Of a stretch of 64,000 nucleotides of DNA, positions 1-64,000 are shown piece after piece. The position numbers and the translations under genes were made by a program. This stretch comes from Neoechinorhynchus agilis (lineage: Eukaryota > Animalia > Acanthocephala). The stretch spans positions 2,142,797-2,206,796 of the forward strand of contig CM121342.1 of NCBI GenBank assembly GCA_051530055.1. Direction: 5' to 3'. Positions within the stretch are counted from its first letter, which is position 1, and every line of letters begins with the position of its first letter. The notes under the pieces were generated by a model. The model made no database searches. It had not been told where the DNA came from and was given only the letters and a program-made list of their open reading frames with translations.

Positions 1-43
1 TTCCTAGTCGATTGCTAATAATTCGGAATCACAATTTCCAATC

Positions 44-1747
44 ATGCACACTCTGAGGAATCACACGTTTGAGTCGGGTAATCAAATTCCAGAACAAGCG
101 AACTCGGAGGATGGCCGTCTTCATCGACAAATAAACGCACTACCCGTTTGTGATCTTCAAGAAATATTGGAGTTTGCCGGCGCGCCTAGGCAAGGCATTC
201 ACAGCCAATTAATTGAACGTTGCATTCACTTAATGTACCAGCAACCACAAATACTGAACTATAGACAGAAAGTCGATCAAGTGTTCACTTATAGATACAC
301 AACTGAAACGGGATCTGTGATTTGGCCACTATTACCTAAACCGATCATTCTTCCCAGTCCACCAGCAATAGTGCCAAATAGTCAACAACCCAAAATTGAG
401 TATCGTACATACCCGCAATTCCACTTTGAACCTCTTTGCTTCTACGATATTTACGCTCAATTGACCACACCGATCTCATTGTCACCGTCATGTGGGTGTC
501 GCCTAAAAGCCGGAATTCCATTTCGGTCAAGTTTACAATTCAATCTTACTCTACAGCAATCGCAAGAGATATCATCGACGCAACATCTAAATCTCTCAAC
601 AAATCCTGTAAACGAACCTAGTTCATTCGAGTGCTTCTATGATATTATCATCCGTTTCTGTAAAGTACCATCCCAAATGAATCGAGTTTCAGTTATTAGG
701 CCAATTGAAGTTCAAGATAGTCTTCCGCCTAATCTACAAATGGTTGTCAATGGCCACCAAATAGCACTTCCTCCTGTGAAACCCAGTTGTCGGCCTGAAG
801 GAGACATCCTTAGAGTTTCAAAAGCTATTCCAATCACACATCTAGTGAAACATGCAGAAAGTTGGAACGTTGTGGACATCGCGTGGACCACTCCACAACG
901 ACTTGAAGTTGGACATAGCGGTCAATACGCAGCCGGTATTTATATGCTCAGGAAAGTAGATTTAAAAACGATGATAGATCGGGTAAAATTATTGCCTCGG
1001 ATCGATCCTGCAGTCACACGTTCAATGATTATCAATAAGACAGATCCGCAATCCGGGGAGGTGGTTTCAGACACACTTCTCGTTTCTCTAAAATGCCCGT
1101 TGTCTAAGATGATTATGACGCTACCAGTACGTGGATGTGATTGTAACCACATTCAATGTTTTGATTACGAATGCTACATCCTTATGAATCAAAAACGACC
1201 CACGTGGATGTGCCCCGTTTGTAATGAGCGGGTTCTCTTTAATCGACTGCAGATTGATGGGTTCCTTGTTGCTGTCCTCGCTCAATTTAATCATCTCGTC
1301 GCCAATACCGTTCAGTCTGAAGAACGCGACTGTATGCATGAAGTAGAATTTGATAGGTTCGCGAATTGGCGGGTGGTTTTACCACAACAACAAGCACAAT
1401 CGACGTCTTGTGCTCTTTCCAACAACCAGAAACGTCCGGATGCCGATGAATGTGTCGTAATCGATTCTGGAGATGAAGATCATCCATCACAAGCGCCTAT
1501 AGACCAGCCGGTGGCAAGCCAATTTTTCGGTCAATTGCAACCAACAACAACAACGGTGATGAATCAGATTGGACAATCCCCTCCGCCATCATCCACCAGT
1601 AACCACGCATTAAAAGAAGATCAATCAAGTAAACTAACTCCAACCAGGCGGACACGTAAACCTGTGAAGCGAAGGTCTCGAAAGTTGGCGAAACCTCCGG
1701 AAAATCAAAAGAAGGATCAGAGTATTGATGTGATCACCCTGGAATGA
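44..1747 (+). CDS. PIAS: PIAS/Siz-family SUMO E3 ligase (SAP-like, PINIT-like, SP-RING/zf-MIZ, SIMs), intronless
   Basis: 567-aa ORF. N-terminal SAP-like helix pair (LPVCDLQEILEFAGAPRQG..SQLIERCIHL); SP-RING VSLKCPLSKMIMTLPVRGCDCNHIQCFD...WMCPVC; SIM-like CVVIDSGDED and terminal IDVITLE. Confidence 0.92.
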   Translation: MHTLRNHTFESGNQIPEQANSEDGRLHRQINALPVCDLQEILEFAGAPRQGIHSQLIERCIHLMYQQPQILNYRQKVDQVFTYRYTTETGSVIWPLLPKPIILPSPPAIVPNSQQPKIEYRTYPQFHFEPLCFYDIYAQLTTPISLSPSCGCRLKAGIPFRSSLQFNLTLQQSQEISSTQHLNLSTNPVNEPSSFECFYDIIIRFCKVPSQMNRVSVIRPIEVQDSLPPNLQMVVNGHQIALPPVKPSCRPEGDILRVSKAIPITHLVKHAESWNVVDIAWTTPQRLEVGHSGQYAAGIYMLRKVDLKTMIDRVKLLPRIDPAVTRSMIINKTDPQSGEVVSDTLLVSLKCPLSKMIMTLPVRGCDCNHIQCFDYECYILMNQKRPTWMCPVCNERVLFNRLQIDGFLVAVLAQFNHLVANTVQSEERDCMHEVEFDRFANWRVVLPQQQAQSTSCALSNNQKRPDADECVVIDSGDEDHPSQAPIDQPVASQFFGQLQPTTTTVMNQIGQSPPPSSTSNHALKEDQSSKLTPTRRTRKPVKRRSRKLAKPPENQKKDQSIDVITLE

Positions 1748-4700
1748 ACCGTGTATTTGATTTTTCCTTATGGTTGCTTAATAAAAAAATTTGGAGCGAA
1801 AGGTTTATGGGCTTTGTGAAAAAAAGAAAATGCTCACATCGGAACTATTTCAACTGTTTCCCCTATTTCATCGTATATCTGTCGGGGGTAAAATTAAAAG
1901 TTACAGTGAGACTTCAGGAAAAGTATCTTTTAGAGATCTGTGAATTTCGATTCTATACCACAGTACGTTTAACGCTAACTAACCGGTTCCACCGTTGCAA
2001 TTCATGTACACCAACGGTTACGGTCAAAAAAGTTGAAATGACTCAGAATTAACGGAGTTTGTATTGACGAATCTACGAGGAGGTTATAAAGGTTTCCGAA
2101 AATGTAGTGTATCCACGTATTCCTTAGCCGCTATTTTATTTATATTTCCTTTCAATTCCGGCTTCATTATCTTTAATGATAGTGAGTAACAAAATGTTCG
2201 GCAATCAATGTTTCAAAGAACCTCGAAATCTGGTGAAGCAAATGCAAATTAGAGATTGTGGTTTATGATTTCGGATTTAAAATCACAATAACTACACTTT
2301 GAAACTAAAATACATTTATGAAGATAAGTAATGCAGTAAAAGTTCAAGATTGCCGATTTTACTAGGTCCAAACGGAAATATATTCTTGTTGTTTGTGCAT
2401 GAAATTGCTCTAAGTCCAGATAAATTTTTCGAATTCTTCGTTCGCTCTCCGAATATCACAAACTAGCAAGTTGAGAAAAGAATGGACAGTTTATTCCACG
2501 ATTAGAAAATGACGATAAAATAAGTGATGATTGCACTTATGGGTTCAATTTATTTCTACTTTGCTAGGAGCAGCGAACCAACATTTTATATTTCGAGTCA
2601 AAAAACGTCTGAGAGACATAAAGTATTATTGGGGAATAGATCTTTATCAATAATTAGTGCTTGCAAATTGAAATTTATTGTTCCGCGGATAATCCCACAG
2701 CATTTTTTATCGATTTTTTGTGAAGCTTTAATACATTGAAATATTCATAGTGTTCAACAATTTTACAATCTAAATTTGTCCGAGAATTACGGTCTTAATT
2801 TGCTTTCGATAGCAATTGTACTTTGCAACAATTCTAATGGGAAAATTGCACTTTTTGCACCGGACTGGGATGATGTAAAGATTTTCATTGAATTTGTTGT
2901 CGAATCTGCTTTTTATTGTGACTTAAAAAATTATAATATTCCCCTACCACGAAAACTGTTTAAGGGTGCCACCGCGAGATCTTCCAAGATTTGAAAATTT
3001 ACACTTCTTTTAAATAGCAAAGGTGGGCACAAGTTAATCGGCGGACGCGATCCATCAGACCTTCCACTCTAAACCCAGCTGCATTCGTAAATAAATTGGA
3101 TTGATAAGCATTTTATTAAGATCTAGAATCGACAATAAGGTACGAATTGAAGCTTCAAAAGAGCATCGAACATGACTGATAATCGTTCAAAACGTACGGA
3201 TTCAAAAATGAAATACACACTATTTTTAGGGTGAATTAAGATTTAAAAGTAATTCATCAATACTTGCTAAACACCATTTAAAAGTTGATTTCGAACAACA
3301 GTGAATTTAATTGAGTCGTTCAGGTAAGAGGATCAACCATTCGTGCTAAACTAAGCGTAAAAAAATAGAATATTATAACAGCTTTAAGCGATTGTACGAT
3401 TCACCAATGGCATATAATAAGTTTGAAAAGACCATAAAAAACTTCATACTTTTTCGAGCCTTGCGACTACAAAAGCTCTAGGGTAGAAGATGAGGTAGCG
3501 TTGTTGTCATCGCATGTCTTTATACGAAAAAAGTCTCTAAGTTAAGTTCAAATCGTGGACAAATTTGGGTTCTAAATTCTCAGTTACAAAAAAAGGACGA
3601 TTTTGATTCTCCATAAAGAATCACTAAAGCATTTTTATTATTTTGCTCTAAGGTTAACCGAACGCCGATCAATTGACGATTGGTCAATATGATTGAAATC
3701 ATTAGGATATAATATTTGAGAAAAATGCGAGACTTCAAAATATTTAATATCGAATATAGTTTCAAATTTGTTTGTTTATGACGAAAAAAATTTAACCTCC
3801 ATAAACGAACATAAATAATTCAATCTTCAAACAGTTTCAAATTTGAGCATTTGCGCAAATCATCATTAGTCGCACAATTGCATTTCAACAGTTGAAACAC
3901 TTACAAAGAAGTTCGACAAATTATTCTTTAATCTGTTCGCAAATTATAAAAGTTATTCTTGGGAAAGGAAACAAATAAATATTTTTACAAGACTTCTGAC
4001 GACAAAAACTGCTTCTTTTACATTCAGTCAACTGCTTCTTTTTCAGTGATGTAAAACAACTAAATTTATAGGGCTTTTAAATGAGTGTTTTGCTAATAAC
4101 ACTTGTGGGAAACGAATATTGAAAAATGAAAGGGAAACTAAAGAAATAAATATTTTATGTGACGAAATTCGTCGCTAGTGGATTCTTGGTGAGAACAAAA
4201 TTGAAATCATTATTTGTTCAACATAAAAGAAGGTTTACTTTTAATAATCTATGATTGAATTGATTTTAGACTTTCATCCCTGCTTTTAGTTAATATGTGA
4301 CAGCCCAAAAAAAAATTTAAGACACAAAAGTTTATTTTTAAATATGTGGCAAGTTCAATTTGGCGTATTTATAACCTTCGAAACCAAAAACCTCTTAGGT
4401 AACACAGAAATCGGATTTTGGCACGTTGAAATGACCCCACGGGATCGATATCTTACGATTTCATTGATTCAGAAAATTTATATTATTAAATTCCTAAAAG
4501 CGTTAGAGAGGACTCTGAATTAAAATTAGCAATTAAATTTAAGCGCTTTGAGTAGGTGCTAATTTAAAATTTTGCGGTTATGAACTCGTCTCGTAGACTT
4601 CCCATTACAGCACTTGTCGGCCCTAGAATATCTTCATCATCCCTCTTTTATTTTTGTTTTATTTTAATCCACGTTTATCTATATTTCGATCGAGTTTTTC

Positions 4701-5401
4701 AAACTGGACAATGCAACGGCTTGGTAAACTTGTGTGCTCGAATACTCCCTAATCAGAAAAGAAATGGAGTATTGCGGTATATTGAAAACCATGTAAAGAT
4801 ACGTAGGTGGCGCATTCGTGACAACAAGCGTAGATTCATGAAACATCGTTCTTAAAGAATGACAGGGTAAATGCATTGGGCTTAGTAAAAGTGATGGTTC
4901 ATTTTTTGTTGTTTACAAACTAAACATAAGAAAGATAAGCGAAATACAAGTGTTGAATCTTAAAAAGAAGTCATATAAAAAGGGTTTTGGCAGCTCGACA
5001 TTGTGCCTCTCAGTGGCTTGACACTTCTCCTTAAGTCACTAAGAGGAATAGATCTATGAGGCGCAGAGTGCATTGATATACCTTCTAAAAGTCAACGTTT
5101 TCAGACTAAGGCATTCTCAAGAAAACCCGATTAAAAGTTCGAAGGCATAATACCGCTAAATTACCACGGGTCAGTCTAAACTATTAAGAAAAATTTAGTA
5201 AGTCTTTAAGTCGCTTTCTACATCAGTTAATAGTTCTAAACTAAACCTTTTAAAAGTCGATTGTAAAATTCTCAGTAAATATTTTAATTAACCTCAATGT
5301 AAACGCCCGAAAATGTTAACTTTGAGAATGAGTAAGAGCGCAACTGTAGAGACGTAAAAACGGGCTTGACTTTTTCTTTTAACTTTTTTCTTAGATAGTG
5401 A

Positions 5402-6882
5402 ATGATTTTGAATGACAGGCCAAAATCCAGCGATACAAACTTGCTTTCGAATTCTCGTGAGCAGAATGAAAACACGAACCAAAACATGTCGACTGAAACA
5501 AAGATCGGCGAGGATCCTCGCAGGTTTCTAATCCTACTTCTCTTCCTTGTTCTGACAGGTTCCAACGCATTCCAATGGGTACAATTCACAATCGTAAGTG
5601 AGCAAGTCAAAATACTATACAACTCTACTCTTCCTGTCAATGGACGACAATTCGCAATTGATACAACAGCCACTGTGTTCATGATTTCTTACTTTATTCT
5701 TATTATTCCTAGTCATTTTCTAATGGAAGGAAAAAGCCTTAGAACCAGCATTATTCTTGGATCCTGTTTGAACGCTATCGGAACCGCAATAAAATGCGTT
5801 GCCCAACATTATTTGTCGTTTGGTGCACTAATGTTCGGCCAGGTCATCTCAGCCGTTGCTCAAACGTTCACTCTTAGTCAGCCATCCCATTTAGCTGCAC
5901 TTTGGTTTCGTCAAAACGTAGCATCCCTCGTAGCATCGATAGGCGTCTTCGCCAATCAACTTGGAATCGCTTTTGGGTTCATCATCCCCAGTGTTTTAGT
6001 CAATAGAGTTGAAGGAACATACAATAGTGCCCATATAAGCGACGAAGTCTTTAATGGACTTAAAAATGCGATGATGTACGGAGTAGCTGTGCCGCTGTGC
6101 GCCATCGCCGGTGTTAATTGTTTACTAATTGTGATATTCTTTGCTGATAAACCCAAAATACCGGCCAGCAGAGCTGAACTACAACGTGTCGAAAACAAAG
6201 TAAGCGTCCGAAAAACCTTCAAAGACCTAAAGGGTTGTCTGATAAACGGTTTAAAACAAAAAATCTTTAAGTTCGTCACACAAACCCTGTACTTACAAGG
6301 AGCTTCATTGCGCTTTTCTTTACTTATGGACTCGTTACAGGCGTATTTTACGCTATTTCGGTAAATGTCCATAAATACTACGAGCAAAACCATCCAAATG
6401 ACAAAAATGCCGCTGGTATCGTCGGTGTCATCATTGTAGTCAGCGGACTTGTTGGAAGTATATGTGCCGGAGTTATATTAAGTTGGTCAAAAGAGTACAG
6501 AATGGTTTCTATTCTTACCTGTGTGTGCAGTCTCATCTTTATGATCATTTATTCGGCCACTCTCCATCTTAATGTTTTTATTGGCTACGTCGTTTCCGCC
6601 TTATTGGGATTTACGATGACTGGATTCTTACCAATCGGATTCGAACTCGCCGCTGAAATCACTTATCCGATCATGGAGGACATTTCCAGTGGAGTTCTTA
6701 ACTGGTCGGCGCAAATATTCGGAATAGTACTTACCTATTCGCATGCAGCGATTCTCGAAAACTACAAATCTGTTCCGTCTAACATTTTCCTCTGTGTATG
6801 CCTCTTGTTGGCTGTCATTGCGTCTTTCTTTGTCAAAAAGGGTTATAGGAGAATGGAAGCTGAGAACAAGGCCGACCGATAG
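5402..6882 (+). CDS. FLVCR: FLVCR/SLC49-like MFS transporter, two exons joined by a tiny intron
   Basis: Motifs RFLILLLF..SNAFQW, GQVISAVAQTF, PSHLAALWF, SIGVFANQLGIAFGF, GFLPIGFELAAEITYP, SSGVLNWSAQIFG. The frame changes near 6250-6300 into SFIALFFTYGLVTGVFYAIS..., which needs a 3n+2 intron (candidates 6249-6271, 23 nt, or 6271-6299, 29 nt). Confidence 0.85.
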
Positions 6883-7734
6883 CATTGTTTTCCATATACA
6901 AAATGAGAGTTGGTGTTTTTAAGACAATAAATTAAGTGGATATACATAATTGTTTTTTAATCTTAAATATACGTTTTCTGATAAGGCAAATGTCTATCTC
7001 CATAATATTCATAACCTTGGATACATCCACGAATAAGCCTAAAATTGAACTTAAACCTTAGTTTGATGTGCATAGTTCAATCAATTAAAAAGATGATGAA
7101 AGCTTTGGTCTATGTAGAACGCAAAGCTCAAATACACAGGTAATCGCTGACGAAATCGACATTCTGTTCAATACCTCATTTTCTTTACTTTAAAGCTTTT
7201 ATCTTCAACAAGTTGATTACGGGAATCCTGAGTAGCACAATCTGTTTATATGAGCAAGTAGTGGACAAGAAGTATTTTTGATACAGTTAAATTTTCTACA
7301 ACCCAGTTCTTAGGTTTCGTCCTTACTAATCTTCCATTGATCGATTTTGCGTAAGGAAATTTAAAATATCATGTAATATTCAAGTGCCCACTTATTCATA
7401 GAAGGAAAAACATCGATCGTTTCGTGTTTTATACGAGTTAGAAACTAATTAAACTAAAGCCTATCAGGAACGAAACGAAACGACGTCATAAGGTTCATGT
7501 TAACGTTTTCCGCGTGATGTTGAATAAAAAAACCATTTTTGTGCGGCGACAGTGGATTTTTCGATCTACTGATGCCAGATACCATAACACTGAGTACTTT
7601 TAAAAGTGACAGAACGTAGTCTTATACGAGACGAATAGAAAAAAGAATTTAAGATCTTATTATTTTTTAAAAAGTCAGTGATCCAAACAGAATTGGCTAA
7701 TACTTGATTAGTAATAAATTGAACAGGCAGACCA

Positions 7735-8172
7735 GCGTAATCTTCTATTTTAAGGTTTTTTTCTAGCAAGCCGGTTTATTTCATATTATTATTAAATTTT
7801 TTGTTTGTCCCTTCTTGCCCGGCTTATTTTTAGGCATAAAGCCAAACCAATTACATCAGAGAAGTGATATAACCACATAGTCTCAAATGCACGATTAAAA
7901 GTTTGTTCATTCCTACGGATTCTCAGATACCTCCCGAGGAGGTGCGACTCATCAGTGAGTTTCCTCTCTTCGGCGGTATTTCGTCCTCTTTAGTTGTGCG
8001 TCATTGTCGGTAACGGATTCGAACCAGTTGACTCTTAACTTGGATCAAGAGCATTAGTCTACTGTACAAACTCAGCCAGTTTTTCGACTCAGGGTAAGCG
8101 CTGTATTCCATTTTAAGTTTTACTGGCAAGCCGATTTGCTTCATATCATTATTAAATTTTAGTTTGTCCCTT
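7735..8172. repeat. Diverged direct repeat pair (about 7735-7813 and 8095-8172) flanking a tRNA-derived segment
   Basis: gcaagccggtttatttcatattattattaaattttttgtttgtccctt vs gcaagccgatttgcttcatatcattattaaattttagtttgtccctt; weaker similarity extends about 30 bp further left. Confidence 0.7.
8006..8077 (-). pseudogene. tRNA-derived SINE head or tRNA pseudogene
   Basis: Minus strand has B-box GGTTCGAATCC (8015-8025), a degenerate A-box near 8060-8070 and an anticodon-arm-like CTCTT/AAGAG stem. There is no proper acceptor stem. Confidence 0.5.
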
Positions 8173-8189
8173 TTTTTAAAGGAAAAAAG

Positions 8190-11100
8190 TTATTTAATTA
8201 TAAATTAATTAACAAAAGTTAACTTATATTATTCTCAATTGTCCTTCACCGTCCCCAAGACACTCGCTGCGTTTCCTCGCTGGATAGCCAAGGATATGTT
8301 CTGCACTAGGAACGAGCGAGCCCTCCTGTCATTGGTCGAGTTGATCAGTCGATGCCCCAGTTCGAGAACAAAACTCCTCGCCGCACGTCCGAAAGCTCCT
8401 AAGGTTTCCACTGCGAAGGGGACAAAATGATAAGAATTTGTAAAATCGGCGTATTTTGCAACCTTACGAAGCTCAGCTGCTGATGCGGCTCCCCCAGCCC
8501 CGGAGGATGCATCTCGCCGATTGCTGGCTGCAAGGGAGTCGACGCATGTTGCGTCCCATATTAGACATCTGCCCCTGCTCCAAGGAAAAACGGTAACTCC
8601 ATCCGGCCTACGGCCATCGATCCTGCAGATGTTGCTAGGCTCGAGGATATTCGGAGAGTTAGCCGTTTTCAAAGCGCGGCTCAGCAATGCGTTTATTTCG
8701 GTGTGTCTAGCAAAACGGCCACTTGAGCGTTTACAGGCTAAACCGTGCCTGCCCGAGGGGTCGACTTCCGTCCCGCATCGGCAGGTGTGAGGGATACAAA
8801 CCGGGAGCCCGAGCCTTAGGGACACTGCGATTCTGAGAGCCTCGCCGTCTAATCTCGAACCGATATTTGCTGATGGTACAGCTTTCAACCAGGCGCCGAA
8901 CTCTTTGCAGGAAACTGCAGTTAATCGCGTTCTATCCACGTCGGAGAGCGAGTCAAAAAGTGAGGTGTGAACACGCTCCACTAACGGAATGTCCCACGAT
9001 TTCTGTTTTTCCGGGAGGTCTGGAATCTTGTCGAGGTTAGACAGGGACATCCAAAGATGAAGAGCGGGCTCCAGGCTGATGTCCTCCTCAAAATTATGTT
9101 TCAAAATCAATCTGGAAAGGCGCTTGGACCTACTAAGAGACGATAGAAAGGCTAGAAGCGCAATGGCTGAGCTGGCACGAATACCGATCCCTCCGTAGCT
9201 TGTGGGCAAAGATGCATGGGTCCAGCCAGTGTCGGGGAGCTTAATATTAAGGATCTTGCATAGACCATCCCTTAAAGAACCATCAATCTCTCTCAATTCG
9301 GGCTGACATTGAAAGGAAGGGGTTGACCGCAGTTTATGGAGGATGCGTGGAATGAAGATGCAATTTTTTAAAAGGAAGATAGCATCGTGAGGGAAAAGTT
9401 CAGAGGCCCTTGAACAGATGAGATCAATGGAAGGTCTGATTTTCCTGATATCAGCCTGCATATTCTCCTCGAGAACGCAGCTTCCCAGCAGTTCTAAGCT
9501 GGACTTGGAGATAAGTCGGATATTAGGTGCGGCCTTTTAAAACTCTCTCAAAATTTGTGCACGTTCCTCGTCCCCACAGTTCAAAACCAAAACTTCGCAC
9601 TTGCTTGGGTTCAGTTTGAGGCCAATTTTTTTACATTCTTCTAAAAGAACCGTTATATCTTGTAGGACTTCAGACGGGGAACCTCCTAGAGTAGCGTCAT
9701 CCAGATACCAGGCGTTGAATGGTGATCGAAGAGATTGCGTAAGATTGTTTGTCGTCAGAGCAAAACCTAAAGGCCCCAGAGGGTCCCCTTGCTGCACACC
9801 CGATCGAGACCAGATTAGTTCATTATTATATACGAGCGAGGTGTGAGAGCAATATGCTGACTGAAAGTAGGGGAGAAGCTCTGGAATAGTGTTTCCGACT
9901 GTTGAGATTAAGATGCCTCGATCGATAGTGTTGAAGGCATTTGCGAAATCGCACTTCAGGATTACCTGAACGTCCCTACCAGAATTAATAAAAGAACGCA
10001 GCGTGTGGACTATAGCCTCTGCTCCACAAGGAGAGCAACATCCGAACTGGACGGGCCTAAGGATCTGGCCTGCTTTTTCCGCGACCCTTTTTGACAGAAT
10101 CTTTCCGGTGAGACGGCGAAGGGTAGTTCCGATTGCTATGGGACGAATCCCACCGTCCTTCTTATTAAGGGCACACAGGAAAGCCGAAAACATGAAGTGT
10201 ATTCCAGTGGCATTCGTGTCGCCTCGAGCGATGAGGTTCACTATAGTGGTCAAAGCCTTGGCGACTTTTTCCGCAGCGCAATGCGCTCCCCCCGAGATTA
10301 AGTCCTTTAGATGTTGGGGTCTGAGCCCGTCTAGACCGTGACTTGAACCGCCGGCGAATGAGGAGAGGGCCCTTTTGATTTCGACCACATCTATCGGTTT
10401 GAGATCTATCGGTGAAGGGGAATGTGAGCTAGGAGGTGGTGGTACGGCTGAAGGTGGGTGTTTTTCCCGCAAAGCGTTCAAAGTGGTAATTGTGTCCCCC
10501 GCAAAAGTATCCGCTGATGAGAGAAGGCGCACGGCTCCACGGATGTCGCCGTCGGACAACTTGGCCGATACGCGTTCTCCTAAGCGTCTAGATGAAAAAC
10601 GACGAGGACCTTCAGATTTCGTCGAAAGGGATGTTGGATCCTCGGCAGATTTGAGCACAGCGAGGAAATTATCAGGGAAGTTGACGACTCTGGACTTGAC
10701 AATTGATGTCAAGGATTCCTCTGAGGACTCACCGGCGAATAATACGAGTCGAGGGAAGGCGAACAAACGCATCCAGGATATTGCGCTATTATTACAGACA
10801 CATTCATTTAACAGGTCCGCAAATGCGGAACCTACTTGGTACCGGGCGCCTTTAGGAATTCGTTTGAGGACGTGATTGGGAAGGACACGAAAAAGTTTCA
10901 CAATTAGAGGAAGATTTTGTGAATCAAAGTCAAGTTCACAATTTGGGGGGGAAGAGCTGATATCTTCAGGGGACATGCCCGACCCTTCGCAGCGTGAAGA
11001 ACGGTTCGTGACACTGACTTTTTTTAAGCAGATCTTACACAAACCTGTGGAAACCTTGGAGGCGGACGTAGCATCGATGCCGGAAGAAGTAGGTTCGCAA

Positions 11101-11400
11101 AAAGACATTCTCCAGTACGAGCGTCAGTAAGTTTGTGTGTGTCCTATGGATTGTTTTGGGTTGAATAATTGCTTGTAAGTTGTCTTGGATTATTATTGCT
11201 TGTAAGTTTTTAAATATTCGAGTAAGGTTGTCTTTTTGCTTCAAGAAAGATTGCTGTTTTGCCGACGCCTTTTAAATTCATTGTTTACTGAAATGCCCTT
11301 ATAACCGGCTTATTTGGGAAGTTGCTTTGCACTTAGATACTTTGTCAACCGTTTATAACTCCGCTCGTCTAGCTTCTTAGCTTTAACTAATTCGAGAAAG
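8190..11400 (-). mobile_element. CRE-like non-LTR retrotransposon copy A (single ORF: Zn finger, RT, CCHC, REL endonuclease), near-intact
   Basis: ORFs 9537-11108 and 8235-9461 are in the same frame, separated by one TAA. RT motifs GGIRPIA, DFANAFN, GVQQGDPLGP, WYLDD; C-terminal CRCG..H..C, RH, LEP, RPDG, WDATC, KY, FAVET, QRGNA. About 300 bp of 5' UTR. Confidence 0.88.
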
Positions 11401-11429
11401 ATGCACACAAACACCCAATTTGTATTTTT

Positions 11430-14345
11430 TTCTTATAACATAATATATTTTTAACAACTCAAACAATCTGTTTGAAGCACACTAACCACAACCCGCCAAA
11501 TTCCAGCTTTTGTCCTTCCTCGACCGTCACCATCACGCTGGAAGCATTGCCTCGTTGTACTGCCAGCGAGATATTTTGTCGAAGGAATACGCATGCTCTT
11601 GAGTCTCCGGTTGCCTCTATCAATTTCTTCGAGACATCCTGGAGCAGAGAGAGTGCCGAGCTGCAGAGCGCTCCATACGTCTCTACCCCAAAGGGGACAA
11701 AATAGTGAACCCTCGATAAGTGAAGATATTTCCGAATTTTCCTCCCTTCCGCTGCACTGGCGGCACCACCGGCGATTTCGAGGGAGTAGGGGATGTTGCT
11801 GGCTGCGAGGGCGTCCACACACGTGGCGTCCCAGAGAAGGCATTTGCCCTCCCGCCACGGGAAGACCGAAATTTCATCGGGCCTACGGCCGTCTAGTCTA
11901 CAGAGGTGGGCGGGTTCCAAGATGTTGAGGAAGTTCGCTGTTTTCAACGCCCGAGAAATTACGCTATTAATCTCAGAATGGCGCGAGAACCTTCCTCCTG
12001 ACTTTCGGCAAAGGAGACCGTGTCGCCCGAAAGCATCAACCAAAGACCCACATCGACAGCGATGGGGCGTGCATATCGGGAGACCAAGTCTTAAGGATAC
12101 TGCGATCCTCGTTACCTCATCAGTAAGAAGAGTTCCTACTGATACCCGAGGAAAAGCCTCCAGCCACGCCCAGATTCTCGTGTTGAAACTGCCAACTGTC
12201 TAGCTCGGACGGTCCCATCGCGAGAACCTGAAAGTAGAGAGCTGTGAGCTCTCGCGACAAGAGCTCCGTCCCAGATCGACTGTCTGAGGCCATTCACGGG
12301 AACATGGTTAGCGCCTGTCTGCTGCAACCATTCCTCAACAGCCACCACGAAATCCCGGTCAAGACAGAACTTTTCCTTTAAAATTTTCTTCGATACTGGT
12401 AGGCTCCCCTAAAACGATCCAAGAAAGGCCGGCAAAGCAAGGTACACTAGTGCTCGAATCCCCAATCCCCCAGATGACAAAGGCAAAGAAGCTTGTCGCC
12501 ATGCCTCATCTAAGAGCTGGGCATTTAAAATACGCTCGAGACAAGCCCTCAGCTTGCCGTCGAGCTTTGCCAATCTTTCCTTATGTTTGAAAAGTGTTGC
12601 TGTGCGAACCTTGTACAATAATTTGGGATGAAGAGCGCGTTCTTTATGAGAAACAAGGCTTCATGAGCCGAGAGAGCGCTCACCCAATCGCACATCAACG
12701 AAAGTTTCGGTATGGTATGGCCGATATCATCTTCAACATTTGAATCGAAGACGCAACTGCCCAGGAGGCTGAGTTGCTCCCGAGTCACGAGTTTCAGACC
12801 GGGAACTACGGCCTCGAACTCAGCCATTAGTTATTTGACTTTGGTGGCGTCTCCAATATTCAATACAAGGAGCTCACATTTTCCAGCATTGAGCTCAATG
12901 CCCATCTTCGAGGTCTCCCTAATCAGCGTCTCCAAATCGCGCAGTACAACGGAAGGATCACCTCCGAGCGTAGCGTCATCCAAGTACCAAGCGTTGAAGC
13001 TGGAATGGAGATAATGCGCTATTGGATTTACTGTTACTGAGAATGCGATTGGACCGAGGGGATCTCCTTGCTGCACTCCTTTTTCGGACCAAATGAGGTG
13101 GTCTTCGAAAAGCAAAGGAGTCGCCGTCCCGCAGGCATTGAGAAAATACTGGAAGGCTTCTGGTGCGTGATCCCTAATTGCGCAGAACATGCTTTCTCTA
13201 TTGAGAGAGTTAAAGGCGTTCCGAAAATCGCACTTAAGAATCACGCACGGCTCTGAGCTTCTCGTAGCAAAGTTTCGGAGCGAGTGGACAATAGCTTCCG
13301 CCCCGCAGGATGTGCAGCAGCCCACTTCCGCTACTACATGGGTGCTTCGACCGGAGTATTTGTAGCATCTCGCTGTCTCGTTTTGCGAAACTGTCGTAGG
13401 ATGACAATAACCGAACAGCCCATCGAACATCTCCAGGTGATGGAATTTCAAAACTTCCGCTACTACATGGGTGCTTCGACCGGAGTATTTGTAGCATCTC
13501 GCTGTCTCCTTTTGCGAAACTGTCGTAGGATGACAATAACCGAACAGCCCATCGAACATCTCCGTCCGCAAGCTTCGAAGAGACACGTTCAGTCAGTGAT
13601 CGCTTTGAAAAACGGCAGCGATACTCTTCCTTCGTGCGTCCGTTACGAACCTCGCGGTGATTCCTTTCAAAATTGTTAAATATTTGTTCAAAGGAGGCTA
13701 ACCTTTCCTTGATTGTTGATGTCAAAGACACCCCAGAATCACCGCTGGTGCAGAGGAATAAGCGCGGGAAAGCGAAGAGCCATGTCCATGAAGGCGCACA
13801 GTTCGTTTGCAGGCAATCGTTGAGCAATCCCGTAAATGCTTTGGCGACCAGATATCGCGCGCCTTTAGGGATCCGTTTCAGGACGTTCCTGGGCAGAAAC
13901 CGCACGATATCAGGTATCGAAATAGAATCAGTGGTGATCTGAGGGGTCTCAGGCACGAAAGGTTCGGTTAATTGTGGCGGAGAACCAGACCCACTACAGC
14001 GGAGATCCCGGGGACCATGGACAAACAAAACCCCCAGATTGGTTAATTTAAAAGACCTACCGCAAACCGGACACAAACCAATAGAGACGCGTGGGAGCCC
14101 GGCAGCGTTGGTCTTCTCAGGTTGAACGTGATCGATAAGTGGCGCGTTCAAATTTCTGCGTCAGCAGCATCGATTGTAGGCGATTTGAACACATTGTGAC
14201 GTAATTTGGAATTTCGGCAAAACCTATCCGATGCTGAGATCGTCCTGAGCCTTCTTGAAGGTATAGGGCTGGGAGGTGAATCTGATCCGTCGCTATATTC
14301 ATCGTCTGATTTCCTCATATTCGTTCCGTCAATTTCCATTGTTTC
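11430..14345 (-). mobile_element. CRE-like retrotransposon copy B (second subfamily), frameshifted, with internal duplication and deletion
   Basis: Fragments carry GLCPVCG..HGPR..CSGSG, LKRIPKGAR, GVQQGDPLGP, WYLDD, RPDE..PW, WDATC, FGVET, QRGNA. Duplicated segment at 13325 and 13454; the GGIRPIA region is missing. Closely similar to copy D. Confidence 0.85.
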
Positions 14346-14384
14346 GCAGGAGTTTTTGATTGTTCAAAGTTCGAAAATTAAAAG

Positions 14385-14773
14385 TAATACATTTAATATA
14401 CACGTGGTTTTACCTTTTCAATTATCCTTCGCTCACAAATAAATTATGCAAATTTTTGAGCCAAACAAGAAATCTTAGCTAATCTATGTCAACTTTGTAT
14501 CTAAACTAAATTACAAAATAGTTCAATTCCCTTTTCGTATCTCAATTCACAGAGTGCAACAGCGCTTAAAGAATTAGTAAGATTCTACGCGAACTATATT
14601 CAACAATGATTCGAAGAAAGAAAATTCGTGCCTAAACGATTAAATCGTTGTTTTAAATCTTCGAGTTGACATAGATTAGCTAAGATTTCTTGTTAGGCTC
14701 AAAAATTTGCATAATTCATTTGTGAGCGAAGGATAATTGAAAAGGTAAAACCACGTGTATATTAAATGTATTA
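14385..14773. mobile_element. MITE-like foldback element, about 110-bp inverted arms, possible TA target duplication
   Basis: 14385-14494 is the reverse complement of 14664-14773 with few mismatches; both ends terminate in TA. Confidence 0.7.
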
Positions 14774-15115
14774 ACTCCCATCACAATCCCATTAAAAGGG
14801 CAAAAATGCGAATAGAACATTTTATGAATCATCTTCCACTTTACGTCGTCCAGAATAATGTTCCTAACTGTCGTTAAAAACCCAACTGATTGTGATGAAG
14901 AGACACTCTTCACCAAAAATGGTACCTCTCGTTGAAAAATAAAGAGCATTCAACAACGAGAAATGAAAACCCCGAGCTTTAGACAACAGCGAAAAAAGGT
15001 TGTATTCCAAAATCACTAAATGAGATTTTAAGAAAGCAGAACTTATTTGCTGGTTCATTGTCATAGAAACCTAGGTTAATTACTAGTATACTCAAATACA
15101 TTACGGATTAATTCA

Positions 15116-15508
15116 ATGAACTTGGCAGACATTCATGAAGACGCGATGAATTCTACAATGGCTCTGATTCCGAACGTGACTGCCGAAGTAACTGTGATGA
15201 GTTGTTACAAATCGATTACTTACTCGTTAGCTATAATGTTCGTTTCGATCTTCTCCAGTTTTATTACAGCCTTATTGCTGATACCTTTTTTAATTGTTAA
15301 CTATATTCATGTCAATAGATGTGCTGCAAGGAGAAGCAAATCAATTCCACGTCGATTGCCTCCTCCAGCAAGGCGACTCGATCAGCAAAACATCGAGCTT
15401 CGTTCTCTGGAAAAAAATGAGCATTCAAGTGTGAACGCTGTCCGATATCCTATGCCCATTGTTAACATTCTACCAAAAAGAAACGCAAAGTCGGAAATTG
15501 TAAACTAA
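15116..15508 (+). CDS. Orphan 130-aa single-pass membrane protein
   Basis: ORF with N-terminal NST/NVT sequons, a hydrophobic stretch YSLAIMFVSIFSSFITALLLIPFLIVNYI, then a basic Pro-rich tail. No family recognised. Confidence 0.5.
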   Translation: MNLADIHEDAMNSTMALIPNVTAEVTVMSCYKSITYSLAIMFVSIFSSFITALLLIPFLIVNYIHVNRCAARRSKSIPRRLPPPARRLDQQNIELRSLEKNEHSSVNAVRYPMPIVNILPKRNAKSEIVN

Positions 15509-16156
15509 TGGAATTAAGCTAAACAGTGAAATCTAGTTGCTGAATGCATTTTAAAGGTTGCACATAAGTAAATCGATATTTAAAGGCATTTTATTAAGAC
15601 GCCTTTGAGTGGCAGTTGGAATCGGTGAAAAAAGCAGATAAGAAACCAAAGAATGAACAGAAACTTCTTCAAGTCATCGCACTTTGCGCCGATGAACGCT
15701 TCCCGTGTAGGCTGGAGCCATTTCTAAGAATTTGAAATGACAAATCAATGATATAAATAATTGTTTTACTGATAAGGTCTACAGTTGCCATAAAATTTCA
15801 CAAAAAGCCTAGATGATGCCTCTTTTTTAAGTTCGGGCTTTCGTCGTAACAATGTTTAGAGGGCACTTGAGCTTTGAACGTCTTTTAAATAGCAAAATTA
15901 AGCAGTTCGCACAACTTTTGCCGTAACAAACAACTCATTGAGTAAAAATCCCAACTTAAATGCACGGAATATTCGTATTTCTCCATTCCAGCGGATTTCG
16001 CCGAAATCAAAGGAACCAACGATAAAAATGGGTGTCTTATTAAGATTTATTTGAAAAACGATTGAAATTCGCGAGACGCAGATTAAAAATCAGACTCTAG
16101 AACAAAAAGAAATCAATTCACGCAGTAATTTCTGTATCAGCTTTGAGTTCCAATAA

Positions 16157-17147
16157 AGTCAAAACAGCATATCTTTTCGAAAAAAAACTTTTAATAGAAA
16201 ATATATTTGAAAATTAAATAATAAAATTTTTATAACACGATTTTTCAAGTATAAAAAGAGAACGAATTATCAATCCGTGAATGATCATTAAAGAAAAAAA
16301 GTAGGATGTTGTTGACAAGCGACCCAAATAATAACATATTTAAGCACCCGAATGCGATCCTTAATAAGGAAAATAGATTGTATAAAATGTGAAATAAGCG
16401 CAGTAAATGTGCCCACCCTGAACCAGACGCAAGAAAGCATATTTATTTTTAGTTTGCTTCCATGATTAGACAGTATTTCTGCCAATAAGAATATCTCCTG
16501 TTCAGTATCCATTTTTCACGGCTGATAATTTTCCCTGGGCTTTCAGGGAAGTGCAGTGATTTTATGTGTTTCCTCGATCCACGATATCGGTGGGCTGTGT
16601 GCCCAAGGAAAATTTTCAGCCGTGAAAGAGGCCACACATAGATAACGAACAAAAGGTACCGACTGGCCAGATCTTTTTAACAATATAAAAAACATATTTT
16701 TGTGATATTTTAAGGAAAAATCGTTGTATGATATCCATATTAGCCTTCACGGGGACTATGCACAATACTTAAATGCATCCTAGTTTGTCAATACGGTAAT
16801 TTCGATGTCCTATAAATTTCTATTGATTTCATTGGCTTTTAATGAAAGGAATCGAATCATTGTTTAGAAGTCTTCACGAGGTAAATAAATTTTTTATTAA
16901 AAACATTTCGAACCTCGCTGGGGATCGTCATCATAAGTATGGAGTACATTTTCCCTATTGAGGATTGGATTCGGGTGCTTAAATATGTTTTTTATTTGGC
17001 TTGCTTGTCAACAACATCCGGCTTTTTCTTTAATGATCTCTCTCGGATTGATAATCCTTTCTCTCGTTTTATAGAAGGGAAATCATGTAAATTTTAAAAT
17101 ATATTTTCTATTAAAAGTTTTTCTCGAAAAGATATGCTGTTTTGACT
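16157..17147. repeat. Diverged inverted repeat (foldback), arms about 16157-16380 and 16950-17147
   Basis: agtcaaaacagcatatcttttcgaaaa...ttttaatagaaaatatattt mirrors aaaatatattttctattaaaag...cgaaaagatatgctgttttgact; gttgttgacaagc and aacatatttaagcacccgaat are also mirrored. Confidence 0.75.
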
Positions 17148-17324
17148 GGGAAGAGCAGCACAAAGCTCCGATGTTCAGCTTTGAACCTTTATGATTTTAG
17201 GGAGTTTTTAATTTCTTCGCGATTTCATTGATATGGTAAAAAATGCTGCCCAGCTGACGACATGAACGTTTATTGCCTCGGCCACTCCTCGAACACCATT
17301 AAAGGCAACTCCTTTCAGTTGGAT

Positions 17325-18163
17325 TTATCTCGATCGCGAACGATCACGATGCTCCCCACCGTGTCCACCGGATTGTTGCGATGATCTGTAATACGAACCT
17401 CCGCCGCCGCCACCGCCTTCTCTACGAGGCTCAGGGCAATTTCGGCTGATGTGCCCCATTTGATTACAATTGAAGCACTTTATATCTCCTCGTTGTCCTC
17501 CACCGCGCCCTCCACGGCCTCCATATCGTCCTCCACCGGCTCCATCGTCATATCGATCACCACCATATCGACCACCACCACCACCGGATTCATAACGATC
17601 TCCACCACCACTACTACTGCCATATCGACCACCGCCACTGGATTCATAACGATCGGTTCCTCCGTATCTATCTCCACCGCCACCGTAACGGCCTCCGCCT
17701 CCTCCATATCGACCACCACCACTGTCGTAACGGTCACCACCTGAACCATATCCTCCACGACCTCCACCGCCTCCACGGGATCTATTACGTCACCGAGTCA
17801 ATCCTTCTTTTTATACGTGTGAGAGCGAAAAACCCTCCCGAATGAACTGGGTAACCCACCACCTCTCGCATATTGAACACTGATGTTCTGGCTGTTAAGT
17901 TCAATCCCATTCATCTTCTCCACGGCATCCCTAGCATCGTCCGACGATTCAAAAGTGACGAAAGCAAAACAGTTGCCTTGAGTGTCTGTTCAAAGGAGAA
18001 TAATGAGCGCAAATGCAAAGTTGCCCGAGTGAAAACACTTACATCCATCGCCACGAGGCTGTTTCAGATTACACCGCCTAATCTCACCAAACTTCTTGAA
18101 CGCACTTTCGACGTCACCTTCAGTCGTCGATGGATGCAGATTGCCAATGTATAACTCCGTCAT
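17325..18163 (-). CDS. RNA-binding protein: RRM, Gly/Tyr/Arg-rich region, CCHC zinc knuckle, short RS tail; three exons
   Basis: MTELYIGNL (RNP2), GNCFAFVTF (RNP1) after a 57-nt GTAAGT..CAG intron, a second short intron (about 35 nt, donor uncertain), GGRYGG repeats, CFNCNQMGHISRNC, ending RDRSRSR-TAA at 17325. Confidence 0.88.
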
Positions 18164-18450
18164 TGAATGGTGTATGAGCAACACTGGTACTTGTGAGGAC
18201 GGAGAGGGAGAGGAAATCCAAACGCGAACGTGTGTGCGTATGTGCGAAGCGTTATGTGGCGCACGAAGAGGGGACATGTGGCGAGAAAGAATCAACCGAA
18301 TGGTGGGAAAACAAATGTGTAACTGGAATGATGATGTCATCAAAGTTGTGGTCAACGATATAGCGTTTTGTCGGACTTTTAAAGTCCTAACACGATTTAA
18401 TACACACACAAATCATGACAGAAAAGAGTTGGGGAAAAAGACGTGATTTG

Positions 18451-18458
18451 TGACGTCA
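18451..18458. promoter_or_regulatory. Palindromic TGACGTCA (CRE/ATF-type) site upstream of the RRM gene
   Basis: Exact TGACGTCA about 290 bp upstream of the ATG; the same motif lies upstream of SMIM4 (26466-26473). Function inferred. Confidence 0.3.
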
Positions 18459-18882
18459 TCGAAATTAATTTGCTCGTTGCATTAAGCGTAAAAATTAAAA
18501 AGAATATATTGATTCCGATTTTTCGGCATAAATACTAAAAAATAACTTACACAAGAAAAACCCATTCATAAATGCGTGATCCTTTTTTTCACCGGCATAT
18601 AAAAAACATGAACAATTCAATTTTCAAACCGTCAAATCATAAAAATGTTTGCGAAATGACGTTTGAACTATACAAAAGTCAACTGCGAACGTCACTAGGC
18701 AGTGACGTATGATCAAAACTTATTTCTGGGGATTCGGTCATAAGAAAAAATAGATGTTGATTTATTAATTCTCAATATTTCGTAAGGGTTACTTACAAGT
18801 TTTTTCGACGAAATATTTTTTAACTAATAAATTAATTACACTTTCGGTGAGAATAATCCTGGTCATTACGTATTTTATTTAT

Positions 18883-18921
18883 TCGAGATATTTCGCGAGG
18901 TATCCTCGCCTCTTCAGTCAT
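18883..18921 (-). ncRNA. Minimal type I hammerhead ribozyme (family B)
   Basis: Minus strand: tga CTGAAGA g GCGAGG ata CCTCGC GAA ATAT C tcg aataaa. Core intact, 6-bp stem II, palindromic ATAT stem III, weak stem I. Confidence 0.7.
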
Positions 18922-19984
18922 TGTTTGCAAGAATTTTATTATCCCGAGGGACTTTCGATGGTTAATAATTTAATCTCTATTTTTCTTATCATTAATGAAC
19001 ACATAAATAAACAACTTCTTTGCAACAATTTTTTTATTTCGGTCGGGATTCGATCACTCTCAGGACGTCTCCAAACAATACCAAAATGTAATGTGGCGAT
19101 ATTCACTACGCTCAAAACCTTGGCGATTTTCTTTCAACCAATTAATGAAGGCTAAAACGAGGTTTGCACATTCGAATTTGTAGGAGCTGGTTCATAACGT
19201 CATGGAAACGAATTACTCCAACCTGCCCATCATTTGTTTAAAGTTCGTTCGAAAAAGTATTCTTACAAACGCTTGCTCTGTTTCACCCAAAACAACACCG
19301 TTCCCTATGAGACATCAAGTTTAAAGCGAATCATCGACGTATAAAACAAAATTTAAGGAGCTGCGCCTTTTTGACGAGTTAGTAATGGTTTGCAAAAGAA
19401 CTTTTAACATTTGTGGTAAAAAGTAGATTTTGAAGCCGCTGTCGCATTTTTACCAGCAAATAAGCTCGTTTAATCCTCATCGGAACGATTTTTGTACGTC
19501 CCGTTCTTGGAGATAAAAACGTATGGAATTATGTGAGTTTCGCATATCAGTGAGCTGTACGCAAACATGAGATTACTTTCGCCCTCTCTCTATGTTGCAT
19601 CAGGATGACTTTTACGTTTCACTTTGAACCCAATTTTGCCTCATCTATAACACAATTGGAAAAATCCCGATACCGGGAAAGATCCATGGAACTGCACGAT
19701 TTTTAATGGATTTTCTAGCTCGGGGCAACGCGAAATTCTGAAAACTGATTTCTGAAGCACGGAATCAGGATGTAAATCGGAACAAACGATTTGGATTTAG
19801 CTGTTCACTTGATATTTTCGCCAATGTAAATAACCATTTAGATCTATAATTTTCAACCTTAGTACAATTAATTTGATGGTTCAAGCAAATATTACAAAAA
19901 ACAAGAAAATAAGCAGAAGAGAAAAATATCTTTTTTATTTGCCAGCATAAACGTTAAATTTTATTTTTTTAACTTGAACTTTTA

Positions 19985-21750
19985 TACTTCCAATTCAGAT
20001 GATCAACGCTCCTATTCATCGGCGCTGGCATAAATGCTGGTTGCATTGCCCCGCTGCACCGCAATGCTTATTTTTTGCGCCAAGAACGACGTCGATCTTG
20101 GCTCTCCGGTCGCCGCGTTGATTCGTTTCCCCAAGTCCTTCACGAGGGCCAGTGCCGACCCTCCCAAGGCTCCATACGTTTCCACACCGAAGGGGACAAA
20201 ATGGTAATTTCGGATTAGGTCCCTGTATTTTGAGAATTTCCGACCCTCTGCAGCCGTCGCCGCTCCTCCTGGACCTTTTTTTCGGGTGGCTGATGTTGGA
20301 GTTTGCCAACGTGTCCACACACGTTGCATCCCACAACAAACATTTTCCCTCCCGCCAAGGAAATACGGTCACGCCATCAGGGCGTCTTCCATCTAATCTA
20401 CAAAGATTAGTGGATTCTAGAATGTTTTAGAGGGAAAGCGTTTTTAGGGTCCTACTCAGAATGGCATTGATTTCAGCATTCCTTGGAAATCGTCCCGATG
20501 ACGTCTTGCATATGAGACCGTGTCTCCCCCGAAGAGTCCACTATAGTGCCGCAGCGGCAGCGATGATGGATGCAAATCGGTAGGCCAAATCTCAAGGATA
20601 GTGCGATCCTGACGACTGAGTCAGCAAGGAGAGTTCCAAGTTTCCCTACAGGGAGAGGCTACCAGCCGGACCTGAGACACCTCATCCAGAATGTCTTTGA
20701 AAGAGTTGTGAATCTTCTGAACAAGAGGAATGCCCCAAGACGACTGTTTGCACTCATTTGCGGGGAGCTAGTTGATGCCAGTCAATTGATACCATTGAGA
20801 TAATCCCGTGGCAAAGATCCCATCCTTCACTGATATGCTTAAAATGGCATCGACATAGACTTTACTTGCCCGGCAAGAGGAGAGGAAGGCGGGTAAAGCG
20901 AAGTCTGAAGTGGTGCGAACTCCCAAACCACCATAAGCCGTGGGAAAAGTAGCCTGTCGGCAACCTGTGTCAGAAAATTTGACATTCAATATATGTCCCA
21001 GCTGCTTACGAATTACCCCGTCGAGCTCTCCTAACAATTTGTCTTCTCCGAAACATGGAGCTGCTCTTAGCTTATCAAGCAATTTTGGCATATAGAGGCA
21101 ATTCTTGATCAAGAAAAGACCTCATGTGCCGAAAGCTCAGAAGTTCGGCCGCAGAGCAATCTATTTTCGGGATCTGTGCGCGCAAGTCCTTCGCAACATT
21201 CTCAGCAAGAATGCAGCTCCCGAGGAGTGTGAGCTGGTCAAGCGTGATCATACCCAGACCAGGAGCAACTGATTCAAAATCGCTAGAGATTTGAGATCGC
21301 TGGTTTTCAGTTGCGTTCAGGACGAGAAGTTCGAATTTTTTGGGATTTATTTCTATTCCCAAGCGGTCAGCTTCATTCACAATCCTTTGAAGGTCGCCCA
21401 AAACAACACTTGGATCGCCACCGAGTGTGGCATCGTCCAAGTACCAAGCGTTGAAAGGAGGAAACATTGAATGGGCAAGATCATTTACTGCGACGAAGAA
21501 GCCTATCTGGCCGAGTGGATCTCCCTGTAGTACACCACTCTGCGACCAAATTATTTTGTCATTGTACAGCAGTGGCATATGGTTAGCATATGCTCTCCAG
21601 AAATAGGGGTAAGCCTCTGGGACGACATCCTCGATCGTTTTTACCATTATTTCCCTTTTTAAGGTATTGAAAGCATTTTTAAAATCTATTTTCAGAATTG
21701 CTGTTGGCTTTGTTCTTTGGGGATAAATTTTCGCAACCAGCATTAGGCAA
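19985..21750 (-). mobile_element. CRE-like retrotransposon copy C (third subfamily), 5'-truncated and degenerate
   Basis: DFKNAFNTL, GVLQGDPLG, WYLDD, RPDG.T..PW, WDATC, FGVET, ISIAVQRGNA spread over several frames. Confidence 0.82.
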
Positions 21751-21879
21751 CTAGAATCCATGGGTACATTATTTCGTTGCTTCAATATTCCCTCGATATT
21801 GAATCTACTTTTAAAATTCAGCAAAGTGTCCTTTTTGTGGTCATGACCCAAACTTTGTTTGGCGTTACGACCCACAAAA

Positions 21880-22850
21880 TATAATAATAGCACGTTTATT
21901 GGTAAAAAATACAGAATAGGACCCATGTACCTTTGGGTCCTCATAAGCACTCGAGTTCAAAGTTGTTCAAAAGAAAACCTTACCGGTTAGGATGGGAATA
22001 TCCAGCCAAGGGATGCCCGTTCGGGTGGGAATATGTGGTCGGAGGGATGCCCATTCGGGTGGGACCATCCAGTTGGAGAGATGTCCGTGCGGGTGAGAAT
22101 ATGTCCGTTCGTTTGAGAATATGTCCGTTCGTTTGAGAATATCCGTTTGGCTTGGAAGGTCCGTTCTGGTGAGAATTAAAGTTTATTGCTTGCTGGAGCG
22201 CTTATAAGGTTGGTCTTTCCTCAGAATCATTTCAGGTTATGATATCCGAGAAGATTGGGCAGCATGGAAAAAGGAGCGAAGCTATAGGGAGGTGCGATGT
22301 ATAGGAGGTTGAAACGAATTAGGATTACGAGTGTTGTGCTCGTGTGAAAAGGGAGCGATATGTGGAAGAAATTGTGGTGGTAGGGTTGAGAGACGTTTTG
22401 ATTGTTTAATGAAAATAGCATCAAGGCATTCGGTGAGAGGCGGAGAGTAAATTGTGCAAATGGGAATTGCCGAAGCTAGGGAATGTTTTATGATTGAGGT
22501 TAGGGAGGACATGGCCAAGGAAAGGTCATTTGTGGTGTCAGAGTGGAATGTGCGGATATTAGAGTTGAAATTTTTTTATAAAATTTTGGATGTGATGATC
22601 ACGCTTATCCAAGACGGGGAAACGGGAAGATTACAAACGGCGAGGTGGGGCTTAGGTAGTGATAAGTGCAGAAGAGTGGTCAGAGTTCGCGGTGGAGGGA
22701 ATTTAGAGGCGGATGAGTAGGCGTCGTTATTTGTGAACACTTTGCCGAGGTGAGCGTCAAGACGAGTTGGGAAATCAATAAGTTGACGCAACTCGGACAA
22801 GGGTAGAAGAGGAAATAGTTTATTGATGTTAGAAAACAAAAATTTACTTG
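21880..22850 (-). mobile_element. CR1/L2-like LINE, internally deleted copy (end of APE joined to 3' end) with 20-bp tandem repeats in the 3' region
   Basis: LRQLIDFPTRLDAHL..VFTN (APE C-terminus). 22200-22430 matches 57860-58050. 3' stem-loop GGACCCA..TGGGTCC and (TTA)n tail match 58195-58273. gagaatatgtccgttcgttt repeats at about 22095-22145. Confidence 0.7.
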
Positions 22851-22967
22851 GGAAAAAGTGCCATTCCTGTTCTTAGTACTATTAATTTGTTGATTGAAGC
22901 AAATATTACAAAAAAAGCGATAAAAGAAGCAGCATGAATAGAAAAAAGATATTTGGCTTTCAATTTT

Positions 22968-24247
22968 TTAAGCGCTGCGAACACTTGTCCTCTCCTCCTT
23001 CGCGTCGATTTCTCGTTGTTCCAAATACGTAGTAAAGTTAACGGTGATAAGCCCTATTTCCATCATTAGGAATACAAGATTTTTGGTAAGGAAAAACATG
23101 ATGTTGGAAATCCGTTCTCGCTTCACCGTAAGATAGAACACTCGAACGGCAGCAAATGGTCCATCTTGGAAGACGACGGTCAGTACTGTTGACCAGAGAT
23201 CAGTCGCTAGTAGAGATTCCTTGACTATCTCCAACTTTTGCTTAAAAGTAGCGTCTTTCCAAGCAACAACCTCAACCGTCGGATCAATAACATATGATGA
23301 ATTAAACGCAAACAACATCATACTTGTCACGTTGAATATAGCAAGGACGGAAAGCGCACCGTCCAAAACGAATACCATTTCAGTTCCACTGAGTACTGTG
23401 TCATAATAATCAACGATGTCGGCTCCTGATGTTACTACCATAAGTATGGAACGAACTAATTCAGCATCCGGCATAGGTGGTAGTAGCAGATAACGAACGG
23501 TAAACATGTTCAAAATGAACATTTGGACTATTTCCAAGCGATCTTTCACTAAAGTAAGCTAAGAACAGAATTCGGTTTAAAACTGAGCATAAAAGAAAAA
23601 CGGGAAAGATTGTTTGACCATATAGCGGCGACATTGATAGGCGCTTCTGCTGCAATAGAATACACAAGATTTCGTTCATGAAAGTTTCTTAAATAGAAAC
23701 AGGGATCAGGGATCTTCGCAGTACGAAACCAGCGAAAATTCAACGTGGAACATGTTATTTGAATGTGTTTTAAAACCTCGGTAACATTTTGATATTTCTT
23801 CGATGAGAAGCAATTTGGGGATGTGACCAAATGATAAAACGACCTGTACATAGACGGCTTTACCAAACATTTTCTAAACAAATAGTATTAAGAGAGATTT
23901 TCAGCCAAGAGCACTAACAGTGCGTCTCTTTCTGCGATCATTTGTAAATTTTCAGCGTCCATTTTTTTGATAGTCTTGAGAGAGTCCTTTTGCAAGAGTA
24001 TGAACAAAACCGAACATACGAGCGTGTGCATTGCCACTGGTTTTATGCACCATCCCACATAGAGTTCTTCTACGGGTCGCCAGGTGAACAATAGGATCAA
24101 TAAATCAATTAGTGCGAGTTGGGAACCTATAGAAAACAGCCATATCCACTTATTACCAGTAAGACAGACCGTGGTGTAAATAGTCATTAATTCCACCAAA
24201 ATCATCAAGATACGTCCACCGAAGACTTTTGTCATGTACAACTTCAT
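22968..24247 (-). CDS. TMEM26: TMEM26-family multipass membrane protein, spliced
   Basis: C-terminal exon has RYLLLP, GADIVDYYD, VFQDGPFAAVRV and FFLTKNLV motifs typical of Tmem26. The upstream ORF has the matching N-terminal TM helices. Short introns inferred near 23550-23585 and about 23880-23920. Confidence 0.72.
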
Positions 24248-24605
24248 ACTAGCAAAGGAAATGGCGAACGAGCAACGGCAATAAACGAAGGCTCCTCGGT
24301 TGTCATGGAAACGTATTTGGAATCTGTATTTGACTTTGCCGCCACTGATTTTATTTGTTGAGAAATTGGTTTCATTAAAATTATTCAATACAAGATGCAG
24401 ATAAAAATCAACATGAAATTATCTCTTTGGTTTTTTCAACAAAAAGAGTTCGAAAAACATCCATGCCACCGCCCTGGATCACTGAGCTACCGTCCCGGTG
24501 TAATGTTTGAAAGTACGGATGCAGCCTCCACTCTCGTGGCACAGCCATGATTATGTTTTGCAAAATTAATGCCCTCGGATCACCGGTGATTCGTCTGATT
24601 CTCTT

Positions 24606-25090
24606 CGACAATTACTTGACCAAGTCCTGCACCGCGGTACAAAACTACTCGAGTGTCTCGACGCCAAAGGGGACGAAATAAGGATTTCGACTACTGTATT
24701 TGTCTTTTTGCGATCCTCAGCGGCGACAATTACTTGACCAAATCCTGCACCGCGGTAAAAACTACTCGAGTGTCTCGACGCCAAAGGGGACGGAATAAAG
24801 ATTTCGAGTACTGTATTTGTTTTTTTGTGATCCTCAGCGGCGACAATTACTTGACCAAATCCTGCACCGCGGTACAAAACTACTCGAATGTCTCGACGCC
24901 AAAGGGGACGAAATAAGGATTTCGAGTACTGTATTTGTTTTTTTGTGATCCTCAGCGGCGACAATTACTTGACCAAATCCTGCGCCGCGGTAAAAACTAC
25001 TCGAGTGTCTCGACGCCAAAGGGGACGAAATAAGGATTTCGAATCCTGTATTTGCCTTTTTGCGATCCTCAGCGGCGGTTGCTGCCCCCC
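24606..25090 (-). repeat. Four tandem about 118-bp units derived partly from a CRE endonuclease fragment
   Basis: Units start at 24606, 24724, 24841 and 24959. The minus strand translates to GAATAAEDRK..KYSTRNPYFVPFGVETL, matching the REL region of the CRE copies. Confidence 0.8.
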
Positions 25091-25433
25091 CTCCGGTTTA
25101 ACAGCGGGGAATTTTATATTCGGACGAAACCTAAATATTAAGCGAGTTCCGATTTGATTTCACCTAATATTACATCAAAGTACATGTTAATAAAACGACA
25201 ATCAAGCATAAATGTGCGATTATCGAATACTTCTTAAGTTAAAATATTAAACTTAAATTAATTCAAAGAATAAGAGAACAATGTCAGCACCATTATCGTG
25301 CAATAATTTGATATTTCAAAAATGAATTGAAGCATTTAAGAACCCACTTCAATCGCTGGACAAGTTAATATTCGAATTGATGTCAATATTAAGATTGATA
25401 TTGTTTGCATTTGGCGTAAAAAATTAAAAGAAT

Positions 25434-25602
25434 TTGTTTAGGTCTACACCCGGTAAATGATTATTTATTAAAGACGTTTCGAACCTCGTCGGGTTCATCA
25501 TCGATAGGGTCTATTACTAACAAACAAACTGATGATGAACCCGACGATGTTCGAAACGTCTTTAATAAATATTCATTTACTGCGGGTGTAGACCTAAACA
25601 AT
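25434..25602. mobile_element. 170-bp palindrome of two head-to-head hammerhead-bearing PLE-like 3' ends (family A)
   Basis: Arms 25434-25501 and 25530-25602 are inverted. Plus arm: CTGATGA t GAAC ccgacgat GTTC GAA ACGT C tttAATAAA (25529-25569). The minus arm is the same but broken at the core. Confidence 0.75.
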
Positions 25603-26099
25603 AATTCCAATCACATTCCCCGGTACCTCACATATCGGCATTAAACGAATTTGTTGATTCCAATATTTCGGCACAATCTTGTGCCGTTATGAAGCTTGTT
25701 TCGTACGTTTGTCGAAATATTGGAATCAATAAATTCTTTTAGTTTTTACGCCAGATACAAACATAATGATCTCAACTTGCATGTAAGTGGAAAATGTCCT
25801 GTAAATGCCACGTTTTTATATTTTTCCGCAAAATTATTAAACTTATCAAGTCATTCAAAAACCTCTGATTCAATCAATCGAAATATACATTCGTCTTTAA
25901 CGATCTCCCTCGGGAATCGACAAGCGACCTAAACAATAGCATATCCCACCGCCCGAATACAATCCTATACCGAATGAAAATAACACGCTGATCACATTTG
26001 AAAAATGTGGGACACAGATAAAACTGTTCGCTGTACCAGTTGCATCCAATCACTTTCTCCTATTGATATATTTAAATAAAGATCAAAGCACCACTGGCA

Positions 26100-26408
26100 C
26101 TATGTTTCCGATTTTTCCGATCGAATCAGGTTATCCAGCCAAAATAAACGCTTCTGAGCAATACGCATAGCCTGTTTTTCCTTATAGACTTTATCTACAT
26201 TGTAAAAATTAGGCATTATTCCAACACTCAAACGTATCTTACAGAACGATGTTTCTCCAACTTGAAACTTTATCAGAAAAAGCTCGCAACATGCACCAAA
26301 GATGAACATCACCGGGATGAACCGATAAATACCGAATCGTGACTTACCGGGTATTAAATTCAATGCTTGATAGGCACGTAGGCGAACGCGATTCTTGAAG
26401 ATTATCAT
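26100..26408 (-). CDS. SMIM4: SMIM4/UQCC5-like mitochondrial complex III assembly microprotein, two exons
   Basis: IPGKSRFGIYRFIPVMFIFGACCELFLIKFQVGETSF resembles the SMIM4 core (VPGKQRFGIYRFLP, from memory). Removing the 48-nt GTAAGA..TAG intron (26195-26242) gives FYKVYKEK, matching the FYDVYRRK motif. Confidence 0.85.
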   Translation of the reverse strand: MIIFKNRVRLRAYQALNLIPGKSRFGIYRFIPVMFIFGACCELFLIKFQVGETSFCKIRLSVGIMPNFYNVDKVYKEKQAMRIAQKRLFWLDNLIRSEKSET

Positions 26409-26836
26409 TAGGCCGATTGCTTTATCTGAAATTCAATGAAATTTAGAGAGCAATAAAAATCCATGTGACGTCATTTCACGTAGGAATGCATTGCAATGAT
26501 TTTAGCGACATTAAAATAAACCCATTTGTTTTCTTCTATGACGTAATGTTTTGCGAGTAGCCGCTAATAGTGAAAAAGAAATTTAATAATATTCAAAAAA
26601 TTCATCACGGAGAGTAGTTTTTGGAATGATAGAGTTGTGGTGATCAAAACCCTTGACACATAGAAAATATGGAATAATTGAAACCTGTTGAGGCGAAAGT
26701 TTTGACGGCTAAAATGGTTCAAGGGACCAACTGATTTTACCTCCGGATTCGTATTGGATAAACTAAATTTTTGAACTTAATCGTTCATAATTTATTTTCG
26801 TAAGTATAAAACATCGCACGGCAGCGCGATCAATTC

Positions 26837-27337
26837 TCAAATTATATCGTTATCCAGACATCTATTAGGGAGATCATTTTCTAGGAACTCAAACAATTTC
26901 TGATCAATCCTAAAAGTCTCAGCTACTCCATTATCTTTTCGTTTTAGACTCGAATAAGCTGCATCGACGCCATGGTACAACCTTTGAACGAAAATGTCTC
27001 TCTGGTTGGGGATTTTTGTGGATTTGTTTTGACTGTATTTTGAATGATCAAGTAGCCATTCATTTACAAGACGCTTCTTCTTTCCCGAATCTTTACCATC
27101 ATTGATTTTAAGTGTTTGTAAGACCGATCCGTCGCTTTTTCCGCCGTGCATTTTGGAATAACAACGATAGGTTCCTCCGCACACTAAACGAGTCCATGGC
27201 CCAACGGCGCGTGCATTGCAAGTTATAAAATAGTCGCCATCGTGTAAAATATTAAATAGATAAGAAGCATACGATTTCTCGGGCACAGGAAGCCGAGTCG
27301 CCTGCTTGTCAGATCCATTGCAAACGTAGATGTGCAT
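26837..27337 (-). CDS. Hypothetical 166-aa protein
   Basis: Open frame with ordinary composition, preceded by the acceptor AATTTCAG 4 nt before the ATG. No family recognised. Confidence 0.5.
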   Translation of the reverse strand: MHIYVCNGSDKQATRLPVPEKSYASYLFNILHDGDYFITCNARAVGPWTRLVCGGTYRCYSKMHGGKSDGSVLQTLKINDGKDSGKKKRLVNEWLLDHSKYSQNKSTKIPNQRDIFVQRLYHGVDAAYSSLKRKDNGVAETFRIDQKLFEFLENDLPNRCLDNDII

Positions 27338-28697
27338 TTATCTGAAATTGAAGGGGCGTAAACCGAGGTTTTTATTAGTCGATTCAATTTCTTTTCATTG
27401 TTGGGCGATTTAGTCTTGTTGGAATAAACACTTTTAAGAGTTGAAATAAAAAGGAAGGGAAATTCTTCTATTTACGTTAAGACGTATTATATTAAAGTGA
27501 TCATCTTCCCAATGAATTGAAAATACTGCCATTGAGCCTAAAGCCGTGGTAAGGGCTATAAAGAAGAGCAACAAATTGTTTCTTGCATATTCGGATAAAT
27601 TTTCTAATTTGAGAAAAGAACTGATTAAACCCTCTTTTGGATTCCAAGAAAAGACTTTTATTCTTGGTTACAACTAGATGGCGAACACGACTAAAAGAAT
27701 GTTTAAACAATTGTTCGATAATGAAGCAGATAAACACTGATAGTATCAAGTTTCAATGGGAATATAAGATGGAAGCAGGGATGCTTAAGAAATCAACGCA
27801 GGAGGTCGCCGCTGTTTGCGTCTCATAGGAATGCTACAGCTGCTGGATTTCAACACGGAAAGCAATAAAAAGCCCTATAATTGCTTTGATTCTATAAGAA
27901 GTTGGGTAAATCCCTTCCTATTAAATTAATTGAAAGCATTTCTTAAAAATTTAGCATGATAATTTCATTAGTAAACAAATTACTAATAGGTGCTAAAGTT
28001 GTTTTAAAATTACTTCAAGTGTTAGGCAATTGAAATGGTTAGCAAACCACTGTGACCTTAACGGTGATGTGGTGACTGTAAAATTAACGAATTTGTTTAG
28101 TCGATAAAACGAAAAATCAATGTTTAATGCAGATAGTCACAAGATGGATAAATGTTGCAGAGATTTATGGAACAAGTATCAAACGAGATTCCCACAAAAC
28201 TTTTTTAATGTCAAAGAAGGTATCGTGAACGTGTTGTCGATAATATAAAAAGTGCAGTCTTGATGTCAATATCCTTTTGCTAAACGTCTTATTCAAGAAT
28301 TCCTTGGAATTCGACATGCGAACATTGCACTGAGACGACAGGAAAATCCTATTTTGATAGCCGATTGTTGATGCGGACCAAACGCAGAAAATCATGCACT
28401 AAATCGATGTATCCAAAAATAACAAAAACGATTGCGAAAATAATTTCGTGTAAGTAAACGAAACCAGGATGGATGGAACAGAAAGGTAACTGGCGATAAT
28501 TAAGCTTTTTAAAGTGAAATCAGGGTAACGATCATTTAATGGGTTCTTACTACTTTATGTATCTCTTGACTATAATCCTTTAATGTGTTTTGGTGTTCAT
28601 TCAAGATTAGGCCAAAACTTTACAAGCCCGTACGCGTAATGAACAAATGCCGAAACTTTGAATGGCCCATTTCCATTGCTAGATGCAAATCACAAGT

Positions 28698-29027
28698 CTA
28701 AAAACAGGTTTTTGTCTCCTTTGAGTAAATTTCTCCAGCGTGTAACATACCTTTAGATTCGCTTTTCCCCCCAGAACTACAGTAGAGATACTCTTTTATA
28801 GCGCTCAGTGTCTGATTGATTTCATGCATTTTCTGTGCCTCGTCCAAGGCTCTTTTGAACCATTTAGCAGTCGTTTTATCGCTTGTTACATCTCTGCACA
28901 GGAACCGAGTGCGGCTCATTTCAAGTAGTCCACGTCGGATGCATTCATTTAGCCGTTGTCGTGCCTTGAAGCACTCGTCAACCGAAGTCAGTCCGACAAT
29001 TGAGAGCGCATCGTCTACTAAGTTCAT
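28698..29027 (-). CDS. CCDC115/Vma22-like V-ATPase assembly factor, highly shortened (109 aa from ATG 29027)
   Basis: VDECFKARQRLNECIRRGLLEMSRTRF resembles the Vma22/CCDC115 N-terminal motif (L..L...R..LN.....G...LAKARY). TTAKWFKRALDEAQKMHEIN resembles its C-terminal helix. Match by eye only. Confidence 0.5.
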   Translation of the reverse strand: MNLVDDALSIVGLTSVDECFKARQRLNECIRRGLLEMSRTRFLCRDVTSDKTTAKWFKRALDEAQKMHEINQTLSAIKEYLYCSSGGKSESKGMLHAGEIYSKETKTCF

Positions 29028-29289
29028 CGAGACGCAAGAGACGAAGACCAATGCTTCTACTTTGTAGTCTTGTAAAGTCAACGTAGCAGTACAAAAGGGT
29101 GCATTCTGTGTGTGTGCGCATTGCTGTGTGGGTGTAACTATGCATAGGGAACTAGTGAGAGAGAGAGCGGGCGCACAACAGAAATAGTTGGCAGACGAAA
29201 AAAGGAGGAACGAGAAAGTAATGGAGTGTGTGGTACAGGGAAAATTGCTCTTTTAACGATAATTGTCCTTGGAGCTTACAAAAATAAAG

Positions 29290-30668
29290 CTCTTTTCTAA
29301 AAGAAATACCGGGATCTACAGCCGAATATCCACGGATTCTATATCCTTAGGATAAATCGCCCTGAAACACACGCCATTTTCGGTTAATTAACTCTTGAAA
29401 ATTGACTCGAAAGTGACGACATGATCTTTTCTAAAGAAATACCGGGATCTACGGCCGAATACCTACGAATTCTTTATCCTTAGGATAAATCGCCCTCAAC
29501 CACACACCATTTCCGGTTATTTAAATCTTGAAAATTGACTCGAAAGTGACGACATGATCTTTTCTAAAAGAAATACCGGGATTTACAGCCGAATATCTAC
29601 GGATTCTATATCTTTAGGATAAATGCCCTCAAACACACCATTTTCGGTTGTTCAACGCTTGAAAATTGACTCGAAAGTGACGACATGATCTTTTCTAAAG
29701 AAATACCGGGATCTACGGCCGAATACCTACGAATTCTTTATCCTTAGGATAAATCGCCTCAACCACACACCATTTCCGGTTATTTAAATCTTGAAAATTG
29801 ACTCGAAAGTGACGACATGATCTTTTCTAAAAGAAATACCGGGATTTACAGCCGAATATCTACGGATTCTATATCTTTAGGATAAATTGCCCTCAAACAC
29901 ACCATTTTCGGTTGTTCAACGCTTGAAAATTGACTCGAAAGTGACGACATGATCTTTTCTAAAGAAATACCGGGATCTACGGCCGAATACCTACGAATTC
30001 TTTATCCTTAGGATAAATCGTCCTCAACCACACACCATTTCCGGTTATTTAAATCTTGAAAATTGACTCGAAAGTGACGACATGATCTTTTCTAAAAGAA
30101 ATACCGGGATTTACAGCCGAATATCTACGGATTCTATATCTTTAGGATAAATTGCCCTCAAACACACCATTTTCGGTTGTTCAACGCTTGAAAATTGACT
30201 CGAAAGTGACGACATGATCTTTTCTAAAAGAAATACCGGGACCTACGACTTGAAAATTGACTCGAAAGTGACACATGATCTTTTCTAAAAATAGGATACC
30301 CGAATATCTACGGATTCTTTATCCTTAGGATAAATCGCCCTCAACCACACACCATTTCCGGTTATTTAAATCTTGAAAATTGACTCGAAAGTGACGACAT
30401 GATCTTTTCTAAAAGAAATACCGGGATTTACAGCCGAATATCTACGGATTCTATATCTTTAGGATAAATTGCCCTCAAACACACCATTTTCGGTTATTCA
30501 ACGCTTGAAAATTGACTCGAAAGTGACGACATGATCTTTTCTAAAAGAAATACCGGGACCTACTACCGAATATCTACGGATTCTTTATCCTTAGGACAAA
30601 TCGCCCTTAAATACACAGCATTTCCGGTTATTTAACTCTTGAAAATTGACTCGAAAGTGACGACATGA
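29290..30668. repeat. Satellite array, about 132-bp monomer, about 10.5 copies, alternating A/B variants (about 265-bp dimer)
   Basis: gtgacgacatgatc recurs at 29413, 29546, 29677, 29809, 29941, 30074, 30206, (30268 partial), 30391, 30523 and 30657. Confidence 0.95.
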
Positions 30669-32633
30669 CCAATAAATTTGGTTTCATGTCGGTCCAAAAG
30701 TTGCCTTCGATATCCTAATGCAACATGTCAGCTGCAGAAATTGCCTTAAAAAGTAAATGCTCCAGAGCTTGTGTCATCTAGCTTCGAATTGGGATTGAGG
30801 ATCCTCATAGGTGGGGATGCCTAAGTGGTATAAAATTTCCCAAGACTAGCACTAAAGAACTGCAACTCACTACAAACGGAATTGGCTTCCAAATAGATAA
30901 TCTAGTCCTCGGCTACAAACAACATTATGAATGCCTGTCATCAGTCACTTCTGTGATCGATTCATGGATATGATTGATGATATGCAAATATTCGTTTCTT
31001 CGATAGCTATGGAAATAGTTCATTTCTATTATATTGTCTGTAGCCATTTATCTAAATTATTACGATTCTCTGGCTGGAGTAAACCAGTGTATTCCATTGC
31101 GGCGTTTCCATTCTATCATCAATACTCACTAGTAATCTGACCATTAAAATGCTACATTATTTTATTTTGGTAACCTTACAAGCCACTGCAGTCTACTATG
31201 TTCAGCTTTTACTCATGAATCGTAGGGCGAAAACACGGATCAACGGCAAATCGCGTTGGCGTAAGGTTAAAAGTCTTCAAGGAGCGGGTATTTCTTTAGG
31301 AGTTCTTATGAGAAAAATGTGGCGAGTCATTTTTACAATGTGACAGTAGCGTTATTCACTTTAAGAAAAATAAGAGTCGAGGCGTCAAAAGACAGAGTAA
31401 TCGCTAGTATTCCCTTACCGACGACATTTAATATTTTATTCAGATTTAAAACTGGATGAATGCATCGAACAAAACCTTTCCATCTAAAAACATTTTGAGT
31501 CTTATAGGATCAATTTAGTATTCGAAGCCACGAGTGCTTTTAAGACAAAAAAGGTGCTTTACCTTGCTTCTGTACTGTCAAAAATTCTAGTACGGTCATC
31601 ATTAACCTGCTAAGTCAGAACTTTTCACATCTTTTAGATTGTCGAACTTCTATACATTCTACAGTAAAGATCAGTTTCCCTAAATCACGATTCAAATCGT
31701 ATCTGAAGGACGACTAATTTCCAGGAGTTTCGTAATAAGTTGGCGCCACTCTGATGCACGAATTGTCTGATTTCGACGACTTCTACAAGCACTCGAGACC
31801 CGTCTACACGAGAGTGTATATCGGTCCGTCACTGATTACCGCAATGTCTGAGTTTAAATGGAGAATTTAGATATTATGCGTTGCATCACCGCTTTGATGG
31901 GAAATTCTATGGCACTTACGGCATATGCTGCTATTTGAAACCACGTACTACAGACGACCATTAACTCAGATAATGCCGAATCCATAGACAAACCGATATT
32001 TTGATGGCCTATGAAAACGCTACGGAGATCTTATTGAAATTTATCTCTGGTTGGGACTAGAAAAATTTCGAAAAAGCTAAAAGATTTGATTTGATTTTTT
32101 CTAAGTTTCTAAAGTTTACCTAGCAAGCGATTTCCAATTAAAAAGATGTTTTTACACCTTCAAATTTTAAAATTAAACTCTTTCCACGATAAACGAATGC
32201 GTCTAAGTTAATTTGACTGCTAATGGGCATCAAATTAAAACAAATCCGTTTAAATTTCTACCTGATTTCACGAAAAAGTACTTATAGTCTTAATGGAAGT
32301 AAGAATAAATCCTATTGCTGAACGCTTTTGAGATTCGTTTGTCTGTGCTACAAACACAAACACACACACACACACATATATCCCATTCATATGTCAAGTT
32401 TGTATAAATTTTATACACTTGTGCAAACGATTGCCGCATCTCTCTTCCTGCAGTAAAATCAACCAGACATATCGAGGGAATGAAGTAGCATTTACGAATG
32501 GCGTCTGAGGTTGATATCAACTAATGATCCTCAAACTACCGTACAAATATGTATACCATTGCCCACAAGCACGAAGTTCCTTGCTGTGTAACTTTAATAC
32601 CATTTGCTGAATTACACTTTACACAAGATGCTG

Positions 32634-33674
32634 TTAGAAGGTATGCGTTTCGGAATCATCCTGATTTTTATTCTGAGTTATCTCTTTATAGATGTTATCG
32701 AAACCAAGAGCTTGTTCTCTCCTTAAGCTGGAATTTCGATCCAAAAATTGAAATGAAGGTCTGTTGGGGCTGGTTGGCATCATTCGGCGCGCTGCGTATG
32801 GTGGCGCGGGCATATTTTGAGCGCTTGGTGAATGATCATGTGGATTGTATTGTACACTAGTCCTCCAAATAACTTTGTCCGCAGAACTAAATTCCTGTGT
32901 TGAATGTCCTTTGATGGATTTTACACCATCCCCTGTGTTTCTGCAAATTATGTTTTGAGAACTTTTGTACCGATCTGTCTGTTCTCCAGTAAAAAGTCGT
33001 TGAAGGCCTTCATCCTGCATACAAGCTGCGATGAATTCATCCTTTGTTATCTTTTCATCGCCGTCTACATCCATCTGGTCCATGATATCGTTTACTCTTA
33101 ACTCAATGAATCTCCGCGAAGATGCGCATCGTTTGCCTCCATTAAGTTCGTCTATCGCCGTTAGCATATATCTAATTTCATCGCGATCAATAAACCTGTT
33201 GTTATCTGTATCGTACATATCAAATGCCATACTGAGCTTTTCTCTAATGTCACCTTTTATTTGAGTAAACATTTTGAACGGCTTACAAAGTAACTTACCG
33301 TATAGTGTGACGGCTATTGCTACCATGAACTCGTTGAAGTCAATAGTACCATCTTTGTTTTTATCAAAGACGTTAAACGCCAGTTTAAAAAACGAAGATC
33401 TTTTTGCTTTTGGATTAATAACCTGGTAACATTTTATGAACTGAGGCTTTGTTAAGTTACCGCTTGGACAATCTTTAATGAAGTCTGAATGCCATTGCCT
33501 GATCTAGATCTCAGTTTTTTAACTACAGTGCTTTTAAAATGAGCTCATAAAACTCACCTCGCGCTCGCTCATCCCAGTAGCAGTGGTGAGCATCGAAATT
33601 TGCTTGCCAGTAAGAACTAAAGGGTCATTTCGTTTCAGCGAAGTCTTTCTACTCGCAGTGTTCTTCTGCCCCAT
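32634..33674 (-). CDS. Neuronal calcium sensor family protein (NCS/hippocalcin/recoverin-like) with long C-terminal extension
   Basis: MGQKNT myristoylation-type N-terminus; W..F.KDCPSG; EF loops DKNKDGTIDFNEF, DTDNNRFIDRDEI and DVDGDEKITKDEF. Introns 33504-33557 (54 nt) and 33254-33298 (45 nt). Confidence 0.9.
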
Positions 33675-34299
33675 TTGCTAAAAATCTAAAAGCTCACTTT
33701 AAATTTGAATAACAAGCCCTTTCGATGAAGAGATAAGGTGAGCGAACACACTAACTCGCGAACACTCACATATACACACATATATGAGTGTTTGAAACTC
33801 TCGCCGCATGAGCAACTTTTGGCGTTGTATGTTATTTTCGTCTAAGACGAGCGACTCTTGGTGGTGCTGTTGGTGTATGGAAATTTAAACTGTAAACTAA
33901 GGATGCACTTATCTGACACTCATGGCGTCCCATTTACAGGTATAAATCTTATTAAAGATTTGAGCCTAGAGTAGAACTGAAGTTGTCCGAGTTTAACAAT
34001 GCTTTAGAAAATACGAATTCAATTACAATTTAAGTCCTGGCGTTTCGGCAACATTTTATGATAACATAAACCCAAAGGAGCTTTTATTTCATCTTTACAC
34101 CAGTCGGGAGATGATTATCACTAGTTTCCACAATCGATTTATCATCTTTTATCAACAGAAATGTCGAAGAAGTGTCGTACGTCATTCAATCTTCTTTAGC
34201 ATTACAATAAAACGTTTATTTTTGTTCATGTACTCGATCACAATTTAAAATCCTTCCTCTGACTGGTTCAGCCATTGACGGTATTATATATCGGAAGCT

Positions 34300-35530
34300 C
34301 GCAATTTTGTCTCCTGTTGAAACACAGCGATTCATACCATCCACTCTGACAACACAAATGACCCGTCCTTGGCCATGTCCCCCTAACCTCAATCATAAAA
34401 TATTACCTAACTTCGACAATACCAAAGAAATTAATTCGAATATTCAACCGTGGCCCACCATTGATAACCCCCATCTTGAAACTCCATCAAAATCAAACAT
34501 CTAAGACCCATCGCAAAAAATCCCTTGAGTTTCCCCGTCTAAAAATGTAATATATCACAAAACATGATGTGGCAATTCAATATAGTGGCTTGCCGTCAAA
34601 GACTCTCTTGGTATACTCAGCCCTGATTTCTTCCCAAATTTGTTCTCTTCTGAACTGATACATGTCCTGGAATCTATCAATCAGAAACTCTGCCTTGACT
34701 CAATTTACAATCATTGTTCCATTTTAGACTCATTAAGACTTCTGTCAACTCTCCTGTACTCCCCTTAGTTTCGTCATACGAAGTACTACAACATCTCAAA
34801 GAAATTACCCCGAAGTTCGTCCTCTCCATTCGAAATCCCAAACTAAGCTCTTCGCGACATCATCCCCGAACTCATAGAACATCTTACCCACATTATAAAC
34901 CACGGCTTCTTACATGGCATCTACCCCTCATGCCTGAAAACTGCTAAAGTTATCCTTGTTCCAAAAAAAGGACTTCCTATTTCAGCCGAATCATTCCGTC
35001 CAATATCCATTTTACCCGCTCTTTCAAAAATCATCGAACAATGTTTTAAATCTCGCCTTCTTTCACTTCTCAACGATAAGTGGTCGTCCGTGCAACACGT
35101 CACCCTTCTCATTCACTGGATTTATCGAAAGCATTCGACTCTTCAGACTATTCACTATTTCTTCAGGCCTGTTCTGATTTCGGTCTAAACTCGTGACAGA
35201 TCTACTGGCTGTCTTCTTATCTTCAAAATCGCCAACAAGACATTCACTGCCAGGCTACCTCGTCGATCAGAATATCCCTCACAAAATGCGTACCTGAAGG
35301 TGCCGTCCTGTAACCACTTTTGAATGTTTTCTTAAACGACCTTCAATCCCTCTCATCTCACTCTAAACTCTTCTTATACGCTAACGATATCACCCTCATC
35401 ACAAAATCAACCTCCCACCTTTCTCCCTCTCGTTAACATCAAAAGCAGTCATCCACGTCAATGATTTCTTGCACCAATCACAAACTACCTGAACTTCTCT
35501 AATTGCTTCGAGTTCATCTCCTTAGTCTAC
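34300..35530 (+). mobile_element. Degenerate CR1/L2-like LINE RT fragment
   Basis: GIYPSCLKTAKVILVPKKG...FRPISILPALSKIIE plus decayed QG and YADD equivalents; similar to 56240-58273. Confidence 0.75.
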
Positions 35531-35538
35531 CGGAAAAC

Positions 35539-35579
35539 AATGATTAATGAGGCGAGGTTTCCTCGCGAAATATTTCATT
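35539..35579 (+). ncRNA. Degenerate hammerhead copy (family B)
   Basis: AATGA ttaatga g GCGAGG ttt CCTCGC GAA ATAT t TCATT aaataaa. Perfect 5-bp stem I and 6-bp stem II, but the core is mutated from CTGANGA to TTAATGA. Confidence 0.6.
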
Positions 35580-36091
35580 AAATAAAATGATTTCTAAGTG
35601 GGATTATCTTCACCACAAATCAAAACATAATTATATCTGTCAAATCAAAATTTGCCATCTTGTCGCTCCTAAACTGTGACACTCTGAAAATTCCTCGATT
35701 TATATTTTCTCAGTGAGCTCAAAAATTGTATTTTTTAAAGAATATCTTTTTGTTAAGCAGCAAAGTCAAAAATGTGGCTTGTTGTTTCTGCAATTTAAGT
35801 GCCTTGTGACTCATAGCTGATCAATCTTTTTTACAATATGAAATCCATCATCCATCCCTTTTTATGCCCCCATAGGCTAAAGATTATTAAACCCTAACTG
35901 GGACAACATAAATCTTTCGACTTAATAAAATTCATTAGAATTCTAAGCGAAATCAAAAACATACACGGCAAACTGCTTAATGAAGCGCACGCAGAGGACA
36001 TTAGGGAACTTATAAATTAATTAATATTTCCCGAAATCGCATTTCGATTCGTACGCACTACGAACTTATATCAATTTCAAATCTGCACTAT

Positions 36092-37530
36092 TTATTGACT
36101 ATTAGAAAGGACAGTTTCCACGACACCGTCCAATATTTTCTCAAACGGAATCGGAACAATGTAATCATTGTCTTTCTTCAACGCCTTTAACAGAATCTGG
36201 ACAAATCGTGGAAAATCTTTTCGAAGGCGTGCTACAAAATCATGTGGACTAAGGTCAAGTCTGAGATTCGAATGATTTTCCCTGAGAATTTTCACAATCT
36301 CGTTAATTTGAACACTAAGTCTGCTTAAGTAATTAAATCCACATAATTCCCGGTAAGCCACTGGACTGGAAGCGTATCTTTGAACGATCTGAGTGCATTC
36401 ATTAACATGCTCTTGGATTCGTGAAATCCATCTGTTTGATCCGAGCATGTTTGTGTCTTCAAAGACTAAAGTGGCGCAGCAAATGATCACCTCGGTAGCT
36501 TTTACAGCAGAACCAGCTTTAACGACCTGCATTTGTCGCTCCGTGTTACTATCCACAAGGGTAGCTGATTGGACTGCTTTATATAATGAGTGGGTATAGG
36601 TTCCAGGTTCTCGATTAGATTGTTCCCTTATCTGAGAACGGAAACTTTAGAATGAATGAGATCAGGAACATGAGTTTTACCGAGCACTTTACAAACACTG
36701 GACACTAATCTTTTACTCATGAACGGTGTGACGTCCGATTCGTCGTCTGGATAGCGAATGAGCATCTCAGCACCCGTTAAGAGTTGCATGGGCTTCTGAG
36801 CTGCATGTAGAAAACGCTTAGCGCCCTTAGAGATTTGAAGAACAATTAGCCAATAATCGCTATGTTTTAGACAATCAGTCACTGATCCGAGATATTTACA
36901 GAATAGTGAAGATGCTTGTGCAAATGTGGTTTCTATCACTTCTATAAACTGGTTGAGACTGAAGTCCAGTTCTTTTAAGAACTGAGTAAACTTTAGTTGC
37001 CATCTAAGCTGCCTGTAACATGTTGTAGAAGTTATAAATGTCGGAATGCTTAATTTAATGCATCGAATACTTTTATACTTTTTTCGGTTCATTTCTCTAG
37101 ACTCGAGGACTTCAACTGCGCGCATTATTATCACCTTGACGGACGAGGTCATTTTAGCGAACACATCGGGTGATTGTGACATGAGTGCCGGCGCAACTAG
37201 AGCTGTTACAAACTCATAGTATTTGAGAATTTGGACAAATTCTCGGACACTCGTTGGTTGAGCGGTAGACGCAGTGTCGGCTATTTTGTACAATCGTCCA
37301 ATAAGCTTTAGATGGCCGTATAAAGGTGATTGATTACCCTCGTATGAACAAAGCCATTCGGACAAATGGCAGAGGGAGTTATGTTGTCTATCGGTTACTA
37401 CCTGCAAGGTCGACGAATCCGACTTATAATCATTAAATAGACGTCGTAACTTAAGAAGATTTGATTGACTGGAGTTTGTCGAAGGTGCTTTCTCCGCCAT
37501 AACAGTATTCATTTCTGCCTCGAAGGTCAT
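36092..37530 (-). CDS. Hypothetical helical protein, two exons (about 450 aa)
   Basis: 300-aa and 154-aa ORFs can be joined by a 38-56 nt intron ending TTCTCAG near 36630; acceptor TACAG lies 3 nt before the ATG. No family recognised. Confidence 0.6.
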
Positions 37531-38459
37531 TGCCTGTATACAATTGATCCAGGAGACATGAAGATTGGAGAAAGATATTGTTCTAGAAAAACCTAAAAAA
37601 TCGTGATCTTCTTTACTTGAATTAAAACAAGAATTTAATTGAATTCAGAACGCCAGAAAATTCTTTGTAGCTTTCACTATCATTTATCTAGATGCCACGA
37701 GAAGAATAGTAGTTAATCCCTGGGGATTAGCCTGAAGGCGACGGTGCTTGAGGGGAAATGATCGCCATTAGCGGATGCGAAAATAAAGACGACGCCGTAT
37801 TGTGTGTATCACGGAAATAAACGATTAAGAAGGACCGATGCTCACTGTTACTCATTGTGTGTGTTTTCCTTTCCCAAACTAGAAAATATATCCCTGACTC
37901 CCATGCATTCTTCGAACCACCACTAAGACAAACGACGAAACAATGCTAAAAGTGGAGTATATCCGGCATTGCATGTCTAAAGACTTGTAGAACATGCAGA
38001 GAATAGTGGCTTCTATAAAGAACAATTTGTCTCCTAACCACAATAATTACACCTCCTTCCTTTGCCGCATCTTTAGCTCAATCAAAGCCGCTTCGATTTA
38101 ATGATTACGCGACATACTTTATGCTGAATAAATTTGTTTGATAATAAGATGAACGTGGGCAACTTTAAACCTTTTCGCGTTATACAAATTCATGCTGCGC
38201 CTCGCTCTCTAAAACGGTGGAAAGGAATGCATTAGAGCTAACATTTGCGCTTGATGTAAAGCCCTTATCTTTTACATTCAAGGTTGGTTTCCTCGAAACA
38301 AAAGCAGTCTATCTTTATTGGTAATTAAAACGACTTATTTCCCGGTGAGAGTAATAACCTGACAAATGATACGCATCGTTTGTCATCGTTGAGTTTGTAG
38401 ATTTTCTGGTTAAAGGATTTCATGAACCAATATCACCTAAAATATCTTGATATTTTTCT

Positions 38460-40064
38460 TTGTTTTGTAAGCAATCGCCCATATTGTATATGCCATAAGA
38501 AAAAAAACTTCTAAAGTTTACATTAACATAAAGTCAATTATTTTGATTTGGCTTACATAAATGTAAGGAACAATACTGAGTGATGAATTAAGGAAATTAT
38601 AACTAGATTAAAAAGTTTAAACGCGTTCTAAGTGTCGATGCGTATAGAGGAGAAATCGAACCAGGATAGACATTCAAAAGCGCTTTAAAATTTCAAAACT
38701 TGACCGATGCTGTCATTTTAGAGATTCGAACAATTGCGTTGATAATAAATCTAAGAATGCATTACGGTACGATTTCGGTGTAGAGCATTTTAGAATTGGT
38801 AGATATTGCAAATTTCATGATCTCTGTTTTCAAACTCTTATTTACTGCTTTCCCTTCCTGAAATATCTATACAAATAAACGTGGATATTTGAGAATAATT
38901 AAAATAAATTATTTTTCTAATATTATGTTCCTAAATAATTTTCTTGGATATCTGATAGCTTAATACTTAATATAGAAAAACTTATTTTTGTGTTATTCCT
39001 TCAACTTAAGCTTTCGCAATTTTCTAACAAAATAAAATTTTAAATATTATAGCATCCAAAGCGACTAAAAAGTGTGCTTATTACGTCATGCGAGAAAAGT
39101 GATCCATCAAGAACTTACATTAATCAAACAGCCTCTTTTAAATACTGAAGAGAAGTGCATAAATTTTGTGAGACAACGGTCATCTGTATCTCAAACTGTG
39201 ATTTGGAAATTAATGACATTAATCTTAAAGATACTTCAAGAATAAATTGTAAAACCAATCTAATCTCACATCGTTTTTAACACTAAATGCCATTATATGC
39301 GTTCGTTGATAACCATCAACAAATGTCACGAGGTCAAAGTAGTAAAGCGTTTTTCGAAGCACTGGAAGGCTATAAGCAACCAATGCTTCACGCTGGAGGA
39401 CACGTACCACAGGATCCTCTTTATAAAGTTTTTGATCTAGAGGACATATGTGAAGGTGTTGATAATATGGATGTGGCGAAGGAAGCTATCAAAAGGAGAA
39501 AATATTTATGACTATAATCCCAAGGCTCAAAGAAAATTTCATTGTCAAAATAATGAGAGAAGATCTAGGAAATACAACTCACAGTGACTTGGTAAAATAT
39601 ATTATGGGAAATGAAAAACGACGATTGGACATTTTAAACCTTGACCAAGATCTGTTAATAAGAATTAGTTTGGAATGGTTTCTTTGGTGAATATTCTTAA
39701 GAAAGATTTGAATGTATTCTAAAATATACAAGGATATAAGATTACAAGTAATGCAGAAAAACGGGGAAAGTCTATTTGGTTGTATGTTGAAGTATTGGGA
39801 AAGGATGGATTATCAGTCTCAAATCTTGAAGTGTTGTAGTCAGCAGGCTAGCTATTTTAAAAATCTAGAGAAGATTATGGCCAGCTAAGATGACGAATTT
39901 GGTTACACGGATTAACGCGGGAAATGACAAAGGCAGATATCAAGTGATTTTAGATCAATCAAACAATTTACTTGGCTTTTCAATGAACGAAGATGGAAAC
40001 TATCGTGATTTAAGAGTGCTATTTTTTATTCTATTAATTGCTCAACAACCAAACAGCAAGATTT
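38460..40064 (+). repeat. 1.6-kb AT-rich segment R; other copies at 42604-44225 (-) and 60265-61945 (+, interrupted and truncated)
   Basis: The same ORFs MPLYAFVDNHQQ.. and MVRVLQREALV.. occur in all three copies (MTIIPRLKENF.. in two), with near-identical flanking DNA. Confidence 0.9.
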
Positions 40065-40124
40065 CGGCATCGCTACTAGACATTCCTTCGATGTGGATTC
40101 ACATAGTCCGGGTGAAGCGTACAG

Positions 40125-40715
40125 GTATTTACAAATATTTGTACAAACTCGGTTTCGCCTATTCACCGAACCCAATGGTATTCGCTAAGATCCAAATCAT
40201 CGTTCTAACACACTTCATCTTATTTCTACCAGCAAGAATTTCGATGCACCCAGAAAACGCAGCGAACAGTGCAAGCAGTAAACAGACCAATATGAGAGCG
40301 GAAACGAAATCTTCACTAGCTACGAAACCCATTCCATGCACCGATCTAATTCCTGTAACATGGATCAATCTAGCCCATTGGAATTATTTTTTTGTAAAAA
40401 TATTTGTTTGAAAATTTCGTCAAAAGCTTCTACGTCAAGAAATGTTCGCAATTTGTACGAAGGGGCAATGAACTATCGAGCCACTTTTATATGGATCACA
40501 TCAAAGTCTCGTGAACAGTATTTAGGAAGAAATATAAGAGCATTTATTTTGTTCGGATTGAGTGACTGTTGTAATGCCAGATTATTTTTTAGCTGTTGAA
40601 TTAACGCCATAAAATCTTTTACGGATTGCGTATCGAAAAATTGGGATTTTTACCATATTCGACTGCAGAATGCATCTTAATTTGATGAGATGAATTTGAC
40701 GCGGCACGATTATCC
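40125..40715 (+). pseudogene. Deletion derivative of the homeobox locus: 5' fragment (like 50770-51020) fused to a segment like 52000-52350
   Basis: MHPENAANSASSKQTN..DLIPVTWIN then a switch to cattggaatt..aaaaatatttgttt, shared with 52000 onward. Confidence 0.75.
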
Positions 40716-40719
40716 CCAT

Positions 40720-42100
40720 ACATTGTAATCGAACGACACATCGAGCAATTACGAATGAGGTATTGAGTAGCGATACAAAAGTGGATCGGGGACAAAGGAG
40801 ATCCTTGAGTTACATCTTTCACCTGAAAGTAGTGATTTTGCAACGGATCATTTTGAAGATAGAAAAATTTGGATTTTAGTGCGTTGTTCACACGGGCGAT
40901 GAAATTATAGGGAAAATTAAAGTATTTTAGGATGTCAACAATGAATTCGATGCTTATCCTATCAAATGCTTTCGAGATGTCAAAGGACACCAGGATTTTC
41001 ATTGATGTCCTCTTCGTGCCAAAATTGTCGATGATTTCGGACATGGCTGATTAAACGGATTTGTGTGGCATGAAGCCGTGGCGGCGTTCATCGATTATGC
41101 TGTGTTCACAACAGAAAGTCAGAATCCTTTTCGCCAAAACTCTCGCATATATCGAAACGAGAGAGTTTTAAATGCAAATTGTACGCACATCGCCCGCTGC
41201 TGAAATGGCCTTTCCTTTATTTTTGGAGAGAAAAATCTTTTTGGTCATGTTTATCTGAGCTCAGTCTTCAGGGAAAGTTAGCAGCATGCATTGTGTGATA
41301 TTGTCCACATTTACGGGTTCTAGATTGTTGGCCACCTAAAAACAAGGCGAAAAACCGTTGTTTAAGGCTAAATTTTTGGAGCCGCTTTACTTGATGAAAT
41401 CTTCCCCTTCCTCAAGTCCATTCTCCGGGCCTTGAGACTAATGAAAGTAATGCCGGGGCGAGTAGTGACCGCGTCGTTGGCGTGTGTTCTACACTGAGCG
41501 AGCCGAGCACGACGTCGAACCCTGCATTTTTGATCCAAGTAGCTGCAGATTTCCTCCGCGAGACAAATGTTCTACTGGCGGCTAGCTTCCACCAGGCAGA
41601 AAAGTATAGCAACATGGACCGAACTTTCCTTCTCTTTTGATCCAATTGAAATCGGGCCCTAGATGGCCAGTAAGGAAATGACGAAAAAATTCGATTCCGG
41701 GGTTCAAATATGAAATAAAAAAGTAGCTTAATTGAACAGTCGTACATTCACTGAATTCATTTTAAATCTTCTTGCCTAATGGATGTTTCGTTTGAGTTCC
41801 CAAATGAGAATGAGACAATGGCGTTTGACGGCAAGATTCTCACTCATTATACATAAATCAAAATAGGAACACATGTTTCCAAAGGTAAAAGTGGGATTAT
41901 CCGGAGAGATGAATGTGTGGGTGCCCGTGGATCGAATTACTGCTTTAATCCATTTCTGAGATGGATCGCTAAAATCCCAGAAATAAAGGTCCACATAAGA
42001 GCAAAAAATGTTATACAACACCTGCTTATTATGCGGTGGGTGGATAACTAACAAATTTCCTGCGGCGCTGTAAGTGATAGAAAATATAGCGTAGGAAAGG
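40720..42100 (-). mobile_element. Degenerate APE-type non-LTR retrotransposon fragment
   Basis: APE end (PDNPTF..SYFDL) followed by RT motifs HGFMPHKSV, SFDISKAFD and QGSPLSP; many stops. Confidence 0.7.
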
Positions 42101-44285
42101 TCTCCGGATGAATACTTCGAAATTAATCTTATACAAAGACAAGCTTTGAAAATCGAAAAAAGCTTTGTGAATTGGCTGAATAGGATCTAGTTAAGAATAT
42201 ACGATATCCACCCAAAACGCCTTAAAATTATCAGGACTAGTCTGAGCAACCCTAACCTACCTCCTTGTATCCAATTTGGTTTCCGACATGGCGCTGGTAG
42301 TTGATATGCAGGTAATCGATACCATCGTGAACCTGCATATTTACATCAGTGGGTCTTAGTTGTTCTCTATTTGGAAAACTTGGGCTATTTCCAGCCTTGC
42401 TTTTTATTTAAGAGGTCTCCCGGAACATAAACCTCTCTTCCTCGAAGCATTTTTCAAGCATATCAACTCTATACCTTCTACCTGGGCTTGTGAGCTTAGG
42501 AATTCATGCTTACAAAGGTTTCACAAATGAATTTACTAACTATTGTTCTACTATCCTATCTGTATCGCAGTTCCTTATTTCTCGTGGCGTTTAATGCTGA
42601 ATTAAATCTTGTTGTTGTTTGGTTGTTGAGCAATTAATAGAATAAAAAATAGCACTCTTAAATCACGATAGTTTCCATCTTCGTTCATTGAAAAGCCAAG
42701 TAAATTGTTTGATTGATCTAAAATCACTTGATATCTGCCTTTGTCATTTCCCGCGTTAATCCGTGTAACCAAATTCGTCATCTTAGCTGGCCATAATCTT
42801 CTCTAGATTTTTAAAATAGCTAGCCTGCTGACTGCAACACTTCAAGATTTGAGACTGATAATCCATCCTTTCCCAATACTTCAACATACAACCAAATAGA
42901 CTTTCCCCGTTTTTCTGCATTACTTGTAATCTTATATCCTTGTATATTTTAGAATACATTCAAATCTTTCTTAAGAATATTCACCAAAGAAACCATTCCA
43001 AACTAATTCTTATTAACAGATCTTGGTCAAGGTTTAAAATGTCCAATCGTCGTTTTTCATTTCCCATAATATATTTTACCAAGTCATTGTTAGTTGTATT
43101 TCCTAGATCTTCTCTCATTATTTTGACAATGAAATTTTCTTTGAGCCTTGGGATTATAGTCATAAATATTTTCTCCTTTTGATAGCTTCCTTCGCCACAT
43201 CCATATTATCAACACCTTCACATATATTTTATTCTTCACCTACCACTTCTTGCTGGTCCTCTAGATCAAAAACTTTATAAAGAGGATCCTGTGGTACGTG
43301 TCCTCCAGCGTGAAGCATTGGTTGCTTATAGCCTTCCAGTGCTTCGAAAAACGCTTTACTACTTTGACCTCGTGACATTTGTTGATGGTTATCAACGAAC
43401 GCATATAATGGCATTTAGTGTTAAAAACGATGTGAGATTAGATTGGTTTTACAATTTATTCTTGAAGTATCTTTAAGATTAATGTCATTAATTTCCAAAT
43501 CACAGTTTGAGATACAGATGACCGTTGTCTCACAAAATTTATGCACTTCTCTTCAGTATTTAAAAGAGGCTGTTTGATTAATGTAAGTTCTTGATGGATC
43601 ACTTTTCTCGCATGACGTAATAAGCACACTTTTTAGTCGCTTTGGATGCTATAATATTTAAAATTTTATTTTGTTAGAAAATTGCGAAAGCTTAAGTTGA
43701 AGGAATAACACAAAAATAAGTTTTTCTATATTAAGTATTAAGCTATCAGATATCCAAGAAAATTATTTAGGAACATAATATTAGAAAAATAATTTATTTT
43801 AATTATTCTCAAATATCCACGTTTATTTGTATAGATATTTCAGGAAGGGAAAGCAGTAAATAAGAGTTTGAAAACAGAGATCATGAAATTTGCAATATCT
43901 ACTAATTCTAAAATGCTCTACACCGAAATCGTACCTTAATGCATTCTTAGATTTATTATCAACGCAATTGTTCGAATCTCTAAAATGACAACATCGGTCA
44001 AGTTTTGAAATTTTAAAGCGCTTTTAAATGTCTATCCTGGTTCGATTTCTCCTCTATACGCATCGACACTTAGAACGCGTTTAAACTTTTTAATCTAGTT
44101 ATAATTTCCTTAATTCATCGCTCAGTGTTGTTCCTTACATTTATGTAAGCCAAATCAAAATAATTGACTTTATGTTAATGTAAACTTTAGAAGTTTTTTT
44201 TCTTATGGCATATACAATATGGGCGATATATATAAAAATATCCAAGATTCTTTGTTCCAATCGTACATTCATTGAATATTTGGTT

Positions 44286-47247
44286 ACTTTTCTTTACATT
44301 CACCACCTCCCACCAAATTCCAGCTTTTGTCCTTCCTCGACCGTCGCCATCACGCTGGCAGCATTGCCCCGTTGTACTGCCAGCGAGATATTTTGTCGAA
44401 GAAATATGCCTGCTCTTGAGTCTCCGGTTGCCTCTCTCAATTTCTTCGAGAGATCCTTGAGCAGAGAGAGTGCCGAGCTGCCGAGCGCTCCATACGTCTC
44501 TACCCCAAAGGGGACAAAATAGTGAGCCCTCGATAGCTGCATATATTTTCGTACCTTCCTCCCTTCCGCTGCACTGGCGGCACCACCGGCGATTTCGAGG
44601 GAGTAGGGGATGTTGCTGGCTGCGAGGGTGTCCACACACGTGGCGTCCCAGAGAAGGCATTTGCCCTCCCGCCACGGGAAGACCGAAATTCCATCGGACC
44701 TACGGCCGTCTAGTCTGCAGAGGTGGGCGGGTTCCAGGATGTTCGGGAAGTTCGCCGTTCTCAACGCCCGAGAAATTACGTTATTGATTTCAGAATGGCG
44801 TGAAAACCTTCCTGCTGACCTTCTGCAGACGAGACCGTGTCGCCCGAAAGCATCAACCAAAGACCCACATCGACAGCGATGGGGCGTGCATATCGGGAGA
44901 CCGAGTCTTGAGGATACTGCGATCCTCGTCACCTCGTCAGTAAGAAGAGTTCCCACAGATGCCAGAGGAACAGCCTCCAACCACGCCCCAGATTCTCGTG
45001 TTGAAACTGCCAACAGTCTAGCTCGGACGACCCCATCGCGAGAACCTGAAAGAAGAGAGCTGTGAGCTCTCGCGACAAGAGGTCCGTCCCAGATCGACTG
45101 TCTGAGGCCATTCACGGGAACTTGGTTAGCGCCTGTCTGCTGGCACCATTCCTCAACCGCCACCACGAAATCCCGGTCAAGACAAAACTTTTCTTTCAAA
45201 ATGTTCTTCGAGACTGGTAGGCTCCCCTCAAACGATCCAAGAAAGGCCGGCAAAGCAAGGTCGACTAGTGCCCGAATTACCAATCCCCCAGATGACACAG
45301 GCAAAGAAGCTTGTCGCCACGCCTCATCTGAGAGCTGGACATTTAAAATACGCTCGAGGCAAGCCCTCACCTTATTGTCCAGCTTTGCCAATCCTTCTTT
45401 GTGTTTGAAAAATGTTGCTGTGCGAACCTTGTACAATAATTTGGGGATGAAGAGCGCGTTCTTTATGAGAAACAAGGCTTCATGAGCAGAGAGAGCGCAC
45501 ACCCTATCGCACAGCAACGAAAGTTTCGGTATGATATGGCCGATCTCATCTTCCACATTTGAATCGAAGACACAACTGCCCAAGAGGCTGAGTTGTTCCC
45601 GAGTCACGAGTTTCAGACCTGGAGCTACGGCCTCGAACCCAGCCATTAGTTCTTTGACTTTAGCGGCGTCTCCAATATTCAGTACAAGGAGCTCACATTT
45701 TCCAGCATTAAGCTCAATGCCCATCTTCGAGGTCTCCCTAATCAGCGTCTCCAAATCGCGCAGTACAACGGAGGGATCACCTCCGAGCGTAGCGTCATCC
45801 AAGTACCAGGCGTTGAAGCTGGAATGGAGAGAATGCGCTATTGGGTTTACTGTTAGGGAGAATCCGATTGGACCGAGGGGATCTCCTTGCTGCACTCCTC
45901 TTTCGGACCAAATGAGGTGGTCTTCGAAAAGCAAAGGAATCGCCGTCCCGTAGGCATTGAGAAAATACTGGAAGGCTTCTGGTGCGTGATCCCTAATTGC
46001 GCGGAACATGCTTTCTCTATTAAGAGAGTTAAAGGCGTTCCGAAAATCGCACTTAAGAATCACGCACGGCGCTGAGCTACTCGTAGCAAAGTTTCGGAGC
46101 GAGTGGACGATAGCTTCCGCCCCGCAGGATGTGCAGCAGCCCAGTTGGAGTGGACGAAGTTGCTGCCCGGTTTTCTCTGTAATACGTTTGCAGAGAATTT
46201 TTCCTGCAAGTCGGCGTATCGTCGAAGATACGGCGATGGGACGAATCCCACCTTCTTTTTTTGTGAGAGCACATAATGATGCTCCGAAAAATAGGTCTTT
46301 TGCAACGGGGTTCAGGTCCTCTCCAGTCAGGCGGTCGACTATTCGAGAAAGCGCACTTTCTAGAGAGAGCTGCTTCACCAGTTGAAAAGGACATCATGTC
46401 CTTTAAGTGCTGAGGCCTTAGTCCGTCAAGCCCGTGACCCGAACCATTTGCAAAAGTTGAGATGGCCTTTTTCATCTCTGAAATTTGAGTGGGCGTCCTG
46501 TCCTGAATGGGAGGAGATGGAATTTCAAAGCTTCCGCTACTACATGGGTGCTTCGACCGGAGTATTTGTAGCGTCTCGCTGTCTCCTTTTGCGAAACTGT
46601 CGGAGGATGACAATAACCGAACAGCCCCCCGAACATCCCCGTCCGCAAGCTTCGAAGAGACACGCTCAGTCAGTGATCGCTTTGAAAAACGGCAGCGATA
46701 CTCTTCCTTCGTGCGTCCCTTAGAAACCTCGCGGAGATTCCTTTCAAAATTTTTAAATATTTGTTCAAAGGAATCTAACCTTTCCTTGATTGTTGATGTC
46801 AAAGACACCCGAGAATCACCGCTGGTGCAGAGGACTAAGCGCGGGAAAGCGAAGAGCCGTGTCCATGAAGGCGCACAGTTCGTTTGCAGGCAATCATTGA
46901 GCAATCCCGTAAATGCTTTGGCGACCAGATATCGCGCGCCTTTGGGGATCCGTTTCAGGACGTTCCTGGGCAGAAACCGCACGATATCAGGTATCGAAAT
47001 AGAATCAGTGGTGATCTGAGGGGTCTCAGGCACGAACGGTTCGGTTAATTGTGGTGGAGAACCAGACCCACTACAGCGGAGATCTCGGGGACCATGGACA
47101 AACAAAACCCCCATATTTGTTAATTTAAAAAACTTACCGCAAACCGGACACAAACCAGTAGAGACGCGTGGGAGCCCGGCAGCGTTGGTCTTCTCAGATT
47201 GCACGTGATCGATAAGTAGCTCGTTCAAATTATCTGCGTCACCAGCG
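44286..47247 (-). mobile_element. CRE-like retrotransposon copy D, 5'-truncated, one frameshift
   Basis: ORFs 46077-47255 and 44300-46378 join through a frameshift in a (CT)n run near 46365. All RT and REL motifs are present but RPDG is changed to RSDG. AACCA occurs at both ends (44281-85, 47248-52). Confidence 0.9.
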
Positions 47248-47944
47248 TGGTTCATGAAATCCTTTAACCAGAAAATCTACAAACTCAACGATGACAAACG
47301 ATGCGTATCATTTGTCAGGTTATTACTCTCACCGGGAAATAAGTCGTTTTAATTACCAATAAAGATAGACTGCTTTTGTTTCGAGGAAACCAACCTTGAA
47401 TGTAAAAGATAAGGGCTTTACATCAAGCGCAAATGTTAGCTCTAATGCATTCCTTTCCACCGTTTTAGAGAGCGAGGCGCAGCATGAATTTGTATAACGC
47501 GAAAAGGTTTAAAGTTGCCCACGTTCATCTTATTATCAAACAAATTTATTCAGCATAAAGTATGTCGCGTAATCATTAAATCGAAGCGGCTTTGATTGAG
47601 CTAAAGATGCGGCAAAGGAAGGAGGTGTAATTATTGTGGTTAGGAGACAAATTGTTCTTTATAGAAGCCACTATTCTCTGCATGTTCTACAAGTCTTTAG
47701 ACATGCAATGCCGGATATACTCCACTTTTAGCATTGTTTCGTCGTTTGTCTTAGTGGTGGTTCGAAGAATGCATGGGAGTCAGGGATATATTTTCTAGTT
47801 TGGGAAAGGAAAACACACACAATGAGTAACAGTGAGCATCGGTCCTTCTTAATCGTTTATTTCCGTGATACACACAATACGGCGTCGTCTTTATTTTCGC
47901 ATCCGCTAATGGACATCAGATTTTAGTCTTCTAGGTAGGAATGG

Positions 47945-48912
47945 TTATCGAACGGCATACAACCTTGCGACCAGTTTCTGATCTCTTTCTAGACATTTCA
48001 TTGTATCCAAACAGTTGTTAAAATAATCGGATGAAGCGAATATATCGAGGAAAAGAAAGTTTAAAAGTGCCCATAATTCATGAAGATTATTTAGTAAAGG
48101 AGTACCGATAAGAAGTCGATTTGAAGATTTGAGGGTTCTTACAGCCTTTGAGAATTTAGTGTCTTCATTTTTGATCCTGTGAGCTTCATCGATGATTAGA
48201 TATCTCCACGCGAATTTCTTTAGATGGCATCGCTCGGATAGAACAGTTTCGTATATAGTTGCAATAGCGTCCCATTTATGCGGATGAGCAAGAATAGTTT
48301 TCTTTAGAATCAAAGCTCGTTCATCTTTGTATCCGACAAGACATACGACATTTAGTGACGGGGCCCATCGCATAAATTCGTACATCCAGTTCTGAAGAGT
48401 TGATTTCGGCACTTTAACGAGATGTGGACGACGTAATTTCCGGACGTGTTTCATGCATCCAAGCAAACTAATTGTCTGTTGGGTTTTCCATAAGCCCATT
48501 TAAACGGCTAGGATTCCATTGATACCACTGTCGTACAGACGAATCATCCAATTAAGACCGCGGATTTGGTAATCGCGCATTTGGCCATTTTTCACATCAA
48601 AAGGATTTTCATCAAAACGGCAGGATGAAAAATAATTGGCGTTCTTAGTACGTCCTCCGTCCACAGGAACATCTTCATTCCTCAATAATTCTTCGTCCTC
48701 TTGACGTTCGGTCCTTCTATGGCGATGATCAATGAACTTGGTTTGGGCACGTTTATCAGATCCGTGCTGGTCGTGGTTTATAAAATGAGCGAATATTTCG
48801 GTTTGTTTGAGAAGGCAATCGAATCGTTTTTGAACATCGTGTTTATCTTTATCAGACAGTTCTTCGTCCAATTCAGGGTTAAGGCGACGACGACCACGGG
48901 TACCTCCAGCGA
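47945..48912 (-). pseudogene. ISWI: ISWI/SMARCA5 (SNF2 family) pseudogene fragment, intronless
   Basis: [64 protein letters not shown]. Lesions: GILADE to GILAV*, Walker A MGLGKT to MGLWKT, truncation before the second helicase lobe. Confidence 0.9.
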
Positions 48913-49202
48913 CTTTATCTTACCGACTCCAAGGAAAGGCTGGCTTAGAATTTGTCATCAAAGCGCTCTGAAAACGTGAATATCATGATGCTAAAATTGC
49001 ATTTATGTGATAAATAATGCAACCCCTATTTTTAAACTAAGTTAATAAATTTATTTTAGCTTGATCTGAGCGCAAGATCAATTGTAAAACTAGCTAAGAA
49101 ATTGTGCTAACAATATAACGCCAGTTACTAAGAACTAAAGCCTCATTCACAATATATGGTCCGTATAATGAGGCTAAGTAAATTTCTGGAAATATCTCGA
49201 AA

Positions 49203-49898
49203 TCACCACTGCGGGTGATCCTTGATCTTCTATTATGAAGCCAGAGCGAAATTATATTCTCGCTTAACCCAGTTATCCGTGAAAGTACGGATTTGAAACA
49301 ATCATCAAAATGTGCGCATGAAGCCGTGTTTCGAGAATCTCCCTCTGGTCGGTTCGGTATTGGCGGAGGGACCGGATCGTAAGCGGGATCGCGGAAGACA
49401 ACTGAGTCGCATTCTCATGGTGCCTAGAAAATGGGTTGGACCCGTAGGATATTCCGATAACCAGCTGGTCGTCGTTTATTGTCTACGTAGTCATAAATCG
49501 GAAATTGACGATAAGTCAATTGGTTCGTTTATCCACGTTACAGGATCATCGTAACTATGCGTACGAGGCTGCGTTTCGAGAATCTCCTCCAATGAGTCTG
49601 GTATTGGCGGAATAATTGGATCGTAGGGTGGGATCGCAGAGGACAATTGAGTCGTATCGATGGTGCCTGGGAAAATGGTTGGAATCTGTAGGATATTCCG
49701 ATAACTGTACTGGTCGTCTTTTATTGCTTCAATGGGCCATAAATCGGAAGTTGACGATAAGTCCATTGGTTCGTTTATCCACGTTGCAGGAATTAGATCG
49801 GTGCCAACATTGGGTTCCGTAGCTAGTGAGGATTTCGTTTCTGCTCTCCCATTGGTCTGTTTACTGCGTGCACTGTTCGCTGCGTTTTCTGGGTGCAT
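49203..49898 (-). pseudogene. Truncated inverted copy of the homeobox/PxDLS gene
   Basis: Same N-terminus; TGG to TGA at 49491 directly after the second PIDLS; the downstream homeobox is present but frameshifted. Confidence 0.8.
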
Positions 49899-50896
49899 CG
49901 AAACTCTTGCTGGTAGAAATAAGATGAAGTGTGTTAGAACGATGATTTGGATCTTAGCGAATACCATTGGGTTCGGTGAATAGGCGAAACCGAGTTTGTA
50001 CAAATATTTGTAAATACCTGTACGGTTCAGCCGAACAAAATATTATTTGACGTCAAACAAAAAGCTTTCGCCTAAAGGCATTTGTAAATATTTGAGCACA
50101 AATATAATCAGTATTGATTTCGTTAGTATTTATTTATCTTCGAAGTCTATCGACCCCAGGATTATTGCTTGGTTCAGACGAGGATTAAACAATGATAGTT
50201 AATAAATATTTTCTTTATTTCTAAAAATAGAAAGAAATTATTACACTCATGTCAGAACCTTAAAAGACAAAAGGTACCTCTTTTTTAGGATATACTTTAG
50301 TCAAGGGACTAAATTATAAAAGTTACATGTTAAGATGAACTATCATTGTTTAGTTAAATTTAACAATATAATTGAGATCATCTTTTTATGCCTGGGATTA
50401 TTGTCTTCGGTGGGAAAGATCTTTTTTTGGTAGCTTTGCCACCAAGTATCGAATACATTAAAAAATTAATCTCAATCGTATTGTTAAAGGGAAGTAAACA
50501 ATGCTAGTTCATCTTAAGATGCGAATTTTATAAATTAGTCCCTAGAGTAAAGTATATCCGAAAAAAGAAGTATCTTTTATGTCTTTTAAGGTTCTAAAAT
50601 GAGTGTAATAATTTCTTTCTATTTTTAGAAATAAAGAAAATATTTATTAACTATCATTGTTTAATCCTCGTCTGAACCAAGCCATAATCCTGGAGTCGAT
50701 AAACTTCGAAGATAAACAAATATAAACGAAATCAATACTAGATTTTAAATAATATTTTGTTCAGCTGAACGGTACAGATATTTACAAATATTTGTACAAA
50801 CTCGGTTTCGCCTATTCACCGAACCCAATCGTATTCGCCAAGATCCAAATCATCGTTCTAACACACTTCATCTTATTTCTACCAGCAAGAATTTCG

Positions 50897-51598
50897 ATGC
50901 ACCCAGAAAACGCAGCGAACAGTGCAAGCAGTAAACAGACCAATGGGAGAGCAGAAACGAAATCCTCACTAGCTACGGAACCCAATGTTGGCACCGATCT
51001 AATTCCTGTAACGTGGATAAACGAACCAATGGACTTATCGTCAACATCCGATTTATGGCCCATTGAAGCAATAAACGACGACCAGTACAGTTATCGGAAT
51101 ATCCTACAGATTCCAACCATTTTCCCAGGCACCATCGATACGACTCAATTGTCCTCTGCGATCCCACTCTACGATCCAATTATTCCGCCAATACCAGACT
51201 CATTGGAGGAGATTCTCGAAACGCAGCCTCGTACGCATAGTTACGATGATCCTGTAACGTGGATAAACGAACCAATTGACTTATCGTCAATTTCCGATTT
51301 ATGGCCCATGGAAGCAATAAACGACGGCCAGTACAATTATCGGAATATCCTACAGATTCCAACCATTTTTCTAGGCACCGTGAATACGACTCAATTGTCC
51401 TCTGCGATCCCACTCTACGATCCAATTATTCTACCAATACCAGACTCATTGGAGGAGATTCTCGAAGCACAGCTTCGTACGCACAGTTGCGATGATTTGT
51501 TTCAAATCCGGGAACTTTCACGGATAACTGGATTGAGCGAGAATATAATTTCGCTCTGGCTTCATAATAGAAGATCAAGGATCACCCGGCAGTGGTGA
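50897..51598 (+). CDS. Divergent homeodomain protein (233 aa) with an 82-aa internal duplication and two PxDLS motifs
   Basis: C-terminus SLEEILEAQL..IRELSRITGLSENIISLWLHNRRSR fits homeodomain positions L16, E17, L34, L40, I45, W48, N51, R52, R53. Repeat starts at 51005 and 51251; PMDLS and PIDLS. Confidence 0.72.
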   Translation: MHPENAANSASSKQTNGRAETKSSLATEPNVGTDLIPVTWINEPMDLSSTSDLWPIEAINDDQYSYRNILQIPTIFPGTIDTTQLSSAIPLYDPIIPPIPDSLEEILETQPRTHSYDDPVTWINEPIDLSSISDLWPMEAINDGQYNYRNILQIPTIFLGTVNTTQLSSAIPLYDPIILPIPDSLEEILEAQLRTHSCDDLFQIRELSRITGLSENIISLWLHNRRSRITRQW

Positions 51599-52358
51599 TT
51601 TCGAGATATTTCCAGAAATTTACTTAGCCTCATTATACGGACCATATATTGTGAATGAGGCTTTAGTTCTTAGTAACTGGCGTTATATTGTTAGCACAAT
51701 TTCTTAGCTAGTTTTACAATTGATCTTGTGCTCAGATCAAGCTAAAATAAATTTATTAACTTAGTTTAAAAATAACTCCATTATTTATCACATAAATGCA
51801 ATTTTAGCATCATGATATTCACGTTCTTCAGAGCGCTTTGATGACAAATTCGAAGCCAACCTTTCCTTGAAGTGGGTAAGATATTCTTAAAATATGAAGA
51901 ACTCTTTCTTACAAAAATGACTGGTAAGGACCATCGCAGAGTCGTTGAAAGTTGCAGTGTATAAAAGTTAATGGAGGGCATAGAAATAAAGTGCGCGCAT
52001 TGGAATTACGTTGTCGGAAAAAATATTTGTTTAAAAATTTCGTTAAAAATTTATGCGCCATGAAATGTTCGCAATTTGTACGAAGATGAATAAAGGGGCA
52101 ATGAACTATCGAGCCACTTTTAAATGGATTACATCAAGGGTTCTTGAACAGTATTTTAGAAGAAATATAAGACCATATATTTTGTTCGGATTGAGTGACT
52201 GTTGTAAAGCCAGATTTTTTTAGCAGTTGAATTAATGCCATAAAATTTTTTACAGATCGCGATGACATTTCATATTGAAATTTTTGACATTTGCAAGGTT
52301 CAACTGCAGAATGCATTTTAATTTAATGAAATTAATCTGGTACAGCACGGTTATGCAC

Positions 52359-52431
52359 GGGGCTGTAGCTCAATTGGTAGAGCGCTCGCTTCGCATGCGA
52401 GAGGCACCGGGATCGACACCCGGCAGCTCCA
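52359..52431 (+). tRNA. tRNA-Ala (anticodon CGC)
   Basis: Cloverleaf; acceptor GGGGCTG/CAGCTCC with G3:U70; anticodon arm CTCGC-TTCGCAT-GCGAG; discriminator A. Confidence 0.92.
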
Positions 52432-52646
52432 AATCGGACGAGCCTATCAGAGATAAACGACTCAGTACTAATGCGTGTTCGGCGCCACCCAAGAGTTCCT
52501 CCGAATTTTCCAAAAAACAACCTAGATTTTGCTCGCTCACCCAACTAAATGGGCTTCCAACGCTGAAATGGGAGGTTTCCGATGAAATGGTTTTAATCCA
52601 CATCTGCGGACTGCAATATTTGAGCGCATAATGCATTTTAACTTAC

Positions 52647-55533
52647 AAGCACACACTTTCTTTAAGCATTTCTCTATTCGGGGTAATCATTCCAGCGCTT
52701 TTTAGGTCGTCGTGGCCTTCGAACTCCTGCTATTTCTATACTTGAGACCATTCGCTCTAGTTCGTCGGATCTTGTCCTTTTAATCGCTCATTTAATCTTG
52801 ATTGCTGCTCGCAAACCAAGTCGCCTATTTTGTTCACATGAGCGGATCGTCGCACATGATTTGTTTTCGATCTTTTCCAACTGAGTAACCCCTGCCATCC
52901 AGCGGAGCATGCGTATTTCCGTCGTTTCGAGGCGCTTTCCACGTTTCGGCTCCGTAAAGTGCGTCTTATCGCGACTTTGTAAATATGTCCCTTGAGCGCT
53001 AATGGAACTCGACTGTTGCAAATTGCGCTGGTTAGGCTCTTCCATTTCGACCACCACCCCAAATAGCGAAAGTGATCTTGACGGTTTAGTACTCTTCTGT
53101 GCTGCCGATTAACAGCATCTAAACCCACATAAACTTTCTTTTCTTTGCAAATTCTCATGCCATTGTCTTCGAGCGACCCTCTCCATTTCTCGAGATCCTC
53201 GTTGAGTTCTTTGCAGGAGAAGCCACACAGAACGATGTCGTCGGCGAACATCATGTTCCAAGGAGGCCCCTGGCTAACGCTGCTGGTTATCTCGTCGAGT
53301 ACAAGTACAAACAAATACGGACTGCGAGCAGATCCTTGGTACAAGCCAACCTTATTTAGGAAAGCATCAGTGTTCCCAATAGGCGTTCGGGTGTATGTTT
53401 TGCTTCCTTCTTACACATCCTTGATTATCTGTACATACCTTTCTGAGCCCAGCTTTTTCCTCCGGCATGACCGAATCTGTCGTCTCGGCACTGTATCAAA
53501 CTCCATTTCGAGATCCACAAAAACTCAATGGAGATTTTCTGCCAGATTTATTATCGAACGGAAAATGGGTGTTTTATTTGTTTATTGCTTCAAATTTTCG
53601 ACGCCTTGCGTCTTCGCCAGGAAGCTTTTCTTCGGTTGTCTGAAAAGGAATCAGAGGAGGGCAACGCTGTCCGTCAGAGATTTTCTGCTTTTCGTAGTAT
53701 TTTTCGACTAGCTGCCGCATTGCGAAAATAGCCCCTTCCCGAATAGTTGTCTCGCTTCTTAATCTCTTAACAATAATCTTTTCGAAAATCTTCAGAGTGT
53801 GGCGTATTAGTTTGATCCCTCGGTAATTGGTGCACGATTGGATATCTCCTTTCTGCTTGAAAATCGAGATAAGAATGCTTCGTCTATACTCGTACGGTGT
53901 ATTCGTCCCGTCCGCATAATTTGTCGAAAGAGCTTCTTCAATGGTTGGATACCCGTTTCGCTCAACATTCTCCAAACTTCCACTGGAATCTCGTCCGGTC
54001 CTCTTACCATTCTTCATATTGCGCAACGCCGACTTGACTTCTACACCTGAGATTTCCGTCACCAATCCTTCGTTGGGAGTTTCCTCTGTCGATGTTTTCT
54101 TGCAATTCTCAGTATTATGAAGCTCACTTAAATATTCTTTCCAACGCACTTTGATGTCATCATCCTCGCTCAGCACAATTCCTTCCCTGTTTTTTATCAG
54201 CCGTACCTTCGTGATGTCTTTGGATTTCTCGTCCTTAATCTTCGCGACTTTCACCATAAAGGGCAAATCATTGTTATTGTGCATTTTAGAATAAAATAAC
54301 CAATCCGCTTCACTTTTTGAGATCGACGCTGCTTTTTTTTGCTGATGTGTACCTGTGCCTAGTTTGCTCGCAATTATCCGATATCATCTGCCTTCTGGCT
54401 TCCCTTTTGGATTTCCGCATTCCACTACCACCACCACCATGTTTCCTTTCCATGTTTTTATCTTACCTGAGGTTACGTTCCTTCCAGCTTTGCGGAGGAT
54501 GTTCGCAGTTTCGTTCCACCAATCATTTGTGTCCTCAATGACTTGGACCATATTTTGAGATACAGCATTTTTAAACTTGTTCCCAGCGATCTGTCTTAGT
54601 CTCCACCACTTGATTTTCCGCGGCATCGTATATTTTTATCTTCTTCTGACCATCATCTGGAGATCAATGCACAAAGGCTGATGGTCGGTGGAGAATGTTT
54701 CCCCCAATATGATCTTTGTGTTTCGGACTTCGTTTAAAGAATAAAGTCAATCTGTGTTCGTCTTCCCCCGGAGGTATAAATTGCAAGATGTCGATCTTCC
54801 TTATCAAAAAGGTGTACGCGATCCTTAGTTTGTTCGCAAGCGCGAAGCCTTCGTCATTTTGTGTCCCGATACTCCTTCCGCCGTGGACATCTTCGCAAGC
54901 TTGATTGTTCTGCCTGATATGACCCCTTGAAGTCGCCACAAACCACGAGTTCATCGTCCTTACCAGTTCTTATGGCTTCATCAAGTCCACTCCAGAATTC
55001 ATCTTTCTCTTGTTGAGGGAAGGTAGCAAGAGATAATGGTCAAGCCCTGAGCAACAAGATCCATTCTTGTCGGCATTATTCTACCAGTGAACCTCTTAAT
55101 TTCCAACGCTGTATCTTTGTATTTCTCATCTAATGCAATTTTCCACCCCGTTTCTACCATTACATGATCCACTATAATATAATTTAAAACCTTCCCCTAA
55201 TTCTAGAGCCTTCGATCCTCTCCATCGTAGTTCCTGCAAGCATAGAATTGCAATTAGTTTCTTTTTTCATCATGCTCACTACTTCTATTGACTTGCCTGT
55301 CATCGTACCCACATTAAATGATCCTCCCTCGCACAATAGTTTTTCGTTCATTTGTTAACTTTTTCACAAATGCCGAGCGGATCTAGTCAAATTGTGATTT
55401 TTGATGTGATCTTCCATGTAATGTTGCTTGGGTTTGAAGCAAGTTTCACGGCCGGATGCCCTTCCTGTCGCTAACCCTAACCATTTATCCGAGCTTGGAA
55501 CCGGCCGACATCAGGTCTCCCCGATGGCTGGAT
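52647..55533 (-). mobile_element. RTE-clade non-LTR retrotransposon, full-length but degenerate, with 15-bp TSD
   Basis: APE start (VGTMTGKS..ILCLQEL), NYRGIKLIRH, SPYLFVLVLD, MMFADDIVL. TSD TGCATTTTAACTTAC at 52632-52646 and 55534-55548. Confidence 0.9.
55466..55533 (-). ncRNA. Twister-like ribozyme (3' cleavage-product portion) at the RTE 5' end
   Basis: ATCCA GCC [ATCGGG GAGA CCTGAT] GTCG GCCGG TTCC AAGC TCGG ATAAA TGGTT AGGG; matches the twister core GCCGG-UCCC-AAGC-CCGG-AUAAA..AGGG as recalled. Confidence 0.75.
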
Positions 55534-55544
55534 TGCATTTTAAC

Positions 55545-55783
55545 TTACGTTGTATTTCATAAATAAATATTTTGATTTCAGAAATATATATTTCACGTTA
55601 AAATAATAAAAAATAATTTAAACAAGCATTTGGAACTACCAGTAGAGACTTGAACAACTACTACTGAGCATTTTAAAGCCGAGTCTATGCAGTAAAAAAT
55701 ATTGTTTAAATTATTTTTTTATTTTTTAACGTAAAATATATATTCTAGAAATCAAAATATTTATTCATGAAATACGCTGTAAT
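55545..55783. mobile_element. AT-rich MITE-like inverted repeat, about 80-bp arms
   Basis: gtatttcataaataaatattttgatttc..aatttaaacaa mirrors ttgtttaaatt..gaaatcaaaatatttattcatgaaatac. Confidence 0.7.
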
Positions 55784-55815
55784 GTTATGATGGCTACGCG
55801 GCGCGATGATCTCAC

Positions 55816-55888
55816 GGGGCTGTAGCTCAGCTGGTAGAGCGCTCGCTTTGCATGCGAGAGGCACCGGGATCGACACCCGGCAGCTCCA
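55816..55888 (+). tRNA. tRNA-Ala (anticodon TGC)
   Basis: Same cloverleaf as 52359; loop TTTGCAT; differs only at the anticodon and two D-loop positions. Confidence 0.92.
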
Positions 55889-55921
55889 AACTAGTACAGG
55901 GAAGTGAGCGGAGGAGAATCA

Positions 55922-56141
55922 ACCCTCATTGCATTTCACTGCGCATTTAATGGACGGAATAGAACACCGGAATCTATGCATTTTTTTAATAAAGAACCGT
56001 GTCTCAGTGTTTTACAATAGCCTCCTACCCTCATTGCATTTCCGTAAAATTCACTGCGCATTTAATGGACGGAATAGAACACCGGAATCTATGCATTTTT
56101 TTAATAAAGAACCGTGTCTCAGTGTTTTACAATAGCCTCCT
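55922..56141 (+). repeat. Tandem duplication, about 105-115 bp, two copies
   Basis: accctcattgcattt..aatagcctcct starts at 55922 and at 56027. Confidence 0.9.
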
Positions 56142-56239
56142 CCCTAAACTAGATGAAATTTAAGTCATTTCATCTACTTTAAAAGCCCACGTATGGGATA
56201 ACCGCGATCATCACATCTACAATTTTATAAAATTGTTCC

Positions 56240-58273
56240 ACTCTAATATTTGCGCATTCCACTCTGACAACACAAATGACCCTTCCTTGGCCACTCAATC
56301 ATAAAAAATTCTCTAACTTCGGCAATTCCCAAGAAATTCATTAGGATCTCCAACCGCGACCCGCCATGGATAACCCCCACTTGAAACTTCATCAAAAGCA
56401 TTCTTCTAAGGCCCACCGCAATAACCACCCAGACTTTCCCCGTTTACAAATAGCAATAACTAAACAAAATACTTATCGCCCGCAAAAACTTTCTTTCCTC
56501 TAAAATTCGTTCAGGTGACAATTCAACATGGTTGCGGGCCGTGAAGGACTCTCTTGGTCTAATCCACCCGAATCAATTCCCTAATTTGACCTACATTGAA
56601 TTAACACAGGTTCTAGATTCCATTAACCAGAACCTCTGCTCTGACTCAATTTACAATCACTGCTCCACATCGGACACAACACAATCTCTCAAGCCCACAT
56701 CTGAAACCTTTGTCAACTCGCCATTACTCCCCTTAGTTTCGTCATACGAAGTACTACAGCACCTCAACAAATTACATCGAAATTCGTCCTCTTAATCAGA
56801 AATCCCAAACTGGGCACTAAGCTGAATCATCCATGAACTCATATACCCTCTAACCCTCATTATAAATCGTAGCTTTTATATGGCCTCTACCTCTCATGTC
56901 TGAAAACTACTAAAGTTATCCTTGTACCAAAAAAGGATATCCTATTTCCGCCGAATCATTCCGTACAATATCCATTCTACCCGCTCTGTCAAAAATCATC
57001 GAACAAATGTTTTAAATTTCGCCTTCTTTTCTCAACGAAAAGTTATCGCCCCTGCAATTCTGCTTCAGGTCCAAATATTCTGCAATCGATGTCCTACTCT
57101 GCATTTTATGACACGCTCCTGCGTAACCTGAACAATAATGTCTCCCACGTCAACCGGCATATTCAACTTGATTTATCAAAAGCATTCGACTCCGTGGACC
57201 TTTCACTCCTTCCCCGGACCTGCTCCGATTTTGGTCTCAACTTTTTGCAGATCCGCTGGCTCGAATATTATCTTCACAATCGCAAACAATAAATTCACTG
57301 CCGTTGTACTTGCTCTATCAGCCTATCCCTCACCAAAGGCGTCCCTCGAGATGCTGTACTGTCACCACTTTTCTTTAATATTTTCCTAAACGATCTCAAA
57401 CTTCTCTCACTCTAAACGCTTCTTATATGCCGACAATCTCAGCCTCATCACCCATTCGCCACCCCACTTCTCCCTCTCCTTAACCGTTAACGAAACTACA
57501 CACATAAAAGATTTCTGCACCAATCACAAACTCCACCTGAATTTCTCTAAATGCTTCGAAATCAACCGTTCATTCTCTCGCAACCCCACATCCTCCACTG
57601 AGCTTCTAAATGACATCCTGCGAGTAACCTCCCTAAGCATTCTGGTTCTCCAATTTCAATCAAATTTGAAATGGCACTGACATATCACTCTCTCTCAAGT
57701 TCAACACCTTTAAAATTTATCTCCTCAAACGCCTCCGGCATTTAGGAATCCCTTAACCCAATCTCTCCGCTTTCTTGAAATTCTTCATAAAACAGCATCC
57801 AAAATTTGCACAGCTGACTTCCCCCTCTCACCGAATGCCTTGATGCTATTTTCATAAAACAAACAAAACCTCTATCAACCCTACCACCGCAATTTCTTTC
57901 ACACATCGTCTCCATTTTCACACGAGCACAAAACTCGTAATCCTAATTCGTTTCATCCTCCCTCGACATCGCACCTCCCTCTACCTGCGCTCCTTTTTCA
58001 ACGTTGCCCAATCTTCTCGGATATCATAACTTGAAATAAACCTGAGGAAACACCAACCCCACAAGCGCTTCTGCAAACAATAACCACCAACTCCCACCAA
58101 AACGGGCATTCCAACCTGACCAGATATTGCCACACACACGGATTCGTAATTCACTCTAAAATCAATAGCCAGTTTCATTTTCCAATCAGAATTCGAGTGT
58201 TTGTGAGGAACCCAAGGTACATGGGTCCTGTTCTTTGTGCATTAACAAACAAACCAAACGTGTTATTATTATA
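56240..58273 (+). mobile_element. Degenerate CR1/L2-like LINE with intact 3' end
   Basis: KVILVPK, ISILPALSKII, LDLSKAFDSVD and LYAD motifs; 3' stem-loop and gtgttattattata tail. Confidence 0.78.
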
Positions 58274-58780
58274 GTCGACCCTCGGACTTGCCGATAGGGC
58301 CTGTTCCCATATCTGAAGAGATTGCAGTTGATGATTAAGCGTATGAGCAATATGAGATCGGTTATCTCAATACTATGAAGGTTTTGCTTTCCTTTCAAGC
58401 AATCTTTTCTCCGTAGCTCTTAAGGCCGTATAATTGTAGACGTTTGTGTATAAGGCATCGAAATCAAAAGACATTAGTCGGCAGTTAACCAAATCCTCTC
58501 ATCGGGAATGCAAGGATTCAATCAGTCCCTCCGCATTTTTAATATATGCCCTTGTTGTTTGCAGGAGTGGATTTCGGATCATAGCTAATGGTTTTGGGAC
58601 ATGATACCAAGGGCCGTTCACCCCGAAGATGATCGGCCTGCACTTTAGCAATGATCGAGTTGTCAATGTGATGGAAACCGATGAGATCTCATGCGTTTTA
58701 ATCATTGGATACATTACTGGCGTACGTAATCGTCCTGGGATGTTAGCGCTGAACCCTCTTGTAAACAAACGATCGGGTAA
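58274..58780 (-). mobile_element. Penelope-like element RT, N-terminal half, cut by the LINE
   Basis: YPMIKTHE..CRPII..GPWY..L..PLL..YIKN, LMSFDFDALYTNV, LIINCNLFRYGNRPYRQVRG correspond to PLE RT motifs (Y.LPK.HK, RPI, SFDV.SLYT, Y.Q..G). Confidence 0.75.
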
Positions 58781-59674
58781 CTTGTGTCAACGTCGAGATT
58801 GGAACTTGCCAAGAACCAAACAATGGAAAGGCACGACTTTTACAACTTTTGCAACACAAATGCTAAACCAAATCTTGAGCATCCGAATTCATGTGAAAAC
58901 CAGAACCAAATATCGAGATCAAATCTTACCTCTTGACCGTTCCGATATTGTCGTTGGCCAGGCACATTCAATTACAATGAAACACCTGCCAATATCCGGA
59001 GTATCGACTCCAATCACGGACGCGCTTTGCCGCAAAGTTCGTCCTCCTTTTGTTGAACCAAATATAAAAAATCACAGTCACAGTCGCATCCTAGGGCCCT
59101 CTTCAAAGAGGTTCAACGCCCTAAATCCTCCTTAGAATATTCTTTACTTGGTCAGTTATTAACCAAGGGGTATTCACACACTTCAATATTCTCGAGCCTT
59201 CTATGACGATTCAACGTAGTCCTCGTTTCTGAATCGAAATGTGTCCTATCTCGACCATATCGACTAATGATATTGTATTGCAAATCCAACATTTGATTAC
59301 ACGGTTCTCAAACTCGAGATTTATTCAATACTTCGGTGTCATTTTTAGAAGTTCGCAACACTGCTGAAACGTCCACGACTCTATCATGGACTATTGCCTC
59401 ATCGAGACGTCAAAGAATTAAATTATTAAAATCCGATTATAACAGAAGCTCAGGTCCATAGCAAATATAAAAAGGCGATACATCCTATCCTGAATTCTCG
59501 TCCCAGACCACCTTGCACCTTTTCTCTTTTTTGAACGTGAATGATTTCTCGGCAACTATATAGTTGTGTTATTTGAAGCTCGAGAAAAGACTTTTTCTTT
59601 TGCGAAAAAGTAATTTGCCCAGATCAACAAATCCGCGCATCGTTTCCGATTTTTTCTTGACCTCTATGAGTTAA

Positions 59675-60135
59675 TCGCCGTATTCCTCGTTAAATTTCAG
59701 GCTTCCCAATTCATCAATTAAACTTATCCAACCATCTCTATCTTCTTCGTCAACAGTTCCCGCACTTCGCTTTCGAATGTTCCTTGATCTCTGTGATTTA
59801 TGTTCGTAATCTTCGTCATTTTTCAGCCTTCATGATTCATCGATTAAACTGCCCCAAACACCTCTATCTACTTCATCTGCAATTCCGGTACTTCGTCTTC
59901 GAATGTTCCTTGATAACTTTGAGTTATCGCCGTTTTCTTCGTCATCTTTCTGCTTTCCCAATTCATCAATTAAACTTCCCGAACCATCTCTATCTACTTC
60001 ATCTGCAGTTCCGGCGCTTCGTGTTCGAATTTTTCTTGATATCTTTGAGTTATCGCCGTTTTCTTAAATTTCAGCTTTCCCATTTCATCAGTTGAACTTT
60101 CTTATTAACCGAACCATCTCTATCATTGTCAACTG
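59675..60135 (-). repeat. About 3.5 tandem 126-bp units encoding a 42-aa repeat, decayed
   Basis: ENGDNSKISRKIRTRSAGTADEVDRDGSGSLIDELGKQKDDE and variants; period 126 bp (59925 vs 60051); internal stop and a frameshift. Confidence 0.8.
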
Positions 60136-60353
60136 CTCCCGCGAACGAAGAATATGAAGGACGGATCCGGAATCGGAGTGGATGAAGGATGAAAGAAGAT
60201 AAATGACGGATCCGGAATTGGAGTGGACGACGGATCTGGAATTTGGAGTGGATGACGAATCGTTTTGTAAGCACTCGCCCATATTGTATATGCCATAAGA
60301 AAAAAAACTTCTAAAGTTTACATTAACATAAAGTCAATTATTTTGATTTGGCT

Positions 60354-60906
60354 GCGATCAGAGCAGTGTGGTCTACGAGATCCGGTGTGAACGGTGTCGG
60401 ATTGACCGTGGCCACTTGGTCACGTACGTGGGAAAAACAGAAAGGCCACTTCGCCAAAGAGTGGCCGAGCATGTACGAAACTCGTTGAACCCAAGTGCGC
60501 AATCGTATGTGACGACACCGTGGGCGAAACATTATTCGCGAGTCCACCCGGATGGAACAGTTCAGCTGTCCACGCGCATAATGTACAAAGCGCAGGATCC
60601 CGTCGAACTGTCGATAGCGGAAGCGCTGATCATATCCCGAGAGACCCGGGATCGTGAGGACTCTAGCGGGCATCGGTCGGACGGTAGGACACTCATTAAC
60701 CAGAAGGATGAGTTGTCTGCAATCATGAATCTAATGTGAACTTCCACTCCACTTCACTCGCATTGTAGATTACACCCTGAAGAAGCCGTTGGACGGCGAA
60801 AGCTAGGTGTTTCAATAAACTCTCTTTCAGTCGGATTGTCAATCAAACAATCATCAATAGATAAAACATGCGACTGAACAACCAAGCAGCGCTTAGTAAT
60901 CTTACC
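60354..60906 (+). mobile_element. 5'-truncated Penelope-like element: GIY-YIG ORF (60368-60739), hammerhead and AATAAA, inserted into segment R
   Basis: VYEIRCERC..YVGKTERPLRQRVAEH..AEAL..N is the PLE GIY-YIG pattern. The uninterrupted R copy reads gatttggcttacataaa (about 38545); here GGCT is duplicated at 60350-53 and 60907-10. Confidence 0.85.
60772..60810 (+). ncRNA. Minimal type I hammerhead ribozyme (family C), intact
   Basis: ACACC CTGAAGA a GCCGT tgg ACGGC GAA AGCT A GGTGT, then AATAAA: 5-bp stem I, 5-bp stem II, palindromic AGCT stem III. Confidence 0.88.
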
Positions 60907-61944
60907 GGCTTACATAAATGTAAGGAACAATACTGAGCGATGAATTAAGGAAATTATAACTAGATTAAAAAATTTAAACGCCTTCTAAGTGTTGATGCGC
61001 ATAGAGGGAGAAATCAAACCCGGCTAGACATTTAAAAGCCCTTTAAAATTTCAAAACTTGACCGATGCTGTCATTTTAGAGATTCTGACAATTGCGTTGA
61101 TAATAAATCTACGAGAGCACTTTAGAATTGGTAGATATTGCAAATTTCATGATCTCTGTTTTCAAACTCTTATTTACTGCTTTCCCTTCCTGAAATATCT
61201 ATACAAATAAACGTGGATATTTGAGAATAATTAAAATAAATTATTTTTCTAATATTATGTTCCTAAATAATTTTCTTGGATATCTGATAGCTTAATACTT
61301 AATATAGAAAAACTTATTTTTGTGTTATTCCTTCAACTTAAGCTTTCGCAATTTTCTAACAAAATAAAATTTTAAATATTATAGCATCCAAAGCGACTAA
61401 AAAGTGTGCTTATTACGTCATGCGAGAAAAGTGATCCATCAAGAACTTACATTAATCAAACAGCCTCTTTTAAATACTGAAGAGAAGTGCATAAATTTTG
61501 TGAGACAACGGTCATCTTTATCTCAAACTGTGATTTGGAAATTAATGACATTAATCTTAAAGATACTTCAAGAATAAATTGTAAAACCAATCTAATCTCA
61601 CATCGTTTTTAACACTAAATGCCATTATATGCGTTCGTTGATAACCATCAACAAATGTCACGAGGTCAAAGTAGTAAAGCGTTTTTCGAAGCACTGGAAG
61701 GCTATAAGCAACCAATGCTTCACGCTGGAGGACACGTACCACAGGATCCTCTTTATAAAGTTTTTGATCTAGAGGACCAGCAAGAAGTGGTAGGTAAAGA
61801 ATAAAATATATGTGAAGGTGTTGATAATATGGATGTGGCGAAGGAAGCTATCAAAAGGAGAAAATATTTATGACTATAATCTCAAGGCTCAAAGAAAATT
61901 TCATTGTCAAAATAATGAGAGAAGATCTAGGAAATACAACTCAC

Positions 61945-63756
61945 AATGGCTTCTCAGAGCCAATATTGACTTCATAGTGGGAGACTTCAATGATCCATCT
62001 TTTTACTCTTTAACCTATCCCTCTACTCCCTCTTTTCATAATCTCGCTTATAATACGAACTCGTTCTTAGATCTGATCATTTATAAGAGAAACCTCAATT
62101 TCTTGATTCAATTCGATCGTCAGGTGTCTCTTTTAGACCTGTCAGGGCATGATATCCTAATCTGGTCCTTTGGTCCTAACTTTACGCTACGCAAAACCTA
62201 TCACATATCCCCACTCAACGTTGTCTTTTTCCGCCTAGTTAATCAAAATCTTAACTCTCTAGTATTTAATCAAAATAAACCCTTATATGTCTTACCTTTC
62301 GTTAATAATGCTCTTAACAAGATAGTTAATATTTTTCTATTGCGTACGGTGACCTTATGAAAGTCGCCCTACGCTTTCTTGGACGCCAACTCTTTTTGGC
62401 AAAGAGGTCCGGTGATGATCATTAACCAGTCATTTCGGGGCTGCTCGCTGTCGACAGCAGTTACATCAGAGAGCTAATTTACTTGCCGTCTTGAAACCTT
62501 ATTCCTCAACCTGGTGGCACACTCTTCAAAAGAAGAGCAATCTTCCTTGGAAATCTAAAATAGCAGGCTGGCTTAAAGTTTCGTCGTTTGGGGATATATT
62601 AAATTCTATTTTTGAATTTCACTCTTCGGGTTCCCTCAAAGATATCCCTCCAACAATAATTTTTCGAAAAATGGCAAACAGAGTGGATTTGACTCTGGAT
62701 GATATTCTTGAGGTCTTGTCATATAATCCAAACTTGGCGTTTTCGAATTCCAGTTCTGGTACCAAAATTTTTAATTTACTAGCCCATGATAGTATCGTTC
62801 ACTTGGCCCGAATGATACTAAGCTGCTCTCCCTACGCTTGGCGAGAGATTAATGTCTCACGGCGTATTTTCATTATCAAAAATGGGCTAGTAAATTAAAA
62901 ATTTTGGTACCAGAACTGGAATTCGAAAACGCCAAGTTTGGATTATATGACAAGACCTCAAGAATATCATCCAGAGTCAAATCCACTCTGTTTGCCATTT
63001 TTTTCCGAAAAATTATTGTTGGAGGGATATCTTTGAGGGAACCCGAAGAGTGAAATTCAAAAATAGAATTTAATATATCCCCAAACGACGAAACTTTAAG
63101 CCAGCCTGCTATTTTAGATTTCCAAGGAAGATTGCTCTTCTTTTGAAGAGTGTGCCACCAGGTCGAGGAATAAGGTTTCAAGACGGCAAGTAAATTAGCT
63201 CTCTGATGTAACTGCTGTCGACAGCGAGCAGCCCCGAAATGACTGGTTAATGATTTGGTGAGAGGGACATCACCGGACCTCTTTGCCAAAAAGAGTTGGC
63301 GTCCAAGAAAGCGTAGAGAGCGACTTTCATAAGGTCGACGGAAGGTCCTCACCGTACGCAATAGAAAAATATTAGCTATCTTGTTAAGAGCATTATTAAC
63401 GAAAGGTAAGACATATAAGGGTTTATTTTGATTAAATACTAGAGAGTTAAGATTTTGATTAACTAGGCGGAAAAAGACAACGTTGAGTGGGGATATGTGA
63501 TAGGTTTTGCGTAGCGTAAAGTTAGGACCAAAGGACCAGATTAGGATATCATGCCCTGACAGGTCTAAAAGAGACACCTGACGATCGAATTGAATCAAGA
63601 AATTGAGGTTTCTCTTATAAATGATCAGATCTAAGAACGAGTTCGTATTATAAGCGAGATTATGAAAAGAGGGAGTAGAGGGATAGGTTAAAGAGTAAAA
63701 AGATGGATCATTGAAGTCTCCCACTATGAAGTCAATATTGGCTCTGAGAAGCCATT
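61945..63756. repeat. 1.8-kb palindrome of a LINE APE-end fragment, arms 61945-62787 and 62882-63756, 94-bp spacer
   Basis: Near-identical inverted arms encoding IVGDFND..PSF..LDLII..SGHD. An RT fragment (HGFQKGNSVHSAL) follows at about 63790-63930 on the + strand. Confidence 0.9.
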
Positions 63757-64000
63757 CATTTATATCAGTGCACAACTGTATCTCGGCCAATTGCCATGGA
63801 TTTCAAAAAGGAAATTCAGTACACTCCGCGCTTACTAGTATCTACGATAGTTTTAAGAACTCCAATCAGCCTATGAAAGCCCTTCTGGTAGTGGTCTCTC
63901 TCTTTTATAATTCGAATACTGGAATTTTTTAGTGTTCCACATAATTTGATCTCTAGAATTCATAATATCCTTTTTACCAAATCTTTCTATCACGAAGATG

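Follow-up and report, generated by a model that had tools for sequence, protein, structure and literature searches.

A cluster of four copies of one gene extends over 27 kb of chromosome CM121342.1 of Neoechinorhynchus agilis (Acanthocephala). The positions of its features in the window, by which we mean the whole 64,000-nucleotide stretch of DNA that was analyzed, are listed in Table 1. Copies A and B occupy the two arms of a palindrome and copy D is a 5' remnant upstream of it, while the intact copy C, just past the window end, had been overlooked in the sequence-only reading on which this analysis follows up. The open frame of copy A runs from 50792 to 51598 (+), which amounts to 268 codons after the preceding stop, with the ATG at 50897; about 0.003 open frames of such length are expected per window by chance. 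The 233-codon frame is intact in two copies (A and C). On the sequence record, copy A is a called gene (CM121342.1, 2193693-2194394) displayed without an accession, the gene model for copy C is a BRAKER prediction by the genome authors from a run that used RNA-seq, and copy B is absent from the called genes. One supplementary file of the paper that was searched holds no homeobox, CtBP or peptide entries.

Table 1. Features of the gene cluster, in window positions.
Feature	Position	Strand	Description
Copy D, 5' stub	40106-40368	+	upstream region and first 41 codons, to VTWIN; 92-94% identity to A, B and C
Copy D, 3' flank	40373-40713	+	79% match to 51995-52354, 86% to copy C flank
Left palindrome arm	48916-50388	-	bears copy B (frameshifted)
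Copy B, helix 2-3 remnant	49212-49286	-	out of B frame; 97% identity to A; frame 1 reads LSRITGLSENIISLWLHNRRSRITR
Copy B, divergent island	49287-49491	-	rest of unit 2 and helix 2; 78-85% identity to A
Copy B, open part	49491-49898	-	135 aa from ATG; TGA stop from G>A change
Spacer	50389-50458		70 nt, unique; palindrome center
Right palindrome arm	50459-51883	+	bears copy A (intact)
Copy A	50897-51598	+	intact intronless ORF, 233 aa, stop included
Repeat unit 1	51004-51249	+	82 aa; PMDLS and orphan copy of homeodomain helix 1 (SLEEILETQPRTHSYDD)
PMDLS	51026-51040	+	residues 44-48, unit 1
Repeat unit 2	51250-51495	+	82 aa; PIDLS and helix 1 used by C-terminal homeodomain
PIDLS	51272-51286	+	residues 126-130, unit 2
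Degenerate paired-like homeodomain	51446-51595	+	residues 184-233, homeodomain positions ~12-60
AATAAA	51746-51751	+	148 nt past stop codon; possible polyadenylation signal, motif match only
3' flank common to C and D	51884-52431	+	81-93% identity to copy C flank
tRNA-Ala(CGC)	52359-52431		terminates shared 3' flank
Copy C			intact; 14.6 kb downstream, just beyond window end; annotated hypothetical protein

The ORF of copy A had been described as being built from an 82-residue duplication, the second unit of which supplies helix 1 of a C-terminal homeodomain, and both points were borne out. At 246 nt each, the two units are 92.7% identical, with 18 substitutions and no indels, and they differ at 12 of 82 residues. 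An exhaustive phmmer search of 1.84 billion representative proteins revealed no relatives of the N-terminal 180 residues, which supports the taxonomic restriction, and together with the multiple copies part of the earlier suggestion of a young, lineage-specific family. Word-indexed searches of 5.8 billion proteins with the whole protein, and then with residues 172-233, returned only the query itself, so that no parent gene or orthologue was identified. The full-length AF2 model (mean pLDDT 36) was uninformative except at the C-terminus, and a Foldseek search with it gave nothing significant, a Bicoid homeodomain coming first at E 2.7. The first ~180 residues are probably a disordered orphan region that contains the tandem repeat.

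Judged by profile, sequence and predicted fold, the C-terminus of the ORF is a real but degenerate homeodomain. All 25 of 25 phmmer matches in the PDB were homeodomains (best E 0.004), with the Aristaless alignment covering positions 12-59, and the only non-self matches among the 1.84 billion proteins were multi-homeodomain proteins, aligned at the C-terminus with E-values of 1.7e-8 and 3.5e-4. Comparison with 8 homeodomains in hhalign gave a probability of 96.8% over 46 columns, a value that is somewhat circular as the alignment was built from the query's hits. The AF2 single-sequence model of the last 76 residues contains helices at 26-38, 43-54 and 58-74 (mean pLDDT 63, and 70-82 in helices 2-3), so that the three-helix fold is predicted with moderate confidence only. 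With this model, all 50 of the top 50 Foldseek matches were homeodomains (probability up to 0.99, TM 0.65-0.73, rmsd 2.0-2.6 A), at E-values of 0.14 or above that are expected for so small a domain. Among the checks suggested earlier, structure prediction thus came out in favor of a homeodomain, with three helices and matching folds, while the Pfam profile fell short: PF00046 matched at 16.6 bits (E 0.007) over only positions 26-54 of its 57, under the gathering threshold of 22.9. The similarity to homeodomains was upheld by sequence and fold.

Within the recognition helix W48, N51, R52 and R53 are kept, F49 is replaced by L, and position 50 is H. A basic N-terminal arm, which would contact the minor groove with R/K at positions 2, 3 and 5, is missing, and the ten residues ahead of helix 1, YDPIILPIPD, include none that is basic. 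This agrees with the previous description of a homeobox-derived ORF with W48, L49, H50, N51 and R53 and no basic arm. The leading PDB matches were DUX4, Aristaless, Paired, Pax3, Prrx/Prrx2 and Alx4, and the helix-1 loop reads RTHS(Y/C)DD, as compared to RTHYPD in the aligned Aristaless chain. On these closest matches and this loop signature, the homeodomain is of the PRD (paired-like) class, while being too short and divergent for a class phylogeny. H50 had been taken as a pointer to the CUT class. We rejected that assignment, as the matches were all paired-like, no CUT domain was found in the Pfam search at E up to 10, and no CUT-class proteins were found among the sequence (PDB) or fold (Foldseek) matches.

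The presence of tandem PMDLS and PIDLS motifs, one per repeat unit, was confirmed. Elsewhere in the window, P[ILVM]DLS has a single, unrelated occurrence among 128,000 six-frame residues, and the surroundings of both motifs are modeled with a pLDDT of ~30. In addition, YSYRNIL resembles an eh1 motif for Groucho; the relaxed pattern is matched 8 times in the background but not by unit 2, and we regard this weak candidate as a lead only. Such motifs would suit a working young repressor, in which copies A and C are expressed, the arm-less homeodomain binds with a specificity altered by H50, PxDLS recruits CtBP and perhaps the eh1-like motif Groucho, and conversion spreads a working allele, as for DUX and ETCHbox genes. 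The exact match of both motifs to PxDLS and their rarity in the window speak for this possibility. However, PxDLS is a post-hoc match to one among hundreds of short motifs, its two copies represent one event, and the eh1-like match is weak.

The third 5' fragment previously reported at 40.1 kb, copy D, was recovered as well. Its 3' flank matches the flanks of A and C, indicating that ~1 kb of the gene was deleted in this copy. The cluster expanded through segmental duplications of a block comprising the gene, its 3' flank and the tRNA-Ala, one of them inverted and at least two direct. Foldback, which had been proposed, was not the specific route of amplification: among the three extra copies two are direct, only one duplication being inverted. 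The neighborhood is rich in retroelements, with RT-encoding insertions, and includes a dead ISWI fragment that carries an in-frame stop. Two further, unrelated palindromes lie within the same window.

Alternatively, the 1.2-1.8-kb repeated block could be a transposon and its ORF a transposase-type helix-turn-helix protein, an idea with which its multiple copies, sharp homology boundaries and retroelement-rich surroundings are compatible, as is a weak HTH_26 match in the Pfam search of the ORF. We consider this most improbable. Whether by profile, by sequence or by fold, the ORF matches animal homeodomains best, and paired-like ones in particular, and Pfam detected in it neither a transposase nor an integrase or RT domain. 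Moreover, the block has no terminal repeats of its own and carries ordinary flank and a tRNA gene, like a segmental duplication, and just four copies, all local, are present in the 76 kb examined.

The palindrome was found as described earlier, with an inverted copy whose frame closes just after the second PxDLS motif. Its arms of ~1.45 kb are mostly 98-100% identical, with inner ends at 82-94%, and this identity is interrupted by a 54-nt indel at 50740 and a ~205-nt island at 78-85%. The sites that tell the copies apart also include 51170 (T/C) and 51238 (T/A). The left-arm ORF terminates in ...WINEPIDLSSISDL, directly followed by the stop, shortly past the second PxDLS. The island of copy B has 35 private substitutions (29 transitions and 6 transversions) and ~8 indel events, while the sequence on either side of it is 98-100% identical to A. 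Out-of-frame homeodomain coding sequence in the left arm (Table 1) had been overlooked by the earlier reader. Copy B is a frameshifted pseudogene, the middle of which escaped conversion. What had been taken for a homeodomain-less twin is a copy broken by the G>A stop, the indels and the private substitutions that retains its helix 3 DNA out of frame, rather than a designed short form. Sequencing error was rejected as the source of the island on the basis of the 29:6 spectrum and of unit-2-diagnostic sites that it has in common with A.

These differences between the arms also bear on the possibility of an assembly artefact, in which foldback or chimeric long reads, or haplotypes that were left uncollapsed, would have produced the palindrome or the additional copies. 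The assembly was built with MaSuRCA from both ONT and Illumina reads of DNA pooled from ~50 worms, several near-perfect palindromes lie inside one 64-kb window, and indels in the B island are rather numerous relative to substitutions (ratio ~0.2), so that a few of these indels could be consensus errors. However, a foldback read would yield identical arms, and error would not produce a 29:6 spectrum; the indel, the island and the diverged inner ends consequently disfavor an artefact. Since the homology between A and C ends at 50663 and 52429, these two copies are not haplotigs of one locus. An artefactual origin thus seems very improbable to us.

Copies A and B are arranged head-to-head and their transcripts are directed outward. 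Read-through would therefore not cross the palindrome, and a hairpin RNA would require an unrelated transcript from outside. This speaks against the earlier model in which the 135-residue left-arm product acts as a CtBP decoy and hairpin RNA from palindrome read-through regulates both copies. The left arm does keep an ATG-to-stop frame with both motifs, and the arms are complementary enough for pairing if co-transcribed. Nevertheless, a point stop followed by many frameshifts and private substitutions is a sign of decay rather than of a maintained short isoform, copy B is not a called gene, each promoter would drive away from the opposite arm, and the sole Rfam match in a scan of 47-53.5 kb was the flanking tRNA. 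We accordingly give the decoy and hairpin model only a slim chance.

Between 50824 and 51923 (~1.1 kb) the identity of copies A and C is 99-100%, whereas their flanks are at 84-93%, or at 74-93% where they adjoin the tract. They show no synonymous differences at 159 synonymous sites, and their 3' UTRs are nearly identical. Such a near-identical gene tract between diverged flanks points to gene conversion, not selection. That purifying selection keeps A and C alike was rejected on the absence of synonymous differences and the almost identical 3' UTR, next to flanks at only 81-93%. The ~1.1-kb gene tract is held at 98-100% identity among copies, and we infer that gene conversion is the mechanism. 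Unit 2 has a short branch in copy A and a long one in copy B (Tajima relative-rate test, P = 6e-6). Purifying selection behind this contrast was likewise rejected, because A unit 2 has 6 private changes and 5 of these are nonsynonymous. Either partial conversion of unit 2 in A and C from unit 1, or survival of the B island as an old remnant that conversion did not reach, is the likelier cause.

The pooled countable coding changes (n = 24) comprised 17.5 nonsynonymous and 6.5 synonymous ones, where neutrality predicts 18.5 to 5.5; the observed split corresponds to an omega of ~0.8. Nonsynonymous to synonymous changes were 4:1 for A versus B, 2:0 for A versus C and 5:1 for those private to A unit 2, and the comparison of unit 1 with unit 2 gave an omega of 0.65. 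The probability of observing 17 or more nonsynonymous changes was 0.003 at an omega of 0.2 and 0.036 at an omega of 0.3. An omega of 0.2 or below was thus rejected and an omega of 1 was not, in a test of low power in which all countable substitutions lie outside helices 2-3. The overall value of ~0.8 rejects strong constraint, and the divergence among copies is approximately neutral, the outcome that the sequence-only reading had itself named as refuting its proposal. The indel:substitution ratio of the B island predicts ~3.5 indels between units 1 and 2, where none was seen (P ~0.03). Amino-acid changes in this gene appear to gather near the neutral rate.

The locus is, as far as its sequence tells, a taxonomically restricted, fast-evolving or decaying gene that ends in a paired-like homeodomain. 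We favor, with a probability of roughly 55%, a conversion-homogenized cluster with a broken copy B and intact copies that are free of protein-level constraint. Copies A and C would then most likely evolve without such constraint, the copies would represent a duplicate in decay, which may be a retrocopy of a paired-class gene, or at most a young gene that is dispensable, and the palindrome would be a by-product of a palindrome-prone region instead of a regulatory device. Constraint is unlikely in view of the near-neutral change, the loss of the arm and of core and contact residues, and the neighborhood of retroelements, palindromes and a dead ISWI fragment.

Several observations count against this relic reading, and most of them equally favor a working repressor: the two open 233-codon frames, the lack of indels between the units, the homeodomain with its profile support, retained W48, N51, R52 and R53 and predicted three-helix fold, the survival of PxDLS in both units despite the 12 residue differences, and the BRAKER model for C and gene call for A. 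Functional mammalian paired-like genes with gene conversion and a high omega, such as the ETCHbox genes, also exist (PMC8208926, PMC4904359). Against a repressor stand the omega of ~0.8 without a synonymous excess, the loss of R5 and the entire basic arm, Y25C in the unit used, the F49 to L and Q50 to H changes, the Pfam score under the gathering threshold, and the finding of no homologue in any other organism in the searches of 5.8 and 1.84 billion proteins. We therefore consider a working repressor possible but doubtful. Somewhat less probable still is the more specific proposal that A and C are a new arm-less paired-like repressor, homogenized in the manner of DUX and ETCHbox genes, which obtained its co-repressor motifs from a duplication cutting through the homeodomain.

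Acanthocephala are noted for the loss of regulators, microRNAs and conserved core genes. If the intact copies were expressed and bound DNA, they would constitute a rare documented transcription-factor gain in this parasite lineage, which is known for heavy regulatory-gene loss (PMC12256650). They would also provide an independent, non-mammalian parallel to the divergent paired-like DUX and ETCHbox genes in homogenized repeats. If they are non-functional, the cluster would still neatly illustrate patchy gene conversion on a small scale, a dead copy having been partly "refreshed" on either side of an unconverted island. For annotation it is a caution that copy C and the adjacent dead ISWI fragment are both recorded as gene models.

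PxDLS-type CtBP-dependent repressors include Drosophila Knirps and Brinker, adenovirus E1A, ZEB and TGIF. The N. agilis protein is like them in the exact P-M/I-D-L-S, placed in a probably disordered region N-terminal to the DNA-binding domain; the motif is the sole resemblance, and it is a candidate CtBP site. The ampliconic palindromes of primate sex chromosomes have arms of tens to hundreds of kb that undergo arm-to-arm gene conversion. The inverted arms, short spacer, patchy near-identity by conversion and multi-copy gene are shared with these, whereas the N. agilis arms measure 1.45 kb, the gene on one arm is dead, and conversion reaches a direct copy 14.6 kb away.

With Aristaless, Alx and Prrx the homeodomain has in common LEE-L in helix 1, the RTH(Y) loop, GL-E before helix 3, and W48, N51, R52 and R53. 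It differs from them in the missing R2/R3/R5 arm, one extra loop residue, Y25C in the used unit, L49 for F and H50 for Q, and the protein has neither an OAR nor a paired domain and scores below the Pfam threshold. The eutherian ETCHbox genes (LEUTX, ARGFX, DPRX, TPRX and mouse Obox/Crxos) are fast-evolving paired-class duplicates of CRX (PMC8208926, PMC4904359). Like the N. agilis gene, they are restricted in taxonomy, encode paired-like homeodomains that have diverged strongly, duplicate locally in tandem, often become pseudogenes, undergo conversion between copies and show an elevated dN/dS. For ETCHbox genes the parent is known, expression in embryos is documented and the homeodomains are complete, with 60 residues; the N. 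agilis gene in turn is distinguished by its missing arm, the spare helix 1 from an internal duplication, and its occurrence in Acanthocephala. DUX genes encode two complete homeodomains per unit and form arrays of many head-to-tail units. DUX4 in D4Z4 and other DUX arrays are alike in presenting an intronless paired-like ORF in a repeated unit that is homogenized between copies, and DUX4 homeodomains were among the best sequence matches (ETGLPEDTISIWFQNRR versus RITGLSENIISLWLHNRR). In N. agilis the homeodomain is single and partial, and of the four copies one is inverted; the likeness reflects a shared class and not orthology.

The sequence-only reading had described a palindrome carrying the open reading frame, and both arms were confirmed. 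The right arm holds the intact 233-aa frame (copy A) and the left arm an inverted copy (copy B), which stops after the second PxDLS motif as had been read (...PIDLSSISDL*). With the right arm as blastn query against the window joined with the copy C locus, four copies were found within 27 kb, more than had been seen before: copies A and B, the 5' fragment already noted (copy D) and an intact copy beyond the window end (copy C). The homology between copies A and C continues through the 3' flank up to a tRNA-Ala(CGC) gene, and copy D, after a deletion of ~1 kb, runs into the same 3' flank. What was duplicated is thus a unit of gene, flank and tRNA, copied once inverted and at least twice direct. 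Since two unrelated palindromes also lie in the window, inverted duplication is a habit of the region and not of the gene, and amplification by foldback could not be upheld as a trait of the gene. Separately, a degenerate tRNA-Ala(CGC) occupies the matching place in the copy C flank (about 11666-11738 in L002, the separate stretch around copy C), and in the window the tRNA of the copy A flank is followed after 3.4 kb by a tRNA-Ala(UGC) unrelated to it.

Features of the homeobox locus and its surroundings (window coordinates, extended beyond the window end)
Feature	Coordinates	Strand or orientation	Remarks
Copy A (right arm)	open frame 50792-51598; ORF 50897-51598	+	blastn
Repeat units 1 / 2	51004-51249 / 51250-51495	+	246 nt, head to tail; 18 substitutions, 0 indels
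Palindrome arms	left 48916-50388, right 50459-51883		copy A ORF in right arm; spacer 70 nt
Copy B (left arm)	divergent island 49287-49491	inverted (-)	blastn
Copy C	65458-66749	direct	blastn
Copy D	40106-40368		5' stub; blastn
tRNA-Ala(CGC)	52359-52431
tRNA-Ala(UGC)	55816-55888
ISWI/SNF2-type fragment	47945-48871	-	in-frame stop 48500-48502
Larger palindrome	37759-40059 / 42612-47918		arms 99-100% complementary
Retroelement	44228-47247		3 kb; Pfam RVT_1
Retroelement copies	68041-69223; 11479-13734		99.5% (1,183 nt aligned); 92-95%
Third palindrome	61945-63756 (61945-62352/63349-63756, 62667-62787/62882-63002)		100% complementary; 94-nt spacer
Satellite-like tandem arrays	29300-30680; 24606-25075; 59674-60065		periods about 131-134, 117, 126 nt
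Strongly negative GC skew	34000-36000; 56000-58000		-0.34; -0.45
Direct repeats in skewed stretches	34569-35321; 56515-57372		73-75% identical

The window is nuclear acanthocephalan DNA (record positions 2142797-2206796), and the copy A product is a gene on record of the 16.4-Mb sequence CM121342.1 in assembly GCA_051530055.1. This is a hybrid assembly in which MaSuRCA combined ONT and Illumina reads of ~50 pooled worms; it was scaffolded by Hi-C and annotated by BRAKER using RNA-seq (PMC12690905). Foldback reads could mimic a palindrome in an ONT-based assembly, but the arms are set apart by a 54-nt indel, the divergent middle of copy B (the island) and inner ends of 82-94% identity, which makes an artefact very improbable. 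Copies A and C are not haplotigs either, because their homology breaks off at 50663 and 52429. The 90% protein cluster of the copy A product has one other member, KAL7670151.1 of copy C (record positions 2208281-2209243, would-be window 65485-66447), with two residue differences and four extra N-terminal residues; copy B is absent among the genes called on record. In the copy C gene model (L002 10001-10963), MEVS precedes the ORF Met, owing to a first coding exon of only 5 nt (ATGGA) and a GT-AG intron of 249 nt. At the site of this upstream ATG copy A has CTG, and the additional exon seems to stem from ab initio prediction and not from conservation.

Directly adjoining the left arm is an ISWI/SNF2-type ATPase fragment (Pfam SNF2-rel_dom, E 3e-50), of which the record lists a 184-aa piece as a called gene. 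SNF2 motif I is DEMGLGKT; at its place the fragment reads ...GILAV*MGLWKT, and it appears to be the remains of a dead gene. The larger palindrome has its right arm broken by a retroelement encoding reverse transcriptase, and the copy D stub lies in its central spacer. The third palindrome, whose ORFs of 182 and 304 aa had no Pfam match, is possibly very young or a long-read foldback artefact. Satellite-like arrays also occur, and the direct repeats common to two C-rich, skewed stretches mark these as an old duplicated segment.

The copy A frame spans 268 codons, of which ~0.003 would be expected by chance in a window of such composition, and encodes 233 aa from its ATG. The reported 82-aa duplication is present, and both units encode VTWINEP(M/I)DLSS, thus bearing the PMDLS and PIDLS described; P[ILVM]DLS matches only once elsewhere in the window (128,000 residues in six frames). 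The first ~180 residues are predicted to be disordered and had no relative in word-indexed protein searches or an exhaustive HMMER search of 1.84 billion representative proteins.

The C-terminal end of the product is a homeodomain, but a worn one, and the earlier assignment stood on similarity and fold while falling short on the Pfam threshold and the basic arm. Pfam Homeodomain was the best profile match, below threshold (16.6 vs 22.9 bits, E 0.007, helices 2-3 only). All 25 phmmer matches among PDB sequences were homeodomains, led by DUX4, Aristaless, Paired, Pax3, Prrx2 and Alx4, and the Aristaless alignment covers helix 1 to the end of helix 3 (copy A side: sleeileaqlrthscddlfqirelsritglseniislwlhnrrsritrq). 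The exhaustive HMMER search returned only two other proteins, both homeodomain strings (a DUX-type array translation, E 1.7e-8, and a multi-homeodomain protein, E 3.5e-4); against eight homeodomains taken from these, the last 66 aa gave 96.8% probability by hhalign over 46 columns. A single-sequence AlphaFold model of the last 76 aa predicted three helices (pLDDT 70-82 in helices 2-3), and its top 50 Foldseek matches in PDB were all homeodomains (TM 0.65-0.73, rmsd 2.0-2.6 A, E >= 0.14). The class is paired-like. Since Pfam found no CUT domain in the product, H50 does not place the homeodomain in the CUT class, as had been hinted. The recognition helix carries L49 for F and H50 for Q, a Cys stands where unit 1 has Tyr25, and the basic N-terminal arm is indeed missing, with YDPIILPIPD in its place. 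The gene of copies A and C most probably derives from a paired-class homeobox gene; its intronless state and an AATAAA at 51746 hint that it may have arisen as a retrocopy.

Between 50824 and 51923 the identity of copies A and C reaches 99-100%, against 74-93% in the upstream and 81-93% in the downstream flank. Their coding sequences (702 nt) differ at two positions, both nonsynonymous, and at 0 of 159 synonymous sites. Protein selection was ruled out as the source of this identity by the lack of synonymous differences, the almost identical 3' UTR and the diverged flanks. In all likelihood, recent gene conversion over a tract of ~1.1 kb homogenises the two copies.

Copy B matches copy A at 98-100% identity in two stretches, unit 1 and the part that runs from helix 3 through the 3' UTR, but its island between them is only 78-85% identical, with 35 private substitutions (29 transitions, 6 transversions) and about 8 indel events. 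Sequencing error was rejected as their source, the 29:6 spectrum being biological. The first difference in the island, a G>A, creates the TGA seen in the sequence-only reading, and downstream another frame still reads LSRITGLSENIISLWLHNRRSRITR. Unit-2-diagnostic bases that copy B has in common with copy A show it to be a genuine, old copy of unit 2. Judged from its sequence, copy B is a pseudogene, a decayed copy with edges overwritten by conversion; with its stop, its indels and a homeodomain readable in another frame, it is not the maintained homeodomain-less isoform once proposed. Nothing stands behind a decoy role for its product, copy B being a wreck, or behind a hairpin RNA from the palindrome: the genes are arranged head-to-head, their ATGs lying at 49898 (-) and 50897 (+), and hence their own transcripts run apart, and the Rfam match is tRNA only. 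The private substitutions are AT-to-GC biased (12 A>G and 8 T>C vs 5 G>A and 4 C>T). The polarity is uncertain if unit 1 was the donor in a conversion of unit 2 in copies A and C; the bias could come from an editing-like process or from conversion that favours GC.

Nonsynonymous/synonymous changes (Nei-Gojobori) numbered 12.5/5.5 between units 1 and 2 (omega 0.65), 4/1 between copies A and B (first 405 nt) and 2/0 between copies A and C. Pooled without double counting, they came to 17.5/6.5 against a neutral expectation of 18.5/5.5; these counts are compatible with an omega of 1, marginally with 0.3 (P = 0.036) and not with 0.2 (P = 0.003). The Tajima relative-rate test gave a long branch to unit 2 of copy B (P = 6e-6), which is no sign of constraint on copy A, because five of the six changes private to its unit 2 are nonsynonymous. 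As far as measurable from these sequences, the copy protein appears not to be under selection. We consider it somewhat more probable than not that the copies are effectively unconstrained, as a duplicate in decay or a young, dispensable gene (probability about 0.55).

That the intact copies make a working repressor is a tentative alternative, and a less likely one given that the pooled omega fits 1. In its favour, the frame is still open in two copies, units 1 and 2 are separated by no indel where the island rate predicts ~3.5 (P about 0.03), all countable coding changes lie outside helices 2-3, and mammals offer familiar examples of paired-like genes that function and show high dN/dS, pseudogenes and gene conversion (PMC8208926, PMC4904359). 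If the protein works, its disordered N-terminal part would present two PxDLS peptides to a co-repressor, and DNA binding by a homeodomain that lacks minor-groove contacts would probably be weak or altered in specificity. The locus would be a real surprise only if a functional regulator had been gained in this lineage, which is otherwise shedding regulators (PMC12256650). Although the N. agilis gene is not an orthologue of any ETCHbox or DUX gene, these fast-evolving mammalian paired-like genes are the closest known systems: they are lineage-restricted, locally duplicated, partly pseudogenised and homogenised by conversion, and the N. agilis locus behaves alike.

Follow-up and report, generated by a model that had tools for sequence, protein, structure and literature searches.

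The closest described system to the insertion studied here is Perere-3/SR3 of Schistosoma mansoni, whose elements carry twister variants (T-variants) at their 5' ends, with the target-site duplication (TSD) adjoining the cleavage site. The absence of helix P1 is the signature of these T-variants, for which cleavage has been observed in vitro as well as with reporter constructs (Liu et al. 2021, NAR, PMC8501958). For the RTE superfamily, one sentence in de la Peña et al. 2020 (Cells, PMC7761336) says that truncated twisters are conserved at the 5' end and proposes that they process it from upstream transcripts. This work is cited there as 'in preparation', without data, hosts or sequences, and no full paper on truncated RTE twisters was found in the literature searched. 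HDV-like ribozymes, which belong to a class different from the twister described below, occur at the 5' ends of R2, some RTE elements, baggins and L1Tc, according to the summarising passages of PMC6765202 and PMC7936874; the original reports are, by the same passages, Eickbush 2010, Ruminski 2011 and Sanchez-Luque 2011. As summarised there these elements share the same logic, in which a self-cleaving ribozyme at the 5' end frees the RNA of a non-LTR element that is co-transcribed because it lacks a promoter. An HDV-like ribozyme is inherited whole because it cuts at its own 5' edge, whereas a twister loses one helix strand in every cycle because it cuts after the 5' strand of P1. For the twister P1 is reported to be dispensable (PMC5408937; PMC11662667), and an engineered 'mini-twister' without P1 cuts off just one nucleotide, almost as fast as the wild type (review PMC5408937), which explains how a retroelement can reuse a ribozyme whose P1 strand cannot be inherited.

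The insertion lies in a stretch of 64 kb, called the window in the following, from a host other than S. mansoni. It resembles Perere-3/SR3 in its RTE-type endonuclease (APE) and reverse transcriptase (RT), in a type-P1 twister which comes first, in a start at the AA of L1, and in a 5' P1 strand which can come from the flank only; the order P2-GCC-P3-P4/L4-AUAAA-P2-GAGGG-UUNG is common to both. That twisters occur at the 5' end of Perere-3 had been stated in the original prediction for this locus, correctly according to PMC8501958. In contrast to Perere-3, P2 is UCCA/UGGU in the window (ACCA, CCAA or UCUA in close relatives) instead of CUCC/GGAG, AUAAA takes the place of what is mostly GUAAA, and P3 is short and GNRA-capped with a 4-nt linker. 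The 5' UTR behind the ribozyme forms a CAGGA-AGGGCA-UCCGG hairpin where the Perere-3-like metagenome copies L054 and L060 have other sequence, and the window copy is degenerate. No S. mansoni protein was among 47 protein matches, and the element falls outside the Perere-3/SR3 subgroup, grouping with the relatives L001 and L004-L007 and the 'AACCAAGCC' metagenome family. With the type-P1 twister (RF03160; O. sativa Osa-1-4) it shares the core GCC...GCCGGUYCCAAGCYCGGAUAAA...AGGG and the P2/P4/T1/T2 architecture, but it stays under the gathering score, lacks P1, has U for the G of GAGGG and contains a mismatch in P2. The arrangement fits the statement of de la Peña et al. 2020 on truncated twisters.

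A decayed RTE copy and its boundaries

The insertion is an old, dead copy of an RTE-clade non-LTR retrotransposon. It is enclosed by two exact copies of the TSD gtaagttaaaatgca, at 55548-55534 and 52646-52632 in minus-strand reading, both of which are reported by the repeat finder (family D2); a duplication that is exact over 15 bp is in keeping with an RTE-clade element, and the borders are those originally predicted. The 5' junction is resolved only to +/-1 nt because A55534 can be assigned equally well to the end of the TSD or to the start of the element. There is a single copy of the element in the 64-kb window, where motif search, covariance model and tblastn found no further one (Table 1).

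Judged from its architecture and its matches to RTE-like proteins, the body of the element is RTE-like: a single ORF of ~1000 aa, degenerate here, in which an APE-type endonuclease occupies the N-terminal part and is accompanied by an RT. RTE elements are about 3.2 kb long and their UTRs are very short; the 5' UTR of the window copy has about 117 nt. Alignments by tblastn cover residues ~61-924 of APE+RT proteins of ~990-1000 aa in one orientation, and the stitched ORF pieces match the Pfam families RVT_1 (E=4.9e-19) and, under the cut-off, Exo_endo_phos_2 (E=6.9e-5). The closest RTE proteins are 35-39% identical to a query which is itself a stitched, degenerate translation. The ORF contains at least six frame changes and several stops and has been shortened through internal deletions, and the element closes with ...AAAGAAAGTGTGTGCTT, apparently a decayed simple-repeat tail, relatives closing with (GAA)n or (AAG)n when compared by eye. 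Outside the ribozyme, selection is clearly no longer acting on the element. Decay has affected the ORF as well as the ribozyme core, and this copy probably has no function at its present locus. Elsewhere in the window a PIAS-like ORF (44-1747) has a nameless match of 38% and an aphid match of 26%, and the best named relatives of a LINE ORF (44300-46378) are from Lepidoptera (41-46%), a distance that speaks against a lepidopteran host. Three of the window's ORFs gave no match when looked up exactly.

Table 1. Features of the RTE-like insertion and of its 5' head, in positions of the 64-kb window.
Feature	Position	Strand	Basis or remark
5' (upstream) copy of 15-bp TSD gtaagttaaaatgca	55534..55548	(-)	exact repeat
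3' (downstream) copy of 15-bp TSD	52632..52646	(-)	exact repeat
RTE-like element, 2,887 bp	52647-55533	(-)	between TSD copies
Twister ribozyme remnant without 5' P1 strand, ~64 nt	55471..55534	(-)	Rfam twister-P1, lineage model R1, covariation in relatives
L1 AA	55534-55533	(-)	
P2 5' strand UCCA	55532-55529	(-)	
L2 GCC	55528-55526	(-)	
P3 hairpin AUCGGG-GAGA-CCUGAU	55525-55510	(-)	6 bp, GNRA loop
P3-P4 linker GUCG+G	55509-55505	(-)	
P4 5' strand CCGG	55504-55501	(-)	
L4 UUCCAAGC	55500-55493	(-)	
P4 3' strand UCGG	55492-55489	(-)	
AUAAA	55488-55484	(-)	
P2 3' strand UGGU	55483-55480	(-)	
UAGGG	55479-55475	(-)	
Former P1 3' strand UUAG	55474-55471	(-)	
5' UTR hairpin CAGGA-AGGGCA-UCCGG	55452..55467	(-)	alignment A1
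Degenerate single ORF of RTE element	52793..55417	(-)	three-frame translation, tblastn to P0001/P0004/P0005, Pfam
Likely ATG of RTE ORF	55417	(-)	
APE region of RTE ORF	about 55324-54730	(-)	
RT region of RTE ORF	about 54001-52955	(-)	
C-terminal remnant of RTE ORF	to about 52793	(-)	
Element 3' end ...ACCCCGAATAGAGAAATGCTTAAAGAAAGTGTGTGCTT	52647..52700	(-)	by eye similar to the 3' end in intact relatives such as L007 (...GACCCCGAATAGGGATAAAGCTGGGAAGAAGAAG)

The twister head in the window and in related elements

In this family the RTE RNA opens with a ~64-nt type-P1 twister that lacks P1, a 'mini' twister. The 5' string quoted in the original prediction, AA-TCCA-GCC-hairpin-GTCG-G-CCGG-TTCCAAGC-TCGG-ATAAA-TGGT-TAGGG, is present exactly and is followed by TTAG (to 55471). 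The 22-mer of its core, GCCGGTTCCAAGCTCGGATAAA, has one occurrence in the window and none in 100 shuffles, even when three mismatches are allowed. A search of the whole window with Rfam at gathering score yielded no twister, the sole matches being two tRNA-Ala genes. In E-value mode, applied to 241 nt only, twister-P1 (RF03160) matched 55539-55471 (-) with 27.6 bits (E=3.9e-4), under the gathering score of 67.2, and its alignment puts the predicted scissile bond at C55535|A55534. A lineage covariance model, R1, was built from 38 related sequences with the window excluded; it matched 55534-55434 (-) with 47.2 bits (E=1.1e-11 for 64 kb, both strands), the runner-up in the 64 kb reaching 13.7 bits, and its position 1, which is the leading A in the conserved AA, is 55534. 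The covariance-model search proposed for the minus strand thus gave a match at the expected place, sub-threshold with Rfam, and the claim of a twister P4/L4/T1 core at the start of the element is upheld by the R1 score together with a P4/L4 and a T1 that are compatible with it.

The AA of L1 aligns with the UAA of the twister-P1 model, and P4 (CCGG/UCGG, with one G.U pair) closes an L4 whose conserved form is GUCCCAAGC. Pseudoknot T1, between CCC of L4 and GGG of L1, is formed in the window by U.G, C-G and C-G, and T2, between GC of L2 and GC of L4, by G-C and C-G. P2 keeps three pairs next to an outer U.U mismatch (U55532/U55480), and a P1 helix is lacking, the flank AAUG pairing with the 3' strand UUAG at one of four positions. 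For GAGGG the window has UAGGG; the first G, conserved in the Rfam consensus as well, is missing from the window alone among the 40 sequences aligned, its invariance in the metagenome loci being there by construction because GAGGG belonged to the search pattern. By our own assignment the missing G is the partner in the sheared A-G pair between P2 and T1 described in the review PMC5408937. Two C-to-U changes, U55499 and U55492, leave only G.U wobble pairs. In all, four positions of the core or the helices set the window ribozyme apart from its relatives, in addition to its 4-nt P3-P4 linker.

The closest RTE relatives come from marine metagenome scaffolds and a catfish and have the same twister, followed on its 3' side by a 5' UTR homologous to that of the window. 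Their proteins sit on contigs of ~3.0-3.5 kb or on genomic loci with a twister-P1 match at the 5' end, scoring 52.2 bits in L001, 49.0 in L007, 40.6 in L004 and 45.4 in the catfish locus L005, there about 250 bp upstream of the ORF. Intact relatives (40.6-52.2 bits) are thus also under the gathering score, because P1 is absent. The 5' end of the window element coincides with the predicted scissile bond, as it does in dozens of related insertions. Counting back from P2 in 52 insertions, which are independent of one another, come from metagenomes and relatives and were all required to have four of four P2 pairs, base -2 is A in 42 and base -1 in 41, and base -3, just before AA, is random (G13/C14/A10/T15). 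In the individual copies L031 and L091 the TSD adjoins AA. Homogeneous 5' junctions, proposed as a check of the prediction, are accordingly seen in these 52 insertions, which represent related families and not the window's own, the conserved sequence beginning at AA.

The fold is likewise maintained among the relatives, with 90.8% of the cells paired as compared to 83.6% in shuffles and 25-41% when it is slid along the alignment. P2 is paired to 98.1% over 40 sequences with compensatory changes at all four pairs, P3 shows such changes at eight of 11 pairs, and P4 is paired to 98.8%, one of its pairs swapping from UA to GC in seven sequences; RNAalifold finds the three helices de novo. T1 and T2 are compatible across the alignment (96.7% and 100%) but unproven by covariation, as double changes do not occur in them. 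A P1 derived from the flank is near chance in the relatives, with a mean of 1.92 of four pairs compared to 1.77 in shuffles, which agrees with the published dispensability of this helix (PMC5408937; PMC11662667). A downstream strand replacing the lost P1 5' strand (UUGN with CCAA or CGUAA) was considered and rejected, since its variation resembles CpG decay rather than compensation and RNAalifold gives it no support. The twister head is also present on hundreds of SINE-like deletion derivatives of ~290 bp. Two further loci, L002 and L003, have two tandem, divergent twister-like heads, for which Rfam gives only a weak type-P3 match (23.3 bits, E=0.62).

How the 5' end arose

Cleavage of the source RNA by the twister before reverse transcription very probably set the 5' end of the element, and self-cleavage at this stage is well supported to within one base. 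The original prediction had taken the missing P1 strand as the sign of such self-cleavage, and the junctions, the covariance models and the covariation speak in its favour. It had also claimed a record of ribozyme processing at single-base resolution; a 5' end at the predicted cleavage site holds, while single-base resolution had to be given up because of the A shared with the TSD. In the proposed sequence of events the source copy would be transcribed jointly with upstream host sequence, and the twister would fold into P2, P3 and P4 with its two pseudoknots, T1 and T2, and sever the RNA where the flank ends and the L1 AA begins, just before the first A. The freed RNA would start with 5'-AAUCCAGCC and enter target-primed reverse transcription at a staggered nick, giving a duplication of 14-15 bp. 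As the cut lies 3' of the 5' strand of P1, this strand and nucleotide N-1 would never be inherited, and new copies would have a random flank upstream and depend on P1-independent cleavage. The copy in the window is a mutated fossil, and what it recorded is therefore cleavage in the transcript of its source element, not necessarily in RNA of this locus.

Only this fossil part is at odds with the reading that the window ribozyme is still competent and would trim read-through transcripts. Natural twisters tolerate imperfections in P1, P2, L1, P4 and L4 in high-throughput tests (PMC11662667), two of the four changes keep wobble pairs and P2 keeps three of its four. Set against this are the combination of the P2 mismatch with the G-to-U change in GAGGG and the P3-P4 linker, the nested twister fold of -11.5 kcal/mol compared to -19.3 kcal/mol for a competing fold (in a model that does not include pseudoknots), and the lack of selection on the remaining element, so that competence at this locus appears unlikely.

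Considerably less probable than cleavage is an end made by an internal promoter with its transcription start at AA, or by a reverse transcriptase stopping at the structured head, the twister being kept for other roles such as translation initiation or RNA stability. A transcription start and a 5'-OH end left by cleavage look the same in sequence, the flank gives essentially no P1 and the base at N-1 is random; the conserved hairpin and 5' UTR behind the ribozyme suggest that the head may have further roles, and translation of a downstream reporter required cleavage (Liu 2021, PMC8501958). These alternatives are, however, opposed by a full catalytic core with covarying helices which is conserved up to the scissile bond only, and twisters without P1 do cut off just one nucleotide, almost as fast as the wild type (PMC5408937). 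Moreover, Perere-3 T-variants cut at the same position in vitro and in vivo (PMC8501958), and RTE elements are described as promoter-less and co-transcribed (PMC6765202). We infer that the end was set by cleavage rather than by a transcription start and that the ribozyme of the family was active.

That the twister likeness is a chance match in an ordinary RTE 5' UTR and the 15-bp repeat a coincidence is already effectively refuted, in spite of the lack of an Rfam match at gathering score and of an E-value of 3.9e-4 that refers to 241 nt, by the independent R1 match over the whole window, the absence of the 22-mer from shuffles, the presence of this ribozyme, with covarying helices, at the corresponding position of the closest RTE relatives, and an exact TSD precisely at the ends of the region homologous to full-length relatives.

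The hairpin behind the ribozyme and the meaning for RTE elements

Directly 3' of the ribozyme a CAGGA-AGGGCA-UCCGG hairpin is kept in most relatives, the motif being common to L001, L004-L007 and most metagenome copies and missing from four rows of alignment A1 (L054, L060, L076 and L101). In this alignment the pair 92-104 is GC in 33 sequences, AU in four and GU in two, none being unpaired, and the pair 96-103 is AU in 36 of 40; RNAalifold pairs GGGU with AUCC. It is conceivable, though we put it forward tentatively, that twister-headed RTEs form a broad and old lineage, rather than something peculiar to schistosomes, with this hairpin as a conserved second 5' part beside the ribozyme. If so, the hairpin and the conserved former P1 3' strand (UUG/UUAG) could serve translation initiation or recognition by the reverse transcriptase, or the hairpin could be an alternative fold which hides the GGG of T1 after cleavage. 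To our knowledge such a two-part head of ribozyme and hairpin has not been described before.

The mechanism itself is already known, from Perere-3 of Schistosoma (Liu 2021) and from a statement that covers RTE elements at superfamily level (de la Peña 2020). Since the arrangement is widespread and was described earlier in an element of a flatworm, the insertion adds a further case to a known mechanism rather than revealing a new one. It is of help in studies of minimal twisters, and it opens no new question. For annotation the twister allows 5' ends of RTE elements to be called to the base, and the Rfam twister-P1 threshold overlooks all these RTE heads. What the locus adds is a well-resolved case of a promoter-less RTE element which frees its RNA from host read-through by a twister at the cost of one strand per jump. 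The arrangement is not limited to Schistosoma but extends to the host of the window, probably an invertebrate, to marine metagenome eukaryotes and to a catfish, and copies of the head have reached short non-autonomous elements as well. The natural working form in these RTEs would be a twister that lacks P1 and cuts behind a random nucleotide.

Boundaries and surroundings of the element

The 15-mer gtaagttaaaatgca (minus-strand reading) occurs at 55548–55534 and 52646–52632, in agreement with a repeat finder, and these two copies of the target-site duplication (TSD) lie 2,887 bp apart (52647–55533). On the minus strand the element starts as AA-TCCA-GCC-ATCGGGGAGACCTGAT-GTCG-GCCGG-TTCCAAGC-TCGG-ATAAA-TGGT-TAGGG-TTAG, which matches letter for letter the head quoted in the original prediction. 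Single-base resolution had been claimed for this 5' end; it does fall at AA, but as A55534 may be the final base of the TSD or the first A of the element, the junction is resolved to within one base. RTE motifs were dispersed across all three frames upon three-frame translation, and tblastn matched residues ~61–924 of ~1000-amino-acid APE+RT proteins, with an unchanging orientation and six or more changes of frame. The stitched pieces matched RVT_1 (E=4.9e-19); their match to the endonuclease family Exo_endo_phos_2 was weak (E=6.9e-5). The 3' end, ...ACCCCGAATAGAGAAATGCTTAAAGAAAGTGTGTGCTT, is like those of intact relatives, which terminate in (GAA)n or (AAG)n. The element is a dead RTE-type copy, and as both termini are present and its 2.89 kb compare with about 3.0–3.5 kb for the contigs of intact relatives, it has complete ends and is internally shortened.

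Features surrounding the insertion
Feature	Position	Strand	Remarks
tRNA-Ala genes, anticodons CGC and UGC	52359–52431; 55816–55888	+	flank the insertion, strand opposite to the element
Near-perfect inverted repeat	39101–40059; 42612–43600		arms at least 960 nt, 99–100% complementary, about 2.5 kb apart
Satellite-like tandem arrays	29291–30668; 24606–25077; 51004–51496; 59656–60099		periods about 133, 117, 246, 126 bp
Other non-LTR retrotransposon ORFs with RVT_1	8235–11108; 44300–47255; 21075–21950	-	
Uninterrupted 567-amino-acid ORF	44–1747	+	PINIT and MIZ/SP-RING domains (PIAS-like SUMO ligase)

The two tRNA genes are 96% identical, counting 3 nt on either side, and would lie about 480 bp apart without the element. 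The TSD region recurs imperfectly a third time at 52306–52325 (GCAGAATGCATTTTAATTTA versus GCATAATGCATTTTAACTTA at 52626–52645), 34 nt upstream of the first of these genes; this recurrence may be due to chance or to a duplicated tRNA upstream region. The inverted repeat, whose arms possibly run past the region searched, could represent a foldback element or a palindrome introduced in assembly. The best named relatives of ORF 44300–46378 are lepidopteran proteins with only 41–46% identity, and the database protein closest to the PIAS-like ORF is only 38% identical. The tRNA-Ala genes of eukaryote type, the LINE elements, the satellites, and the PIAS-like ORF clearly mark the host as a eukaryote, probably an invertebrate of a poorly sampled lineage; the new host lineage named in the original prediction is plausible.

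Twister identity of the head

At gathering score, Rfam detected only the two tRNA-Ala genes and no twister in the whole window. A search of 241 nt in E-value mode gave twister-P1 (RF03160) with 27.6 bits (E=3.9e-4), the gathering score being far higher (67.2); in this alignment P1 is absent and the scissile bond lies between C55535 and A55534. The core 22-mer occurs once in the window and not at all in shuffles. Taken alone, score and 22-mer are only suggestive of twister identity; the comparative evidence is decisive.

The stitched translation retrieved RTE-like proteins with 35–39% identity, most of them on ~3.0–3.5-kb contigs of marine metagenomes (ENA/TARA) and Logan assemblies, and one in the catfish Hemibagrus guttatus. 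When seven of these relative loci were examined with Rfam, twister-P1 was found at the 5' end of L001 (52.2 bits), L007 (49.0 bits), and L004 (40.6 bits, clipped by the contig end), and, in the catfish locus L005 (45.4 bits), some 250 bp 5' of the ORF. Homology continues 3' of the ribozyme (window, GGGTTAGCGACAGGAAGGGCATCCGGCCGTGAAAC; L004, GGGTTGGCGGCAGGAAGGGCATCCGGCCATAAAAAC; L006, L007, and L001 similar). A covariance model, R1, trained on 38 relatives with the window excluded, yielded one match in the window, at 55534–55434 (-), with 47.2 bits and E=1.1e-11 over the whole 64 kb. Its model position 1 coincides with 55534, and the second-best score was 13.7 bits; two weak spurious matches of R1 arise from the inverted repeat. 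The minus-strand covariance-model search thus located a twister where it had been predicted, but with R1, Rfam twister-P1 staying under its gathering score.

In an alignment of the window with 39 relatives, paired cells of the twister structure including both pseudoknots amounted to 90.8%, compared to 83.6% when shuffled and 25–41% with partners slid. Compensatory changes were found at four of four P2 pairs (CCAA/UUGG, CCAC/GUGG, UCUA/UAGA, CUCC/GGAG, ACCA/UGGU) and eight of eleven P3 pairs, and in seven sequences one P4 pair is GC in place of UA. T1 and T2 showed 97–100% compatibility, with one-sided G.U changes only. Unguided RNAalifold recovered P2, P3, and P4. Directly 3' of the twister, the window (55452–55467, minus strand; columns 89–107 of alignment A1), L001, L004–L007, and most metagenome copies share a hairpin, CAGGA-AGGGCA-UCCGG, whose loop is highly conserved and in which one pair covaries (GC33/AU4/GU2). 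A possible alternative fold, predicted by RNAalifold, pairs T1 GGGU with a downstream AUCC instead.

The first P2 position of the window copy is U (A or C in relatives), giving a U.U mismatch, and UAGGG replaces the GAGGG of relatives. A review places a sheared A-G pair between P2 and T1 (PMC5408937), and by our assignment the first G of GAGGG, which lies there, would be the partner in this pair. Two C-to-U changes in the head lead to G.U pairs in T1 and P4, and P3 is short, GNRA-capped, and followed by a 4-nt linker. Together with the destroyed ORF, the head differences most plausibly reflect neutral decay, and the cleavage recorded by the insertion is that of its source element's transcript.

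Junctions of related insertions and the P1 strand

Scanning metagenomes for a pattern taken from the 3' half of the twister yielded 120 further loci, 52 of which had a locatable, fully paired P2 with unconstrained preceding bases. The two bases preceding P2 are A in 42 and 41 of these 52 insertions, respectively, all four bases occur just 5' of the scissile bond (G13/C14/A10/T15), and the sequence farther upstream is unrelated. TSDs adjoin AA in L031 (CCTCGGTAATGT) and in L091 (AATGAAGACTT, with 3 nt of microhomology). Conserved AA, random or unrelated upstream bases, and TSDs at AA argue that the inherited sequence in this lineage starts at the twister cleavage site. The uniform 5' junctions and the self-cleavage signature of the original prediction are therefore borne out, the junctions at other loci than the window family.

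The window flank supplies one of four P1 pairs, and flanks of related insertions supply 1.92 of four versus 1.77 when shuffled, so the P1 5' strand is neither inherited nor restored by target choice. This agrees with the reported dispensability of P1, a P1-less twister cleaving off a single nucleotide at a rate near wild-type (PMC5408937), and with a high-throughput survey in which P1 imperfections did not reduce cleavage (PMC11662667).

Probable short derivatives and known twister-headed elements

The scanned metagenome loci (L008–L127; JGI contigs Ga0056*, Ga0126*, Ga0209*, and others) are mostly short elements of about 270–310 bp, with a twister head, about 200 nt, a (TG)n-type tail, and TSDs adjoining AA. 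Of the 89 matches with 700 nt or more of downstream sequence, only 15 lead into RTE coding sequence; L010, L040, and L116 carry the same head with RTE ORFs, and L047 and L108 look internally deleted. The short elements appear to be SINE-like deletion derivatives retaining the ribozyme.

The RTE relative in L002 (1–300) and L003 (1–260) has two tandem, divergent twister-like heads with L4 being AAGU, not AAGC; Rfam scores the join between them only weakly, as a type-P3 twister (23.3 bits, E=0.62) whose 3' half would come from the upstream unit and whose cut would lie at the start of the second. The catfish locus has a second twister-P1 match (L005 622–681, minus strand, 37 bits), in opposite orientation and at a distance of 2 kb from the match associated with the RTE; presumably it heads a different element that is truncated or short.

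In S. mansoni, Liu et al. (2021) showed that Perere-3 carries T-variant twisters at its 5' end, which cleave both in vitro and when placed in reporter constructs; TSDs adjoin the cleavage site, and the TSD provides the P1 5' strand (PMC8501958). The window head differs from that of Perere-3 in P2, in AUAAA (GUAAA in Perere-3), and in the downstream hairpin, and belongs to a sister group of the Perere-3 type. De la Peña et al. (2020) mentioned truncated but competent twisters conserved at 5' ends of the RTE superfamily, citing work in preparation (PMC7761336); our literature search found no full paper on these, and a 2026 study of Perere-3/SR3-like elements across Metazoa does not mention ribozymes (PMC13155389). 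The observation is confirmed and its interpretation as self-cleavage is supported; the most useful by-products are the wider distribution of twister-headed RTEs and their SINE-like derivatives.
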